Source: Candidatus Omnitrophota bacterium (lineage in GTDB: Bacteria; Omnitrophota; Omnitrophia; Omnitrophales; Aquincolibacteriaceae). From it: 64,000 bases of DNA. The DNA is taken from NCBI GenBank assembly GCA_030698625.1, contig JAUYMS010000021.1, positions 6,227 through 70,226 of the forward strand. Reading direction: 5' to 3'. Below the pieces are notes generated by a model. That model was not told where the DNA came from. It ran no database searches and saw only the letters and a list, made by a program, of their open reading frames with translations. Positions 1 to 64,000 of the stretch are shown here, piece after piece (the stretch's first letter is position 1; the number at the start of each line of letters is the position of its first letter). The position numbers and the translations under genes were made by a program.

Positions 1-224
1 TTGTTAGAATGCAAGTTCCGGAGAAGGCCGAGGAGGAATACCTGAGGGCATTGAAGCTCTATCCGGACCATCGTGATGCCCTTTACAACTTGGGAATGCT
101 CTACCATGCGAGGGGAGAGCAGGGTAAAGCGCAGGAGTATTGGAGCCGTTTAACTAAAGTATATCCCTCGGCCCGTCTGACGGCTCGAGTGCAAACCTTG
201 ATGGAGCGTGTTGCCAAAGCGTAA
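1..224 (+). CDS. TPR-repeat protein, C-terminal fragment (start lies upstream of window)
   Basis: Track ORF 9..224, but the frame is open back to the window edge. The TPR-like sequence (EEEYLRALKLYPDHRDALYNLGMLYHARGEQGKAQEYW) resembles the C-terminal TPR tail of the 21366..23288 protein. Confidence 0.4.
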   Translation, partial: VRMQVPEKAEEEYLRALKLYPDHRDALYNLGMLYHARGEQGKAQEYWSRLTKVYPSARLTARVQTLMERVAKA

Positions 225-1668
225 AATTAAAAGACTTATGACATTTTTATCGCTATTTCTCACATTCCTGATGTTTCTTGGCGCCGTGCCGGCGTATGCC
301 GAGGGGCCCGGGTCCTTCATCCCTGCGGTGAGCTCCCAGGTAGGGGCACGCGTCGGAATCACCGCTGCCGTTCAGGGAACCGTGCAGCTGCTGCGTCCCG
401 GCCAAGCCGGGCATTTGGCGGGTAGCGGCGAAGCCGTGCACATCGGTGATGTGATTGAGACGGATGCGGAGAGCCAATTGCAGATCATCTTGCTCGACGA
501 GACGGTCTTTACGATCGGGCCGGAAAGCAGCATGGTGATCGACGAGTTTGTCTATGATCCCACGGACCGTTCAGGTGTCGTTAGGGCAAGTGTGACCAAG
601 GGTGTTTTTCGTTTTGTGACCGGCCAGATTGCCCGCAAGAAGCCCAGCAATATGGAAGTGAAGGTGCCGACGGGAACGATCGGCGTGCGCGGCACGATCG
701 TGCTTGGGAGCGCGGCCCCGGAGAAGTCCCTGGTGATTCTTATGGGACCGGGCGAAAATAATAATACCGGAGACCGCTTCGGAAGTTTGAAGCTGACCGG
801 CGAGGCTGAAGGTAAGAAAAAAAGTGTTAATGTCAATCGGCCCGGATTCGGGTCGGAGTTATATGCCGGAAAGGGTCCTACGCCGGCCTTTGATGCCCGC
901 GATCAGGTCATGGGACTTCAGTTGCAGTTGACTCCCAAAGAGGACGCCGGCAAGGCAAAGAAAAAATCCGGCGGCAAGGGTGCCGGCGGAGGCGGAGGCA
1001 ATGCCGGCGGTAATGACGATGGCGGGGACGGTGATGGCGGATCCGCCTCTTCCGATGCCGGCCAAGATACCGCGGCGGCCGGAGGAAGCCTCAGAGATAC
1101 CACAAGCGTCGGAGATCTGGCTCAAGATGCCGGCCGCAGTGTCAATGCCGCCATTAGCGATGGGGCCGAGGCTGACGTCCTCCAGATTCTTGACGGTGAA
1201 GCGACCTTTGCGCAATTGCGTACAGTGAGCACCGGGCAATTTAACTTCAAACAAACCGGGGTGCCTCTTTTTCTGTCCAATGGGAGTCCGGACGGAGCCG
1301 CTAACTATAATATCCAACTCGATATTGACTTTGGGGCACGTCGGATAGCGGGGGGGAATTCCAGGTTGGTGATCAATAATAGTGCGCTGTTCGGGGCGCC
1401 GACAAGGACTTTCACTTTGCCCGGTTTTTCTTTTAATAATTTAACCGGCAATGCGGCTGCTGATTTTAATTTCACGGTTGGCAGCGAGGACGCCAATTGT
1501 AGCGGAAGTGATTGCACCGTTAACTTAGGGGTGGACTTTATCAACGGTGGGGGTGTTGCCGGCAGAAGTCTCGATCACGACGTGATCATCATCAATCCCA
1601 ACCAAGGGGCTCCGAACGATCGTTCCACAGGCGCAGGCCAGACGCAGCGCCAGAGCGGCCTGTCCTAA
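208..1668 (+). CDS. secreted FecR-domain protein with Gly/Asp-rich low-complexity linker
   Basis: Hydrophobic signal-like N-terminus (MTFLSLFLTFLMFLGAVPAYA, alternative Met at 238). FecR-like stretch VHIGDVIETDAESQLQIILLDETVFTIGPESSMVI. Long G/D/A-rich region. Beta-rich C-terminus. Confidence 0.5.
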   Translation: MLPKRKIKRLMTFLSLFLTFLMFLGAVPAYAEGPGSFIPAVSSQVGARVGITAAVQGTVQLLRPGQAGHLAGSGEAVHIGDVIETDAESQLQIILLDETVFTIGPESSMVIDEFVYDPTDRSGVVRASVTKGVFRFVTGQIARKKPSNMEVKVPTGTIGVRGTIVLGSAAPEKSLVILMGPGENNNTGDRFGSLKLTGEAEGKKKSVNVNRPGFGSELYAGKGPTPAFDARDQVMGLQLQLTPKEDAGKAKKKSGGKGAGGGGGNAGGNDDGGDGDGGSASSDAGQDTAAAGGSLRDTTSVGDLAQDAGRSVNAAISDGAEADVLQILDGEATFAQLRTVSTGQFNFKQTGVPLFLSNGSPDGAANYNIQLDIDFGARRIAGGNSRLVINNSALFGAPTRTFTLPGFSFNNLTGNAAADFNFTVGSEDANCSGSDCTVNLGVDFINGGGVAGRSLDHDVIIINPNQGAPNDRSTGAGQTQRQSGLS

Positions 1669-1671
1669 TCT

Positions 1672-3891
1672 CTATTTGCTGAGGGCGATGTAGACACCAT
1701 CCCAGTCAGTGCCGGGGGGGTGGGCCTGATAGAAGCGAATGCGCTCCTGATAAAGGTTGTAAAGAATCTGCAAGCGCGTTCGCGGCGTATCCCACTTCCA
1801 ACATTCATCAATCAGTTTGAGCGCATCATTCCATCGCTGACCGCGATAGGCCGTCAGCATCTCTCCATGATTACGAATTAACGTTTGAAACCAATCGGCC
1901 TCTTTCATGGTTGAATCGCCCAGAAGTGCGAAGATGTGCACCGGTACTTTCTTGCCCTTCACCCTGATGAGGTCCACTTCGACGGCGGCAAACCCGCTAG
2001 CTTCATCGTATGTGTTTTTTCCGATGATGATGTCCGCGTTATAGTTTTTTGACTGGCCCTCCAGGCGAGAGGCCAAGTTGACGTTGTCACCCAAGGCCGA
2101 ATAGTCGAACCGTTGCTCCGAACCCATATTTCCGACGCAGCAATCACCGGTGTTGAGTCCGATGCCGATGTGTACGGGATAATAGGGTTTGCCCTTGGCT
2201 TCGAATTCGGCCTTAATGTCCGTATTCCAATCGAGCATATGGTTGCGCATGTTCAGCGCGGCTTGGCAGGCGTTAGAGGCATGATTTGGGTCATCGAGCG
2301 GGGCATTCCAGAAAGCCATAATACAGTCGCCCATGTACTTGTCGATCGTCCCGCTTTCCTTCATGATGAAGTCGGTCATCGGCGTCAGGAAGCGGTTAAT
2401 AAAGTTCGTAAGTTCTTGTGCATCAAGGTTTTCCGAGATGGTGGTAAAACCGCGGATATCGGCAAAAAGAAGCGTCATGTTCCTAGTTTCGCCGCCGAGC
2501 TTTAACTGTTCGGGATGTTGCGCCAATCGCTCGACCAAGGCCGGGTTCATGTAACGGCTGAAGGCAGCACGTACCTGTGCCTTCTCCGTTTCAGTTCGCA
2601 GGAAACTGATCAACGATACGACGATATAAAGAATCAAGCACATGAGCGACGGTACAATGGGGTCGACGAGCCAGCTCCTATTTGTGAAGAAATACCAGGA
2701 GAGTCCCACGGCCGTACCTGCGCCGACCAATCCGATAATTGCGCACCAGGCAGCCCCGAGCCTGGGCATGAGGATGATTAAGATCAGTCCGAGGATGAGG
2801 ACGAATAGAAACTCGGCTCCCGGCGCCCAATCGGGCCGGTAGAGAAACTCCTGATGAATGATTTGCTCGGCAAGCTGGGCATGAATGTCGACGCCTGCGG
2901 CGAGCGGATCGAGAGGCGTGGTTCTCAGATCTTTGAGACCTGCAGCGCTCGTGCCCACGAACAGTATGGCGCCGTTGATTTCCTCACCGTCATAGCTTTC
3001 ATCCAGAAGTTTCCATGCGGGAATGCGCCGCTCTTTTATAAAGCCCGTGTCATAGAGCCACATTCTTCCTTCGGCGTCCGTCGGTATAGCAAACTGCCCG
3101 ATCTTTACGCTGACGATGCCTGTGTACTCACCAAAGCTCATCTCGCCGCTTGCACCGGATGATTTTATGATATAGGTGGAAGCGTCTTGGGCTACGCGCA
3201 GCGCTTCGCCGGTAAGTGAGGGATAAAGCTCTTGTTTGAGACGAAACAAAAATGGGACACGTCTGATGATGGCGTCATGGTCCGCGAAAAAATTAAAGCT
3301 TCCGTTGCCCATTGATGCTTTCTCGATTTCGGGCAGGTTGAGGATTGCGCCGTTAAAGGGGACTAGGCTTTTCTTTGGGTCATCCCCCCCGTGCGCAAAG
3401 CCCGCTTTACGTTGAGGTGTTATGCCGTTGTCGTTCATGGTCAGATTGAAACCCGTGACGACGCGGGAACTCGCGAGCGTCTCGGCGAAGTATTCATCAT
3501 GTTTCGGCAACGCATCGATCTGAGACAGGAGAGTTTTAACGCCGGGTGTCTGCGGCCAAAACGGGAGAATGTTCTCCGGAGAGCTGCGATCGGGCTCCGC
3601 AAATAAAACATCAAAAGCGATGACGGCAACACCGAAGTCGGTCGCACGCTTCACGAGACCCGCAACGAGTGTCCGCGGCCACGGCCATTGCCCGAGGCGC
3701 GACAAGCTTTCTTCGTCGATATCGATAACCCGTACCGGAGCGGGCTCATATTGGCGGGGTTTAATGCGCTGATACGTGTCAAAGACGTTCAGTTGGAGAT
3801 CGTCGACAGCAGTGGGGGTCGCAATTCTTAGGCCCAAAAGTCCGATCAGAAGGATATAGGGAATAAGAGCCGACCCAATGCGTTTCATCAA
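1672..3891 (-). CDS. class III adenylate/guanylate cyclase with N-terminal CHASE2 sensor domain
   Basis: N-terminal TM, CHASE2-like segment (VRVIDIDEESLSRLGQWPWPRTLVAGLV), TM cluster, C-terminal cyclase motifs (FADIRGFTTISE, MGDCIMAFWNAP, GIGLNTGDCCVGNMGS, YSALGDNVNLASRLEG). Confidence 0.85.
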   Translation of the reverse strand: MMKRIGSALIPYILLIGLLGLRIATPTAVDDLQLNVFDTYQRIKPRQYEPAPVRVIDIDEESLSRLGQWPWPRTLVAGLVKRATDFGVAVIAFDVLFAEPDRSSPENILPFWPQTPGVKTLLSQIDALPKHDEYFAETLASSRVVTGFNLTMNDNGITPQRKAGFAHGGDDPKKSLVPFNGAILNLPEIEKASMGNGSFNFFADHDAIIRRVPFLFRLKQELYPSLTGEALRVAQDASTYIIKSSGASGEMSFGEYTGIVSVKIGQFAIPTDAEGRMWLYDTGFIKERRIPAWKLLDESYDGEEINGAILFVGTSAAGLKDLRTTPLDPLAAGVDIHAQLAEQIIHQEFLYRPDWAPGAEFLFVLILGLILIILMPRLGAAWCAIIGLVGAGTAVGLSWYFFTNRSWLVDPIVPSLMCLILYIVVSLISFLRTETEKAQVRAAFSRYMNPALVERLAQHPEQLKLGGETRNMTLLFADIRGFTTISENLDAQELTNFINRFLTPMTDFIMKESGTIDKYMGDCIMAFWNAPLDDPNHASNACQAALNMRNHMLDWNTDIKAEFEAKGKPYYPVHIGIGLNTGDCCVGNMGSEQRFDYSALGDNVNLASRLEGQSKNYNADIIIGKNTYDEASGFAAVEVDLIRVKGKKVPVHIFALLGDSTMKEADWFQTLIRNHGEMLTAYRGQRWNDALKLIDECWKWDTPRTRLQILYNLYQERIRFYQAHPPGTDWDGVYIALSK

Positions 3892-4268
3892 TGCGAGGCT
3901 AGCTCGGTGAGCGCCTCCTCTTCCGATCCGACTATCGAAAAGAAGAGCTGTAGTTTGGCGAGTTCAAAGATGTTGCGAACGGCGTCGGAAAGATTGTAAA
4001 AAACAAGCTTGCCGCCATGGCTTTTGATCTTCTGATAAAATTCGACAAAGACCGCAATGCCGGAACTGTCGATGTAAGGCACTCCTTGGAAATCCAGGAG
4101 AATTTTTTGGGCCTTGTCATCGACTAACCGGGTCAATTGAGCTCGCATCTCGGAAGAACCTTGATAGTCGAGGTCTTCACTCAGCATCACGTGATCGCAA
4201 CCGTCGCCCTTTTTATCGAACCGGATCTTCATAGGCGAAATTATAGGCCGTCCGGCAGAGGAGCACAA
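3888..4268 (-). CDS. STAS-domain anti-sigma-factor antagonist (SpoIIAA/RsbV-like)
   Basis: STAS-like sequence LDFQGVPYIDSSGIAVFVEFYQKIKSHGGKLVFYNLSDAVRNIFELAKL. Its stop overlaps the cyclase start by 4 nt (translational coupling). Likely start at the internal Met near 4232. Confidence 0.7.
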   Translation of the reverse strand: MCSSAGRPIISPMKIRFDKKGDGCDHVMLSEDLDYQGSSEMRAQLTRLVDDKAQKILLDFQGVPYIDSSGIAVFVEFYQKIKSHGGKLVFYNLSDAVRNIFELAKLQLFFSIVGSEEEALTELASH

Positions 4269-4316
4269 ATCCTAAATTTAGCCTGCTTGCATTCTTGCGG
4301 CAGTTGAACTACTATT

Positions 4317-5444
4317 TTGCAGATGGCCTCTCAGGATACTAACTTTCAAGCCGCACAAGAGATAGGGAAGATCTACCAGTCTATTCTGGAGAAAAAGCCG
4401 CTCTGTGATTTTTTCGTGGAAAGCGTCTCAAAGTATGTCCAGGCCTCGCGCGGCTATTTCTTTCTGCTGGGGCGTGAGGATACTTTCTGGCTGGAAGCTT
4501 CTACCGATTCTCGTAAAACCGCCCCTTCCGAGATCGAAGAACGCGCCAAGAAAGGTCTCGCTCAAGGAAAACCCCTCATGGAGTTCCTCCATCTGATGGT
4601 TCCGCTCGTTGTTCGGAATAATCCGGTGGGGATCGTCTGTCTCGTGCGCGAAGAATCGAAGGGACCGTTTGAACAGGGTGATCTGGACCTCGCTGCTGCT
4701 TTGGCGGCTCAGATGGCGGGGGCGTTTAAGAACATTCTCTTACTCGAAGAAAACCTTAAAATGGAGCGGCTTGCCGCAATCGGAAACACCGTCGGCATGG
4801 TCATGCATGAAATAAAGAACATTATGCAGCTCGCTCAGCTTTCCTACGAATACACCCAGAAGGGTGTAGAACTCAAGAAGGAGAACTTCATCGAAAAGGG
4901 ATTGGCGATGATGTCCAAGGCGCTCAAAGAAATGAACGGATTTATCTGGGAGATGCTCAGCTTGTCAAAGGAATGCGCGATCGAACCCGTTTCGGTCGAC
5001 ATGCCGAAGTTACTCAAAGAACTTACCGATGATCTTAGAGACAAGGCGCAGAGTTTCAGAGTGACTCTCAAATTGGATTTGGAAGAGAATTTCCCGGCCG
5101 TGCAGGCTGACGGACGGGGCCTTTACCGTGCGATACTCAATCTGGTGAAGAACTCCATGGAGGCATGCCACAAGGAAGAGTCCACGGTGACGCTGTCCCT
5201 TCGCTCTTGTGACGAAGTATCTTATCAGATAGGCGTGGAAGATAACGGTGACGGAATGACTCAGGAAGTGAAAGCACGAATTTTTGAGGCTTTTTTCTCA
5301 ACCAAAGGCGCTCGCGGTACCGGGCTCGGACTTATGATTATAGACCGCACAATACGCGCCCATCACGGGACAATTGAGGTGAAGAGTGAATTGGGAGAAG
5401 GCACCCGGATCACTTTGACTCTCCCGACAACGCCCCCGGTTTAA
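4317..5444 (+). CDS. sensor histidine kinase (GAF-like N-terminus, HisKA, HATPase_c)
   Basis: H-box MHEIKNIMQ. ATPase G-boxes GDGMTQEVKARIFEAFFSTKGARGTGLGLMIIDRTIRAHHGTIEV. The track start is a TTG at 4317, and an ATG at 4323 is the more likely start. Confidence 0.75.
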   Translation: MQMASQDTNFQAAQEIGKIYQSILEKKPLCDFFVESVSKYVQASRGYFFLLGREDTFWLEASTDSRKTAPSEIEERAKKGLAQGKPLMEFLHLMVPLVVRNNPVGIVCLVREESKGPFEQGDLDLAAALAAQMAGAFKNILLLEENLKMERLAAIGNTVGMVMHEIKNIMQLAQLSYEYTQKGVELKKENFIEKGLAMMSKALKEMNGFIWEMLSLSKECAIEPVSVDMPKLLKELTDDLRDKAQSFRVTLKLDLEENFPAVQADGRGLYRAILNLVKNSMEACHKEESTVTLSLRSCDEVSYQIGVEDNGDGMTQEVKARIFEAFFSTKGARGTGLGLMIIDRTIRAHHGTIEVKSELGEGTRITLTLPTTPPV

Positions 5445-6838
5445 CTGCTGAGCATGACGACGAGATTGGTCATGTCGTCGTGTTGCGGGGCGCCGCCCAC
5501 AAAATCCTGCACGGAACGGATAAGGCCTTCGCACTGGTCTTTTGCGTTTGCGTGTTTCGTCATCGTCGCCTGAGTGAGCCGATTCATACCGTATTCCTCA
5601 CCCTTCTTGTTCCGCGCCTCGACAATGCCGTCAGTATAAAGGTACAGCCTATCTCCCGCTGAAAGCGAAATACAGGACTCCGTGTAGGGGGTGTCCTTTA
5701 CGAGGCCGAGAGGAACTCCTGCATTGTGATCCAGCGGTTCCGACAGGTGCGCGTCGGGGCGACTTCTGATAATTGGGTGGTGTCCGGCCGAAGCGTAAGA
5801 TAATTCTCTGTTTTTCACGTCAAGGACCATGTAAAGCAGTGTGATGAACATGCCGAATTGCGTCGCCTTTACCAGAGAGTTGTTGAGCGTCATGAGAAGT
5901 TCGGACGGGGCCGGATACCTTAATGCCATGGAGCGGTAATCGCAAATAGCTCGCACCATATAGAGCGCTGCGGGCACGCCCTTACCCGAGACATCCGCAA
6001 CGAGGACTCCGATTTTATCTTCCGTCAGTTTAAGGACATCATAGAAATCGCCGCCGACACCGCGTGCCGGAATGCTCGTTGCCGCGATATCGACTCCCGC
6101 GCAGACAGCCTCGAGCTCAGGGAGAAAGTTCTGTTGAATGTCGTGAGCTATTTTGAGTTCTTGTCGTGAACGCTCCTGCTTAAGGATCTCACTGTGCAGC
6201 CTGGCCGCTTCGACGGCAATGGCCGCCTGATCTGCGAAGACTTCAAATAGGTCCAGGTCCCGCTGTTCAAATTCTGTGCGGCCCGTCGGGTTCAAAGCCT
6301 GCAACACGCCGATGATTTTGTCTTTCGCTTTCATGGGGACGCATATAATGGCCTTCGACTTAAACCCGGTAGCTTTATCGAAGCGGCGGGCGAATCGCTT
6401 GTCCTTTTCGGGCTCATTGACGATTACGGATTCTCCCGATTGGGCAACATGACCGGCAATTCCCTCGCCCATCTTGAGCCGGAACTGCTCCACCAACTGA
6501 GTTCCTTTCTCACCCAAGGCCACTCGGAAAATCAACTCGTCTGTCTGTTCGTCGACGAGCATGAGGGAGGCGGCGCCGGTGCGCATGACTTCGGCCGCCG
6601 TATTCATAATAACGGTCAGGAGTTCGTCGAGATCGAGCGTGGAGTTGAGTTTGCTTGTTACCGAAAGGACTTTGCGGAGATCTTGGATGGTTTGAGCTGT
6701 TGAATTTTTCAAATCCAAAGTCGGAATAAAAGGCCCATGAGGGCGGCCACCGAAAAACTGGACAAAAAGTCGGACTTGTCCCTGAGCTTTGGCGATGTGA
6801 GCCGTAGGAGCCCGACCATGGGGGCCGCGATCATCCAA
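5441..6838 (-). CDS. GAF-domain PP2C-family serine phosphatase (RsbU/SpoIIE-like)
   Basis: N-terminal GAF-like region. C-terminal PPM motifs (GVGGDFYDV, GVLVADVSGKGVPAALYM, LYLYTDGIVEARN). The first ~40 residues of the track ORF look non-coding. The real start is probably a TTG near 6712-6718, directly after the stop of the upstream gene. It converges tail-to-tail on the kinase (4-nt overlap). Confidence 0.8.
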   Translation of the reverse strand: MDDRGPHGRAPTAHIAKAQGQVRLFVQFFGGRPHGPFIPTLDLKNSTAQTIQDLRKVLSVTSKLNSTLDLDELLTVIMNTAAEVMRTGAASLMLVDEQTDELIFRVALGEKGTQLVEQFRLKMGEGIAGHVAQSGESVIVNEPEKDKRFARRFDKATGFKSKAIICVPMKAKDKIIGVLQALNPTGRTEFEQRDLDLFEVFADQAAIAVEAARLHSEILKQERSRQELKIAHDIQQNFLPELEAVCAGVDIAATSIPARGVGGDFYDVLKLTEDKIGVLVADVSGKGVPAALYMVRAICDYRSMALRYPAPSELLMTLNNSLVKATQFGMFITLLYMVLDVKNRELSYASAGHHPIIRSRPDAHLSEPLDHNAGVPLGLVKDTPYTESCISLSAGDRLYLYTDGIVEARNKKGEEYGMNRLTQATMTKHANAKDQCEGLIRSVQDFVGGAPQHDDMTNLVVMLSS

Positions 6839-7413
6839 AGCGGATTTGTCGCAAAAACGAAAACACCCGCCACCAAACCGCGCTCCACAAGCCCGTGGGA
6901 CATCTCGAAGCTGGAGATGCCGTGATCGGGGCGTGACGACGGAATAAAACTGCGGCGAAAAGTGAACGCGAGGTAACTGTACCCGAAGGTAACCCCAATG
7001 AAAAGCAACAGGATCAATGTTACTGCGTCATGCGAGTAAAGCGTATCCAGTAAGGGGTACTCGGGCACACCCAACCGGAGCCGGCTTGCCGGCAGCAGGA
7101 ATGCTCCTGTAATCCACAAAAAGTGAAAGAACTGATCGGTGACAAAGCATGGGAACATAATCCGCTGATTTTGCTGTAACCGGTATTTGAGGCGGTCTTG
7201 AAGATAATGAAGCATACATAGGAAGAAGACATAGAACCACATTGAAGTAAACTGTAGATAGGGGAATACGAGCAGCATGGTGACGATGTAGTGAATGGCT
7301 ACATGCAGAAAATGACCGAGGACCCGTTTGACCTTGAGTTTATAAAGCTCGTCAAACTGCAGTATAAAATCGCCGATCATATGAGCGAGGCATAATTTCA
7401 GGAACAGAAACAT
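6709..7413 (-). CDS. DUF3307-like integral membrane protein
   Basis: Motif HMIGDFILQ (H-x-x-x-DF-x-LQ) plus multiple TM helices. Start placed at the internal Met 7413, because the first 95 residues of track ORF 6709..7698 look like junk. Confidence 0.5.
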   Translation of the reverse strand: MFLFLKLCLAHMIGDFILQFDELYKLKVKRVLGHFLHVAIHYIVTMLLVFPYLQFTSMWFYVFFLCMLHYLQDRLKYRLQQNQRIMFPCFVTDQFFHFLWITGAFLLPASRLRLGVPEYPLLDTLYSHDAVTLILLLFIGVTFGYSYLAFTFRRSFIPSSRPDHGISSFEMSHGLVERGLVAGVFVFATNPLWMIAAPMVGLLRLTSPKLRDKSDFLSSFSVAALMGLLFRLWI

Positions 7414-7504
7414 GAGGTCGATTTTAACATATAGAAACAATATTTGACTACCCCTTAGGTGAGGGTCACAATAGCCGCGCATAAGAAAGGCCGGAACTAG
7501 ATCT

Positions 7505-8821
7505 ATGGGAAAAGTACGATATCGGTGTACGCACTGCGGACGGCGGTTTGAGGCTGAGGACAGGGAGACTCTTGAGTGTCCCCACTGTTTCTGGAGTTCG
7601 TCGGTAAAGAGGGAAGACGACGTTGATGACCGCAAACCAGGGGCCCTCGCTCCCGCCAACGAGACCCATGTAAAGAAGAAGCCTCGGGAACCCTTCAAAA
7701 CTCCGGCATGGGTAAGGCCCGCGGGTTATGCCGCACTTGGAATCGCCGTCATTGCCCTGGCAATTTATTGTTTTATGGCTTATTGGCCTTTTTCTTCCGG
7801 GAGCGAGACTCGGGATAGCGTAGAGCACATAGATATTCCGGCCGTGCCCGAAAGCAAAGCCGGGGCTCAGAGCTCCAGCCTCTCCGATGCAGAGCGATAC
7901 AGCTTGCAGAATCGTGTCTTGCTGGCCCCAGACCGCACTGTGGAAGCCGATGAAAGAGAGGCCTTAGATGTCCGCGTGTCTTTTAAGACGGGGCTGGTAG
8001 AGCAGTTGCCGTCACGCATCTGGACTTTAGAGGCTTATACGGGACTCATCGCCGAACGGGAAGCCTTTTACCACGTACCGCTTTCCCGCAGCTATAAAAA
8101 GAAGCTTGAGAACCTCTTTAAAGATTACTATCTCTCCGGCGAAACTGCTTTTAATGACGGCGACTTGCTTAAAGCACGTGACCTATGGGTGCGGTCGCTG
8201 GTTTTTCCGATTTACGGGGACGATATACAAAAGCATCGGGGCGTGGTGCTGACCATGATCCGGCCGTTTATTAACGATACGCTTTCCAAGATCGGGGCCA
8301 TTAATACTTCGCTCGTGGAACGGGTTATCCGAGAAACGGAACAAGCGATTAGCATCGACTACGCGAAACTGCACGACTTGATTCAAAAGCGTTCGTGGCA
8401 GGAGGCCTCGAGCCTACTGCGTAGCTTGGAAGGACAAATCCTCGCACTGGAAGCTTCTCAGGGCACGACAGGAACGGCGCCGCCCTATTCGGAGGCTCTG
8501 ACTCAAATGGATGCCGATATTCGCGGAACGCTTTTAAATCTTCGAGAGCCGCCGATGCCCGCTGTTGCGGATTTGACAGAAATGCTCGGGGACGTTCGCA
8601 GAAAAATGTCTCTCGTTGACAGTTTCATTCCCGAGACATTGAAACAGACGACGGCAAGTTATCAAAACATGGCGCGTGAGATTGAGGCCGGCCGATGGCG
8701 GGAAGTAGAAGGCATGTTGCGAAACGTAAATCTTCCGCAAGTCTATGCGAATGATCTTCGCGCGAAGATTGAAGTTGCGAAAAAAATGGACAAGCAAAAG
8801 CTTGCTTCGGGTGTGAATTAG
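7505..8821 (+). CDS. hypothetical protein with N-terminal C4 zinc ribbon and one TM helix
   Basis: YRCTHCGRRFEAEDRETLECPHCFWS, then TM helix AGYAALGIAVIALAIYCFMAYW. No family recognised. Confidence 0.45.
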   Translation: MGKVRYRCTHCGRRFEAEDRETLECPHCFWSSSVKREDDVDDRKPGALAPANETHVKKKPREPFKTPAWVRPAGYAALGIAVIALAIYCFMAYWPFSSGSETRDSVEHIDIPAVPESKAGAQSSSLSDAERYSLQNRVLLAPDRTVEADEREALDVRVSFKTGLVEQLPSRIWTLEAYTGLIAEREAFYHVPLSRSYKKKLENLFKDYYLSGETAFNDGDLLKARDLWVRSLVFPIYGDDIQKHRGVVLTMIRPFINDTLSKIGAINTSLVERVIRETEQAISIDYAKLHDLIQKRSWQEASSLLRSLEGQILALEASQGTTGTAPPYSEALTQMDADIRGTLLNLREPPMPAVADLTEMLGDVRRKMSLVDSFIPETLKQTTASYQNMAREIEAGRWREVEGMLRNVNLPQVYANDLRAKIEVAKKMDKQKLASGVN

Positions 8822-8866
8822 CGTTAAGCTTTGAATTAGAAAATTAAACTTTTTCTACATTTCAAA

Positions 8867-9265
8867 ATGTCGAATTGGCGAGAGGTTTCTCCAGGATTGA
8901 GCCCGTCGGGAGCGGTTTTTGCGCTGGTGGCCAGCGTAGAGATAGCGACCCGGCTTGTGAAGGCAGCAAAGCATTGTCATGCGCAGTTAAATAATTTTGA
9001 CGATGTGGAACGCCTGCTTGCCTTTGCCCGGGAAAAACCGCCCATGTTCATCATTTTGGATTGGGATGAACGAGAGGCGCAGGCATTTCGGTTGTTGCAG
9101 GCCCTTCGGTCGGCGGGTCTCGATAAGGTGCCAACCGTAGGCTTCAGTTCGCAATCAAAGGGCAGCTTGCGAGAGGAAGCTCAGCGGGCAGGGTGCCATA
9201 GAGTGTATCCAAAATCTGAATTTATTCGAAATTTGGACGATATATTTATGAGGTATGTGACATGA
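8867..9265 (+). CDS. hypothetical protein (possibly degenerate receiver-like fold)
   Basis: ORF with coding-like composition. ATGA overlap with the next ORF. Confidence 0.3.
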   Translation: MSNWREVSPGLSPSGAVFALVASVEIATRLVKAAKHCHAQLNNFDDVERLLAFAREKPPMFIILDWDEREAQAFRLLQALRSAGLDKVPTVGFSSQSKGSLREEAQRAGCHRVYPKSEFIRNLDDIFMRYVT

Positions 9266-9573
9266 TTTTTCATCTTGGCACTGAAATTCCTGAAAGGTCT
9301 GAAGCGACGCTTGATCATGAAAGGATCGAGCTTACTAAGACTGAAGGCGATATCATCAAGACTCAGATCCGAAAGAATAGCGTCCTTGTGGACGAATATG
9401 TGGGCCGGTTGGATCTTCTCCTCAATAAGGAACGATACCCGCAGCACGCCGTATTCATCAAGAAGATACGGCGCCGTCTCGAGCTTTTAATGGACGAAAA
9501 TAATACCTTCCGCAAAGTCCTCTGGGCCCACTTACAACGTGAAGAACTCTCAAGGATAAGCCTTCATCCATGA
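9262..9573 (+). CDS. hypothetical small protein
   Basis: ATGA overlaps with both the upstream ORF and glgC (translationally coupled chain). Confidence 0.3.
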   Translation: MIFHLGTEIPERSEATLDHERIELTKTEGDIIKTQIRKNSVLVDEYVGRLDLLLNKERYPQHAVFIKKIRRRLELLMDENNTFRKVLWAHLQREELSRISLHP

Positions 9574-10832
9574 GCGAGCAGATTACGACCTTAATTTTGG
9601 GAGGGGGACAGGGGAAGCGCCTGTTTCCATTGACGAGTTATCGCTCCAAACCGGCGGTTCCGATCGGAGCAAAGTACCGGCTTGTCGATATCCCCATCTC
9701 CAATTCGATTAATTCCGGTCTCCGGCAAATTTTTGTCCTGACTCAATTTAATTCCGTATCGTTGCACCGGCACATTCACCGAGCCTATGCTTATGGGCCG
9801 TTCAACCAAACCTCGATCGAGCTTCTGGCGGCCGAGCAGACGCCGGTGACAACGGATTGGTTCCAGGGAACTGCGGATGCGGTTCGCAAGCACTTGGATC
9901 ACTACCATCTCAAGTCTGCTGATACCGTGGTCATTCTGTCAGGCGACCATCTGTATCGCATGGATTACAGGAAGATTCTCGACTTCCATTATAAAAAAAA
10001 TGCGGACGTCACGATTTCGACAGTGCCTGTTACGAAGAGGGACGTGAGTGGCTTCGGTATCCTGCAGCTGCGGTCGAATGGTCGCGTGTCAGCCTTCTTG
10101 GAGAAACCGGCAAAGAATGTCGAGATCGGCGATTATGTAATCCCAGGCAACATTCGCAAGGCATACCATGTGCGAGGCGCCAAGGAGCTCTACCTTGCGT
10201 CTATGGGTGTTTATGTGTTTAAAGCGGGTGTCTTGGCGTCTCTCTTGGCAGGCAAGGAGACGGATTTTGGTCGGGAAATCATCCCCAAGTCGATTAAACA
10301 ATGTCAAGCATATGGCTACGTCTTCAACGGTTACTGGCGCGATATCGGAACGATTCGCAGTTTTTATGAAACGAGCATTGAGCTGACGTGTACGGATCCC
10401 CCGTTTAACTTTATGGCTCCTGAGGGGAGAATTTTTACGCGTGCGCGGTTTCTTCCGCCTTCGACAATGACAGAGAGCAATTTTTCGAGTGTCCTTATGG
10501 GAGAAGGATGTGTCATTAAAGGTGCGGATATTTCGCAGTCGCTCGTAGGAGTGCGCTCCGTAATCGATGAAGGAACAAGTATCCGCAAGAGCGTTTTGAT
10601 GGGAAATGACTTTTATGAAACGGGCAAGTCACGCGGGAAGCCGCAGCTCGGCATCGGCAAGAAATGCGTGATTGAAAATTGTATCCTGGATAAGAACGTC
10701 CGTATCGGTGACCGCGTTCGGATCACGAATCAGAAGCGTGTGCAGGAAAAAGACGGGAACAATTATTATATTCGGGACGGAATTGTGATTGTCCCTAAGG
10801 GTGCCGTCATTGCGAGCGGCACGCGAATCTAA
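9570..10832 (+). CDS. glgC: glucose-1-phosphate adenylyltransferase
   Basis: N-terminal GGGQGKRLFPLTSYRSKPAVPIGAKYRLVDIPISNSINSG and a left-handed beta-helix C-terminus. Confidence 0.9.
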   Translation: MSEQITTLILGGGQGKRLFPLTSYRSKPAVPIGAKYRLVDIPISNSINSGLRQIFVLTQFNSVSLHRHIHRAYAYGPFNQTSIELLAAEQTPVTTDWFQGTADAVRKHLDHYHLKSADTVVILSGDHLYRMDYRKILDFHYKKNADVTISTVPVTKRDVSGFGILQLRSNGRVSAFLEKPAKNVEIGDYVIPGNIRKAYHVRGAKELYLASMGVYVFKAGVLASLLAGKETDFGREIIPKSIKQCQAYGYVFNGYWRDIGTIRSFYETSIELTCTDPPFNFMAPEGRIFTRARFLPPSTMTESNFSSVLMGEGCVIKGADISQSLVGVRSVIDEGTSIRKSVLMGNDFYETGKSRGKPQLGIGKKCVIENCILDKNVRIGDRVRITNQKRVQEKDGNNYYIRDGIVIVPKGAVIASGTRI

Positions 10833-10903
10833 ACGGCCAGGAAATACCCCTCCAAATCCCGCAAGGTGAAAGCGAGTCCGCCAGAAACGCCAAGGAAGAA
10901 CGC

Positions 10904-11114
10904 CCGGAAAACACTCCTCCGCATGTTTCTGACAGCCTCGTTTTGACCTCGCAGGCCTGGGCCGCTTGGGCAAAAGAAGAAGGAAGGACGGCCGGGAAAT
11001 ACTCCGGAAAAACAATCAGCGCTTCTTGCGGAGACGAGGAGATCCACTTTTGGGACGGAAGTCCCAAAAGTTAACTCCGAGCGCAGCAGCGCGTTTTGGA
11101 GGAGTGTTTTCCGG
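10904..11114. repeat. MITE-like element copy A (17-bp perfect terminal inverted repeats, no ORF)
   Basis: Terminal inverted repeats CCGGAAAACACTCCTCC (10904-10920) and GGAGGAGTGTTTTCCGG (11098-11114). The ~200-bp core is about 85-90% identical by eye to 33133-33334. Shared strings include ctcctccgcatgtttctgacagcc, ggaaggacggcc, atactccggaaaaacaat, gcggagacgagg and ttaactccgagcgcagcagcgcgttttggaggagtgttt. Confidence 0.6.
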
Positions 11115-11130
11115 CTGTCTTTAGAGATAC

Positions 11131-12228
11131 TTAACGGTTACCGCGGTCGAGATTGAGCAGAGCCCCCACCGAAAAGACGATATTTCCCAGCCAGGCACCC
11201 GCAAAAGGTATCAGCTTGCCTGCCTTTCCCAGCGCCAGTCCGACGGCGCCCATCACGTGATAGGAAAAGACCAATCCGACGCAGAGTAAGACCGTGCCCG
11301 CAATCGCTTTTCGATTTCGTGTTGGTGCAAGGAGAGGCACGGCGATTAGCATCATTACTAGACCCTGCCATGGGGACGCAAGTTTGTACTGCAGGTCCAC
11401 CTTCTCCGAGTAGACGAGAACGCCGTTTTCTTTCAATTTCGCGATGGAATGTTTGAGTTCGCGGTATGACAGGAATGCGCTGTCACTCGAGGCGTTGAGT
11501 AACTCGCGGGGTGTCATGGTTATTTGCGGATACACCTTCTTAGTCATGTAGCGCGGTTCGCCAAGAATTCGGCCCTGCGAATCCACTTTGTATTCCGTGA
11601 CCCCCTCAAATTCCCATGCAGTCCCCGACCATTTTCCGCGCTCGGCAATTGTTTTCTGAAAAGTGGTCTGGTCCGGTTTATCCATCCACAGGATGATGGC
11701 ATCCTCGACTACTTTTCGTGTCGCATAGAAAGTCCGAAAATAGAAAAGCTGATTTCCGCCGGAGTAATAGGTCACGTTCTGGAAACTTTTCTCCTCTTTC
11801 CGCTCCTTCTTCTGTTCAATGTAAACTTCGCGCAGATCGGTCGCCATTCGATAGCTCACGGGCACGAGCCGGTCACCGATCAAGAATGTAAAGATTCCGA
11901 TCAAAAATCCCACGAAAACGATCGGTTTAATGATAGTGGTGATCCGCAGGCCGGCAACCTTCATGGCGATGATTTCATTGTGGAGCCCGAAATTAACCAG
12001 GAGGAAGAGTGTTCCGAGCCATGTGGCCCAGGGGATCGTTTCGCAATAGGCGTAAGGGATCAGCGAGAAGTAATACTTCAATATGATTCCGATGGAGATT
12101 CTGTTTCTTAAAATTTCGTCGAGATTATCGAAGAGGTCGGCAATCAGGATCATGAAGACGAGCGTTGCCGAGCTACACACGATGGGCATCAAAAGCTCCC
12201 GTACGAGATAACGATCGATTACTTTCAT
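11131..12228 (-). CDS. LptF/LptG family LPS export permease (YjgP/YjgQ)
   Basis: N-terminus MKVIDRYLVRELLMPIVCSSATLVFMILIADLFDNLDEIL, six-TM architecture with a periplasmic insert. Confidence 0.8.
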   Translation of the reverse strand: MKVIDRYLVRELLMPIVCSSATLVFMILIADLFDNLDEILRNRISIGIILKYYFSLIPYAYCETIPWATWLGTLFLLVNFGLHNEIIAMKVAGLRITTIIKPIVFVGFLIGIFTFLIGDRLVPVSYRMATDLREVYIEQKKERKEEKSFQNVTYYSGGNQLFYFRTFYATRKVVEDAIILWMDKPDQTTFQKTIAERGKWSGTAWEFEGVTEYKVDSQGRILGEPRYMTKKVYPQITMTPRELLNASSDSAFLSYRELKHSIAKLKENGVLVYSEKVDLQYKLASPWQGLVMMLIAVPLLAPTRNRKAIAGTVLLCVGLVFSYHVMGAVGLALGKAGKLIPFAGAWLGNIVFSVGALLNLDRGNR

Positions 12229-12923
12229 AGCGATGCCGCCCTTGGGGAGTCAGAAGCTTCGGTGCGGGCAAGAACCAATAGATCGACCTGCCTTGCCCCT
12301 GCGAGTCTCAACGTCGTGGCTGCTTCTTGAGATGTAGCGCCGGTTGTGAGGATGTCGTCAACTAAAAGCAAGCGTTGACCACGAACGCGTTTTGATCGAG
12401 CCCGGAAAGCGTCCCTTAGATTATGCCGTCGTGCCTCTCGGCCCAGGCTGCTCTGGCGCGTAAGCGAGAATCGCTTGCTCAAGATGCGGCGTTCCAGGGG
12501 GATGCCTGAAGCCTGGCTGACGATGGCTGCCAAGAGTTCGGCTTGATTAAACTCTCGCTCCACGTAATGCCGCCTGTCCATGGGAACCGGAATTACGGCA
12601 TCATAGCTATTATCAGCGGCTAAGGCCTGACTCAGCTCTCGGAGTTCACTGCGGAAAGCACTGATAAGCCATTGCTTCCCCGAAAATTTGACGGCCGTTA
12701 GCAAATCTCTGACCGGGCCTTCATACGGATAAATCGACCAGGCATTCGCTACGGCAGCAAATCGCTGTGACATGATTGCCTGCACAGGATCGCGTCTCAG
12801 TTGAACCAGCTTCTTGCGGCAGGCCGGACACAGCTCTCTGTCATGTAAACCCAACGCTAGCTTACAGATGCCGCATTGGGCAGGGTAGATCAACCGCATT
12901 AAGGCTTCCGCGTAGGGTCTCAT
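12225..12923 (-). CDS. comF: ComF family protein (phosphoribosyltransferase domain)
   Basis: N-terminal Cys4 (CGICKLALGLHDRELCPACRKKL). PRTase motif LLLVDDILTTGATSQEA. ATGA overlap with the LptF/G gene. Confidence 0.8.
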   Translation of the reverse strand: MRPYAEALMRLIYPAQCGICKLALGLHDRELCPACRKKLVQLRRDPVQAIMSQRFAAVANAWSIYPYEGPVRDLLTAVKFSGKQWLISAFRSELRELSQALAADNSYDAVIPVPMDRRHYVEREFNQAELLAAIVSQASGIPLERRILSKRFSLTRQSSLGREARRHNLRDAFRARSKRVRGQRLLLVDDILTTGATSQEAATTLRLAGARQVDLLVLARTEASDSPRAASL

Positions 12924-12976
12924 GGCACGCTATTCTAATCCTTTCACCCCCTGGGGCAAGGCAAATATCCTTATTC

Positions 12977-13004
12977 TTGACCTAGGGAACGAAAGCCGTA
13001 TAAT
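12977..13004 (+). promoter_or_regulatory. sigma70-type promoter for rpsU: TTGACC-N16-TATAAT
   Basis: -35 TTGACC at 12977-12982. Spacer 16 nt. -10 TATAAT at 12999-13004, about 70 nt upstream of the rpsU GTG. Confidence 0.5.
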
Positions 13005-13073
13005 GGGATGTTTTTTGAAACATCTTATCTCAAAACGAGATACAATTATTCCACAGGAAAGAGGCGATCTGTA

Positions 13074-13247
13074 GTGCCCAAAGTTGATATCACCGATAAT
13101 GAGCCGCTAGAAAAGGCTCTGAAGCGTTTAAAGAAGAAGATAGAGCGCGAGGGAACTCTGAAGATTCTCAAGGCGCGTAAGCACTTCGAAAAACCGAGTG
13201 AAAAAAGGCGCCGTAAGCAGCGCATGTCCAAGAAGAAAAAATTCTGA
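13074..13247 (+). CDS. rpsU: 30S ribosomal protein S21
   Basis: VPKVDITDNEPLEKALKRLKKKIEREGTLKILKARKHFEKPSEKRRRKQ. GTG start at 13074 with AGGAAAGAGG 10 nt upstream. The track ORF start at 13008 is an upstream extension. Confidence 0.9.
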   Translation: MPKVDITDNEPLEKALKRLKKKIEREGTLKILKARKHFEKPSEKRRRKQRMSKKKKF

Positions 13248-13262
13248 CCTAGGACCCACTCC

Positions 13263-14072
13263 ATGCCGGTCCGTACACCCTATGTGGCGGGAACCTTCTA
13301 CCCGGCTGATCCCGAAGAACTCCGGGAGTACTGTCGAAGCCAGTTAGCAACTCCTAGAGGCCCCCTAATTCCCAAAGCACTCATTGTTCCGCACGCAGGC
13401 TATGTCTATTCGGGAAAGACGGCGTGCCGCGTCTTTGATTCCGTCCGGATTCCGAACCGCATTTTACTGATAGGGCCTAACCATTCCGGCGTCGGGACAA
13501 AATTCTCCGTTATGAGCAGCGGCCAATGGGGGAGTCCGCTAGGAAACGTGCCCATCGATGAAGAATTCGCCCATACCCTTTTGGCGGCATCGGACGACTT
13601 GTCTGCGGATGAGTCGGCTCATCATCTGGAGCACTGTCTGGAAGTCGAAGTCCCGTTCCTTCAAACCAAGAACCCAAATATTAAGATTGTACCGCTCGTC
13701 GTCGGAACCCTGGACTTGCTTTCTGCCAGAGCTGTGGCCCTGGCATGTGGGGAATGTCTATCGAAAGAGTCCGAGGATCCCTTGCTCGTGGTTATTTCTT
13801 CAGATATGAATCATTATGAAGATGATCAGACCACGAGGAAAAAAGATGCATACGCCATTGATGCGATTCTCAATTTGGACGAAGGAGCGCTTGCCAAAGC
13901 TGTAAAGGAGCACAGGATTACGATGTGTGGATTTGTTCCCGTCTATATGTTGCTGGCGATGAAGAAGATTCTGGGGATTCACAAGGCGACATTGATTGAC
14001 TACAGTACAAGCGCGGATGCGAGCGGCGATAAAAGCCGGGTCGTTGGATATGCTGGATTTATCTTCGAATAG
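13263..14072 (+). CDS. MEMO1-family protein (AmmeMemoRadiSam system protein B)
   Basis: MPVRTPYVAGTFYPADPEEL ... ALIVPHAGYVYSG. Confidence 0.8.
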   Translation: MPVRTPYVAGTFYPADPEELREYCRSQLATPRGPLIPKALIVPHAGYVYSGKTACRVFDSVRIPNRILLIGPNHSGVGTKFSVMSSGQWGSPLGNVPIDEEFAHTLLAASDDLSADESAHHLEHCLEVEVPFLQTKNPNIKIVPLVVGTLDLLSARAVALACGECLSKESEDPLLVVISSDMNHYEDDQTTRKKDAYAIDAILNLDEGALAKAVKEHRITMCGFVPVYMLLAMKKILGIHKATLIDYSTSADASGDKSRVVGYAGFIFE

Positions 14073-14598
14073 CCGCTCCAAACTCCTGGAACTGGCCCGG
14101 GAGTCCATTCGTCAACACATCAGCACCGGAGATTCTCTCACCTTCGAGACCTCGGATCCCGAACTGACCATAAAAGCGGGCTGCTTTGTGACGCTGCGTC
14201 AGCGAGACTCCCTTCGCGGTTGCGTCGGGACCTTCGAGCCCACCAAACCCCTTTATGAAAATGTCTTGCGCATGGCATGCTCGGCGGCCTTTCAGGATGT
14301 GCGCTTTTCACCGGTCAGTAAGGAAGAGCTGCCGGGGATTCATATCGATATCTCCGTGTTGGGTGAGCCCTTCAAGATGAACTCCGTCGATGAAATCGAG
14401 ATCGGTAAGCATGGCGTGCTTGTCCAATATGGCGACAGGCGCGGAACCTTTTTGCCGGAAGTGGCGGTCGAGCAGAAATGGAATGCTGCCGAATTTATTA
14501 CCTTTTGCGCCCGTGAGAAGGCGGGCCTCAGCCCGTCGGAATGCGGCAGAGCGGACGTCTACCTCTATGAGGTTCTCAAATTTTCTGAGCCTTCCTAG
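14050..14598 (+). CDS. AMMECR1-domain protein (AmmeMemoRadiSam system protein A)
   Basis: AMMECR1 hallmark LRGCVGTFEP, then FQDVRFSPV. Start placed at the internal Met 14050, overlapping the MEMO gene by 23 nt. Confidence 0.8.
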   Translation: MLDLSSNSRSKLLELARESIRQHISTGDSLTFETSDPELTIKAGCFVTLRQRDSLRGCVGTFEPTKPLYENVLRMACSAAFQDVRFSPVSKEELPGIHIDISVLGEPFKMNSVDEIEIGKHGVLVQYGDRRGTFLPEVAVEQKWNAAEFITFCAREKAGLSPSECGRADVYLYEVLKFSEPS

Positions 14599-14668
14599 CG
14601 CCGGAAGGAGAGATTGCGGCCCCATTTTGGCTGTGTTATCATCTTAAGTTCTTTAGTTAGGAGGGATT

Positions 14669-15940
14669 GTGGCAAAGAAGTATGCAGCTTTTCCCGGCAT
14701 GGACGACCTCTTGCCGGGGGATATCGAAAAATGGCAATGGATCGAGGAGCGCGCACGTATCTTTATGGAGGCCTGCGGGTACAAGGAAATTCGGACACCG
14801 CTGCTGGAGCCCACCGAGCTGTTTACCCGGTCCATAGGCGAAGCGAGCGATATCGTGCATAAGGAAATGTACACCTTTGAGGACCGGGGAGGCCGCAGCA
14901 TGACCCTGAGACCGGAAATGACCGCATCCGTGGCACGCGCCGTTATTGAAAAAGGACTCCTCTCACGCGCCAAATCCCTCCGGTATTACTATATAGGGCC
15001 CATGTTTCGTGCTGAAAGACCGCAGGCTGGGAGGAAAAGGCAATTTCATCAGATCGGCGCCGAAATTGTCGGCGAAGCGGGAGCGGCGGCGGATTTTGAG
15101 ATCGTGCAGGTTCTCTACCGCTTTTTGGGTTACGCGGGGCTTAATAACGTTACCTTAAAAATCAATGACCTGGGACAGACGAGCGATCGCTCCAAAATTA
15201 CAGCGCGACTTTCAGAATACTTCACCCGGCAGAAAGAGAAGCTTTGCAAAGACTGCCATTATCGTCTCGAAAAAAACGTGCTGCGGATCTTTGATTGTAA
15301 GGTCAAATCCTGCCAACCCGTTATAGAAGCCGCCCCCTGGGAAGAAATTTCTCCGTTGGGTGAGAGCTTTAGCGAGCTTTGCGCGCGGCTTGAGGAGCAT
15401 GAAATTCCGTACCGAGTGGAGCGAAGATTGGTTCGCGGTTTGGACTACTACACGGGCATTGTTTTTGAAGTGGCTGCGGAGGGACTGGGCTCGCAAGATG
15501 CCGTCGCCGGCGGCGGACGGTATGACGACCTTTATGCGGAACTCGGCGGGAAACCGACTCCGTGCACCGGCTTCAGTATCGGTGTGGAGCGTCTGTTGCT
15601 CGCGGCCGAGGCCGGTGATAACGGCCTTAGCACACAGCTTCGTGACCACAGAGTCTATCTGGCACCGTTGGAAACACGTCCTGATGTCTTGGGGAAGTGT
15701 CAGGCCCAGGCGCTCGAACTTCGCAGCCGCGGTTTTCGCGTCGAGACGACGCCGGGCCAATCGTCTTTAAGTCATCATCTGAAGAGGGCGAATCAGCTCG
15801 GTCTTCGCTGGGTTGTAATATTGGGGGCCGAAGAATTGAAGAAGGGCGTTTATCTGGTAAAAGATTTGGACCATCGGAAGCAGTCAGAGGTCGAGACTTC
15901 GAAGCTGTATTCCTATCTGGAAGGAGTAGCGAGCTTATGA
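14669..15940 (+). CDS. hisS: histidine--tRNA ligase
   Basis: Class II motifs LRPEMTASVARA and AGGGRYDDL. C-terminal anticodon-binding domain. Confidence 0.95.
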   Translation: MAKKYAAFPGMDDLLPGDIEKWQWIEERARIFMEACGYKEIRTPLLEPTELFTRSIGEASDIVHKEMYTFEDRGGRSMTLRPEMTASVARAVIEKGLLSRAKSLRYYYIGPMFRAERPQAGRKRQFHQIGAEIVGEAGAAADFEIVQVLYRFLGYAGLNNVTLKINDLGQTSDRSKITARLSEYFTRQKEKLCKDCHYRLEKNVLRIFDCKVKSCQPVIEAAPWEEISPLGESFSELCARLEEHEIPYRVERRLVRGLDYYTGIVFEVAAEGLGSQDAVAGGGRYDDLYAELGGKPTPCTGFSIGVERLLLAAEAGDNGLSTQLRDHRVYLAPLETRPDVLGKCQAQALELRSRGFRVETTPGQSSLSHHLKRANQLGLRWVVILGAEELKKGVYLVKDLDHRKQSEVETSKLYSYLEGVASL

Positions 15941-17712
15941 TGCGGACGGCAACTTGTGGAGATTTAAGCAGTAAGAACGTCGACAAGGAAGTGACTTTAG
16001 CCGGGTGGGTGGATACCCGGCGCGATCACGGCAATCTCATTTTTATTGATCTGCGCGACCGATGGGGGATCACTCAGGTCGTCTTCAACCCGGAAAAAAA
16101 CGCCGACCTGCATCGTCTGGCCGAAACCGTTCGGTCGGAATTTGTGTTGCAGGTTAAGGGCCGTGTTTCTAATCGTCCTCAGGGCACAGTCAATAAAAAG
16201 ATTCCGACCGGAGAGGTTGAGGTTCTGGCCGATTCGCTCGTTATCTTGAACGCTTCGCCGACACCGCCCTTTGAAATCGGTGAAATGAATGTTGGTGAAG
16301 ACATTCGCCTAAAATACCGGTATCTGGACCTTAGACGGCGGGTGATGCTGGAGAACCTCTCTTTTCGTTATCGTGTTTCGAAGATCGCCAGGGATTATTT
16401 GGATAAACAGGCGTTCATCGAGATCGAAACGCCCTATTTGACACGCAGTACGCCGGAGGGCGCGCGCGATTACTTGGTTCCCTCGCGAGTTCATACAGGC
16501 AGTTTCTATGCCCTGCCGCAATCCCCACAGCTTTTCAAGCAGCTCCTCATGGTGGGCGGCTATGACCGTTATTTTCAACTGGCCCGTTGCTTTCGCGACG
16601 AAGATTTACGATCAGACCGACAGCCCGAACATACACAGATCGATATTGAGATGTCGTTCGTGGAAGAGGAAGATGTGATGAATTTGGTCGAGGGCATGGT
16701 GGCCGATTGCGTCGAGAAAGCTAAGGGGCTTAAATTCGCGCGGCCCTTCAAGCATTTAAGTTATGAAGAGGCATTGTCGCGATTCGGATCGGATAAGCCG
16801 GATCTACGTTTTGATATGGAGCTAGTGGATCTCACCGAGATATTCGCAGAGAGCGGATTCAAAGTTTTTGATTCGGTGATCAAAAGCGGCGGGAAAGTGC
16901 GCGGCATCTGTTTGCGTCCTCCTCAGGGCGTGGAATACTCGCGTAAAGATTTTGATGACTTGACGGCGTGGATTCAGGATTACGGGGCCAAGGGGCTTGC
17001 CTGGTTCAAAGTTAAGGGGCCAGACAGCGTGGAATCGCCCATTCAGAAATTCTTCGTGCCTGATCGCATGGCGAAGGTGATCGGATCCCTGCAGGCGCAG
17101 GCCGGCGATATTCTATTCATGGTCGCCAGTACGCCCCAGATTTCCGCGGTAGCCCTTGGCGCCTTGCGGGTGAAGTTGGCCCATCGCCACGGTCTCATGG
17201 ATCTCGATCGATTCGAGGTGCTGTGGATCACAGATTTCCCGCTTTTCGAGTGGGATGAGGATGGCGGGCGTTATCACGCGCTGCATCATCCCTTTACGTC
17301 TCCCATGGAGAAGGATATCCCTCTGCTGGAGAAGGATCCGGCCGCCGTGCGAGCCCGCGCCTATGACCTTGTATTAAACGGAGTCGAAATCGGCGGAGGC
17401 AGTATTCGTATCCATCGCCGCGACGTCCAGGACAAGGTTTTTCGCGCGCTGGGCATCGGTGCCGATGAGGCACGCGATAAATTCGGGTTTCTTCTTGATG
17501 CGCTCAGCTACGGGGCCCCTCCGCACGGGGGTTTGGCTATGGGCTTGGATCGATTCGTGGCTCTGTTGCTCGGCTTGGACAGTATTCGTGAAGTCATTGC
17601 TTTTCCCAAAACTCAAAAGGGAACATGTCTCATGACTGAAGCCCCCTCAGAAGTTCATCCCGATCAACTCAAGGAGCTTGGGCTGCACGTCAAGTCACTC
17701 GACCGCGTGTAA
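15937..17712 (+). CDS. aspS: aspartate--tRNA ligase
   Basis: [10 protein letters not shown] start (ATGATG overlapping the hisS stop, AAGGAG at 15921). Core motif [44 protein letters not shown]. Confidence 0.95.
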
Positions 17713-17729
17713 CCCTTCAGGAGGTCTCA

Positions 17730-18671
17730 TTGGAAAAGACACTCACGCTTAATTCCAATCAAGAAGCAATACGACTTTACGGAAGCCTCGATGAGAATTT
17801 GCGTCATGCCGAAGAGAAGTTTAAAGTCCGGTTGGCTGCGAGGAACGATAAGTTGCGCATTATCGGTTCAAAAGCCGGCGTGGAGGGAGCCTACCGGTTT
17901 TTTCTAAACACTCTTGAGGCCATTCGAGGCGGGCCCGGCCCGGCGAAGCACAAGGAAGCAGGCTTGAAGAAGAAACCCGCCCGGCGTGAAAGCACCTATG
18001 AGCCTGCGTCCGAAGCCGTCAGGTTTTATCACCGCGGCAAAAGTATTCGGCCGCACAGTGTGAATCAGGAGCATTATCTGGCCGCAATTCGTGATCATGA
18101 TGTGGTTATTTGCATCGGACCGGCAGGAACAGGGAAGACCTACCTTGCTATGGCTGCCGCTCTCGATCATCTCAAGCGTAAAGTTGTCAGCCGTATCGTC
18201 CTGACCCGTCCCGCCGTGGAGGCCGGTGAAAACCTCGGATTTCTTCCGGGAGATCTTTATGCTAAAGTGAATCCGTATCTGAGACCGCTCTATGACGCCC
18301 TCTACGACATGATGGATTACGAAGAAGCCAATCGCAATCTCGAGCGGGGGGTTATCGAGGTAGCTCCGCTGGCTTATATGCGTGGACGAACATTGAATGA
18401 TTCCTTTGTGATACTCGACGAAGGACAGAATTGCACCAGCACTCAGGTGAAGATGTTTCTGACGCGCCTTGGCGAAGCCTCGAAGACAGTGCTGACGGGT
18501 GACGTTACCCAGATTGATCTGCCTAGCGCAAAGCAATCAGGATTGATAGAAGCCCGAGAGATTCTGGCATCGATTAAGGGGATTTCAATCTGCCAACTGA
18601 CCGAGACAGACGTCGTGCGACATCCGCTGGTACGGGAAATTATTGCCGCTTATGACAGACACCAGCATTAA
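17730..18671 (+). CDS. PhoH-like ATPase
   Basis: Walker [21 protein letters not shown], PhoH C-terminal region. Confidence 0.9.
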
Positions 18672-20889
18672 ACCGAAAACCAAACTTTCTCCCCGCCGCC
18701 AGTGGTTGTTTTGGACGGGGCGCGTGGGGCTGTATTTGCTGGCCGCTGTCCTTGCGACGATGATGCTTGCCATAGAGAGGGAGCCTACGCTCATTGGCGG
18801 CGAATTTGCTTTGGGAGAACCTGCGCCCCGGACCTTGTTCTCGCCGTTGACGCTAACCTACGTGAACGAGGAAAAGATGCGGTTGCGGCAGGAAGATGCG
18901 GCGGAAGACGTGGCGCCGATTCTCTTGGTTGATTCTGCTGTTGCTGATCAAATAGGTCAGAAGCTTGGCGCCTTCTTTGCGGCGATAGAAATGAACTCTT
19001 CCGGAGCAAGCGAAGCGATTGAGTTGGCTTCCCTGGAATTACCCTTTGATGTTTCCGATGCCGATATCAGGGCATTGTCCGACCCGGAGAGGCTGAACGC
19101 AGCTCGCGAGAACGTGGAGCAGCTCCTGCGTGCGGCACTCGGCGGCGGACTCTTGAGCTACCAGACGAAACTCGAACTCCTCGAACAGGACACGGCCGTT
19201 GTTGTGATATCGAACGGGGACGCTGCGACGGAAAGGCAAGTTTCGGTTCGGGATGTTTTGAGTATGAGGGAATTGCGCGAGGCGGCCGTGAGGATGCTGC
19301 CCGCCGACGTTACGCGAAGGAGAAAGCTGCGGACCGCTATCCTCGATATATTTGAGGCCGTTATCGAACCGAATCTGAGTTTTGACAGATCTCTGACGGC
19401 TGTGCGGCGTCAGGCAACGCGAGCGGCAGTCAAGGACGTTCAGGAAACGATCAAGAAGAACGAACTGATTGTCGGACGGGGAATTCTGGTCACGCCGGAT
19501 ATCCGGCTGAAAGTCGAACAAATCCAGCAGAAATTGGCTGCGCGCAAAATTCTTGGGCGGATTACTGCCGATAGCATCTTGGCTTCCCTTACCTTCATGC
19601 TCTTTTTTGCGTATCTCTTCTTTTTCGAGCGCAAGATGCTGCTGAATTTGCGTATGGTCTATCTGACACTATCGGTGTTTCTGCTTGCGATCGCATTGTG
19701 TAAAATTATCACGGTCTGGCCGGGTTCTTCGCCTTATCTCATGCCGGGAGCTTTAGCCTCCCTGCTGCTGGTGCTCCTGACGCGCTCGCGTCTGGGCACG
19801 GTGTCCGCCGTGGTTATGGCCATCATGACGGCGCCGCTCGCGGATTTTCATCCTGATATCATGAGCGCGATCCTTTTGGCGGGAATGGTCGGTACTTTTT
19901 CAGCTTTGCGGATTCGTAGACGCGTGCAGTTTTTGCAAGTCGGCCTTGCTATCGGTTTCGTCACGATGGCCGTCTTATTTGCTTTTCAACTCTTTGAGGG
20001 TTTCACCTTTGCGGCCTCTTTGCAAGCCAGCGGTGTGGGGTTGGCTAACGGGCTGATCATTACGGCCCTGCTTTTCTTGCTCCTGCCCCTGTTGGAACCG
20101 GTGTTCGGTGTTACCACTGATATCACGCTGCTTGAACTCTCCGACCTTAATCATCCGTTACTCAAGCGGATGATCATCGAAGCGCCGGGAACTTACCATC
20201 ACAGTCTTGTCGTAAGCCGTCTTGCCGAGTCGGCCTGCGAGGCGATCGGCGCTAATGAACTGCTCGCGCGTGTCGGTTGTTATTTCCACGATATCGGGAA
20301 AATTGCGCGAGCGGAGTTTTTTACCGAGAATCAGGCCGATAAGTTCAGTGGCAAACACGAGAAATTGGCCCCGACCATGAGTGCTCTGATTATCTTGAAT
20401 CACGTCAAAGACGGTATCGAGTTAGGACGCAAATATAAACTCAGGGACACGATCCTTCGCTTTATTCCCGAGCACCAGGGCACGGGGATCATTTATTATT
20501 TTTACCGCAAGGCCATAGACCAGGCCCAGCCGGGAGAAAGGGTCGATCCGAACGATTTTCGTTATCCGGGACCGAACCCCCAAAGCCGCGAAACGGCCGT
20601 GGCGCTTTTGGCAGATTCCACTGAGGCTGCCTCTCGGTCGCTCAGGGATCCAAACGCGGAGAGTATTCGCCAACTTGTGCGTAAAATCATCAACGACAAG
20701 TTCATTGATGGGCAGTTGGATGAATGCGATCTTACGCTTCGCGATCTTTTTAGAATCCAAGAGAGTTTCGTGCACAATCTCATGGCCATTTTTCATACGC
20801 GCGTCGAATACCCCAAAAAGCCTGCCGAGGATGATAATCCGGATATTTTTGAAGAAGGTCAATTCCAGAAATTTCGCCTAAGTCCTTAG
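18643..20889 (+). CDS. 7TM receptor with intracellular HD-domain hydrolase (YqfF/PgpH family)
   Basis: Seven-TM block, then HD motif [14 protein letters not shown] ... CYFHDIGKI. Conserved phoH-HD-ybeY order. Real start probably Met 18652. Confidence 0.85.
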
Positions 20890-20892
20890 ACC

Positions 20893-21369
20893 TTGCCGAG
20901 CGCCGCCTTCGACATCCAAGTCCGGAACGAAACCCGATCACGAAGCATGTCCTGCGAGAAAATTCGCCGTATCGCTTCGCAGACATTGCGCGCCCTTGGC
21001 CTGCGTTCGGGGGTCTTGAGTGTCCTGCTTGTCGGTGACCGCAAGATGCAGAGCCTTAACCGCCGCTATCTGCAGCATGACCGTCCGACGGACGTCATTG
21101 CTTTCGGCGGACTGCTTGATTCCGGCCGCCTTGAAGCGACGCAGGGTAGGCCTTATCTCGGTGACATCGTAATCTCTGTGGATACCGCGCGGCGGCAGGC
21201 GCGATCATACGGAAACTCATTTTCCTATGAGCTAATGTTCTACCTCTGTCACGGCATTCTCCACCTGCGCGGGTATCGGGATAAGACCGTTAAAGGGGCC
21301 TCGGCGATGGAGGGTAAACAAAAGACACTGCTGAAGAAAATAGGGATAAAGAACACGCCTTCGAGATGA
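20893..21369 (+). CDS. ybeY: rRNA maturation endoribonuclease YbeY
   Basis: CHGILHLRGYRD histidine-triad region. Size and synteny fit. Confidence 0.9.
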   Translation: MPSAAFDIQVRNETRSRSMSCEKIRRIASQTLRALGLRSGVLSVLLVGDRKMQSLNRRYLQHDRPTDVIAFGGLLDSGRLEATQGRPYLGDIVISVDTARRQARSYGNSFSYELMFYLCHGILHLRGYRDKTVKGASAMEGKQKTLLKKIGIKNTPSR

Positions 21370-23288
21370 ATTCCGACCATATTGAGTATCTGAAAAAGAA
21401 TCACCGCAGACTTTCAATGCGGAAACTTGCCAAGGAACTCGGCTTGTCGCGGGATGACGTGCGGAAAGCTATCCGCGACTTGGATAGGAGTGAAAAAGAA
21501 CAGCTTTCAGTTGCTGATTCGGGGGCAAACCAGATTCCTTTGTGGGGATACGGCGTCCTACTTTTCGCCATTCTGGCAGGTGTTTTGGCAGTGTATGCCG
21601 GGACACTCTCATTCCCTTTTGTGAACTGGGATGATCCTCAATATGTGCTCGAAAATCGCCTCATCCGTTCCTTCTCCATCGAAAATCTTACGGAGATGTT
21701 TACGAAGCCACATTTCAGCCTGTTTATCCCTCTTACCCTGGTCAGTTACGCGGTTGATTATCAGATCTACCATTTCGAGGCCTATGGTTATCACCTGACA
21801 AACCTTATTTTCCATGTGGCTAATGCAGCGTTTGTGTTTATTCTAATCACGACGCTTACGCGTGATTGGTTGGTGGCTATAGGTGTTTCACTGGCATTTG
21901 CATTACACCCGGTTCAAGTAGAGTCCGTTGTCTGGATCGCAGAGCGCAAGAATGTCCTCTCAACGTTTTTCTTTCTCCTTTCTTTTCTTAGTTATTCCCA
22001 GTGGAGGGCTCGAGAAGATAATCGCTGGGGATTCTATGCGGCCTCGTTAGGAATTTTCTTTGCCGCATGCTTTTCGAAGCCCAACGTCGTGATGTTACCC
22101 CTGCTCCTGATTTTGTTCGACGCAACACATGGCGGAAGCGAGAAAAAGCCGGCATGGAGATACCTTCCCTATTTCGGAGGCGCTCTGATTTTTGCATTCA
22201 TTACGTTTGGAATCACACGGGATTCAGATAAGTTGATTTACCATGGCGGTAGCTTTATTACGACGATGAGGACCATGACCGTCGTTATGATGAAATATCT
22301 TGAGCTTCTGGTTTTGCCTTTGCGTCAGAGCCTGCTTTACAGGTTTCCGGCATACGAGACAATACTTCATCCGCATGTTGCCTTTTCGACGCTTTCTCTG
22401 GCGGCGGGTGCCTGTGTTTTGGTGTGGCTGTGGCGCGTTTCCCGGCAACTCTTCTTCTGGGCCGGCTGGTATATTGTGTTGTTAATTCCGGTTCTGAACA
22501 TTGTGCCGTTCCCGAGTCTGATGAATGACAGGTACCTTTACTTGCCTTTGATAGGATTCTTTGCCGCATTGTTTCTAGGACTTCGCCACTGGCTGAGGAA
22601 GTGGCTTGTGGGTGTGTTGATTTTGTTATGCGTGTTCGCTTGGGGGTATCTTAACCTCGAACGTCAGAAAGTTTGGGCCAGTTCTGAAGCGCTGTGGGTT
22701 GAGACACAAGGGATGGTTGCGGAACGCGCCACCTCACCCGGTATTAATCTCGGGCTTCATTACATAGAGCAGGGTAAGGCAGATCTTGCGATATCAGAAT
22801 TCCGGAAGGTTTTAGAAAATTATGACAAACCGGAGGCCTATGACGGCTTGGGGTTAGCCTACTATGTTAAAAAGGATTTTCCGGAGGCGATTCGTTTTTT
22901 TGAGAAGGCTATAGAAAAGGATGCTCAGGAACCGGCTTTTCATAGTCACCTAGCCCTTGTATATGAGGCGCAGGAAGATTACGAGTCTGCGGTAAAGGTC
23001 CTGAGACGGACTATTGAACTGGCGCCGAAACAGGCCACATTCAGGAATAATCTGGGAACTGTGTTGGCGAAGATGGGGGCTGTGGAGGAGGCTATTCGAG
23101 AATATGAACAGACGCTAGAGCTTGATCCTGATTTTCCGGATACCTTGTACAATCTTGGGTACTACTATTTGAGGGTCGGAAGACCTGAGAAGACTATTGC
23201 GTATTGGGAAAAATTTCTTCGCATCTATCCGAACCACCCGAACGCTGCTAAAATCAGGTCCGGCCTGAAGAAAATTCGGCCTCAGTGA
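21366..23288 (+). CDS. TMTC/PMT-like multi-pass membrane protein with C-terminal TPR repeats
   Basis: FPFVNWDDPQYVLENRL motif typical of DUF1736/PMT-type O-mannosyltransferase-like proteins. About 10 TM helices. C-terminal TPR repeats. Confidence 0.55.
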   Translation: MNSDHIEYLKKNHRRLSMRKLAKELGLSRDDVRKAIRDLDRSEKEQLSVADSGANQIPLWGYGVLLFAILAGVLAVYAGTLSFPFVNWDDPQYVLENRLIRSFSIENLTEMFTKPHFSLFIPLTLVSYAVDYQIYHFEAYGYHLTNLIFHVANAAFVFILITTLTRDWLVAIGVSLAFALHPVQVESVVWIAERKNVLSTFFFLLSFLSYSQWRAREDNRWGFYAASLGIFFAACFSKPNVVMLPLLLILFDATHGGSEKKPAWRYLPYFGGALIFAFITFGITRDSDKLIYHGGSFITTMRTMTVVMMKYLELLVLPLRQSLLYRFPAYETILHPHVAFSTLSLAAGACVLVWLWRVSRQLFFWAGWYIVLLIPVLNIVPFPSLMNDRYLYLPLIGFFAALFLGLRHWLRKWLVGVLILLCVFAWGYLNLERQKVWASSEALWVETQGMVAERATSPGINLGLHYIEQGKADLAISEFRKVLENYDKPEAYDGLGLAYYVKKDFPEAIRFFEKAIEKDAQEPAFHSHLALVYEAQEDYESAVKVLRRTIELAPKQATFRNNLGTVLAKMGAVEEAIREYEQTLELDPDFPDTLYNLGYYYLRVGRPEKTIAYWEKFLRIYPNHPNAAKIRSGLKKIRPQ

Positions 23289-23343
23289 TCGAAGTGATTC
23301 AGCTCGGACGTGTTAGAATACTCCTTCAAGGAGTCCTGTATTA

Positions 23344-24108
23344 ATGGCCATTCATCGTACTGAAGCATTTGTTCTAAAGACGCAGCCTCTGCGCTCGAGT
23401 TCCCTGATCGTAACGTTCTTTACGCCCGGTTTCGGAAAGATGAAGGGGGTGGCCAAGGGCGTGCGCCGCGAAAAGGAATTACGGGGAGCGCTTTACGAGC
23501 TTTTTACGCGCTTGGAGATTGTTTTCTACGAAAAGACGCGTTCCGATTTACACCTGATTTCAGATGCCGCAATCGTTGACAGCAATGACGGTCTTCGCCG
23601 CCGCTTCGATACGATAACTTATGCGAGCTACTTCTGCGAAATGGTAGACGTTCTCACGGTGGTGCATGATCGGCACGAGCCCGTTTTTGATCTTTTAGAT
23701 TTTGTTTTTCGCTATCTGCGTTCTATCCCCGGATCTCAATTGACCCTCGTTTTCAAACTGAAGCTGCTCAATGAAGTGGGCTGGCTGCCTTATTTGGCCG
23801 GGTGCTTTCACTGTCGCAAAGTGCAGTTTGAAGAAGGCTTTTTTTCCGTCTCGCAGGGAGCTCTTCTTTGTCCGGCCTGCGGGAGAAACTATACCGATGC
23901 GCGTTCCATCTCGGGTGAAGCGCTTGGGGCTCTGCGGTATTATGGCAATCATCAGCCGGAGGACTGTATTCGCCGTCGCTTGACCCCATCAGTCGAGGGT
24001 GAACTGACTGTATGGCTGTCGGAGTTTCTCGATTTTCGCTTGCCCATCCCTCTAAAGACGACCCAGTTCATTGAGGCCGTCCGACCCGTCTTGTCCGACC
24101 TCGCCTAA
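23344..24108 (+). CDS. recO: DNA repair protein RecO
   Basis: N-terminal OB-fold sequence MAIHRTEAFVLKTQPLRSSSLIVTFFTPGFGKMKGVAKGVRR. C-terminal Cys4 (CFHCRK...CPACG). Confidence 0.85.
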   Translation: MAIHRTEAFVLKTQPLRSSSLIVTFFTPGFGKMKGVAKGVRREKELRGALYELFTRLEIVFYEKTRSDLHLISDAAIVDSNDGLRRRFDTITYASYFCEMVDVLTVVHDRHEPVFDLLDFVFRYLRSIPGSQLTLVFKLKLLNEVGWLPYLAGCFHCRKVQFEEGFFSVSQGALLCPACGRNYTDARSISGEALGALRYYGNHQPEDCIRRRLTPSVEGELTVWLSEFLDFRLPIPLKTTQFIEAVRPVLSDLA

Positions 24109-24469
24109 GATCGACATTCCTGACTATTTCAATGACCCCAGCATAGTCTTTTTTAGCACCCTAGGTTTCAATCGAACTGCCAATTGCCACTAGGGCCATT
24201 TGCGGGCCTGATTTTGATAACTTTTGTGGTCCTTAGGGTCCATAATCCCCGGTGTCAGATTTATAGCAATTCCTGTAATCTGTTCATATTAAACAAGTTA
24301 AGTCATGTCAATTCACTGCTTGAGTGCAGGAATTTGTTGTTGGATTTATTTGATCTACATTTGACACTTATGATAGTACGTGTTATTTTTTAGTAAGAAA
24401 ACAGTGGCGGTGGATCTCCACTAAATATATTTAAAAAGTTATTACTTTTAAGGGCAGGTAAGCGATTCG

Positions 24470-25279
24470 ATGAAACGCAAACAGCTGGATGACAACTGTC
24501 TTTATTTCGATATTACCAAGCAGGAGAGAGATTCCGCTATTCGCTATCTGCTAGGGGCTATCATCAAAGTCCGGGATGAAGGGGACTTTCCTTCCAACTA
24601 CTACATCTTCGATGAGGACGTCAATATCTACCTGGCCCATCTTCTTTTTGCAGTCTCCCTGCCGGAGTATCACGAAATGGCTGAGCCGTATCTTTCCACT
24701 GAATCGAGCGACATTCTGCGCTGGGTCAGGGCTACTGAGGATCGCACGGTTCGTTACTTTATTTTCAAGGTCAACGCCGACCACCTGTTGGTCCACAGTG
24801 CCGTGTTTAACGACCTAGAGAAACGCAAACCCCACAAGTTCTTTCGCAAGAACCACAAACATTACCGGGAGCTTGCGAAGCTTTACTACGATCAGGCTAC
24901 TGCTTATCACCGCAAGATTTACCGGAAGAGGACCGGGGTGGGCGAGGTCTTGGGGAAACTTTCGCATTACTATCAGTGGTATCAGGAGATCCTAAAGCAG
25001 GTTCGCCGAGAATATTTCCATTTTGTGAATAGGTTCCGCGACGAGGCCTTCGATCACTTTATGGATCAAGTCAGCAACTACGAAAACGATTTCCAGAAAA
25101 AAGTCAAATTGGACCATTTCCTGGATCTGTACGGGCGGTGGCTGGATACCAAGGATCCGGTCTTGCGTAAGGAAATTCAGAAGTTGGTCTACGACCTGAA
25201 GGCGCTCGATAAGCGCTTTCGTTTTGATTTGGAACAGCTTGGCGACGGGGGTTTCGACCATGAAAAGAAATGTGCGTAG
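24470..25279 (+). CDS. hypothetical protein (no recognisable family)
   Basis: Long ORF downstream of a ~360-bp AT-rich gap. Composition slightly lower in GC than its neighbours. Confidence 0.4.
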   Translation: MKRKQLDDNCLYFDITKQERDSAIRYLLGAIIKVRDEGDFPSNYYIFDEDVNIYLAHLLFAVSLPEYHEMAEPYLSTESSDILRWVRATEDRTVRYFIFKVNADHLLVHSAVFNDLEKRKPHKFFRKNHKHYRELAKLYYDQATAYHRKIYRKRTGVGEVLGKLSHYYQWYQEILKQVRREYFHFVNRFRDEAFDHFMDQVSNYENDFQKKVKLDHFLDLYGRWLDTKDPVLRKEIQKLVYDLKALDKRFRFDLEQLGDGGFDHEKKCA

Positions 25280-25436
25280 ATTTCGTGCCAAGGCGAGAAG
25301 GCTTCTCCAGCTCTACTCGCGTTGGCAAGAAACGCGTCAGGATGACCTTCAGCAAAAGTGCTTGGGGCTTCTGAGCGAAATCCTAGTTATCCAACCGACA
25401 TTTAACCTGCGGCAGGAATTTCAAGAGGCATTCTGA
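25260..25436 (+). CDS. hypothetical small basic protein
   Basis: Overlaps the end of 24470..25279. Weak call. Confidence 0.2.
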   Translation: MKRNVRRFRAKARRLLQLYSRWQETRQDDLQQKCLGLLSEILVIQPTFNLRQEFQEAF

Positions 25437-25439
25437 TCG

Positions 25440-25637
25440 GTGAAGACACCCTACCTCGTCCTTCGAATTGAAGATGAAGCAGACCTCAAGTATGAAATCC
25501 AAAAAAAACAAGACGAGTTTCTGGACGTGTATTCCCTCTATTTAAGATCCCGTGTCTCCTGGATTCGCGATGAGGTGAAGCTCAAGGCCTATGAGCTTCA
25601 TTTGCTGGACCCATCCTTCTCTTTTCAAGCAGACTAG
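25440..25637 (+). CDS. hypothetical small protein
   Basis: Weak call. Same strand and cassette as 24470..25279. Confidence 0.2.
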   Translation: MKTPYLVLRIEDEADLKYEIQKKQDEFLDVYSLYLRSRVSWIRDEVKLKAYELHLLDPSFSFQAD

Positions 25638-25691
25638 TCTCTGCTATACTCCCCACTTAAATTCAGATGCATTCTTGTACAGAGAGGAATA

Positions 25692-26885
25692 TTGAATAAG
25701 ACCGTGCCCATAGAACCGCCTGACAGACTCAAGAAGCTACCGCCTTATCTATTCGCAGTAGTAGACCGCATGAAGCGCGAGCAGATAGCTAAAGGCAAAG
25801 ACGTCGTGGACCTGGGCGTCGGTGATCCGGATCTCCCCACGCCGAAATTTATTATTGATGTTTTGGCGGAAGCCGCGAAGGACCCCGCGAACCACCGGTA
25901 TGCATTGGATGCCGGAATGCCGGCACTACGCCGCTCGATGCAGAGCTGGATCCAGCGCCGTTATGATATTGAGCTCGACCCGGATGCGGAAATTCTTCCG
26001 TTACTGGGATCCAAAGAGGGGCTCGGTCACCTCCCTCTGGCGATACTTAATCCCGGAGATATAAGTCTCATCCCGGATCCTTGCTATCCCGTCTATAAGT
26101 CCTCAACGCTCTTTGCCGGCGGAGAAGCACATATCCTGCCGCTCATGGAATCGAATGATTATCTGCCCGATTTGGAATCCATCGAGCCTCAGGTTCTCGA
26201 CAAGGCCAAGATCCTCTACTTGAATTACCCCAATAATCCGACATCGGCCGTAGCGCCGCTGGAGTTTTTTGAAGAGGCCGTTGCGTTTGCCCGCAAACAC
26301 GGCCTATTGATTGCGCAGGACGCCGCGTATTCGGAAATGGGTTTCGACGGATACAGAGCGCCCAGCATCCTACAGGTTGACGGGGCTAAGGATGTCGCCG
26401 TTGAATTTCATTCTTTGTCGAAGACCTATAATATGACTGGATGGCGCGTTGCTTTTGCTGCCGGTAATCGGGAAGCCCTGAAACTACTCGGTAAGGTGAA
26501 GGCTAATATGGATTCCGGTATCTTTCAGGCCGTCCAACTTGCAGGCAAGGCGGCCCTTGATGAGGGAGATGTTGAGATAGAGAGAAACATAAAGGTCTAT
26601 GAGAAACGCCGCGATTTGGTTGTTTCAGCTTTCGAGCGGCTCGGCTGGCACTTCAATGCCCCGAAAGCCACCTTCTATTGTTGGATTCCCGTCCCGCCCG
26701 GATATACCTCAACCGAGCTGGCTGTGATGTTTCTCGAGCAAATGAACATCGTTGTGACGCCTGGAAACGGATTCGGTGCCAATGGCGAGGGCTATTTTCG
26801 TATTTCGCTGACGGTCCCGGATGCACGCCTCAAAGAGGCGATCAAACGCATCGAACAGAGTCACAAACACCTGCACTCCAAATAG
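25692..26885 (+). CDS. PLP-dependent class I aminotransferase, LL-diaminopimelate aminotransferase (DapL)-like
   Basis: LPPYLFAVVDRMKREQIAKGKDVVDLGVGDPDLPTP...NHRY N-terminus. PLP-lysine context SLSKTYNMTGWRVAFAAGN. Confidence 0.65.
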   Translation: MNKTVPIEPPDRLKKLPPYLFAVVDRMKREQIAKGKDVVDLGVGDPDLPTPKFIIDVLAEAAKDPANHRYALDAGMPALRRSMQSWIQRRYDIELDPDAEILPLLGSKEGLGHLPLAILNPGDISLIPDPCYPVYKSSTLFAGGEAHILPLMESNDYLPDLESIEPQVLDKAKILYLNYPNNPTSAVAPLEFFEEAVAFARKHGLLIAQDAAYSEMGFDGYRAPSILQVDGAKDVAVEFHSLSKTYNMTGWRVAFAAGNREALKLLGKVKANMDSGIFQAVQLAGKAALDEGDVEIERNIKVYEKRRDLVVSAFERLGWHFNAPKATFYCWIPVPPGYTSTELAVMFLEQMNIVVTPGNGFGANGEGYFRISLTVPDARLKEAIKRIEQSHKHLHSK

Positions 26886-26897
26886 GAACCGATTGTT

Positions 26898-27359
26898 GTG
26901 GCCCACGTCTTCCTGGGAGTGGGTTCCAATCTCGGCGATCGACGCGAGAATTTGGACGCGGCTCGTCGTGAACTAGAACTCACTCCACAAATCAAAGACC
27001 TTCGTAGTTCTCCCGTTTATGAGACTGAGCCCGTAGGGGGTCCGCCCCAGGGTAAATTTCTTAATGCCGTCTGGGAGTTTGAGACCTCACTCGAACCACC
27101 GGTTTTATTCGAGCTCACCCAAAGCATCGAATCTCAGCTTGGGCGTTCGAGGCAGGAAAAAAATTGTCCTAGGACGATTGATCTGGACGTGCTCTTCTAC
27201 GAAAAGGAATGCTTGCAAGGACCGTTGCTTACGGTGCCGCATCCGCGACTTCACGAACGGCGGTTTGTTCTTGAGCCCTTGCACGACCTGGCCCCCGACT
27301 GGGTCCATCCTATCATCGGGAAGACGGTGCAGGCCATGCTCGAGGAATTGCCGTCGTGA
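26898..27359 (+). CDS. folK: 2-amino-4-hydroxy-6-hydroxymethyldihydropteridine diphosphokinase
   Basis: GTG start. VFLGVGSNLGDRRENL, RTIDLDVLFY, PHPRLHERRFVLEPL. Confidence 0.9.
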   Translation: MAHVFLGVGSNLGDRRENLDAARRELELTPQIKDLRSSPVYETEPVGGPPQGKFLNAVWEFETSLEPPVLFELTQSIESQLGRSRQEKNCPRTIDLDVLFYEKECLQGPLLTVPHPRLHERRFVLEPLHDLAPDWVHPIIGKTVQAMLEELPS

Positions 27360-28216
27360 AGGTCATCCGGTCTCCCAAAGAATTTCAGCATCGCATGCGC
27401 CTCTTGCGGCGCCGCGGCAGCAGCATAGGTTTTGTTCCCACCATGGGGGCCTTGCATGAAGGGCATCTGCGTCTTGTGAGGCGGGCCTGTGCCGAAAATG
27501 ATACTGTTGTCGTGAGTATCTTTGTCAATCCTACGCAGTTCGGACCGGGCGAAGATTATAAGAAATATCCGCGCCGCATGCGTGATGACCTGAAGAAGCT
27601 GCGCCGGGAAAAGGTCGATTATGTATTCGAGCCGACCGCATCCGCCATGGTTCCGAAAAAATCTTCGCATCCTGTGCGATGGGAAACAAGCCGAGAATTC
27701 CATCGGCTCGCAGGGGTGCTGTGCGGAAAGTACCGCCCCGGTCATTTCCGGGGTGTTGCCGCGATCGTTGCCAAACTCTTTTATTTGGCTCAACCTCACC
27801 GGGTCTATTTCGGGGCAAAAGACTACCAGCAAACCGCCATCGTGCGGCGATTGATTTCTGATCTCGACTTGGATATTGCGTTTCGGCTCGTACCGACGGT
27901 TCGCGAGGGGGACGGCCTCGCCATGAGCTCGCGGAACGCCTATCTGAGCCCTGCGGAGCGAGCCCGTGCGCTAAGTCTGTCCCGGGTTCTATTTGTCTTG
28001 AGGCGGGAAATCCGTGCGGGGCGGCGGGGTATAGCCGTCTTAAGACAAGACGCCATAAGCACTTTGCGGCGCCGTGTCGACCGATTGCAGTACCTCGAAA
28101 TCGTAGATGCCGAGACACTACGGCCGGTTAGCCGGAGAGGGCGAAAATGTGTGGCCCTGGCAGCCTGTTACGTAGGGCAGACAAGACTCATTGATAATGT
28201 TATAATCCCGGGTTAA
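27356..28216 (+). CDS. panC: pantoate--beta-alanine ligase
   Basis: GFVPTMGALHEGHLRLV (HxGH motif). 4-nt overlap with folK. Confidence 0.9.
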   Translation: MKVIRSPKEFQHRMRLLRRRGSSIGFVPTMGALHEGHLRLVRRACAENDTVVVSIFVNPTQFGPGEDYKKYPRRMRDDLKKLRREKVDYVFEPTASAMVPKKSSHPVRWETSREFHRLAGVLCGKYRPGHFRGVAAIVAKLFYLAQPHRVYFGAKDYQQTAIVRRLISDLDLDIAFRLVPTVREGDGLAMSSRNAYLSPAERARALSLSRVLFVLRREIRAGRRGIAVLRQDAISTLRRRVDRLQYLEIVDAETLRPVSRRGRKCVALAACYVGQTRLIDNVIIPG

Positions 28217-28246
28217 ATTTATAGCCCAAACGAGGTTAATGCTCCC

Positions 28247-28624
28247 ATGAAACGTCAAATGCTACACGGCAAGATTCACCGGGCGACCGTCACCGACGCC
28301 CAGTTAGATTACGAAGGCAGTATTACTATAGATCCTGTTCTGCTTGAAGCGGCCGATATCCTGTCTCATGAGAAGGTACTCATCGCCAATCTCACCAACG
28401 GCGCACGGATTGAGAGTTACTGTATTCCGGGCGAGCCGGAAAGCGGTGTCGTATGCCTCAACGGGGGTGCGGCAAAGCACGGCAAAAAAGGCGATTTGAT
28501 TATTATCATGGCCTTCGCAGTGCTTAATGATGAGGAGTTAAAGACTCATGTGCCGCGGGTTGTGCGCGTCGACTCCCAAAACAGAATGATCTCTGCAGCC
28601 AAAGCCGTCTCCTCCAAGTTCTAA
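28247..28624 (+). CDS. panD: aspartate 1-decarboxylase
   Basis: MKRQMLHGKIHRATVTDAQLDYEGSITID (pyruvoyl-forming GS site). Confidence 0.9.
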   Translation: MKRQMLHGKIHRATVTDAQLDYEGSITIDPVLLEAADILSHEKVLIANLTNGARIESYCIPGEPESGVVCLNGGAAKHGKKGDLIIIMAFAVLNDEELKTHVPRVVRVDSQNRMISAAKAVSSKF

Positions 28625-28654
28625 TATTCGCTGGCGACTCCTTTCCGGTATCTC

Positions 28655-29467
28655 ATGAAAAAAATGAAAGTCGGTATTATCGGTTGCGGAACGATTGGCA
28701 CCGAGCTCGCACGCATTCTACGCCGGGAGTTTCAACGCAGCCTGAGCGTAGCCTGTCTGGCGGATCATCACGCCGCCAAGGCGCAAGCCGCCAGACGACT
28801 TTATAGTCCGCGCGCCAAAGTGACATCGAATGCAACTTTGATCCGTCAGTGCGATATTATTATCGAAGCAGCGTCTGCTACATGTTCTGCCGCTATTGCG
28901 CATCAGGTTCTCCGCCAAAAAAAGCATGTGCTCATCATGAGCGTAGGAGGCCTCTTGCAGGACAAGAGTCTCAGTCGTCACGTGAATGGTATGAAGGGGA
29001 AACTCTGGATTCCATCAGGGGCACTCAGCGGCATTGACGCTCTTCTTGCGGCTAAGGAGGGCCGGCTGCGCAGTGTCCGTCTCGTTACCAAAAAGCCGCC
29101 GGCAGGTTTGCGGGAGGCCCCATATTTTCAAAAGCACAAGTTCCCTACACTGCGTGGTTCACGCCCTGTTCGTGTATTTAAAGGAACTGCCCGGTCTGCA
29201 GTGCGTGCTTTCCCACAGAACGTTAATGTCGCTGCGATCCTGAGTCTGGCGGGTATCGGTGACCGGAAAACGCAGGTCGAAATCTGGACCTCGCGCAGCT
29301 TCCGGCGGAATCAGCATGAAGTTTATGCCGAAGGAGATTTCGGCACCGTTCAAACCATCACTCAGAACCGTCCGTCTCGGAACAATCCCAAGACCAGTTA
29401 TCTTGCGGTTCTCTCGGCTGTTGCCACCATTCGAAAAATGCTGGCTAATGTCCGCGTCGGCACATGA
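28655..29467 (+). CDS. L-aspartate dehydrogenase-like NAD(P)-binding protein
   Basis: Rossmann N-terminus MKVGIIGCGTIGTELA. Length and C-terminal region fit the NadX/Asp-DH family. The gene symbol nadX is tentative. Confidence 0.6.
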   Translation: MKKMKVGIIGCGTIGTELARILRREFQRSLSVACLADHHAAKAQAARRLYSPRAKVTSNATLIRQCDIIIEAASATCSAAIAHQVLRQKKHVLIMSVGGLLQDKSLSRHVNGMKGKLWIPSGALSGIDALLAAKEGRLRSVRLVTKKPPAGLREAPYFQKHKFPTLRGSRPVRVFKGTARSAVRAFPQNVNVAAILSLAGIGDRKTQVEIWTSRSFRRNQHEVYAEGDFGTVQTITQNRPSRNNPKTSYLAVLSAVATIRKMLANVRVGT

Positions 29468-32268
29468 AGGCAACCGCCGAACCGGCGCTCTCGTCTGCCT
29501 ACATCGAAGTCTACGGCGCGCGCGAGCATAATCTTAAAAACCTCCGGGTCAAGATTCCGCGAAACAAATTCGTTGTGATTACCGGGCTTTCGGGATCCGG
29601 AAAATCCTCCCTCGCCTTTGATACCATTTATGCGGAAGGACAGCGCCGCTATCTGGAGAGCCTTTCCTCTTATGCCAGGCAGTTCCTGGAAAAAATCAAG
29701 AAACCGGATGTGGACTATATCTCAGGGCTATCGCCAAGCATTGCGATAGAGCAGCGTTCCGCTGCGCACAACCCGCGATCCACCGTTGCGACGGTGACCG
29801 AGATATACGACTACATGAGGCTGCTCTATGCCAAGGCGGGCGACATTTTCTGCCATGAGTGCGGCCGTGCGCTCGCAAGCCAGACGATCGGAGAGATTAC
29901 CTCAGACGTCCTTGATGATTTTTCCGGCACTGAAATCCGGATTTTGGCGCCGGTTGTGCGGGGTCGAAAGGGCGAATTTCAAAAGTTGTTCCAGAGCGTT
30001 TTGAAGAAAGGTTATTCGCGGGCGAGAATTGACGGCGTGATGACTGCCCTTAAGCCTGAACTGAAGCTTCGCAAGATGCACCGTCACGACGTTGAAGTGC
30101 TTGTCGATCACCTGTGCGCTGTGCGGGATTCCCATAAGCGCCTCCATGCTTCGATTACCGCGGCCACGGAACTGGCAGAGGGAAGCGTCATGATTCTGCC
30201 GGCAGCGACGAAGAAGCAGAGTAAGGAACGGCTTTTTTCGACGCGGCGCAGTTGTCCAGACTGCCAGATCAGTTACCCTGAGTTGACCCCGAATATGTTT
30301 TCCTTCAACAGTCCCTATGGTGCATGTCAGCGCTGCAAAGGCTTGGGTAAATATTCTCAGATACTTATCAAGGGTGTGGTCTCCGACGATTCAAAGCCGC
30401 TCATGAAAGGTGCGCTCAACGAAGAGGTGTTCTTTTCGTTTAATAAGTATTTCATTGAAGACCTTCTTTATGACCTTACGCAGAAGTATCATTTTGAATG
30501 GAGTCGTCCGCTTGCCGATTGGCCCGCAGAAGCCCGGGAAGCCTTCTTTTGGGGCGATGAGGAGCTCTCCGGATTCATGGGAGAACTGGAGCGGCTTTTT
30601 CATGAAACCAGTTCGGACGAAGTGCGGCGCAAAGTACGAAAATTCCTCCGTGAGGATCAGTGCCCGGATTGCCTGGGAAAACGACTGGCCAAGCAGAGTA
30701 TCGGTGTACGCGTTCAGGGGAAGAATATTGTTGAGGCCACCGAACAATCCGTAGACGAAGCGGTCGATTACTTCGACAAACTCAAATTTAGTGACAAACG
30801 AAAACCTATCACGGAACCTATTTTGAAAGAGGTGCGCGAACGGTTGCGGTTTCTGAAGAATGTGGGGCTTGGTTATCTCACTTTGGACCGGTCGGTGACG
30901 ACTCTGGCCGGCGGTGAAATACAGCGTATCCGCCTTGCGGCGCAGATCGGCGTCGGCCTGACCGGCGTTTTGTATGTGCTTGATGAACCAAGTATCGGCT
31001 TACATCCGCGAGACCACAGCAAATTACTCGACACGCTTACCCGGCTTCGTGATTTGCGCAATACCGTGCTGGTCGTGGAACACGACGCGGAGACCATGCG
31101 CCGGGCCGACTACGTCATCGATCTAGGGCCCGGAGCGGGACGTGCGGGCGGCACACTTGTGGCCGAAGGGGCACCTGAGGTTCTCGAGAAGGATGAGAAA
31201 TCTTTAACGGCTAAATACCTATCGGGTAGAGCGAGTATCCCCGTGCCGGCCTCGCGAAGTGATTGGCGCGGCCGACCCGTCATTCAATTGAAAGGTTGCA
31301 GCGAACACAACCTGAAGAATGTGACTGTCAGCATTCCGCTGGGGTTGTTTATATGCGTGACGGGAGTCTCGGGTTCCGGTAAAAGCACCCTTATCTACGA
31401 CACCCTGTATAAAGAGTTACACAATCGTTTATGGAAAACCGGATACCGGGTCGGCCGCTTTAAAAAAATGCTGGGCGCAGAGGCGGTCGACAAGATAATC
31501 GCCATAGATCAGTCACCGATCGGACGGACGCCGAGGTCGAACCCCGCGACATACACGGACTTGTTCGGTTTAATCCGCAAATTATTTAGTGAGTTGGCCG
31601 AATCAAAATTGCGCCGCTACTCGCTTTCACGCTTTAGCTTTAATCTCAAAGGCGGCCGTTGCGAAATTTGTAGAGGCGAAGGTTACGAAAAACTGCAAAT
31701 GAGTTTCATGCCTGACATCTATGTCTTATGTGAGACTTGCCGGGGAAAGCGCTATAACGAACAGACGCTTGAAGTCCGATACCGGGGTAAAAACATTGCT
31801 GAAATCCTGGATATGACCGTTGAAGAGGCCGTGGACTTTTTTTCGCATATTTCAACGATACAGACCCGTTTAGTCCTTTTAAAGACAATCGGCCTCGGCT
31901 ATGTCAAGTTAGGACAACCGTCCACTACGTTGTCAGGCGGTGAGGCGCAGCGCATTAAGATCGGTACGGAACTCAGCAAGAAGACGACGGGGAAGACGAT
32001 GATTCTGCTCGACGAGCCTACGACGGGGCTTCATTTTGCGGATATTGAAAATCTCCTGACGGCCCTTTTCCAACTACGGGATCAGGGCAATACCGTCATC
32101 GTCATAGAGCATAATTTGGATGTCATCAAGACGGCTGACTATGTCATCGATCTGGGGCCGGAGGGGGGCGCCGGAGGCGGGAAGCTCATTGCCTGCGGGA
32201 CGCCCGAAGAAGTGGCGTCCACCAAGGGATCTGCCACCGGGGCTTATCTTAGCGACGTTTTGAAATAA
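29464..32268 (+). CDS. uvrA: excinuclease ABC subunit A
   Basis: [35 protein letters not shown]. Two ABC ATPase modules and zinc fingers. ATGA overlap with the upstream gene. Confidence 0.95.
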
Positions 32269-32366
32269 GTTGAAAGGGCTGCTTTGATCTGTTATATTCG
32301 TGCCCGGTCTGAGCTCTAACAATAGTAACTTCCGAGACTTAAGCAAACGTTTTTTAAGGAGAAGGC

Positions 32367-32588
32367 ATGATCAGTATCACGGAAATTGGCATCGCCGCAG
32401 GGGATATATGGCACTATCTGGACGAAAACGGTGAAGCCACTCTAGATCAGTTGGAAAAAAAGATTGCCAAGAAGCGTGAGCTCATCCTGATGAGTCTCGG
32501 ATGGCTGGCCCGTGAAGGCCATGTCACAATCGGTAACCCTGAAGCTGGTTTTCCCGCTAAACTCGCAAAACGTCAACCTCAACTATAG
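32367..32588 (+). CDS. hypothetical small protein (possible winged-helix)
   Basis: 73-aa ORF with AAGGAGAAGG RBS 6 nt upstream. Confidence 0.35.
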   Translation: MISITEIGIAAGDIWHYLDENGEATLDQLEKKIAKKRELILMSLGWLAREGHVTIGNPEAGFPAKLAKRQPQL

Positions 32589-32607
32589 TTCCTAACCCTT
32601 CCTCATT

Positions 32608-32925
32608 TTGTCAGCCATTCTAGTTCTGACAACCGTTCCCAATCGCAAAGAGGCACGTAAAATTGCCGATCGGGTGCTGTCCGCCCGCGTTGCCGCCTGC
32701 GTCAATATCCTTTCTGGGATCGAGTCGCATTACTGGTGGCAGGGCAAGAAGGAAAAGGCGGGAGAGGTGGCGCTGCTTATCAAGACACGCAAGTCCCTTT
32801 ACAAGCAACTGGAAAAAGTGATTTTAAAAGTGCACTCCTATGGTACTCCAGAGATCATTGCATTCCCGATTTCAAATGGGAATCCTGCCTATCTAAAATG
32901 GCTCAGAAGTGAGACTAAGTCTTAG
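32608..32925 (+). CDS. cutA: divalent-cation tolerance protein CutA
   Basis: ILVLTTVPNRKEARKIADRVLSARVAACVNIL...SHYWWQGK...EVALLIKT...YGTPEIIAFPI. Confidence 0.85.
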   Translation: MSAILVLTTVPNRKEARKIADRVLSARVAACVNILSGIESHYWWQGKKEKAGEVALLIKTRKSLYKQLEKVILKVHSYGTPEIIAFPISNGNPAYLKWLRSETKS

Positions 32926-32945
32926 ATTCTAAGTCTATTCTGCAA

Positions 32946-33410
32946 GGACGGCCAGGAAACACTCCTCCGCAGGTTCCGACAGCGTTGTTCTCACCTCTCG
33001 GGTTGCGCCCACCGGGAGACGCTTCGCGAGGCAAAAACAAGTCTGTCCGAAACGCTACGGATTTCTTGGCCTATCCTGCCCATCAAAGTCCTGCCGAAAA
33101 CCGGTGACTTTGATACACGCCGATACGGCCAGCGAGCTCCTCCGCATGTTTCTGACAGCCTTGTTTTCACCTCGCAGGCCTGGGATGTTTGCGGCGAAAG
33201 GAAGGACGGCCAGGGGATACTCCGGAAAAACAATTAGCGCTGTTTGCGGAGACGAGGTGATAAATTTTTGGGGCGACAGTCCCAAAAATTAACTCCGAGC
33301 GCAGCAGCGCGTTTTGGAGGAGTGTTTCCTGGCCGTCCCGCGCTAGCGTTTCGGACGGACTCTTTTTTACCGCGTAGCGCGCGTCAGAGGAGTGTTTTCG
33401 GTTCGTCCTT
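32946..33410. repeat. MITE-like element copy B (composite or nested; 23-bp perfect terminal inverted repeats)
   Basis: Terminal inverted repeats GGACGGCCAGGAAACACTCCTCC (32946-32968) and GGAGGAGTGTTTCCTGGCCGTCC (33316-33338). The inner 33133-33334 is homologous to the copy A core. Extra 12-bp inverted repeat gtccgaaacgct (33045-33056) / agcgtttcggac (33345-33356). A further repeat-end-like gaggagtgttttcgg sits near 33388. Confidence 0.6.
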
Positions 33411-33447
33411 CGGTGAGTGAAGGAGAAATACCTCTATGAGGGCGATG

Positions 33448-34005
33448 CTAGATCTTCGAGGGTGAAACCGTAACGAGGGTTCGTGCGGGTTTATCTTGCG
33501 GATTGCTGAGCTTGTGCGGAAAAGACGCATCAAAGTAAAGCGTTTCACCCGTCTTCAATGTGAATTCCTGCTGATCAACCCGGACTTTAACTTCCCCTTC
33601 CAACTGATAGAGAAATTTTTCCACACCGCGTTCCTGACTTTCCAATGAGGTCTCGGCATTCCTGGAAAGAGTGATTAAAAGCGGAGTGATCTTTTTCTTT
33701 GAGCTTTCTGCCGTGAGCAGCTCAATCTGAACCCCTTTTTCCTGATGATGCGCCCTTCGCTCTGCGTCCTTTTGGAGGTGGGCTGTTTGTTCATAACGGG
33801 AGTCAATGCCTGTGTAGAGGTCCGCCAAGCCTATTCCGAGGACTTCCGAGATGAGTTCATGACTTTCGATGGTGCCCGTCATCACGCCAGTCTCAATCCG
33901 GGATAGCGTAGCCTGCGCAATCTTGGTCCTTTTGGAGAGCTCCACGAGGGTAATTCCCTTGTCTTTGCGCAGGGTTCGAAGGCGTTTTCCGAGGTTTTTC
34001 AGCAT
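33448..34005 (-). CDS. XRE-family HTH transcriptional regulator with C-terminal cupin domain
   Basis: HTH_3: LRKDKGITLVELSKRTKIAQATLSRIETG. Cupin: GEVKVRVDQQEFTLKTGETLYFDASFPHKLSNP. Confidence 0.8.
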   Translation of the reverse strand: MLKNLGKRLRTLRKDKGITLVELSKRTKIAQATLSRIETGVMTGTIESHELISEVLGIGLADLYTGIDSRYEQTAHLQKDAERRAHHQEKGVQIELLTAESSKKKITPLLITLSRNAETSLESQERGVEKFLYQLEGEVKVRVDQQEFTLKTGETLYFDASFPHKLSNPQDKPARTLVTVSPSKI

Positions 34006-34090
34006 GAATCATGATAATCAGGGAATCGGGATTATTCAAGGGCATTATGATAAAGTTGCAATTTATGTATGCGTAATAGCAAAATATTAA

Positions 34091-34119
34091 TTGACAAATA
34101 ATTATATTATGGGTATTCT
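34091..34119 (+). promoter_or_regulatory. putative sigma70 promoter for comEA: TTGACA-N17-TATTCT
   Basis: -35 TTGACA at 34091-34096. 17-nt spacer. -10 TATTCT at 34114-34119, in the AT-rich divergent gap. Confidence 0.4.
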
Positions 34120-34150
34120 CCACCTAATTCTAAATAAGGAGGTGAAGCCA

Positions 34151-34471
34151 ATGCAAAACGTATTAACCAGATCAAGGTGGTTCCAGGCTTTCCTGGTACT
34201 GACCCTTCTTCTTGGCGGTACTTCGCTACTCCCGACCCCTTGGGCCTACGGGGCTCCCGTGAATACGTCTCAGAACGCAGGTCAAATCAGCGTGAATGAG
34301 GCGAATTTTGAGGAACTCCAGGCCATACAAGGCGTTGGGCCGGCCGTTGCACGCCGGATTATTGAGTACCGTGAAGCAAACGGGCCATTTAGGCTCCTTG
34401 GAGATTTGACCCTGGTCCGCGGAATAGGAACGGTCAAGTTTCTTCAGATCAAACCACAAATCAGGTTATAA
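34151..34471 (+). CDS. comEA: ComEA-like helix-hairpin-helix DNA-binding protein
   Basis: AAGGAGGTG RBS 6 nt before ATG 34151. Signal/TM segment WFQAFLVLTLLLGG. HhH region ELQAIQGVGPAVARRIIEYREANGPFRLLGDLTLVRGIG. Confidence 0.8.
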   Translation: MQNVLTRSRWFQAFLVLTLLLGGTSLLPTPWAYGAPVNTSQNAGQISVNEANFEELQAIQGVGPAVARRIIEYREANGPFRLLGDLTLVRGIGTVKFLQIKPQIRL

Positions 34472-34508
34472 CAACAACCGAGGAAGCAAAATCGAGGTTT
34501 GACAGGAC

Positions 34509-34544
34509 AAAACCCCCGCCTCACCGGCGGGGGTTTTGTATTTG
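34509..34544 (+). terminator. rho-independent terminator after comEA
   Basis: Stem cccccgcc (34513-34520) / ggcggggg (34526-34533), 5-nt loop, then ttttgtattt. A-run on the 5' side means it may act bidirectionally. Confidence 0.6.
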
Positions 34545-34680
34545 CAATGTATAGCATGAGCTAGAGCATACAAGTTTAATTCCGCATCTGTTTGTATTCA
34601 CGCCTAAGGCCGCGCAACTTTCCGTAAGTCGTTTGTAAATCAAGTACTTACAAGCTAACCTTTACGACACACTAGATTTT

Positions 34681-34709
34681 TTGAAAGTTACCTGAAAGAC
34701 CAGGATAAC
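34681..34709 (+). promoter_or_regulatory. candidate promoter of the giant gene: TTGAAA-N17-GATAAC
   Basis: -35 TTGAAA at 34681-34686. 17-nt spacer. Weak -10 GATAAC at 34704-34709. Located in a ~220-bp AT-richer leader. Confidence 0.3.
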
Positions 34710-34716
34710 GTCAAGC

Positions 34717-34735
34717 GAATGCAAGACTTGCATTC
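34717..34735. promoter_or_regulatory. perfect 9-bp inverted repeat GAATGCAAG-a-CTTGCATTC (operator-like)
   Basis: Read directly from sequence. It sits between the candidate -10 and the RBS (AGGAGAAG 34742-34749) of the giant gene. Confidence 0.35.
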
Positions 34736-34768
34736 ATTTTTAGGAGAAGACCACACCTTCAAGAAAAA

Positions 34769-34846
34769 ATGAAATCGAGACGTCTACTAAAACTCATAGC
34801 CATTGTCACATCACTTTGTTTTCTCTGTGAGCAAACCTTGTATGCC
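34769..34846 (+). other. signal-peptide-like N-terminus of giant protein (MKSRRLLKLIAIVTSLCFLCEQTLYA)
   Basis: Basic n-region, hydrophobic core, A-x-A-like end. Read from sequence. Confidence 0.5.
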
Positions 34847-37800
34847 GATATGGCAGCGAGCGTTCACCGCTTTGCGAATGCTAGCAAAACAGAATTCGAT
34901 ATCCCTGCATCAATTCAGGCGACGCTTCCGTCCGAGCTAGGGTTTGTTGAGGAAGTCTGGATTCCCGCGGAGTCCCCTGAACAATTCCGTTCTGTCGTTC
35001 TGATTCAGGATGCCCACGGGCAGTACGGTGCCCAGAAGAATATCGAAGGAGTTCTCGAGTTTCTTCGCGAAAAATACAAGCTCTCTGCGATTTTCATCGA
35101 GGGAGGTGCAGGGCGCCTCGAACCGGAACGCTTAAGATTTTTTCAAGAAGACGAGTTCAACCGCGAAGCTGCCGATCTTTTGACTCGCGAATCCGAGATC
35201 GGCGGCCCTGAGATCTTTCTCCTACTTGACTCGATCGCAAGACGAAAACCCGTTCCGGCTTTTGGCGCTGAAGTTCCGGATCTTTACCTCGACAACCTCG
35301 AAGCTTACCGTGCCGTCATGGCTCGCAAGGAAACCACCGATCGATTCCTCGAAAACGAAATTTCTACACTTGTCTCCGACTGCTCCCGGATCTTCAGGCC
35401 TGAGCTGCAGAAGTTTTTCAAGAATTGGCTTCTCTACGAACGGGAAGAAGTCGATTTTAACCATTATTTGGATGTGATGACTAAGCAGGCTCAAGAGAGT
35501 CTCGGCGTGGACCTCAGAGATCCTCGCGAACAGATCGAATGGCCGATGCTCGTGCGTCTGGCTGAAGTGAGAGCCAGAGAGAAGGGGCTCGATTACGAAA
35601 AAGCGAATCAAGACCGGCTGCGTTTGCTTGAGTGGAGTCGGGATAATCAGATCGATAACTCTCTTAGTGGATTCCTCGAAGCGGAGATGAGGAAGGAAAT
35701 TCAGGACAGGCGCTCTTTCTGGGAGCTTTTTTATGCCGAAGCCAATCCGAAGGGGTTTGAGTTCGGTGAGTACCGTGACTTGGCTCTCTCGGAAGGGTTC
35801 CATATTCTGCGGAGTGAAATCGATTCCAAAAGACTCTTTCGCGAGATCGATCTTCTTCGTGACCGTACGCTCGTGGCGTTGGCCACCGATGCGGCCGAAC
35901 ATGAGCTCGTGAACCGGTTTCGTACCCACCTGCTCCTAAGAAAACTCTTCAAACTCGAACTCAGCCGTGAAGAGTTTGATCTGCTTAAAGATTCGGCCTC
36001 CGGCACCGTCATGGCTTCTAGTGAAGTTGAGGAAGTCTATGCGGACGCTCTTAGATTTTACCAACTGGCTCGCCGACGCGAAGACGCCATGGTCGAACAG
36101 ATTTTTAAACAACTGCAGGATGACAGCAGTCTCAAAAACATCGCACTTGTCGCCGGCGGGTTTCATACCCAGGGGCTCACGTCGCTTCTGAGAAAATCCA
36201 GAGTCCCTCATGCCGTTGTTAGCCCTCATATCCGGGAAATAGAAGATCACGACAAATACCGCGCCTCACTCATGGGCGAAGCGCCTGTCCTGGATCTGGA
36301 GCAGTATCACTTGCGCGGAATCAACTTTATCGTCGCCGACGGCGTATGGAACGGCCGTCTTCCTCAGGATGTTCGTGATCGCCGCGCCGCGGTTGTTAAA
36401 GCCGTTATTGCCAGCGTACTTGCACGCGGGGCGACACTTTTGAGTGGGCCCAAAAGGTCGGAACTGCGTGCTTCCGAACCGACTCCCGCAGCAATGGAAG
36501 CCGCCCGGCAAATGTACGATCTTGTTAGTGCTGACTTCGTCGCGACGCGTGCCATGCTCGCAACCGTTCGTGACGGAAATGTGCCGGCGATGTCAATCGT
36601 CGCCATGCGACTTCTTGACATTGCTCTTGAGGAGTTTCCCGCTACGCGGGCCGTCGACAATCTCGGTGCCTTGGGATCTTATCTGGCCAGCTTAAAACGG
36701 TCGGCACGGTCCGAGCTCAGGACGTCTTCGGGGCGTAGAAGGACCCATCGCGTTTCCGTGAAACCCGATCTGACCTATTCCGTGGAAATGGTCGAAGACC
36801 TCTTGGATCCAAAGAATCAAATCCTTAAGGAGGAAATCAGCAATAGAAAGACCTTGGTCGTACTGGATCGCGGCATAGGCGAAAGGCAAATAGCAAAGGT
36901 TAAAGATTACTTCAGGGAATCCAAAATCAGGGCTGCCTTTGTCGAACTCGAAGGTGGAGAGGCCGTCAAAGACGGAGAAGAAGGGAGAAAGAACATAGAC
37001 TTAATAGCGCGTAAAGCGGAGGCATTCGAGTTGGACCGTAAAGCGGTCATTGTGATAGTCGGAGGCGGTGCCGTGCTGGACGTGGCGGGGCTTGCGGCAA
37101 GCCAACTTCATCGCGGCGTTCCCTATATTCGCATTCCGACTACATTGCTGGCCCAAATCGATGCCGGAATTGGCGTTAAGACCGGTATCAATTACTTTGA
37201 TCAGAAGAATTTTTATGGGACCTTTTATCCGCCTCAGTCGGTATTGGTGGACCCGCAACTCTTAGCTTCCCTCGACGAACGGCAAATGCGCTCGGGCCTG
37301 GCCGAAGCCGTGAAAGTCGCGCTCATGAAAGATTCCCGCTATTTTGACTTGCTCGAGCGAGGTTATGAGGACGTTTTGGGTAAGAATTTCAGCGGTGATA
37401 GTGCGGCGCTCGATATCATGTGGCGCTCCATCATCCTGCATCTCGAGCAAATCAAGACCGACCCCTTTGAAACTAAACTCACCCGGCCGCTCGACTACGG
37501 CCACGAATACGGGCATCGCTGGGAAAGGGTAACGCTCGAGAAATTCGGGAAATTCGGCGAGGCGCACGTCGCGACCCACGGCGAGGGCGTATGGTTCGGC
37601 ATGGCGATAGACACGGTGATTTCCTGGCAGCGGGGTTATATTACCGCCGCACAGCGCGATCGCGTCCTCAACCTCATAGATGCCATTGGTTATAACAACA
37701 CTGCGGTCGGTGCGATTCCTACCTATGACTCCCGTGCTACGGTCAACGCCCTTTGGCCGGGCGTGGAAAGTTTTCGCAGGCATCTAGGCGGCAAACTCAC

Positions 37801-40800
37801 GATATCTCTGCTGGCCGCTATCGGCGAGAAAAAAGACGTCACGCAACTGCATAAGGCAGCGCTGGGTAATGCCCTGCGTTTTCTGAAGAAACGCGCCGCG
37901 GTACGGTCCGAGCTGCGCAACGGGAATAAATTGGTTTTTGCGGGCCACAAATTGACCGAAGCCGATTTGCCCGATCCTGACGCATTCCGGATTTTGTTCG
38001 GAGAGGCGGGCGAAAAGGTTGATGCGGGGCTCGACCTCCCGCAGCGCTCGGAGCTGCGCTCGACTGGCTCGACTTCCGACGAGTTTGCCAAAGAGGAAAA
38101 CTTTCTCAGGACCGAGGCCATGATTGCCCATTTGTATACGGGGCGTGTCATCGAGTCATTGAGCCGAAACCAGATTCCCACGTGGATCACCGGTTTTTTT
38201 CATGACAAGGTTGTTAACGGCAAGAAAAGAGAATCCGTCCTGACAGCGGCGAGGCGGTATTTTCGGCGCAACCTGGCCAGGGGCGTTGCATCTGTGTTAG
38301 GGTTGACGGGCTACTGGGGAGCGATCAAATCGACTGCGGCCGACCGGTATATTTTTTGGCTCGACAACGACGAAGAGCTGCAAGCCTCGGGCATGGAGCC
38401 CGTTCTTATTCACGGTGATGATTACCGCATGGACAAGATACCGTTGAGTGAAGCGCCTTCCGACATCCGCGAGCAGTTTGAAACCCTTCAGCATGCGATG
38501 ATTTTGGCGGAGCGCTTGAAGTTGGAAGACGCCGACAACCCCGAGGGAGATGCCATTGCCCAGGGAATCAGGCAGTCCTACCGCGAATTCTCAAGACGCC
38601 TCTACGACCTCGGACTGCGCATTTACGATCTGCATGAAGGTAAGGTCGGGCTGGAATTGGAACAGGTCTTCGATTTCCGCCGCCTTGCCCACCTCATGCT
38701 TGCACTCAAGGGCAAAATTCACAGCACCTATGACCGCGGCCTCATGACCGAAGCGGAATACCGTGAAGCGCATTACCGCCCGATCGCCGATTCGCGGACC
38801 CGCAAGCTTCACCGTATCGCGCTGGGTGAGAACGGCCGGCCGCGCTATCTCCTGGGCCTGGCGCATCCGATTTATGCGGAAATCGTCGAAAACGGCGGAG
38901 GGGCGGCCGTATTAGAATTTCGCCGCCAGACAGAAAGCGGCAAAATTGAAGAAGTCTCGCTTAATGAAATCGACGACAAGACGGAGTTCTTCGAACGTGA
39001 CGTGGCGCTCGACCCCGAAGTAGACGTTCGCGCTGACGGTAGCCGCCGCTACCGCCTGCATTTCGGCCGGGAGATGCGCTATGAAGAAGACTCGCATATC
39101 GATCTTATCCTTTCGGCGGACGGCACAAAGCTAACGATTGAATACGAACAAGGGGAGCCCGCTCTTTACGTCTCTATTCCTTTAACGAAATGGCGCATTC
39201 GGAACCGTTTCGTGGTGGGGGCTGCGGTTGCGCTGCGGCACTGGACCCGGGGGTGGATCAATCTTGTGCGTAGTACGCCGACCGGTCTCGAGCCCGTGGC
39301 CCTCAAACATTATGACTTTCCGGCCAAAGTGTTGATCCGCCACAAGCCGACGCCCACCAAGCTGTATTTTGTCGAGTCTCTCCTGCTCCCGTTGCTCAGT
39401 GACGAGTACCCCGAAATTCGTTATCCCGGTGTCTACGACGATCTGGTGTTCAACAGCGGTAATTTCTGGGTACGGCTGCTGCGTGTGATGCACCGCGCTG
39501 AGGCAGCGGAACCGGGCCGGAAGGGCCCGCTGGAAGATGTCAAAAACATGCGCACGGAACGCCACTTTGTGCTCGAGGACGGCCGTCTCCAAGAGCGAGC
39601 CGGCGAATCGCGAGTCGTCTTGAGCACCCACAGCCGCATCGAAGAGCTTTTCCGCTTGTGGCTTTACGATTACCTGAACGAAGTCGAAGCGGCAGACACT
39701 ATTGAGGAGGAATTTGCGATGGATTCGCGCGCCCTGGATTCTGAGCTCAACGATGTGCTCCGCCGGACCATCGAAGAAAAGATCCGAAAAGCCGGGCTTG
39801 AGCTAAATGCGACCATTCATTCCGTCAACGGCGTTCAGGCGGCAGAGGTCGGCGATCTCCTGATCAAATTTATGCGCGTTCCCAAAGAAGAAGGCGTTTA
39901 TGAATTGAGTCCGGCCTTGCAGCGATTCTATGAGGAGCGTATCAAGCCGGGGGCTGGAATGGAGTTCATCGCAGGCTCGCTTGTTGATCTGTCGGGGCTT
40001 GGGCCCATCAGGCTCCGGGATGAAGACGGGCAGGAGCAGACCATTCGGCTGGGGACTGTGCTCGTGCAGCCGCGGGCCATGAGCCTGCGCGAATTTCTTT
40101 GGCGTCTCGACGAGGGGATCGAGCAGGCGCGCGCCTTCGCCGACGGGGACCGCGAACGGGACTACATGCGCTTGGCCGAGTCTTTGCTCGAGCAATCGAT
40201 TCGAGACGATATCGCGCTGGGGCGGCAAGGCCTTGTCAACACCCGGCCGCACCGCAACTTCCATCAAAAGGACGTCTTTACGCGGCACGGAACGGCCATG
40301 CCGTTTCATGCGTCACTCAGCAGTTTGAGTGTCCGCATGGAAGATTACGATCCGGCGGGCTATTACCGGGTTCTCGATGATACGTCCGGAGGGAAGTCCG
40401 TTGTTCCGCCGCGTTTTCAAGCCACCTATCGCAAGCTGCTCGACCGGTTGCTGCCGAGTAAGAAACGGTTTGAGAGGCGTATTTTCGGCAGGAATCCCGA
40501 GAAACACCGTGTCTCGCGCACGATAGACTGGGAAATCGCCCGCGCTGCCATCAACTACATCGCAGAGCGTATGCTTCCCGTGAAGTTCCGTCTCCTGCGC
40601 GAGCGTCAGATCGAGCCGCTATTGGCCTCCGATAATGCGCTTGCGGAATTTAAGGGCGTTTCGTTTGAAACGGCGCGGAAGCGGCTGCTCGCTTATGTGT
40701 TTATGGTTAAAGAAACGCTTGCCTACGGAAAGACAGCTCACTATGCCGCTCTTGAAGACGCCTATGTCGACCTGCTCGGGGATCCCGCTGCGACGACCGG

Positions 40801-43800
40801 AGATGAACTTCTCAGACTGCTCAAGAGCAGCTTCGAGGCATCCCGTCAAAAGCACGGCTCTCTTCGCGACCCGAGTTCCCGAGATTCGCTGTTTATCGCG
40901 CTCTTTTTGAGGGATGCTACCGAAATTGTGGGACAAGGTCCCCAGCGCTCGGAACTCCGGGCGGACCGCACGCTCGGTGAAGTGCTCGATTCCATCATTG
41001 ATGACACACAAACAGAAAAGTGGACACGCGAGCGTTGGCAGGATGAATTTGAAATCGTTCTGAAATACGTTCACCCCGACCTCGTCAAGGAGGCGGGAGC
41101 CCCCGTGCCGGAACGGACGGCGCTCGAAGCGAGAGCTGTCGAGATTCGTGAGGCCGATCAAAGCGGTGTTATGACGACGCTCGTCAGCAATCTGCCGCCG
41201 CCGGGCGGTTTTTTCGGCAGCGGCGGCGCTATCGAGTTTGACCTTTTCAAGATGTTATTTACCTCTTATGCCGCGCATCTCAACCGCATCCTCAAGGGCG
41301 TGCAGGAAGATGAATCTCTCGGAGAAGTCGAAGTGCCGACGGAAATCGACATTACCGCGCCCATTGAAGAGCAGCATGAGCTTTTTCGCCATGTCCTGCG
41401 TTTGACAGAAAGACAACGCGGATACAGCATTAACTTTACGCTGCTTGTCGCGGGTCTCGATCCCGATGAGATCAATAATCCCGGCGCAGAGTACACGCCG
41501 GCCGCGGCCCTGATCCTGAGGCAGGCTGGGTTCCATGCCGCCCATTTTGCCAGTGACATGGCCCGAACCTTTCGTCCGGAGGCGGAACCTGTACTCGTGG
41601 ATCCCGAAGATGTTTTGATTATATCCCGCTTTAATCCTATTCGCCACATCACGGTCAAATCCGCTGATGGCGGGTATCCTCCGTATCTCGTGGTGGAATT
41701 CAGCCGTGCATCCGGTGAACAGATCAGCCGGTTTCAACGTATTCATTTATTGAAGGCTGCATTGCCCGACCAACCGGTTGCCCAAGAGGTTACGAGCGAG
41801 TTCGTGCGTAGTGGTTTCGTGCATGAGCTTGGGGGCGAGTCGGGGTTAAATTCCTTTGCCTTTGATTACGACACAGCTCCCGAAGAACGCGCGGCGAAGA
41901 TCGCCCGCTTGAAGGCACTCGCCGAGCAGGAACTGCTCCTGATCCAGGACCGGTACATGCCGGAGGTGACTCAGGAGACCATTGAAAGATTCGCGAAATT
42001 TGTCGGCCGCTCGGAGCAGGAAAGGCATGCCATGGCGTTGGGTTATCCGCATATTGTGCACGAACAGAAGCTCGGGCGCGAGCGTACTCACTTTGCCAAC
42101 AAGACGGGTATCGCATCCCCGGGGCTTGGTGCCAATGACGACGTTCAGACACGCCGCTTTCGCCGCTTGCGGGTGTTTTGGGAACAGCGCAATCTGAGCC
42201 GCTTGAAGGACGCCATACTCTATGCCGGGGAAGAGGAGGAGTCGGCACGTCGTGATATCTCCGATCGGGTCAGGCAAGGGAAGTTGGAATTGCCTGAGGG
42301 TGACGGCGCGGAAAAGAAATTCGAGGAGGAGGTCGCGGCACTCACCGCGGATAGAGAGCGCCTAACGGTTTACTCGCCGCTCGTGGCCCTGTATTTGGCT
42401 GCCGACGGTGATGGGAATTTTCTCATTCCCGATAACGCGGCTGATGCCTATCTCGCATGGCTTGAGGACCTCAGCAAACAAGGTCTGCAAAAGAAATTTG
42501 CCGAAGCATTGAAAGAGGCCAAAGCCGGAATCAAACCGGCCGGTGAAACACGGACCGACGGACTGATTGCCGATGAAATCGGGGATATCCTTGAGCTGGA
42601 AGTCCTCTACCGTCTTCTCTATGAGCATCTTCGAACAGCCTCATTTTTTGATCGCGAGAGCCGGTCGAAATTTTGGCTCAATCTGAACCATTATCACGAG
42701 TTTTACCGAAACAGCGATGTGACTTCAAGCCGTCTCTGGGCGCTCGCGCGCTCCCATTTTGAAGACAGTATTCGCAGCGATCTTGGCGATGCCTGGAACC
42801 ACCTGCAGGAGTATTTCCTAAAGCCTCAGGATATGTCCGCAGGCGCAGAGGTCAATGCGGCTGCCACCATGATCGCCAATCAGGACCGCAAGTTGTTGCC
42901 TGCGGAACTGCCCGATCTTCTTCGCGGCGCGACAGAAAAGATTCTCGGTTCACAGACCGTTCATCTGACGAGTGCAGCCACAACGGCAGATAGGTTGCCC
43001 GGTATTTTGAGCACTTTTCTCAAAGGTCTAGACCGCTTCGACCTGCCGGCGCTTTCGCTTGCGAAACGAGAGGCTCTGAGTCGCCGTCAGGCCTTTTATG
43101 ATGACCTCATCCGTATCCGAGAACTTTATGAGACCGGTCGCTTTGAACAGGCGCTTCGCCTTACGAATGGCTTGCTGGGTCATGGCGAAGATGCGCCCAA
43201 GCTTTCGAAGAAACAGAGGAGAGCTTTAAGGAAGGGAAAGGAAGTTGAATTGCCGGAGGCCCCGGCCGGACTGCTGGTGCCTGCAGCCGAAGAATCGTTG
43301 CGCGAGATGCAGGCGCGTTTGCGCGAGGCGATGGCAACGGCCTCGACGGCAGCTCCTCAAGCCGATGAATCCTCTGCGGTCGTCGCAGAACCGGCTGATG
43401 TCGCAGTCGTTGAGCCAAAAGCAGTTCCCGCTCCGAAAGAAAAGCGCGAGCTTACGCCGAAACAAGAATTTATGGCTCTCGAACAGATCAGTCCGGGACT
43501 TCGGAATCTCATCGGCGAAATACTGGAGCCCTCCGCGATCGCATCCAGAAGCAACAAGCGATGGATAGCGCTTCACAATGCGTTCTTCAAGTTTTTCTTC
43601 TCAGATGACGGCAGTCAACCCAATGAATTAGAAAAGCGTGCCTGGGATATAGTGTTGGCCGCTTTTAACCGTGGTTTGGCCAAGAAACTGGCGGATGGCC
43701 GAATGGTGCCCGAGATGCGGATGGGCGATTTCTTCGATATGGCTCAGGACTACGGTAAAGCGACCGACAGACCGGAGTCCCAAGCGGATATCATGGTGCA

Positions 43801-46800
43801 GCCGACCAAGACACTGCTGCTGATGTCTTCATCTATGGCGCGCGTTCTGACGGGATTGATTGCCGAGGAAGCCGAGACACAGCCGGCAACAACAGATCTT
43901 GCGCCGCCTGCCGCGAATATGAGTCCCGCTGAATATGCTGAATCCTATCGGCAGAATATTCTCATTAATGGAAATCGCCTTCAGGACTTCTTGTCGCATG
44001 TCCCGGGTGCCTTAGTCGGTTATAAGGTAACGGCCGACATCAAGCAGAAGGGCCAGGGCGCGCCGCTCGCTTTGGCCCCCATATGGGCCTTCCGCCAGTT
44101 CGGGTTACAGCCTACGTTCCGCGTGATTCCCGACTTTGTAAGCCAGGCAGGGGAAATAAAGAATATTGCTTATATCGAAGCGACCGAAGGAAATCCGCCG
44201 GCCGTGAGAGTGGAGTTTAATAAAGCCTTGGAGGATCCGCGTACCGGGCAGTCTTTTACGGATGTTGCGCTTTTCGTGGTTAGAAACCCTTGGGCCGACT
44301 TCGCGCGATCAAGCGACAGCTTGGAGGACGTTGAGTTTGATACCGAAACCGTAAGGGGCTATGCATTCCGACCTGGGGATGCCCAAGTTGAGCGCACCCA
44401 AAAAATCCGTCAGTTGAGACAAGCCGCATTGGATCAGAAAGTCGTCTTGCGTGTTCCGTACTTATTGCCGCTGCATGAGGGGGCTGTAAAGCGTATTGCG
44501 GAAGCGATGGGACGTACGGCAGCAGAGCGGTGGGCCGCGGAAACGTACTTTGCGCTGGGCTTCAGTGACCCGAGCGGCAATACACCGCGGCGCATTGAGA
44601 GGTTTCCCGATCCGGAAAGGTCTCAGCCATTAATAGAAGGTGCTCAGACTATTGGTGACGCAGCTCTGGCCTTCAGTGACGGCGCCCGCGCGCGTATTAC
44701 TATTTTAGAAAGCAAAAAGAATTTGATTGCGCTCTTAGCGCACCCGATTTTTGAACCGTTGATGCGGCTCATGACGGCCCGTGACGCCAAGGGCGAGTGG
44801 GTCGTCAGTGTGCGAAGCGCCGGAAAGGTGGCCGCACAACTTGATCGATTGGCCGGTGACGTGATTCTGCCTGCGATCGATGATATCGCCAAACAGGCGC
44901 CCGAGATCCAGGATCAAGCGGCGCTTGCCCGTTTCGCCGCCGAACTCAATCTGGCCGCCCTCACCCAAGTCCCGAGAAGGATATATCAACAGCCCGACAT
45001 CAATGATATCCGCATACGATTAGTAACGGAAACCGGTCGGGCTTGGGATGCGGATCTCAGCAAGTTTAAGGCTGTCGTAACACCGCCTGGTTCCGAGAGG
45101 GACCAGACCCTTCGTGAAATTGCGGCAAAGGAAAGCCTCGTCATCGCCGGATTTGATCGTGAAGATACTACAGAGGAGCGCACCGCAGCCATGGCAGAAG
45201 CCTTAAGCGACTACCGGAAGAACGCCGAAGGGCTTGTCCTTCTGGATTTTTCATCGCCGGAAACATTGACGGCGTCAGCCCTGGATTTGGCGCATCGCTT
45301 AAAGACGGGAAGATCGCAGGCTGTCGAAGCGCGCCGCGCCTATTTAGAAGCCCTGGTTTCGCTTCGCAAACTCGCCGAAGCGGGGGATCAGTCGCGGGCA
45401 TTTACAAACGCCGCTGCTTTGCTTGCGACGCTCAACGACGGTGAGGATAAGGAGCGCGTCGAATTATTCCGCGGCCGCGTCCGTGCGGCACTCGTAGCTA
45501 ACATGCAGTCGCATCTGGATTCTGTGGCGGGTATGGTCACGGATGTTCACAAATCTTCCGGCGATATCGAAGCCGCGACGGCTGACGCGGTAAAACTTCA
45601 CGATTTATTGAGACCTCTCGTTGCCGGAGAGACCGGGCCTTATGAAACGGCGCTTGCATTCGCGCAGACCGGTTTGGAACGTAAGAGGGAAGCGGAGCAG
45701 CGGACCGCGGCTACTCGCGGCGCAGATCTTAGCCTCTTGGAAGGGCATCTGGAACTTGCCGCAGTGGCCGACAAACTTGAGGAAGCCGAGCCCGAGTGGG
45801 ATAAGGCACAGGCGATTATCCGGGAGGTCAAATTCGAGGAAGGCGACGAGAAGACAAAGTTTGAGGGGCTCATTGCGGCAACGGAGAAAAATGTGACGGC
45901 ACTCAAGCGGAAAAAACAGTTTGCAGTCGAACTCGCGACATTGCAAACGGATGGGAAGGCAGCTTACCTCAAAGCGCAAGCGTATGCCAAGCATCTGAAC
46001 GATGCCGATCCGGATATAGTGCTTGTCGAGCATATGATTGAATTGCTTATCGTTGCACAGGAAACAAAAGAATTGGCCGATTTTAGCGTGGCTGACCGGT
46101 TCTCATACCATTTGTTGGAAACGCGGGTCTTTAGGGCTTACGGGGCAAACGATCTTGCAACGCTTGCGGCGGGCAATGCTCTGATAGTCCGGGAGAATAT
46201 GGAGAAACGGGATTACACGGTGGAAATTGCACTCGAAGAACAAATCGAAAAACTGGATGAAGCAAACGACGTCCTTTTACGCCGGCGCGAGGAGCGTCGT
46301 ATCGATGAAATCCTCAAAAAGATGCCGGAGCGTGTGCGGCACGTAAGCCCCACAAGCTATGAAGCTTTTGCCAAGGAGATTGCTCAAGTCCGTTCCGATA
46401 TCGAAGGCCTCGCGCAGTATGATCATGCACGCATGCAGGGAACACTGGCCGCAAATCTAGATGCAGTTGAAATTATCTTTGAGGGCCGTAGGATTCGAGC
46501 CCGGATTGCCCGAAGTGCCAATGAAAGCCGCAAGCCGGGCGTCAAGAATCAAGCCGGTCATTTTCAGCGTGCGCGCACAGAAATCGCGGGGATCATTGAT
46601 CGGCTCGTTCGCCGTTTCGGCAGACCCGCTCACACTACCGCAGATGAGCTGCGAGCCGAACTCGATCGCGCCGCAAGTGGTTTCGATAAGAAGAAAAGAT
46701 CCGAGCTTCGAGTTGCCGAAGAAGTAGCCATTCTTCAGCCCGGTGAGAGCGCCTACGATGCTATGTTTAAAAACGGGGTCGCGGGAGGGCTCGAGGCATT

Positions 46801-49800
46801 GCGCGATTTTCTGGAGGAACGTTTCTTAGAGGGATCGGAAACGCCCTATGTGGTAAGGATTGTGCCGACCTCGACCGAGGAGAGAGCGGCATTGGAGGCG
46901 GATTCGGAAATCAGCGGGGTATCACCTCTTTATTCGGGGCCTGAGGCGGCCGACATTTTGAGCCGGCTGCGGATCTCGCAGATTTATCTGAACCAGGCAG
47001 ACTTGATTGAGATTTCTCTTTCCGAAGCGATTCCGTTATTCGGCAGATCCACAGATACGATTTCCATTGTCGGAGATGCCGACTTTTTCGCAAAGCTTCG
47101 CAACAGAAGCAGCTACGCAGCAACCATTAAAAGAGACGGCTATACGCCGGTAGAACGCGATGACTATGACACGATTTTTACCCGTGTGCGGCAAGAAGAC
47201 TTCCATGTGCTGGAAAGTGGTTGGGGATTTAACGCCGCAGAGCACCGCTTGGCATTTCGAGATGCCTTTGGCGTCGATGCACAAGCTGCGGATCTCTTGC
47301 TTTCCGAGGGCGAGTATTTGGAGCTTGAAAGGAACCGCCTGAGTGCACGAGTTGAGGCGGATCAGCAGCAATTGCGCGAAGACCTGGGGCAGGCGATCGA
47401 AGCCACCGGCAAAGGGAAAATCTCGAAGCTTGCGAGCAGGGCCTTGGCGCGAGACGAAACGGCAATCCATGAAAAGATTGATGCCCTGCAAAGTCAAGTC
47501 TCATTGGATGAGCATGAGGCTCCGCTGCTGTCGGGAACGCCGGAGACTGTCTATCAAACCGCCAAGCGAAAAGCCCCTGAAATATCCGCCCGGATTAAAT
47601 CGATTCAGGAACGGCATGCGGCACGGGAGGCGCTTGTCGGTGAGCTCGAATCTGCTCAGAAACTTCTCACCGAAGCTGTCCGAGCCAAGCAAGAATCCGG
47701 AGACATTGAATCCGAGATTGCCGATCTCGCGACCTTGTTCGAAGGGTGGGGTACTGTTGTGGACTATGCCGCCGAGATCAAGCGGATAACCGAAGCGCTC
47801 GAGGTCGCGATGGAGACAATCAGCAAGAAAATTGCCGCGCTTAAAGAAAGCGAAGTAATTGAAAAACCTCCCCTCATCGATGAGGCGACAGACTCCTTGC
47901 CCGCAAATGTCTTACTCAGGGAATTCCAGGCTGCTGTCGGGGAGTTGGGCGATCATTGGGCGGTGCAGGTACTCGAAGCGAGGCATGATCCGCGCTGGGA
48001 TCCGACTGCGAAGATAACCTTACCGGACCAGGGGTCCCAGGTTGCCGGTGCGGTGCGGGACATTCAGAAATTTGTTCGGGAAGTTCAAGCCATCAAGCCG
48101 TTTGCGGATGAAGAAAGCGGTAGGGAAGGCATTCGTGAGCTCGCCGAATCGTTTTCTTCAATCTATCGAACCATCGGCCAGCGTGCCCTCCGGTACGTCG
48201 GTATCGCGGGTACACGTGAGGATGCTGAAAGAAAGTTGAGAAAACAGGAGGAGGCCGCCCGCCAGCGGTTCATGCAGCGGCAAGATACCGGTATTCACGG
48301 CCCCGCTTCTAATACGGCTGCCCGGCGCGCTAAAGACAGGGCCAGAGATAAGACTCAACGTGCTCGTCAAAAGCGGAAGCATATGGACTATACCCTCTCC
48401 TACCTGACGGTGGCGCTCAGCATTGTTGAAGCTAATTTCAGGATGCTAATGCAGAGGGTGGCCTATGAAAATGCCTTCCTTCATCCGGTTAGAATCGAAG
48501 CCGAACCGAACCGGGAGAAGGTCAAGGAGGCGCTGAAATACATAACGCATAACCTACATGAGCGGGCGGGGGGGACATACAAACATCCGCCGCTGCGTAT
48601 GGGCATCGGCAGGCATGCGACTGACCTCGCCGAAGAGGTGGGATCCTTGATCGCGAATGTGGAAAATGCCGCCGACTTACAAACAGACGTGATCAATCTC
48701 GTCTTGAGATTAATGACCCTTGTCTCAAACCATGATGTGCTTTTTCCCGAACTCCTAGACAATGTGGGCGGCGCATACAAGGTGCAGTCATTCCTGACGG
48801 ATGAGATGATTCACTATGTGACCCATCTGCTTTCAGCCGCAGCTATTTCCTATGAGGAATCCGACTTGCGTACGAAGTTCGGCCTTCCGGATAATCTGGA
48901 TGGGACGGATGTCCTTGCGCAGTTAATTCACGAGGCCAAGGCGAATTGGCGAATAGCGCTTCACTCGGACGTGGAAGGAAAGGATACAGCGACACATCGT
49001 GAGAATCTTGCCGAGGTGTTGAAGCTGATCGCGTTTTCCAAAATAGTTCAAGATGACGATGACCTTTACGACAGATTGACTAAAACGAAGAGCTTCCCGG
49101 CAACCGAAGCGCTTATCGCCGAGAACGCGGACCGAATCGAGGCACTCCTCCGGCGCTCGCGGGAGGCCCATGGCCCCGACGGAATTTTTTATATTCGATT
49201 TCCTGCCGATCATCCCGACCTTCCTTTGGCAGAATTAGCGTTCTCCGCGCCGTTGGGGTATCTGCACGTATTAGCCGGTCCGGCAAGGACTCCCAATGAA
49301 CAGCATTCCTTGAGCGGCTATCCGGTGATCGGAAGCAAGGGGAAGAAGCCCGTTTTCTATGTGGAATATCCCTTCGACTACGCAGAACCGCAGCCGGTGA
49401 CGGCGTTCTTTTACAACTTTGCAGAGGAGCCGGAAATGCTGAGCTTCGCCCTTACGCTTAATAAATTGCGCGAAGAGGCGTCATTGGCGTCTGTATGGCC
49501 GGCCCTTGAAGGGCTCACGCGATGGATCGACGATCAGGCTCAGATCGTGACAATGGTCAACGCCGAAGGCAAGGAACTGGACTCAATGGGCTTTATGGCC
49601 CGCCGGCACCTGGAACGCGTGCTGACCTTAATTGCGGATAAGGTCGGTAAGACTGCTGCGCTGACGGCCGAGAAAATCGAATCGACTGACGGTAAAATGG
49701 CGCCGCAATACCGGGTGAAGATTGCTCATGAACATGGTTCCTCGATCGGCGAATGGGACGAGAGCGAGTATGACAACCTCGTATTTCTTATTAAGTTGCT

Positions 49801-52800
49801 CGGCCATGTGAAGCTTGCCGGCGAAGGGGAACCCGCGGAGCTCGAAGATGCAGAAATTTTCAGGACCCGCCATGATCACACGCTCGTCGGGGAGATGGCT
49901 AGAGACATCGACGGACGCACCGGCTACTTTGACGTTCGCATTCAGGGGCGCGGCGAAGAACCCGAGGAAGTCCTTATGACTCTCAAAAAGCCCGTGCGCT
50001 CAGAGCTCAGGGCAGAAGAGGCGGCCGTGCTGCAGCCGGGACAGACGGATTATAATCAGTTATTTAAAGACGGCATGCAATCAGGCCTAGACCGGCTAAG
50101 CGGCTTTCTTGAAGATAAGCTGCTGGAGGGAGGCGACTCGCCGTTTGTCCTTCGCGTGGTTCCGAGGAACCTTGAGCAGTGGAATGCACTGGATGAATAT
50201 CAACAGTTAACCGGTGTTGCGCCGCTTTACACAGGTCCGGAGGTCGCGGCGATTCTTGCCTCGCAGGACATCACAGAGATCTATCTCAATAAAGAAGATT
50301 TGGTCGAGATAGCATTTACCCCGTCCGGCGATGTTTTTGGCCGGCCGGCCGACACCGTGACCGTCATCGGCGATGCCCAGCTCTTCGAAAAACTGAGAAA
50401 CAAAGAGGCTTACCGCACGGCTATTGCGCGGGATGGTTATGCCGCCTTAAGTGAGGAAGATTACGATACGGTTTACACGCGCATTCGGCAGGAGCTCTTC
50501 CATGTATTGGAAAGCGGTTGGGGTTACCGGAGTGATAGTCAGCAGGCAAAGTTTCTGGAAACCTACGGAACCGATGCCGAGGCGGCTGAACTCCTTCTTT
50601 CCGAAGAGGGATACCGGGATTATGAGAAGTCCGTCTTGCTCGACACAATCGGTGTAGATCAGACGCGATTACGGCATGCACTCGAGCAGATCGCCGAGCC
50701 CATTCACAAGGGAGCTATGAATCCGCTCCTCGAAGCAGCTCTTCAGAGCGAGGAAACCGAGATCCGCGGGGAAATTAACCGTCTGGTGAATCACGCGGCT
50801 TCTGTGAGGCCGCTTCCTCTGCAGCGGACAGATATTGAGCCGGTTTATGCCGCGGCAGACGCTGCCGTCGTTGCCATAGCGATGACGATCGAACAAATTC
50901 AAGCGCGGCATGGCGCACGCGCGAAGCTGACCATCGAACTGGCGGGGTTTCAGGAGCTCTTAAGCGAAGAACTTGCGTCACGTGTGAGCGGTCTTACAGG
51001 AGAGGGCTTGCAGCAAGTTCGGGCTGAAGCTTTGGATCAAGCCTCGCGTCAGCTTACCTCTGAGATCGCATCGTTGGCCGGCACTTTCGGCGGGTGGGGA
51101 AATATTGCCACACATCAGGAAGAGCTAAAGAGAATAGCCGGCGAGTTGGAAACCCGCGCAGCGGCGATTGGCCGAAAAATCCGGGCGATCACCCTGCCGG
51201 AAGTTGAGAAAGAAATCCCTGCGGTTATTGAACCCGCGGCAGACGAAGGCCTAGCCTCGAATATCGTGCTGCGGAAGCATCAGGAACGGGCCGCACAACT
51301 GATGCATCACTGGTCCATGGTTGAAGCGGCAAAGCAGCCGGACCGCGACAGAATGGCGGCGAAAATGCTGGGCGAGATGCGCGATCATGCCGCGGCGATC
51401 GCGGCGGCCCCAGCCTATGCCGACGATGAATCGGGCCGTGCGGCCATTAGCGAGCTTATAAAAGAGTCACATGCCCTGTCGCGCGCCTTGCGTCTCGAAC
51501 TTCACGCCATGAAGGATGCCATTCAGGCTTCAGCCGACCAATTGCCCAGGGTTCTCGACGTGATGAGCCGGGCAGTCGAGAAGCAGACCGCGCGGGCACT
51601 ATCCACCATGCGGGGTAGATCCGGCGGTTCGTCAAGACGGATGATAACGAAAGTGATAGGAAAAGTGAATGAGGAGCGCGAGGCCTATGCCAGAAAAAAC
51701 GGCACAATCATGCAACTGATCGTTGCCGTCGCTCATTTTAATGAGATGACACAGGACCTTACTGGAGACGCCGTGAACATCGGCCTTCTGGATTTCGATG
51801 AGTCTGACCCTGTTGAGCTGGCTGTCTGGAACGCGGAGCCGGTCCGCTCAGAGGTTAACCGGGACGTGCTTATCCGTGTTTTGAGGCGCCTCGCCTCGGA
51901 CCTTCGTGATGAAGAGGCCCATGACTATGACCGCGACGAAGGCGGAATTCCCGGAATCGAAAAGAGGTTACCCATTGGCGGGCCTTCATTTGGAAGAGCG
52001 CACGGTGAGGCGGCCGCGCGCATCGAGTCTTTGATCGACGACCTGCCGACGGATACCGATGAACTGCGCGGTCAATTGACACGCGCCCTTGTTGACGTGG
52101 CGAATTTGCTCAGTATGACCTTTACCTTCTATACACAGCTTCTCCAGGGTGATGCGAAAGCGGATCGGGAAAACAATTTCACCACTTACGATATGCTCGG
52201 TGCCCTTGTGGCCTCATACCGCGCCGCGGGTCTCAGTGTCAACGAAAGCGCTATCCGCGAAATGATGGGTTACAGAAAGGCATTTGAGGCGGATTTGACA
52301 TTGCGTCATGCCGCCATGTCGGCACGGCGTGTCTGGATCCTGGAGCGAAAGAAAGACGCCGCGGGAGAAAATGCGCCGCTCCACGATGAAAATTTTTCGG
52401 AGTATATGCGCTATGTCGCTTATCTGAAACTGCTTCGAGACGAGAAGGCGCTAAGGGATGAACTGGAGAAGGCAGCCGGCTTTGCCGGTATTTATGCGTT
52501 AATGGAGAAACACGCAGACCGTATCGATGCGTTACTCGACGAGGCGCGACAGGCTCACGATGGCAGACTGAGCGGTGAGATCAGCATTCCTCAGAGTGAG
52601 AGCACTCTTCCGGGATTCGTCATCAATGCGACAAATGCAATGGGCGTAATTCATGAGTTGCAGATAACGGGTCAGAGCGATGTCGCCGGCCGCCTCTTTT
52701 TCGATGCGCCGCGTGCGGATTTCACCGGCGGTGTAGAGTATTATATCCAGTGGTTTGAGCAGGACCGGGATCCCACAAAGCGTTTAAACGCTCAACACCT

Positions 52801-55800
52801 TCCGGCCAGCGACGAGGGCATGGCGCTCTATGCTATCGGGCTCAGAGACTTTATACGGCACTTCGAGGCCGGCGACTTGTCGACGGAAAACGCCCGGATT
52901 GCGGCGGCCATCATGCCGACTGTGACCAGCCTCCTTGCCCGGCTCGAAAAACGCGCCCAATTAGTTGAAATGGTCAATACCGAAGGCAAACGTCTGGATG
53001 CCGCTCAAGAAGACGTGAGGCGTCGCGTGACGGATCTCTTCAAAAAGCTACTTTATCGAAAGGCAGATTGGCTTACTCTGACGGCAGAAACCAAAGAGAT
53101 TCGCGTGCAATCAAGCCCGGTACATCCGACAGAACAGAAAAGCGTAACCCGCTATTCCGTAACCGAGAAGATGCCGCAATCAGTCGTTACCTCGGACGAC
53201 CTCCCGTCAAATTACGACAACTTAGTCTTTCGTTTGAAGCTACTGGGAGACGTCAAGAAGAAAGTCGGCGATGCTCTCGCTGACATCGGTGAGGAGCGTT
53301 TCAATACCCACCATGATCACCTGCTGGTGGGGGAATTGACATTCGAAGAGTCGGTAAGATTCGGTATTGAAATCCAGGGCCGCGGGGAGAACCCGGAAAG
53401 CGTCAAAATTACAATTCTTGCAATGGATGCGGATGTCACGATAAGCCGTCCCAGGGGTATTCGACGCTCCGAGCTCAGAATGCAGGACGACGATGATGAG
53501 GAGGATGCTAAGCTGACGGTTGCCGAGGTCGAGCGCATTCTTTCCGAAAGCCCGAGTGTTGAAAATCTATACCGCATTATGGATAAGCTCACGGAAATCA
53601 ATAAAATTCCCGGTTCGAGCAAAAACAATCTGAGCGTTCCTCCTGCGATACTTTCATCCCTGCTCCTTCATTATGATGCCGCCGAGCGCGTGCTGAAGCA
53701 GGGGCAGGGCCTCGCCATGCAGTTGACTTACATGGGCGCGATCGCGAGTTGGTATCGCCGTCACCAAGACGACATTCTGGCCGCCTATGTCACGTACGGA
53801 GACGTCACCATCCTTGAAGCCCTTCGTGATTTCGCGGCTATTTATGCTCCGCAGGATCACATAACGAGTGCTATTCAAGCGGCGATATTTGAATTCAAGG
53901 CTCCGGCGGTTCAAGAGGAGAAGGCCGTGGAGAGTGAGGACGATGTCCTGCGCTTGAACGGTTTTAAACTGAAGGTGCGATACGCCGATCTCGAAATGCG
54001 CCGCCGGGCGACGGAAGACGTGCTCTACGGAGAATGGGCGCTCGCACCAGCTGATGCCTCGAAGCTTATGGGTATTGACGGCGACCGCCTCCGGGCGAGG
54101 CGCGCGATGCTCATGAAATATTTCAAATCCTTGCAGCCGTCTCCCCATGTCATTTTTGACCCCATTTTAAGTCCGGCACTCTTGCGTTTAAGGCTTACAA
54201 GTGTGCGAAATACGGTACTCGCGTTCCCCGAGACACTCGAGGAATTTGAAAAGCAGCTCCGGGAAGAATTGGCGAAAGAGGGTCTCGCAAGTGATGGGGA
54301 ATTCTTCAAGCAGCGTGATGACCTCTATGGCCGCGAGATGTGGGAAGCCGTAGAAAACGAGATTCGCCTGGAAAGCGAGACCCGGGCCGAATCCAACCGC
54401 GAACGTTTGCACCGGAACCTGCTGGTGCAGCAATTCCGCGAATGGTTCCTGGGCCTGTCGCCGATATTGCCGGAGGAAGCCATGCCACAAAATGTTTTTA
54501 CGGATGACCGGAGCTCCTTTGTTGTTCCCTTTGACGTCGTGCGCCATGAATCCCGCGCGACACTCTCGATCGCACCCAGGTTTCGCAAGGATGAGAACGG
54601 TGAGCCCCGCACGATTTGGCTGCGTGCGGCGGAGCACCCCGTGACCCGCGAAAAGATGATCACGCTTCACCTTCGCCCCGACGGCGAGGTCCTGGGTTAT
54701 GCCTTATGGGATGAATACGACCAGAAATTTCGTGGATATGAAGGACCGATGCTCCACACTCAATATGCCAATCCCGCTCGGCGTCACTTCGAGTCCTATG
54801 TCTATGATCCGTACAACGTCACACCGATGAAGCCGCGCCGGATGAAGGTTCGCGGCACGATTCGTGAGCAGCGGCGCATCACCCTGCTGCCGTCGTTTGA
54901 GGGCAAAGATTACAGCAATGTCTATAACGTGAATTTCAAGACGAAGGAATCCGTCAAGGTTGAGACTGTTGCCATTGCCGGTGAGAGCCGTTTTATCCTG
55001 CATCTGGCCGCAAAACCGGGGAGGCGGGAGCAAAAGATCGTACGCTACGCTCATGATGACGAAGTGAGGCTGCTTACTCCCGAAGACGAGTTGGTGAAGA
55101 GGTTAGCTTCCGATTGGACAAAGGAAATGCCGCGCGCAATTGCGTTGGACCGGACTAAGGCGGGCCTTCTGAACTTTCGCAAAGAGAGCGTCGATCAACA
55201 GGGCTTGACGGTGAGACTGCCCAAGGTCAAGAAGGATTGGGATCGCCAGGTATTTGTGACCTTCCACCTCCAACGCGTCGACGGAAAACTCCAAAAGGTG
55301 ATTGATGTTTATGGGAGAAACAAGAAATGGGATGAGGAAGGCCGTCCTGTTGAACATATCTGGAGCGGATATTACGACGAGGATGAGGATGCGATGATCG
55401 TCTTTGACGATTTTGAGCGGCGGCGTCTGGTCGGCCACGAGCGCTATGATATCCAACTGCATGCCTGGAGTTTGCGTTATGCCGAGCGCCCGGGGGATAT
55501 CTTTACACCGGCCGAGACTGAGCATCTGATTCGTCTCGCGACACTCGATAAGCCGCATACTTTGGAAGAGGTGTGGAAAAATTTCGGAGGTGAAAATTAT
55601 TCAATCGAGTATCTGGAAAGTGTCTTCAAGAAGCTGCAGTCGCCGCGCTTGACGCCTGCGAGGCGCCTTGTCCATGTCGGTAACAACCGGTACTCGTCTC
55701 TGCTGAGGATCCGGATTACCCGGCATAATGAATACACGCACAATCACCGGCGTTATCATCTGGCCTACGACAACTACGACCTGGAAGACGTAACATCCTG

Positions 55801-58800
55801 GACGGCCTTTGAAGATAACCTGCCGCTGACGCATTACTTTTTTGACCACAATGTCCCGACTCTCCATTTGAAGCATGCCTGGGATCTTGACGGCAAACTG
55901 ATCGGATTCGGCACGCGGCGTGTCGACGGCCTGGGTGAAAGTTTTGTCTTCGGTAATTACGGACTCGAGAAAAAGGCGCGCGTTTCCGTAACGACAGCAG
56001 GAAACCGATTCCGCGTTCCCGGTAAGATGGGAGAAGTGGTCGCCGGTGTGGTCGTTGATGGGGCACTGATGCGGGTCGATTGGTTTCGCAAGGGCACTGA
56101 AATTCATAATATCTATGACATGAGCCAGATCGGCTTGGGAATCATTCGCTTGAAAGACGGGATTAAGCCGACTCGGAGCGCGACGCGGGCCGAACACGGT
56201 GAACTGCATGCACGGACGCTGCAAGCCTTAGTGGACAAGACGTGGACCGCCGCATGGATGCTCGAAGATACCGTGCAGCGTGCTCTTGACGAGAATGTCA
56301 GTGCGGCGCTCAGTAAAAGGCAGGCAAATGCCGCCAAGATCGTCAACCTGGGCCCTGATAGCCGGGGCACGGGCATCTTAGGGGCTAATGACGATGACTA
56401 TGGCATCACCTTCGGCGTCCAATTCCAGAGTCGCGCCCATCTCAACAGGTTCCTCAAGAAGGGCGACATGACGGCGCTTGAAGAAGTGCGCCGGATCTTT
56501 GAGCGTGCAGGCATGCAGCTCAGTTTAAAAAAGAAGGATACTAAGCGCACCGAAGGAAAAAAGATTGAATACCTCGGTCTGTACCGGGGTCGGCATATTC
56601 CCGTCAAGATCCGCCTTTATGCGAGGGCCGACAAGAAAGGGAGTATTTACAACGACCGGTTTGAGAATCAAATGGGCAAATTAAAGCGTCTCCGCGCCAG
56701 CGCCTTCCACCTCAAAGAGGAGATTAAAAAGTTTAAGGAATTTGCGCGCGAGGCAGGCATCTATGGCGACCTGGGAGATGTGCTCATGGAACAGCTCGTG
56801 ATCCAATCGGGAGAGGCAACCCATGCCGGCACCTATATCCGTGGCCGCGGAACCGCGATTAAAGCTCTGGATTGGATTCTCAACGAAGGGTACGGGTATC
56901 GCGGCAAACCTATTCGCTGGGCGGAAGTGAAGAAGAACTTCAAGGTTCATTATCCCGGTTATACCGAAAACATCCTGGCCGAGTTGAACGCCAAGACGTG
57001 GAATCAGTTGCTGGAGATGGCCAATACATTGCGAGGAGAAATCGTCGGCCGCAGCCGGGTTTCGCGCCATATTCGATCGGGAGTGCGGAAGGGAAAACTT
57101 GAAAAGGGTCTGCGCGTTATTGACGGCAGGGAGTTTGAGGGCATGTACCTGCTTTCCGAGAATCATAAGCGCATCACTTTGTGGGGATATGTACGCCTCA
57201 ATATTCCGCCACATGCCAAACCCTCGGAAATCGAACTTCATATTGATCCGGCGCCGCACATTGCGTCTGACGCGTGGACGGCCTCTCTGTGGTACAAGCG
57301 TCCCTCGGTGCCCATCGACTCGGTCGTCATCTTTAGCAAGGGGCAACTTATCGAAAAGGGTCCCCTCGCGGACGGGCGCGCAGGCTTCGCGCCTGTACGC
57401 GGTCCGATACCGGCTATCAAGACAAAATTTCGCGTTAGGGGAACCGAGGCACAGCGGTCTCGTTCGGCGACGCTGAAGGAAATCAAGCAAGCCTATCAGC
57501 AGAGGCTGTGGCTTGTCAGCGGGGGAGGCAAGATCCCCAAAGTTCAACCGCTGACTATATACAATGGTGTCGAGGAGTTGCTTCTTGCGCAGGGTGGCCA
57601 AACGATCGAGATTCCGTTAGGAGATGAATTCAACGGGAAGCGTGCGCGGCGTTCCTGGGTCCTTTTTCCAGAACTTGGTCCGGATGCCCGCGGGGTCGCC
57701 TATACCAGGCGCATCGGCAACCGGACGATCAGAAAGGAATTCGTACTGTTTCAGAACGGACGATTTGTGAAGGCGAGACGCGTCCAAAGCCAGCGCTCCG
57801 AGCTGCGCCAGCACGGTTATGGCACCGCGACAGTGGATGAGATTGTTTCGGACTCGAGGTTTCGCACCTTGCGCTATGACCGTAATGATTTTCTGTCGCG
57901 TCAAACTCCGGAGGCCCCGGTTAATTACGCTGCGCTCCGTGAGAGTTTGAAAGAGCTGGTCTCATACGCGGCCGGCCATGCGATGCCCTATCGCGATGTC
58001 GATGCCCCCAGGATCCTGGTCCAGATGGGCCTCGAAGATAAAGCCCATATATTGCAATTTCTCGATCCGAGTGCTATCGATGCCGTCGATGTGTTTCTAC
58101 ACAGCCTCATCTACCGAATCCGCATTCAGTTCATCGAGACGCCGACCGGTCTTTTTAGATTGAACGGAAAATTCCGGACTTCTTTGATCCAGTCTGATGA
58201 TCAGAACTTCTACACGATTCAAATTCCGATTAAGGAAAAGGACGGCCGCGATTTGTTTAGTCCCGAAGAGCGGGCAGTTATTATCGCCTATGACATAGCG
58301 TATGCCGCGGGCCTGTCGAAGGGGATGGATGAGGAAGCCGCCGATGCCTATGCCTGGCTCTTTACGGGCCTTTACAGCGTTATCTTCTTCTCCAAGCCGA
58401 ATGCGGTGAAGAGCAAGTACGAAAGACTTGCTCGGGAACTTAAGGAATTCGGCGAGCCGCAGGAATACATGACGCGCATGACGGTGGGTGACGCCGTGAT
58501 CGAGATCAAACAAGGCGACCTGACACTCGAGGCTGTGGATGCGCTGGCCTATGGCTCGAATCCGGATATTCAGTTCGGTATCGGCGCAAGCGGCGCCATC
58601 GCGCGAAGAGGGGGTGACGCCGTATTAGCGGAAGCTGCTATGAAGCCGCGCCTTGCGCCGGGTGAAGCGACATCGACTACTGCGGGCGAGATGGCCGCGA
58701 AACACGTGATTCACGCGGCTGTTTCTGATGAGTTCCTGAGGACCGATCTCAATGTGATTCGCGATGCTACCCAAAGCAGTCTCATTGAAGCGGACCGGCT

Positions 58801-61800
58801 GGAAGATGTTACCTCACTTGCGTTTTCTGCTTTCGGAACGGGTACGCTCGGCATTCCCTATAACGAATCGGCAGACGTCATGCTCGATGTCATCGAAGAA
58901 CATCTGGCAAGTTCCGGCACATCTCTGAAGAAAGTGGTCATCGTCCTGTTCGAAACAGATGCTTACGACGAATACGTTGAGGCGCTCATGAGACGGAGCC
59001 GCGGCCGGTCGGAATTGCGCGACGGTATTTCTGCCCTGCTTGCGCAAATAAATCAGGAGCCGATCCCGCTCATTGACGGGCCGGTAATGATCATGATGGG
59101 CGTGATTGCCGTCACAGTGTTTCTTGTATATTACTTCATGGTCGTGCGGCCGCGCTTGCGGAAATGGGTGGAGGAAGAGCAAAAGAAGAAAGAGGTCAAG
59201 GCGTCGCGGAAGCGCCCGGTGAAGTCAGCGCGGCAGGATAGGCTCAATTATGCCGCCGAGCAGCTCGGGAAATTTAAGGCCCAGGCCACCGATCAGCGGT
59301 ACAGCTCGCAGGGGCAATTGAGAGATGCCCGCGATGCGGCGGCCAGTCGTTACAAGCAAAGGTTCGGTGAGGATAGCACCCATAAGCGTTTGAGATTAGA
59401 TCTGGCACTTGCCTTCGAGGAGATTATGCGCGACCGAGGTGTTGCAGAAACCACGATCGAAGCGGACTGGCCGGACAAGGTGAAACGGCCGCGAGTGGAC
59501 AAATGGCGCAAGTGGTTCCGCAAGCGCGGCACGGCCCTGCTTCTATATAGAGAGTTTGTTGAAAAGCAGAAGGACGATACAGAGCAGGCGGCACGGTTTG
59601 AATTCAAGGAAGGACAGTACCAAAAATACATCGATAAGTTCGGTGAAGATCCGAAAGACAAGCGCCGTCGGCAACTGAAAGCCTGGTTGGAGACGAGTTA
59701 TGAGAAAGCGCTGCGCCGTCGGGGTGCACCGGCAGAATTGCAGCCGGTCGTCGACGAGCCTGCCGCTGTGGTTACTGAACCGGCGGAACTGCCTGCCGTC
59801 CAGGGGGTCGAAGCTCAGCCCGAGCCGCACCCGGAGCCATCGGTAGCAGTTGCCGAATCGGTTGTCCATACGCCGGCGAAGCCGACAGCAGAGTCTACCT
59901 TGGAAGAGTTTCGCGCCCAAAACGCGGGGATATACAGCGGCATGGCCAGAGTGGCTGTCACGACGAGTTCGACCCGTGAGCGGGCCGATGAATTACTGGC
60001 TCAGTTTGATCAAGCCGTGCAGTCTGCGATAGAACGATTTGCGGCTCTGCTGGATGAAGAAGAGGCGGCTCGCTTCCGTGTCATTGCCGCTACTACTGAT
60101 TTTATTCTGAGCGCGCGCGCAACGATTCAGGATCATGTGCAAACCTTTGTGGATGCCGATAATGCGCGCGACTTGTTGAGAGAGGCTCTTTCAACCATTG
60201 ACCATGATATTCGCCGCCGCATCAGGCACATACGCATGGCCGACGACGGAACTGTCCCTGCCGATGCCGTAAGGTTCGACGATATTTTCCAGCATCCCGG
60301 AGTCACCGGTTTTCGGGCATTGGTGGATGAACAGCCTCTGCCGGAAGCTGAAAAAGCAGAGTGGAAGCCGCGCGCGGCCGATATCGCGGAGCAGTTAAAG
60401 GTTGTCTTGGAAGATCGCTTGGCGACGGGTGTGTGGAAGACGGCGCCGGGCATTATCGCGAACCTTGAGAGGGAATTACGGCCGCAAGTCGTCAATCTTT
60501 CTTTGCACGGTGATGCGATCAACCGGCATGAACGGGTGCGCGCGATTCGCACGTGGTTGTCTGTGAATATCCCGCATGAACGCGGTAGAAAGGATCAGGC
60601 CGATTACCACAACCGGTTGCGTGAGGTCGGAGACGTCGTTCGCCGATTGCGAGGAGAGTCAGACGCCATTCTGGCGGACCCGGAGCGGTTTCGTGCCGCC
60701 TTAGCCGTGCACGACGATCCGATTGCCTTCGGTGTCTTGGCGGCCAATCAGGGCGATTTTGAATTTGCCGAAAAAGTTTTAACATCACTTATTCTAGACG
60801 ATGTATCCAAGTCCAGAGAGGAGCAGGCGGTGAGCGCAAATGCGGCACTTGCCCTATCGGGACTCTACGATAAACGGGGCCGTTTCGGTGACGCGTATCA
60901 GCTAGTCTCGACTCAGGCCGCATATCTCAAAGCAGCAAATCCGGATTTGTCGGCTGCCGGTGACGTGCACGCTTCCGATACGCTCGCCAGGGTGCTCGTG
61001 ATTCGGGCGATTAGAGATCTTGAAGAGAGCCAAACAACGATGTTGCAGGAAAATTTGAGCCGTGATCCGGCAAACCGCTGGGTGGGCGGAGTCGTTATTT
61101 CATCCGCTCGAGTCATCGCAGGCATTCGCGATTTACAGCGCAACGTGGCCGATCTTTCGCTTCGCGGCGATGCCATTCTTGACCACCCGGCCGTGCAAGC
61201 GGCGCGTGAATGGCTCAATCGCAATCTGCCTCACGACACGGAAGGTGAGAGTAAAACCGCTTATGACCAACTGACCGCGGAAGTCGACCGCATGGCCAGC
61301 CAGCTTGTAGCTGAGTCCGCGAAAATCATCGGTGATCCGGTAACATTCAGCGAGGTTCTGAGTAACCTAGAAAACCCCGTCGCCTTTGGTGTGCAGGCAG
61401 CCTACGACGGCGATTTCGATTTCGCGGAAAAGGTCCTGCTGTCAATCGCGGGGCGCGACTTCCCGGCATTATTTCGGTCGCGTGCAGCAGGTACGACTTC
61501 AGAGAACGATGTGACGCTGCAACTACGCAGCACGGAGGCGGCCCGCCAGCTTGCCATTCTTTATGAACGCCGGGGACGCAGTGGCGAAGCTCATGCATTG
61601 CTCGAAGAGCAACTCGATTGGCTTTATCTGGTCAACCCGTGGCTGCGTAAGGAAGGCATAAGTGTCGGCAGTCAGAGTCGGCTGCGAGCCGTGGCGGCAA
61701 GCCTGGAAGCAACGTTGGCGAATAGCACGCTTCAATCCGCCGAACTTTTTAGAGCGCGCGGCGATCAAGCGGCAGCGCGAGAGGGTTATCGCCAAACACA

Positions 61801-64000
61801 GGCCCGCGTTGCACGCCTACCGAACTGGGAAAGCAATCGTGAGCTATTGAGTCTTTATCATCGCGCAGGCCTGGCTTTGGAAGAATACGAGGATGGGGTG
61901 CCCGAGACACCTCAGGATTTGGCGGCCGCGGACGAAACGGCGAACGACTCCGAAGAAATTGTCGATTTTGATTCACGACTGGACAGCATTTATGAAATGC
62001 TCCGCAGTCGGACAGCTGCCGGGTCGTTGAAGGCGGCCGAGATGTACGCCCATCGGGAAATTACGGCTTATCGGGACGCCCTTTTTAACAGCACGCTGCC
62101 TCCGGATGAGAAGGAAGCAAAGCTTCTGTCTTTGGAATCTGACTTGGCGGGCGCTGCCTTCAGGAACCTGCGGGCCATTGTTGAAAACGGTTACGAACTC
62201 ACCGATGAAGAGCAACCGCATTTCGATCAGATTGAGCGCTACCGGAATATGCTAATTGCCGCCGGGCTTGACGCCGAGACCGGTATTCCGGCAGAGGAAC
62301 GGAAAAACCGGTTACAGGCGATTGCTGACATGATTGAAGAGTTGAAGGTCGCACCGCTCAAGGCGGAGCTAAAAGATCTTGTGCCCGTGTTGTGGGACGG
62401 CGTACGCGAGTCATCGCGTCGCCGTCGCGGGCGCGAGGGTCAGGACCGTAAGGTGTTATATCCCGAGGACGTTTTTTCAGACCGCAGCGTTGTCGAGTTT
62501 CAAGAAAAGGTCAACCGCGTCCTTTCCGGCGATGATATCGCCAGAGAAGAAATCCTTGCCGAGTTTGACGATCACCTGGTTCAGATGGCGCACTTTCTCT
62601 GGAAGGGAATGAACGCGATGGCGGTTAAGTACATCAATAATCAGTGGCAGAACGCGACGATGGCGATGATTAGTGCCGGTAAATTATTTGCCAACGCAGG
62701 CAGGGCACGGAAGCAGAATGATAATGACGGGGCCGTTCGCTTTTATAATGAAATCATACGTATCACAAACGAAGAAGCCGATGATCGTGTGCCGGAATTT
62801 GTGAGGCGGTCTACCATCGTGCGGGCCGTGGTCGGGAAGTCTGCGGCGCTCCGTCACAACAGTAAATTTCAGGAAAGCCGCTTTCCCAGGGCCCTTGAGG
62901 TGGTGAAGGCTGCCTATGAAGAGGAACCGTGGAGCCATTTTCTTCTGACCGAACTCGGGTGGATTGAGTATCACTGGGGCCGTAATGTAACGGCCGGCCG
63001 AAGGAAGCATTTCGAAGAGGCCAAAAAGCATGCGCTGGAACTCGTTCGTCGAGCGCCCACCGACAGAGGCGGCCAGCACTTGTTGGCTTGGACCCATCTT
63101 GCGCTCGGAGAAAATGCCGAAGCGCTCGCAATGGCTCAGGCTTATTATAATGAACAACCGAACGAGTGGCTCGCCAACGACCTGTTAGTCTCCGCGCTCA
63201 TCGCAAATAATCGCAAAGGTGAGGCTGTGACGCTTGCGAGGAAGATCGATCAAGAAAGCATCGGTGATGTTACGAAACTGACTGACGCCGCGAAAATCGG
63301 CACCAATCGGTCAGAGTTGAGAGTGGCGCTCGTGGCTCCTGTTGCGGCCCGGTTTAAGACATCAATTGGATTGACGGCACGAATTGTGCGGCTAGGCGAC
63401 TCGGTTCTGGGTCAGATCATTGCGACTGCTTATGCGGAAGTCCCGAAGCTGGTGATTTCGACGACAACTCAGGATCAAATCACGGTTGATTACAGCCGGG
63501 TCTTTGAAATCACTCAGGGTGCCGAAGCCGTATTGTCGGCCGGTTTGCTTCGCGAGCTATCGCCGGCCGGCCGAGTTGAGTATGTCGATGCGATTTTGGC
63601 GGGTGCTGAAGACGCTGATCGGCACGCTTTACCCGTGATTCATTTTGCCGGTGATGCCACGTTGAAAGAAGAGTTATCCGCCTCACCCGCATTTCGTAAT
63701 CCTCTCGCTCATCAAATATTCAGTGTCAGTCCTCTGGAGGAGAGTCTTGTTGCGAACACGGTGAGCGCAAAGCCCGTTTCCGTATCATTAGATACATTGC
63801 CTTCGGAGTCGAATCCGCTGGCCGGTCAGATTCCTGCGATGCTCCTGTCGGCCGTAGAGCGCGACGGCGACCTTTCGGAAACAGACCGTTTTCTGCGTCT
63901 GCACCGTTTGACCCAACTTCAGCTTCTGGCCGCTCATGAACTGAAGGACCGCCTCAAGGGTGCTACGCCCGCGCGAACCGGCGAGCTGCTTGGGGAATTC
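34769..64000 (+). CDS. giant multi-domain protein (at least 9,744 aa, 3' end beyond window); modular or polyprotein-like, function unknown
   Basis: ATG 34769 is the first start codon after the in-frame TAA at 34706-34708. The frame (pos mod 3 = 2) was checked by hand at 35162, 36761, 40931, 42002, 46697, 49982, 53459, 55982, 57782, 58988, 60002, 63302 and 63962, and is the same throughout and protein-like. No frame-2 + strand ORF appears in the track anywhere in 34769-64000. That is expected only if this frame has no stop before the window edge, because the track lists stop-terminated ORFs only. All listed ORFs here are short (<=306 aa) off-frame or antisense. Confidence 0.85.
   Translation, partial: [9744 protein letters not shown]
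36455..36469 (+). other. RSELR motif 1 ([12 protein letters not shown])
   Basis: agg tcg gaa ctg cgt, in the giant-gene frame. Confidence 0.8.
36707..36721 (+). other. RSELR motif 2 ([13 protein letters not shown]), immediately N-terminal of the DHQS-like domain
   Basis: cgg tcc gag ctc agg. Confidence 0.8.
36767..37860 (+). other. dehydroquinate-synthase-like (sugar phosphate cyclase superfamily) domain inside giant protein
   Basis: KTLVVLDRG...[19 protein letters not shown] (Gly-rich NAD loop, ~37061). [41 protein letters not shown] (37134-37195; compare AroB PTTLLAQVDSSVGGKT / NLIGAFYQP). [24 protein letters not shown] (compare GHTFGHAIE). [12 protein letters not shown] (37577-37612; compare HGEAVAIGM). 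Confidence 0.75.
37904..37918 (+). other. RSELR motif 3 ([13 protein letters not shown]), immediately C-terminal of the DHQS-like domain
   Basis: cgg tcc gag ctg cgc. Confidence 0.8.
38045..38059 (+). other. RSELR motif 4 ([13 protein letters not shown])
   Basis: cgc tcg gag ctg cgc. Confidence 0.8.
40946..40960 (+). other. RSELR motif 5 ([14 protein letters not shown])
   Basis: cgc tcg gaa ctc cgg. Confidence 0.8.
46697..46711 (+). other. RSELR motif 6 ([13 protein letters not shown]), start of module A
   Basis: aga tcc gag ctt cga. Confidence 0.8.
46697..49996 (+). other. paralogous module A (~1,100 aa) of giant protein
   Basis: Begins [27 protein letters not shown] and ends ...[37 protein letters not shown]. 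Colinear similarity to module B along its whole length. Confidence 0.7.
49997..50011 (+). other. RSELR motif 7 ([13 protein letters not shown]), module A/B junction
   Basis: cgc tca gag ctc agg. Confidence 0.8.
53465..53479 (+). other. RSELR motif 8 ([15 protein letters not shown]), end of module B
   Basis: cgc tcc gag ctc aga. Confidence 0.8.
57794..57808 (+). other. RSELR motif 9 ([13 protein letters not shown]), N-terminal boundary of the Macro-containing segment
   Basis: cgc tcc gag ctg cgc. Confidence 0.8.
58487..58985 (+). other. Macro (ADP-ribose binding/processing) domain inside giant protein
   Basis: [25 protein letters not shown]...[18 protein letters not shown]...[21 protein letters not shown]...[31 protein letters not shown]...[16 protein letters not shown]. 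Matches the macro-domain pattern (GDIT..VDAIVNAAN, GGGV.GAI, G.A..T.G..L.AK.VIH.VGP, SIAFPAISTGVYG.P). Confidence 0.7.
59006..59020 (+). other. RSELR motif 10 ([13 protein letters not shown]), between the Macro domain and the TM helix
   Basis: cgg tcg gaa ttg cgc. Confidence 0.8.
59084..59146 (+). other. predicted transmembrane helix inside giant protein ([21 protein letters not shown]), followed by Lys/Arg-rich segment
   Basis: 21 consecutive hydrophobic residues flanked by PLIDGP and [26 protein letters not shown] (positive-inside style). Confidence 0.55.
60381..61656 (+). other. tandem duplication of a ~190-aa unit near the window end of the giant protein (units ~60381-60953 and ~61070-61656)
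   Basis: Unit 1 contains [31 protein letters not shown]...[36 protein letters not shown]. Unit 2 contains [33 protein letters not shown]...[36 protein letters not shown]. Confidence 0.6.
63308..63322 (+). other. RSELR motif 11 ([13 protein letters not shown])
   Basis: cgg tca gag ttg aga. Confidence 0.8.

Follow-up and report, generated by a model that had tools for sequence, protein, structure and literature searches.

A giant Omnitrophota gene carries an ancient tandem duplication bounded by RSELR and may encode a polyprotein-like string of cassettes

Results

The 64,000-nucleotide stretch of DNA analysed here (the window) encodes proteins that exactly match those of the NCBI MAG 'Candidatus Omnitrophota bacterium' with the prefix Q8R76 (e.g. 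Q8R76_03090). A giant ORF on the forward strand occupies positions 34769 to 64000 and continues past the window end, so that 29.2 kb, or at least 9,744 aa, are visible; its frame is open from 34709, following a stop at 34706, and the first ATG is at 34769. The contig that carries the gene is 85,091 bp long. The N-terminus of the product resembles a signal peptide (MKSRRLLKLIAIVTSLCFLCEQTLYA). A Kyte-Doolittle scan of the visible ORF gave four hydrophobic segments, one of which lies in the Gly-rich loop of a 3-dehydroquinate (DHQ) synthase domain, leaving two to three plausible membrane segments. The DHQ synthase and a Macro domain were the only known domains found in the 9,744 aa with Pfam and NCBIfam, and the visible ORF is not tiled by many enzyme Pfam domains together with many transmembrane helices. 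The last visible segment (63308 to 64000, + strand) shares homology with the C-terminal segment of L002, the closest relative (35% identity to L002 13219-13773, near the end of a complete ORF). This tail homology suggests that the giant gene may be close to its end at the window edge.

The N-terminal 562 aa, which we call the head (34769 to 36454, + strand), end at the first copy of the pentapeptide RSELR (36455 to 36469, + strand). The head is predicted to resemble the TIKI/TraB/erythromycin-esterase/ChaN hydrolase superfamily, with an alpha/beta core common to both and a ~290-residue helical insertion between the core halves. The model, built with five sequences as input, is of medium confidence; a Foldseek search with it stayed below significance (E 0.1), the head matched nothing in Pfam (E up to 10) or NCBIfam, including the superfamily profiles, and a PDB sequence-profile search returned nothing relevant. 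Across 75 heads, H83 and E111 were invariant, H466 was kept in 95% and position 81 was D, E or T. The H83-E111 spacing equals that of His85 and Glu113 in Bcr135, and these residues are putative counterparts of the catalytic His-Glu pair and second His of the superfamily (2His/2Glu in RRSP). The head is the candidate processing hydrolase. The fold by itself does not imply a protease, since the superfamily also holds esterases and a haem-binding protein.

Downstream of the head, RSELR recurs on the same strand with starts at 36707, 37904, 38045, 40946, 46697, 49997, 53465, 57794, 59006 and 63308. The visible giant ORF thus contains 11 exact copies, against 0.04 expected, and no variant with one mismatch. 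All seven sites in P0001 (Q8R76_10010), a paralogous giant gene from this MAG, are likewise exact, so the pentapeptide is invariant at 18 of 18 sites in this genome. All five of its codons vary synonymously among the window sites, including AGR and CGN for Arg and CTN and TTG for Leu, and the sites have no exact 15-mer in common. Because synonymous codons differ between sites, the constraint on RSELR acts at the peptide level, and the absence of near-variants of the peptide places the selection on its amino acids.

Two consecutive RSELR-to-RSELR segments, copy 1 (46697 to 49996, + strand, 1,100 aa) and copy 2 (49997 to 53464, + strand, 1,156 aa), each begin with the motif. A further RSELR (53465 to 53479, + strand) ends copy 2 and starts the following segment, which is unrelated to the module. 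The motif positions 46697, 49997 and 53465 are as a preliminary description of this DNA had stated. That description had also called the two modules colinear homologues over their full length, at less than 50% identity. We confirmed this by BLASTP, which returned a single colinear alignment of 1,181 columns with 366 identities (31%) at E = 7e-134, compared with a no-similarity level of E > 0.01. The alignment ran from residue 1 to 4-20 residues short of the next RSELR; identity in the MAFFT alignment was 33%. The shared blocks listed earlier were all recovered (LQPG..Y, PLY.GPE, GDA..F.KLRN, YDT..TR.RQE.FHVLESGWG, LLLSE, IQ.RH.AR, GWG, NLVF.LKLLG.VK and HDH.LVGE...IQGRGE.PE.V); the one written as VIGDA.FFAKLRN is present, in a wording that slightly mixes the two copies (IVGDADFFAKLRN in one, VIGDAQLFEKLRN in the other).

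Identity between the copies was 46-55% within the ~200 N-terminal residues and 41-58% at the C-terminal end, falling to 12-30% in between. Windowed identity placed the best-conserved part at the N-terminus (~210 aa; 46697 to 47326 in copy 1 and ~49997-50623 in copy 2, + strand), where dN was 0.43 and dS was saturated. AF2 predicted an alpha/beta structure for this part with low confidence (pLDDT 38 for the model of copy 1), and the module may be laid out as a conserved alpha/beta N-terminal part, a long, helical and poorly conserved middle and a conserved C-terminal part. The domain search that had been proposed for the module found no family in Pfam, NCBIfam, PHROGs, PADLOC or PDB. Local alignment gave z-scores of 67 between the two copy starts and 27 between the two copy ends. 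The end of the preceding segment was unrelated to the copy ends across the outer junction (z ≤ 1.5), as was the start of the following segment to the copy starts (z ≤ 1.0).

The duplication is ancient rather than recent or an assembly artefact, as its synonymous sites are saturated (third-codon-position identity of 0.30, about random, with dS not estimable) and blastn found no match between the modules. An artefact, either strain variants mis-assembled in tandem or a spurious long ORF, might be suspected in a short-read MAG, given that assemblers are known to struggle with giant genes. However, copies with 31% amino acid identity, saturated synonymous sites, a length difference of 56 residues and many indels are not strain variants, a 29-kb open frame in DNA of 53% GC is not possible by chance, and an independent Logan assembly contig reproduces the upstream neighbourhood to the gene just downstream of uvrA, its agreement ending ~2.4 kb before the start of the giant gene. 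We regard the artefact explanation as having practically no chance of being right. The modules are paralogs that arose long ago, when one cassette was duplicated in tandem and in frame. Having diverged so far, they most likely differ in role or complement each other.

The only other copy of the module found in 1.84 billion representative proteins was a single cassette in P0001. This third copy spans residues 644-1826, exactly from RSELR to RSELR and directly after the head, and is slightly closer to copy 2 (25% identity) than to copy 1 (23%); the other cassettes of P0001 are unrelated to those of the giant ORF. Since P0001 comes from the same genome, its copy is a paralog, and the proposed check of copy number among orthologs yielded no ortholog with a different number. 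Independent in-phase tandem duplications were found elsewhere, in segments 5 and 6 of P0001 and in segments 2 and 3 of both L077 and L013. RSELR does not frame all internal duplications: a smaller one inside a single segment (60413 to 61657, + strand; 60413-60961 against 61073-61657, 38% identity, E 1e-28 in a chunked self-BLAST) is out of phase and not bounded by the motif.

Known domains occupy single segments. The DHQ synthase segment (36707 to 37903, + strand, 399 aa) is complete from RSELR to RSELR, with Pfam DHQ_synthase and DHQS_C, and aligns to positions 11-395 of the 407 in NCBIfam model NF004852. In the Macro segment (57794 to 59005, + strand, 404 aa, also RSELR-to-RSELR), the C-terminal half is a Macro domain (Pfam E 8e-13) that ends at about residue 400, 4 residues before the next RSELR; NCBIfam ADP-ribose-binding and O-acetyl-ADP-ribose deacetylase models end at 394-400. 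Aldose epimerase and GGDEF domains each occupy single segments in L061. Both enzymes of the giant ORF are of cytoplasmic type, a combination with a signal peptide that is hard to square with simple Sec export and periplasmic processing.

Motif and homology boundaries coincide more widely. In comparisons of uncut ORFs, 30% of homology-block ends fell within 15 aa of a motif, a four-fold excess over the 7% at random positions, with 31 of 183 blocks running through a motif. The preliminary description had proposed that RSELR-delimited units are evolutionary and probably functional building blocks duplicated as cassettes. The evolutionary part is supported by five independent lines of evidence, namely the duplication of an exact unit, the RSELR-bounded third copy, the independent in-phase duplications, the domain-filled segments and the enrichment of block ends; the functional part, release by cleavage, we can only infer.

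A scan for relatives of the head found 178, of which 80 metagenomic loci were kept for a survey. Most head-bearing ORFs were longer than 3,800 aa. In 81 head-containing open frames (78 of the 80 loci), R[SAT]E[VALMIT]R occurred 267 times against 5.3 expected; in the other frames of these loci it stayed at background, except in seven long ORFs resembling parts of further giants. RSELR proves to be the version in this genome of a boundary motif found across the family, R-[S/A]-E-x-R. Family members have a signal-peptide-like N-terminus, a head of ~560 aa with an intact His/Glu set, and a long, highly variable string of cassettes split by the motif. In the site logo, conservation is limited to the five core positions; at -3 to -1 and at +1 there is an excess of small residues, and at +2 to +4 of acidic ones, a pattern that a linker site would be expected to show.

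Codon use at the motif differed from that in the rest of the ORFs, with Ser TCN at 93% versus 69%, Ser TCC at 49% versus 22% and first-Arg CGY at 76% versus 39%; in the window, Ser is TCN at 11 of 11 sites. This bias is what one would cite for a motif that acts as nucleic acid, be it a recombination hotspot or a signal for mRNA processing or translational pausing, with the peptide conserved as a by-product, and recombination between sites would naturally give in-phase duplications. We nevertheless consider this very improbable, given the synonymous variation at all five codons without a common 15-mer, the lack of any match in an Rfam scan of the window, the absence of nucleotide similarity between the modules and a peptide without near-variants.

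At 22% of family sites Ala stands in place of Ser, so Ser cannot be an acceptor that is always needed. This bears on the idea that the pentapeptide is a post-translational modification site regulating each cassette (for instance through phosphorylation of Ser, ADP-ribosylation of Arg, or an ester or isopeptide cross-link that the esterase-like head makes or removes). Ser, Glu and Arg can all be modified, the superfamily of the head contains esterases, and a Macro cassette, a domain that binds or hydrolyses ADP-ribose, lies in the same protein. A regulatory mark would, however, have no need to sit exactly at cassette boundaries, and we believe this explanation to be improbable.

A more serious alternative is that the giant stays intact, with R-S/A-E-x-R as a conserved linker between domains or a docking site (for instance one bound by a chaperone, by an adaptor for secretion or anchoring, or by a partner that arranges the cassettes) and the modules as neighbouring scaffold domains. 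The motif indeed lies between domains in flexible-looking surroundings. About 10 long head-bearing ORFs lacked it with their head residues intact, which indicates that the head does not strictly require the motif or that another site is used there. In the literature, Omnitrophota giants are treated as single membrane-associated proteins, one with peptides detected (PMC10066038), and their cleavage has never been shown. Yet a passive linker needs no five invariant residues, let alone 18 of 18 sites in one genome without a variant. There are also double sites 20 aa apart and mini-segments of 8-60 aa, which are odd as domain linkers and resemble spacer peptides between cleavage sites, and the first motif always comes directly after the hydrolase-like head. 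On balance we think an intact giant unlikely, although it deserves to be taken seriously.

Discussion

We favour the reading that the gene is polyprotein-like, with a processing site between its cassettes and the two modules as tandem duplicates of one cassette, and judge it probably correct, cleavage being our inference from indirect sequence evidence. The pentapeptide would serve as a site-specific processing site in exposed linkers, cut probably after the second Arg, and cutting would set each of the two modules free as a protein of its own, of ~120-130 kDa. In-phase duplications and transfers would survive because only these yield a complete, releasable unit. The processing enzyme could most obviously be the head, but a trans-acting protease is equally possible. 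The codon bias at the motif (Ser TCC, first Arg CGY) is left without explanation by a peptide-site model.

A broader version, to which we give somewhat less than even chances, holds that many Omnitrophota giants are true polyproteins. A TIKI-like head or a partner protease would cut at R-S/A-E-x-R and free dozens of unrelated proteins along with spacer peptides; the cassettes would evolve by in-phase duplication and shuffling, and the fourth motif residue would co-evolve with the reader of each genome.

Giant genes are common in Omnitrophota and their products have been called poorly understood. For want of known cleavage points, earlier work did not decide between one protein and many pieces. 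The duplicated modules are a natural experiment in which the unit of evolution is the stretch between two strict pentapeptides, and the combination of R-S/A-E-x-R with a hydrolase-like head is common to many giant genes in metagenomes. A vague idea of cleavage thereby becomes testable: cut sites are predicted to the residue, and the enzyme has a candidate whose putative catalytic residues are named. The motif also offers a rational way to split giants into units whose structures can be predicted and which can be expressed. If the polyprotein reading is true, it would supply the missing cleavage points and a previously undescribed principle of bacterial gene organisation; should the motif turn out not to be cut, it would remain a highly specific signal in need of explanation.

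The closest known systems are the Omnitrophota giants, or Archaeovorins, of the same phylum, which likewise consist of one very long ORF that begins with a signal peptide, resists annotation over most of its length, and contains repeats and a scattering of enzyme domains unrelated to one another. These giants were defined by Pfam content and length (at least 30,000 aa in West-Roberts et al. 2023, 10.1101/2023.11.21.568195; at least 10,000 aa in a 2026 preprint, 10.64898/2026.06.07.730766; an ORF > 20 kb in Seymour et al. 2023, PMC10066038). With at least 29.2 kb visible, the gene described here exceeds 20 kb, and its standing relative to 10,000 and 30,000 aa hinges on the part past the window, at least 9,744 aa being visible; in its visible part it is smaller (about 9.8 thousand aa) than the published giants, with about four hydrophobic segments. 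Post-translational cleavage has been proposed for these giants. The papers suggest that peptidase domains of type C39 or S8 might do the processing and call the cleavage points unknown; they make no mention of an R-S/A-E-x-R motif or a TIKI/TraB-like head. No known member of the TIKI/TraB/PrgY/erythromycin-esterase/ChaN superfamily is fused to a tail of several thousand residues, whereas the head here is.

MARTX toxins are also huge secreted polypeptides with variable, unrelated effector cassettes that are shuffled from strain to strain and cut at short linker sites, as we propose here, and their effector RRSP has the same TIKI-type fold that is predicted for the head. MARTX toxins carry RTX repeats and a cysteine protease domain that is activated by inositol hexakisphosphate and cuts after Leu; neither gave a Pfam match in the visible 9,744 aa, and the TIKI-like domain here is a conserved head, not cargo. 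In nematode polyprotein allergens (PMC3079579), the units are tandem duplicates with a basic cleavage motif between them. These allergens and viral polyproteins are eukaryotic or viral and have known proteases (3C/NIa-like, furin-like), whereas our host is bacterial, most units of its giant gene show no relationship to one another, and their cleavage is putative. What they have in common with the giant gene are short invariant peptide sites, unconserved flanks and units that fold independently.

An old tandem duplication in phase with RSELR

From a stop codon at 34706, the frame running through 46697 stays open as far as the window end; its first ATG is at 34769, and it encodes at least 9,744 residues. 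It contains two modules that each open with RSELR (copy 1, 46697-49996; copy 2, 49997-53464), which a preliminary description had proposed to be colinear, full-length paralogs. Their translations yielded a single colinear BLASTP alignment (E = 7e-134, with E > 0.01 taken as no significant similarity; 366 of 1,181 columns identical, 31%), confirming that proposal, and every one of the shared sequence blocks quoted in it is present. The alignment began at residue 1 in both copies and stopped 4-20 residues short of the next RSELR. Identity (33% by MAFFT) varied along the module: it was 46-55% over the first ~200 residues, fell to 12-30% in the central part and rose again to 41-58% at the C-terminus.

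At the DNA level, no similarity between the copies was detectable. Third-position identity was 0.30 and dN in the N-terminal part was 0.43; dS was not estimable, and its saturation made dN/dS uninformative as a measure between the copies. Together with the 31% amino-acid identity, these values exclude an artefact of assembly and bear out the earlier reading of an old duplication with identity below 50%, both copies of which have been retained under constraint. After so much divergence, the copies probably have distinct or complementary roles.

Because the phase of a tandem duplication can be read at its outer ends alone, we compared 150-residue flanks there. The copies matched each other with z = 67 at their starts and z = 27 at their ends, whereas the last 150 residues before copy 1 did not resemble the copy ends (z = 1.5 and -0.4), nor did the first 150 residues after copy 2 resemble the copy starts (z = 1.0 and 0.4). 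The unit that was duplicated is thus exactly a single RSELR together with all that follows it before the next RSELR. That the duplication exists, is old and has this phase is directly established. Internal duplication is ordinary in a giant protein; what is unusual is its bounding by a strict pentapeptide that serves as a family-wide delimiter.

Self-comparison of the whole ORF in chunks recovered this duplication and one small second duplication, and nothing else; the giant gene does not encode a repeat protein. The second duplication (60413-60961 and 61073-61657; ~190 aa, 38% identity, E = 1e-28) falls within a single segment between two RSELR, and duplications in this gene are not all in phase with the motif.

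A third module copy in a second giant gene

The modules gave nothing significant in Pfam, NCBIfam, PHROGs, PADLOC or a PDB sequence profile; the best match, to an aminoglycoside acetyltransferase (E = 0.05 over 47 residues), was disregarded. AlphaFold2 modeling of module 1 from the two-sequence alignment reached a low-confidence pLDDT of 38, and only the secondary-structure outline is usable, with caution; it suggests an alpha/beta region at the N-terminus, a long central stretch of helices and a C-terminal region of mixed structure.

A HMMER search of 1.84 billion representative proteins with the two-copy profile returned one match, a 6,157-aa protein we call P0001 (MDP3921122.1, 'hypothetical protein Q8R76_10010 [Candidatus Omnitrophota bacterium]'), in a single stretch (E = 3.5e-88). 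We rejected P0001 as an ortholog from another organism, because the locus-tag prefix Q8R76 is shared: the window proteins match the Q8R76 MAG exactly (Q8R76_03090, MDP3919758-785, on an 85,091-bp contig), and P0001 is therefore a paralog encoded by a second giant gene of that genome. P0001 contains seven exact RSELR and no near-variants. The third module copy occupies its residues 644-1826, exactly from RSELR to RSELR; it is 23% identical with copy 1 and 25% identical with copy 2. Homology to the first 562 residues of the window gene product (34769-36454), hereafter the head, covers the first 643 of P0001 (28% identity, E = 3e-56), whose remaining segments are unrelated to those of the window gene. 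The two window modules share more identity with each other (31%) than either does with the P0001 copy, which most simply places the tandem duplication after the split from that copy.

Contig searches of GTDB species genomes and JGI metagenomes found no further module copies, and a word-indexed protein search with module 1 or the three-sequence alignment returned nothing. The module was not found in 80 head-bearing metagenomic loci by tblastn and iterated HMM, and the similar-sized segment of one of them (L002), the closest relative, aligned with an hhalign probability of 0.2. Judging by public data, the module belongs to an orphan family confined to a single genome.

Motif enrichment in head-bearing giant ORFs

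RSELR occurs 11 times in the window ORF versus 0.04 expected from composition, and patterns relaxing any single position found no further site there. Its codons vary between sites (Arg AGG, AGA, CGG, CGC, CGT or CGA; Leu CTG, CTC, CTT or TTG; Glu GAA or GAG), so selection acts on the peptide. An internal translation start after each RSELR was rejected, Met coming next at only 1 of the 11 sites. No tRNA or Rfam elements were found in the window.

The head has no match in Pfam. A head alignment search found three protein-index fragments, one named Omnitrophica, and 178 relatives in JGI/ENA metagenome contigs, from which 80 loci were taken; 78 of these hold 81 head-containing open frames. The head starts a very long open frame, and most frames run past the 10-kb flank and thus exceed 3,800 aa. 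The commonest repeated 5-mers in these ORFs were RSEVR, RSEAR, RAEVR, RSELR, RSEMR, RSEIR and RSETR, and R[SAT]E[VALMIT]R occurred 267 times in 184,000 residues compared to 5.3 expected. In control frames (every remaining open frame of 200 aa or more from the head loci and the window, 222,000 residues), there were 33 motifs versus 4.7 expected, 25 of them in seven long ORFs with the appearance of pieces of additional giants. The enrichment is seen family-wide and is tied to head-bearing ORFs, and the first motif always lies directly C-terminal to the head, at residue ~540-690.

In a logo of 285 sites, the five core positions alone were conserved, with small residues enriched immediately before and after the motif and acidic residues at +2 to +4. 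Individual ORFs often favour a single form (RAEVR at 10 of 11 sites in L033, RSEVR at 8 of 8 in L052, RSELR at 5 of 5 in L002), and the window gene and P0001 together use RSELR at 18 of 18. Recognition of the motif for modification is possible; its Ser, though, is replaced by Ala at 22% of sites. Codon usage at the motif is biased: in head ORFs Ser is TCN at 93% of sites (11 of 11 in the window) and TCC at 49%, versus 22% elsewhere in those ORFs, while the first Arg is CGC or CGT at 76% versus 39%. Single mutations that interchange S, A and T, or a constraint on the nucleotides, may account for the bias. A nucleic-acid-level signal would fit the bias but is unlikely given the synonymous variation between sites, and constraint on the motif at the peptide level is directly established.

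About ten long head-bearing ORFs have no R.E.R-type motif and yet retain the head residues intact. Four of them (L010, L027, L029 and L073) lie on the 2.17-Mb contig Ga0315338_1000003, so that one genome carries at least four such genes; the others are L004, L022, L028, L031, L053 and L080. These giants may use another delimiter or none.

Most head-bearing relatives in the protein index come from contigs of 2-3 kb. A contig assembled independently from short reads of the window organism (L001, Logan SRR13727534, 12.1 kb) reproduces the upstream housekeeping genes and ends ~2.4 kb before the giant gene. Giant genes of the head family seem to break up assemblies, and their number is probably underestimated. 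Two genes lie immediately upstream of the giant gene (34091-34471 and, on the minus strand, 33448-34005): one for a ComEA-like helix-hairpin-helix protein that carries a signal peptide, and a divergent one for a transcriptional regulator that NCBI assigns to the XRE family.

Segments between motifs behave as whole proteins

The segment at 36707-37903 covers positions 11-395 of 407 in the 3-dehydroquinate synthase model and is a complete enzyme that appears intact. It forms one cassette of a protein that opens with a signal peptide-like N-terminus, an odd place for a cytoplasmic shikimate-pathway enzyme; cytoplasmic-type enzymes follow this N-terminus in the giant protein. A Macro domain within 57794-59005 ends ~4 residues before the next motif, and in L061 an aldose epimerase (760-988) and a GGDEF domain (1657-1829) occupy one segment each, stopping ~10 residues short of the motif that follows. 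In window 59006-59120, a strongly hydrophobic stretch (VMIMMGVIAVTVFLVYYFM) starts ~20 residues past the RSELR at 59006; if released, the cassette from 59006 would open with a membrane anchor.

When all ORFs were cut at the motif and compared all-against-all, many homologous pairs aligned residue 1 to residue 1 and reached the segment ends. In-phase tandem duplications were found in P0001 (segments 5 and 6, 65% identity over the first 230 residues), L077 (segments 2 and 3, 74%) and L013 (segments 2 and 3, 50%), and L057 has a non-adjacent homologous pair (segments 4 and 6). Since cutting could bias the boundaries, the comparison was redone with uncut ORFs (183 homology blocks). Of the block starts and ends, 30% and 31% lay within 15 residues of a motif versus 7% of random positions, with median distances of 34 and 70 residues compared to 152. 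A motif was crossed by 31 of the 183 blocks, as expected for colinear relatives. That the motif coincides with the boundaries of domains and of homology blocks is directly observed. The earlier suggestion that RSELR-delimited units are duplicated evolutionary building blocks is supported by this boundary enrichment, the phase of the module duplication, the third copy and the other in-phase duplications.

The last window segment (63308-64000) is related to L002 13219-13773, and P0001 aa 5845-6157 to the final segments of L024 and L058. By similarity, giants that are unrelated in other parts appear to share conserved 'tail' families, made up of their last motif-bounded segments. These similarities point to a head-cassettes-tail architecture and to a window gene that ends shortly past the window.

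A candidate processing system

Motifs are often paired or tripled exactly ~20 residues apart (L014 aa 2234/2254/2274 and 2881/2901; L046 aa 2407/2427 and 2898/2918; L009 aa 671/691) or flank mini-segments of 8-60 residues, such as 47 aa at window 37904-38044 and 30 aa at P0001 aa 1966-1995; some of the spacers have in turn been duplicated. Cleavage at such closely spaced motifs, if it occurs, would free short peptides. We infer that the motif may be a site-specific processing site in exposed linkers, from which the cassettes, both modules included, would be freed as separate proteins. In-phase duplications and transfers would then persist because they produce complete releasable units, and the motif reader would co-evolve within each genome, which would account for strict RSELR in both giant genes here. 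The main alternative is that the giant stays an uncleaved scaffold with the motif for docking or as a linker. This fits the published view of Omnitrophota giants, but does not readily explain the absolute invariance of the motif or the 8-60-residue mini-segments between double sites.

For the processing reading, the head is a candidate reader. Its TIKI/TraB/erythromycin-esterase-like fold and conserved residues are predictions. Across 75 heads, no variation was seen at H83, Q89, E111, E168 or R437. R263 is conserved in 99% and H466, within GGFH, in 95%, and D, E or T occupies position 81. The paper reporting the RRSP structure names His85-Glu113 of Bcr135 as a catalytic pair and, for RRSP itself, gives a 2His/2Glu set (E3900, H3902, E3930, H4030) (PMC6254334). 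The H83/E111 spacing is identical to that in Bcr135 (28 residues), and the head also carries an acidic residue at -2 and, further on, a second His. From this modeled and sequence likeness, the head is probably an active hydrolase of the superfamily, whose members hydrolyse esters or peptide bonds (PMC6254334), and it could act as a peptidase on the motif. Caution about the head as reader comes mainly from the motif-less head-bearing ORFs and from the non-protease members of the superfamily.

Comparison with known systems

Giant ORFs are reported to be common in Omnitrophota, poorly conserved and poorly understood (PMC10066038). West-Roberts et al. proposed cleavage by C39 or S8 domains and noted the cleavage points as unknown (10.1101/2023.11.21.568195). 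These publications mention neither a TraB/TIKI-like head nor an R-S/A-E-x-R motif, the motif strings recovered unrelated text strings only in the full-text literature, and we found no earlier description of a motif-delimited, possibly polyprotein-type organization. The closest functional analogues of the window gene are MARTX toxins, whose defining RTX repeats and cysteine protease domain were not found in its visible part, viral polyproteins and nematode polyprotein allergens. We regard the window gene as encoding an Omnitrophota giant multi-cassette protein that is delimited by the motif and is possibly of polyprotein type.

Follow-up and report, generated by a model that had tools for sequence, protein, structure and literature searches.

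The macro domain in this window (the whole stretch of 64,000 nucleotides that was analysed) is best read as part of one module of a polyprotein-like precursor that would be split at RSELR processing sites, an interpretation that we hold at somewhat better than an even chance. A preliminary description had placed a macro domain between RSELR motifs and next to a hydrophobic helix. That observation is confirmed, and the interpretation built on it, a macro payload and two membrane-topology determinants within one huge precursor, is partly supported. All features below lie on the plus strand.

34709-64000, +: giant ORF, at least 9,764 codons in one frame, running past the window end
34769-34846, +: signal-peptide-like N-terminus MKSRRLLKLIAIVTSLCFLCEQTLYA, with a basic n-region and a 12-residue hydrophobic core
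34847-36454, +: conserved head domain, ending at the first RSELR
36455, 36707, 37904, 38045, 40946, 46697, 49997, 53465, 57794, 59006 and 63308, +: RSELR, eleven copies in the giant ORF
36707-37918, +: DHQ synthase module used for comparison, from RSELR 36707 to RSELR 37904
57794-57808, +: opening RSELR of the macro cassette, AF2 pLDDT below 50
57809-58477, +: N-terminal domain of the cassette, about 223-228 aa, no recognised family (alignments A1 and A3; AF2)
58478-58993, +: macro domain (NCBIfam NF001667, model positions 3-175 of 182)
59006-59020, +: closing RSELR of the cassette and opening border of the next module
59021-63307, +: next module, 1,429 aa, up to RSELR 63308, with a predicted TM anchor and a mostly helical region
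59078-59146, +: predicted TM helix GPVMIMMGVIAVTVFLVYYFMVV, 23 uncharged residues, N-terminal anchor of the next module
59147-59266, +: Lys/Arg-rich stretch, predicted cytoplasmic, 14 Lys/Arg in 40 residues

The border motif coincides with module borders in five lineages

The giant ORF is free of stops for 29.3 kb in one frame (window ORF scan), and within it RSELR occurs 11 times against an expectation of 0.039, with no one-mismatch variants. Codons vary at every motif position across the sites (Arg AGG, CGG, CGC or AGA; Ser TCG, TCC or TCA; Leu CTG, CTC, CTT or TTG), which points to selection on the peptide and not on the DNA, and the DNA flanking the copies is unrelated between sites. The chromosomal neighbours of the gene are of the housekeeping type (HisRS, AspRS, UvrA, LptF/G).

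The motif falls where domains begin and end. The macro domain ends 4 residues upstream of the RSELR at 59006 (NCBIfam match), and the cassette, bounded by RSELR on both sides as had been described, is a module of about 400 residues (nt 57794-59020) whose motif starts lie 404 residues apart. A full-length AroB model likewise fits between two motifs: 3-dehydroquinate synthase matches NCBIfam NF004852 over positions 11-402 of 407 at nt 36737-37918 (312.8 bits against a cutoff of 333), and the same module matches Pfam DHQ_synthase and DHQS_C. The sole internal paralogues, aa 3997-5096 and 5097-6252, are about 1,100 aa long and 31% identical, and they align motif to motif. Segments of 42 and 79 residues are also found between RSELR copies.

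The comparative sample for the cassette is small, consisting of four relatives (P0001, P0002, P0003 and L002), all of them metagenomic fragments. Two of these are labelled Candidatus Omnitrophota, and every labelled relative of the cassette or of the head domain is Ca. Omnitrophota/Omnitrophica; none was found among viruses in IMG/VR. The bacterium that carries the giant ORF is probably of the Omnitrophota type. Over the whole cassette, identity to P0001, P0002 and P0003 is 41-46% by MAFFT and 45-49% by phmmer, and to L002 it is 42%. The cassette is placed very differently within the relatives' proteins (aa 2078, 872 and 2294), and each relative carries its own over-represented pentapeptide at both borders. 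At the opening border these are RSEVR (P0001), RAEAR (P0002), RSEMR (L002) and GASLG (P0003); at the closing border RSEVR, RAEAR and RSEMR recur, and P0003 has GSSLG, set off by a linker of some 40 aa. Lineage pentapeptides occur in the relatives 9, 6 and 7 times against expectations of 0.033, 0.028 and 0.029.

RSELR is therefore read here as probably a processing site, a cleavage that we infer from the sequence pattern. In the model that we propose, the motif would be recognized by a dedicated endopeptidase, and cutting there would free the macro module as a protein of about 45 kDa. AF2 models construct residues 1-28, including the opening RSELR, at pLDDT below 50, adjoining a well-modelled core. 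With cutting at RSELR, each module would reach its location independently of the others. Cleavage of Omnitrophota giant proteins has been proposed by West-Roberts et al. (bioRxiv 10.1101/2023.11.21.568195), with the cleavage points unknown. Domain searches recognized no peptidase, either along the 9,764 residues or within the 34 kb that precede the gene, and dockerin, SecA-like, C39 and S8 domains are absent from the in-window part of the protein.

The macro cassette

The macro assignment is borne out by Pfam PF01661 (49.2 bits, cutoff 22, nt 58559-58882), by NCBIfam and by phmmer against the PDB, where matches include Thermus TTHA0132 (2dx6, 7e-18), PARP14 macrodomain 1 (1.5e-17) and E. coli YmdB (3.4e-13). 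It scores under every NCBIfam equivalog cutoff, the best being 83 against 252. The strings quoted in the preliminary description, GASGAIARRGG, GEATSTTAGEMAAKHVIHA and SLAFSAFGTGTLGIP, are all found in the window. The signature VDA..N..N given there is the canonical one; the window departs from it at the first Asn, which is Tyr (VDALAYGSN).

The pocket motifs GDLT, VDA, the Asn of YGSN, FGIGASG, VIHAA and FGTGTLGIP are present and are conserved in the cassette relatives. Also retained are the Asn equivalent to the one that is critical in viral Mac1, the Asp that binds adenine, and the two Gly-rich loops. The position of the MacroD-type catalytic Asp is Ser in the window and Gly in the relatives. 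An ordinary macro protein of L003 reads GGGVDGAI where the window has GIGASGAI. By its sequence, then, the ADP-ribose pocket is intact with the MacroD-type Asp missing. The window copy has also diverged from the sequence of the relatives (NPSN to YGSN, VGG to ASG), and its activity could therefore be weakened.

The window domain has its pocket motifs in common with TTHA0132, YmdB and PARP14 macrodomain 1, and TTHA0132 shares its lack of the MacroD catalytic Asp. PARP14 macrodomain 1 is reported to be an active hydrolase that groups with viral Mac1 and has the same catalytic residues (PMC10499325); it too is without the MacroD Asp in our own reading of the phmmer alignment. Given the likeness to TTHA0132, PARP14 macrodomain 1 and viral Mac1, ADP-ribose binding is expected and removal of mono-ADP-ribosyl groups may occur. 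Unlike stand-alone macro proteins, the window domain is fused to an N-terminal domain of about 225 aa and embedded in a giant ORF.

This N-terminal domain, a conserved stretch of about 228 residues, was absent from the preliminary description. AF2 models it as a conserved alpha/beta domain whose core (nt 57920-58450) has four helices, a five-strand meander and three helices at pLDDT 72-92. Its invariant motifs are GYG, FxETxTGxF, RxSL and DGxDLFxxEERxVIxAYD, and in the alignment it is conserved at least as much as the macro domain, with many invariant acidic residues. It has no Pfam, PADLOC or PHROG match and nothing significant in a PDB structure search or in BFVD, where the best match is SprT-like (E 0.06, TM at most 0.26). 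Among 1.84 billion representatives only 3 match it with full-length coverage; L002 is a further case.

Head domain, TM helix and topology

The preliminary description named two determinants of membrane topology, some 8,100 residues from each other, and both are found. At the N-terminus the putative signal cleavage, read from the sequence, follows LYA (MKSRRLLKLIAIVTSLCFLCEQTLYA|D), and all six aligned homologues of the head domain have a hydrophobic segment at the N-terminus. Homologues are P0001/P0151, P0002 and P0153-P0155. The invariants QxAH, EG, RFYxLAxxR and GGFH of the three-sequence alignment A4 are reduced in the six-sequence alignment A5 to AH, EG, one Arg and GF. The head domain has no match in Pfam or PDB-HMM searches, and its AF2 model has a pLDDT of 58. 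A possible likeness to the Tiki/TraB/erythromycin-esterase superfamily is suggested by its motifs and by the top Foldseek PDB matches, EreC, BcR135 and ChaN, which are non-significant (E at least 1).

The second determinant, GPVMIMMGVIAVTVFLVYYFMVV, begins 19 residues past the closing RSELR and has a Kyte-Doolittle mean of 2.49. It is the sole stretch of at least 19 residues in 9,764 that lacks charged or strongly polar residues, and no other window of 21 residues sums to a negative value on the Hessa scale (-2.2, the next best being +5.1, with scale values entered by hand). The case from sequence for a TM helix is convincing. The 15 residues before it are free of Lys and Arg and carry a net charge of -2; the 15 after it, where the Lys/Arg-rich stretch that had been noted begins, hold 7 Lys/Arg. 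Because of this asymmetry and the positive-inside rule, the helix is predicted to lie N-out/C-in, so that the two topologies previously offered are not equally likely. The predicted orientation is the one to be expected of a stop-transfer anchor that comes after a signal peptide.

The macro cassette and the helix are neighbours, as had been described, but the helix is not part of the cassette: it lies past the closing RSELR, at the N-terminus of the module that comes next. In the four relatives with the same cassette the closing motif has no TM segment after it, so this gene alone shows the arrangement. In P0003, a TM-like segment begins 3 residues past a border motif. Past the helix, the window encodes at least 1,618 more residues. 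In the processing model, the helix would anchor the 1,429-aa module in the membrane, leaving a short tail at its N-terminus on the outer side and a body of about 1,400 residues in the cytoplasm; this helical body has no Pfam match and a weak TPR-like signal near its end.

Alternative readings and known systems

An artefact, with the long frame due to mis-assembly or to a pseudogene and the RSELR copies due to a DNA repeat, is hardly credible, given the 29.3 kb of open frame, the differing codons and unrelated flanks of the motifs, and the independent metagenomic relatives in which both the module and the head domain recur. A rather unlikely alternative is that the giant protein stays in one piece, RSELR serving as a conserved linker between modules or as a docking element (for instance as a hinge, or where a chaperone, secretion component or modifying enzyme binds) and the macro domain as a reader or eraser acting in cis, tethered within a membrane-anchored multi-enzyme scaffold. 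A signal peptide with a single N-out/C-in helix is a self-consistent topology for such a chain, no protease was recognized in the giant ORF or the 34 kb upstream, and Nielsen & Lui describe membrane-anchored multi-domain architectures with no mention of processing. However, an exact pentapeptide with unconserved flanks, whose sequence switches by lineage at a fixed position, is what one typically sees where an enzyme recognizes its site, and not in structural linkers, and modules of 42 and 79 residues are implausible as scaffold domains. In P0002, moreover, the charges around a TM pair before a GT2-like start would put the upstream region in the cytoplasm, which would be at odds with an uncut chain exported by its signal peptide.

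Two further readings concern what the cassette does and where, and both are possible but doubtful. On one hand, the signal peptide might export the N-terminal 8,100 residues, the cassette acting as an effector outside the cell or in prey or host, for example by erasing defensive ADP-ribosylation. The signal-like N-terminus conserved in all head homologues and the stop-transfer-like helix are consistent with this; Omnitrophota have been portrayed as predatory or parasitic, and giant proteins have been linked to their attack on prey; among the closest characterized relatives of the macro domain is PARP14 macrodomain 1, which is a hydrolase grouping with viral Mac1 (PMC10499325). Yet the same stretch holds a full-length NAD-dependent 3-dehydroquinate synthase and relatives carry a SNF2-like ATPase module (identified by eye), both needing cytoplasmic cofactors, and the cassette is without PADLOC or PHROG matches. 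On the other hand, the macro domain could be degenerate or a non-catalytic binder of ADP-ribose or nucleotides, the real activity residing in the N-terminal domain. The replaced MacroD Asp (Ser in the window, Gly in relatives), the Tyr at the first Asn of NxxN and the at least equal conservation of the acidic-rich N-terminal domain favor this, whereas the retained Mac1-equivalent Asn, adenine-binding Asp and Gly-rich loops speak against it, as does the reported activity of PARP14 macrodomain 1 (PMC10499325) despite its lack of the MacroD Asp by alignment reading. For the module of a processed precursor that we prefer, hydrolase activity and final location are likewise points that we infer.

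Among known systems, MARTX toxins are arrays of effector domains released by an internal cysteine protease domain (CPD); the order of their cassettes differs between strains, and their processing sites are loosely defined Leu-containing linkers. The likeness is one of concept, a very large secreted precursor with swappable enzymatic cassettes and short processing sites between them; the window protein differs in its exact pentapeptide, its housekeeping-type AroB and the lack of CPD or RtxA repeats in domain searches. Macro domains also occur in viral replicase polyproteins (coronavirus nsp3 Mac1, alphavirus nsP3, hepatitis E virus ORF1), which have TM segments and short conserved cleavage motifs recognized by a cis-encoded protease. 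The window shares a macro domain within a giant precursor with TM and short motifs, but on a bacterial chromosome among housekeeping neighbours, with no IMG/VR relatives and no protease recognized. The polyvalent proteins of phages and conjugative elements are reportedly huge, with helicase, ADP-ribose-related and peptidase-like domains and a proposed processing after delivery. In contrast, the gene here is chromosomal with a signal peptide, and the sole links to them are non-significant Foldseek matches ("large polyvalent protein-associated" and SprT-like, E at least 0.06).

Giant proteins of Ca. Omnitrophota have been described by West-Roberts et al. 2023 (bioRxiv 10.1101/2023.11.21.568195), Nielsen & Lui 2026 (bioRxiv 10.64898/2026.06.07.730766) and Seymour et al. 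2023 (PMC10066038). By text search, the macro module is mentioned in none of the three, nor the border motif in the two preprints. In common with these proteins, the window protein has an ORF of about 10,000 codons or more and a signal peptide and TM, is Pfam-dark over most of its length and contains occasional metabolic or regulatory enzyme domains embedded in it.

A giant reading frame and its recurrent pentapeptide

Giant Omnitrophota proteins and macro-domain proteins are both known kinds, and the interest of this locus lies in a modular build with lineage-specific pentapeptides at the module borders. The window is bacterial chromosome and not virus, and the 34 kb upstream of the giant ORF hold ordinary chromosomal genes (HisRS, AspRS, PhoH, YbeY, LptF/G, GlgC, RecO, PanC/PanD, UvrA, CutA, ComEA-like). 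The ORF resembles the giant proteins described from Omnitrophota in being a single ORF of ~10,000 codons or more (here 9,764 and open-ended) and in having a signal peptide and/or TM helices (here a signal-like N-terminus and one strong TM helix, by scale-based methods). In predicted size such proteins rank with the largest known, and they may function as uncut chains or in cut pieces; West-Roberts et al. (bioRxiv 10.1101/2023.11.21.568195) state that their cleavage points are unknown.

Features of the window discussed here
7505-8821, +, ORF of 438 aa amid housekeeping genes, no Pfam match at E<=1e-5
24470-25279, +, ORF of 269 aa amid housekeeping genes, no Pfam match at E<=1e-5
34709 to window end, giant ORF, free of stop codons and running off the window
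34769, first ATG of the giant ORF, encoding MKSRRLLKLIAIVTSLCFLCEQTLYA followed by D (signal-like N-terminus)
36470-36706, module of 79 residues between consecutive RSELR copies
36707-37918, 3-dehydroquinate synthase (AroB-like) module
37919-38044, module of 42 residues between consecutive RSELR copies
46697-49996, +, first of two adjacent paralogous modules of ~1,100 residues each
49997-53464, +, second paralogous module
57794-59020, macro cassette (N-domain and macro domain, RSELR at both borders)
59021-63307, module following the cassette
59078-59146, predicted TM helix (residues 8124-8146)

The pentapeptide RSELR occurs in 11 exact copies in the giant ORF against 0.039 expected from composition, and one-mismatch variants are absent from the ORF. 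Outside its frame, a six-frame translation of the window gives two copies, which is about chance. These are single copies on the minus strand, at 12653 (inside the ORF 12225-12923) and at 27547; one falls in a phosphoribosyltransferase-like ORF and the other in a frame antisense to panC, each consistent with chance. A DNA repeat is ruled out because codons vary at every motif position and the surrounding DNA is unrelated between sites; RSELR acts at the peptide level. Its upstream flank is enriched in Lys (2.3-fold), and its downstream flank is not conserved. A whole-word literature search for RSELR, RSEVR and RSEMR returned PL7 alginate-lyase papers only, in which R-S/T/N-E-L/V-R is a conserved motif of the catalytic region (PMC9331746 and others). 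This identity was rejected, as the companion motifs QIH and YFKAG (YFKAGxYxQ) are absent throughout the ORF and no alginate-lyase Pfam family matches.

What RSELR marks is the borders of independently folding units. The stretches between copies measure 79, 394, 42, 962, 1912, 1095, 1151, 1438, 399 and 1429 residues. The AroB-like module spans exactly from the RSELR at 36707 to that at 37904 (NF004852, model positions 11-402 of 407, 313 bits against an equivalog cutoff of 333). The sole internal paralogues (aa 3997-5096 and 5097-6252) are 31% identical over their full length and align motif to motif; both open with RSELR-(V/A)(A/E)E(E/A)(V/A)A(I/V)LQPG, and neither has a Pfam match. In the cassette, 4 residues separate the end of the macro domain from the RSELR at 59006, and an AlphaFold2 model of the first half gives pLDDT <50 for 28 residues including RSELR and 72-92 for the core that follows. 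Together, the cassette, the AroB module and the paralogous pair are comparative evidence for a construction of these giant ORFs from discrete modules.

The macro cassette and its relatives

The preliminary description had placed a macro domain in an RSELR-bounded segment of ~400 aa, and both observations were borne out. Translation of 57794-59300 reads, in frame, RSELR and 399 residues, a second RSELR and, 19 residues later, GPVMIMMGVIAVTVFLVYYFMVV and then RPRLRKWVEEEQKKKEVKASRKRPVK. The Pfam Macro model PF01661 matches above its gathering threshold (49.2 bits vs. 22; model positions 5-118 of 118), and NCBIfam NF001667 aligns over 3-175 of 182 model positions (nt 58478-58993) at 83 bits, far under its equivalog cutoff of 252; the domain misses every NCBIfam equivalog cutoff. 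The closest solved structures are Thermus TTHA0132 (2dx6, 7e-18) and PARP14 macrodomain 1 (1.5e-17), followed by YmdB and MacroD2. Taken alone, this macro domain is an unremarkable representative of a familiar fold.

Aligned to TTHA0132 and PARP14 macrodomain 1, the domain retains its ADP-ribose pocket: GDLT, the Asp of VDA, the Asn of YGSN, loop 1 (FGIGASG), VIHAA and loop 2 (FGTGTLGIP). These correspond to every element of an intact pocket, that is GD(I/L)T, the adenine-binding Asp, the Asn before loop 1, the Gly-rich loop 1, VIHA, and loop 2 of the form G-x-G-x-x-G-x-P, with residue roles following established macro-domain knowledge. The same elements are conserved in the cassette relatives. 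Both Gly-rich loops, which were to be checked, are thus intact; of the pattern VDA..N..N quoted earlier, VDA and the last Asn are present, and the first Asn belongs to the canonical pattern and is Tyr here. MacroD-type hydrolases (MacroD1/2, YmdB) differ in having a catalytic Asp in a GGG-V-D-G loop, which the window's domain lacks, and in equivalog cutoffs that it does not reach. The loop reads GIGASGAI in the window, GIGVGGxI in the cassette relatives, GAGVAGAI in TTHA0132 and GGGVDGAI in L003, an ordinary small macro protein from a metagenome; where MacroD-type enzymes have the catalytic Asp, TTHA0132 has Ala and the relatives have Gly. Hydrolase activity and a grouping with SARS-CoV-2 Mac1 are reported for PARP14 macrodomain 1 (PMC10499325). 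Because the pocket elements are kept and PARP14 macrodomain 1 is reported active, it is likely, judging from sequence, that the domain binds ADP-ribose, and plausible that it hydrolyses mono-ADP-ribosyl groups.

The first part of the cassette (residues 6-228) is a second domain, conserved in all five lineages with invariant GYG, FxETxTGxF, RxSL and DGxDLFxxEERxVIxAYD. It has no match in Pfam, PADLOC or PHROGs, and Foldseek returned nothing meaningful from PDB. Its best matches in BFVD were SprT-like and non-significant (E>=0.06, TM at most 0.26); these SprT/zincin-like matches are weak, and the domain lacks HExxH. Given its constant association with the macro domain, this N-domain is likely a functional partner, for example one that recognises the substrate or provides a second catalytic activity. 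A defence-system or phage origin of the cassette is unsupported, given no PADLOC or PHROG match, and a scan of viral sequences for the cassette found nothing.

HMMER, run exhaustively against 1.84 billion representatives, gave 3,852 macro-domain matches, three of which span the whole cassette. A genome-contig scan with an alignment query found two Omnitrophota loci, L001 (identical to P0002) and L002, whereas the same scan with a single protein query found nothing; the metagenome scan for the cassette gave L003 only. Protein homology search with the cassette, with or without its Lys-rich tail, gave no score and missed P0001-P0003 though they are in the collection; because the relatives sit in that same collection, this null reflects limited sensitivity and not absence. 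All labelled relatives (L001, L002, MBI1977588.1 and the head-domain homologue P0153) are Ca. Omnitrophota. Synteny with L001 was looked for and none was found: upstream of L001 lie MreBCD, PBP2 and RodA, and in the window UvrA, CutA, an XRE-cupin regulator and the ComEA-like gene.

Cassette relatives and the sequences at their cassette borders (opening; closing)
P0001, 2,952 aa (longer form P0151, ENA, 5,278 aa), whole-cassette HMMER match: IKRSEVRQHGYGTATV; RPRSEVRNVV
P0002, 1,663 aa, MBI1977588.1, 'macro domain-containing protein', Ca. Omnitrophota, whole-cassette match: NRAEARNVLLSGYGNLA; AARAEARTLG
P0003, 6,209 aa (JGI/IMG), whole-cassette HMMER match: GASLGTPHGAGYGNATA; GTGSSLGNLP
L002, locus from another Ca. 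Omnitrophota MAG: GRSEMRVLPYGDIATL; LQRSEMRSTE

The location of the cassette varies from one of these proteins to the next, and on both sides it bears a pentapeptide over-represented in its own protein (observed/expected 9/0.033, 6/0.028 and 7/0.029). The border position is thus fixed across lineages while the pentapeptide itself is lineage-specific. This is the pattern expected of a site read by a co-evolving enzyme, and it forms our main argument, drawn from sequence comparison, for a putative proteolytic processing; the lineage-specific pentapeptide between modules is probably a processing site. A recognisable domain, exact pentapeptide borders, a conserved position and a shifting sequence make the macro cassette well suited as a test case.

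The relatives also show features of their own. P0003 uses a quite different motif over residues 6-5938, G[AS]SLG with variants AESLG and AKSLG, often followed by RPDQAA(D)GG. P0151 has seven copies of RSEVR and one each of RSELR and KSEVR. Noted for this protein, roughly at residues 3200-4970, were a module resembling, by eye, an SNF2-type helicase (LLGDEPGVGKS...), three tandem repeats of ~190 residues and a multi-TM module that lies between the first motif and the second.

Membrane topology

The hydrophobic helix reported after the cassette also stands. Residues 8124-8146, beginning 19 residues past RSELR, are the sole run of at least 19 residues without charged or strongly polar residues in the giant ORF, with a Kyte-Doolittle mean of 2.49, and it is here alone that a 21-residue window sums to a negative Hessa value (-2.2 vs. 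+5.1 for the next best). Its pairing with the cassette did not hold up: being located after the closing RSELR, the helix is part of the next module, and in all four relatives the cassette lacks a TM segment behind it, so that 'macro cassette then TM' is not a conserved unit. The preliminary description, which had read the cassette as an effector or regulatory payload with two topology alternatives, is confirmed in observation and partly supported in interpretation. TM helices at module N-termini may be a recurring design, since a TM-like segment in P0003 starts 3 residues past another border motif, at residue 3474.

The 15 residues before the helix are free of Lys/Arg and carry a net charge of -2, and the 15 after it hold seven Lys/Arg; by the positive-inside rule this predicts an N-out/C-in orientation. 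Together with the signal peptide, this would leave ~8,100 residues of an uncut chain outside and at least 1,618 inside; the NAD-dependent AroB and the macro domain would then both be extracytoplasmic. In the last visible module of P0002 (residues 1486-1663), two TM segments precede a GT2-like start (LPTVSILIPVRNES), with positive charge on both outer flanks of the TM pair by eye. These charges argue that the region upstream, macro cassette included, would be cytoplasmic, at odds with export of the uncut chain by a signal peptide. Cuts at the motifs would remove the conflict. A different account, delivery of modules into another cell's cytoplasm, would also explain it. The AroB-like module is itself a cytoplasmic-type housekeeping enzyme behind a signal peptide.

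Proposed proteolytic processing and the head domain

Tentatively, and with somewhat less than even confidence, we propose that Omnitrophota-type giant ORFs of this family encode true bacterial polyproteins, cut at lineage-specific pentapeptides by a co-evolving protease. One translation product would be cut at RSELR, RSEVR, RSEMR, RAEAR or G[AS]SLG, depending on lineage, freeing many proteins: the macro-domain enzyme, 3-dehydroquinate synthase, membrane-anchored modules and small peptides, including those of the 79- and 42-residue modules. If true, cells would have their own version of viral polyprotein expression, on a giant scale, and the motifs would amount to the cleavage map said to be missing; a text search of Nielsen & Lui 2026 and Seymour et al. 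2023 found no mention of the border motif or the macro module. If the motif is a processing site, giant ORFs become divisible computationally into modules for structure prediction, confusing topologies such as cytoplasmic-type enzymes behind a signal peptide can be re-examined per module, and the site is directly testable with reporter constructs.

The cutting enzyme may be encoded in cis, and the candidate is the conserved N-terminal head domain (34769-36454). No peptidase family was detected in the window, covering the visible part of the giant ORF and the upstream genes; the ORF runs past the window end. Among relatives with a known N-terminus, the head domain is the sole module that all of them share at that end. 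It comes after the signal peptide, and its homologues are in P0001/P0151, P0002 and P0153-P0155. A three-sequence alignment shows invariant QxAH, EG, RFYxLAxxR and GGFH, reduced to AH, EG, one Arg and GF when the homologues P0153-P0155 are added. We take this pattern to resemble the Tiki/TraB/erythromycin-esterase superfamily. Pfam and PDB HMM searches gave no match, and Foldseek, with a model of pLDDT 58, placed the superfamily members EreC, BcR135 and ChaN at ranks 1, 2, 3, 6 and 18, all at E>=1 and probability at most 0.18. A Tiki/TraB/EreA-like protease is thus only a lead for the head domain.

The N-terminal region of the head domain also holds a conserved LPSELG-like motif (LPSELG, LPEELG, IPKSLG, VPSEFG, IPSDLG) resembling the border pentapeptides xSELx and xSLG. 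It may go back to an ancestral processing site or serve in pro-peptide processing, or the likeness may be fortuitous.
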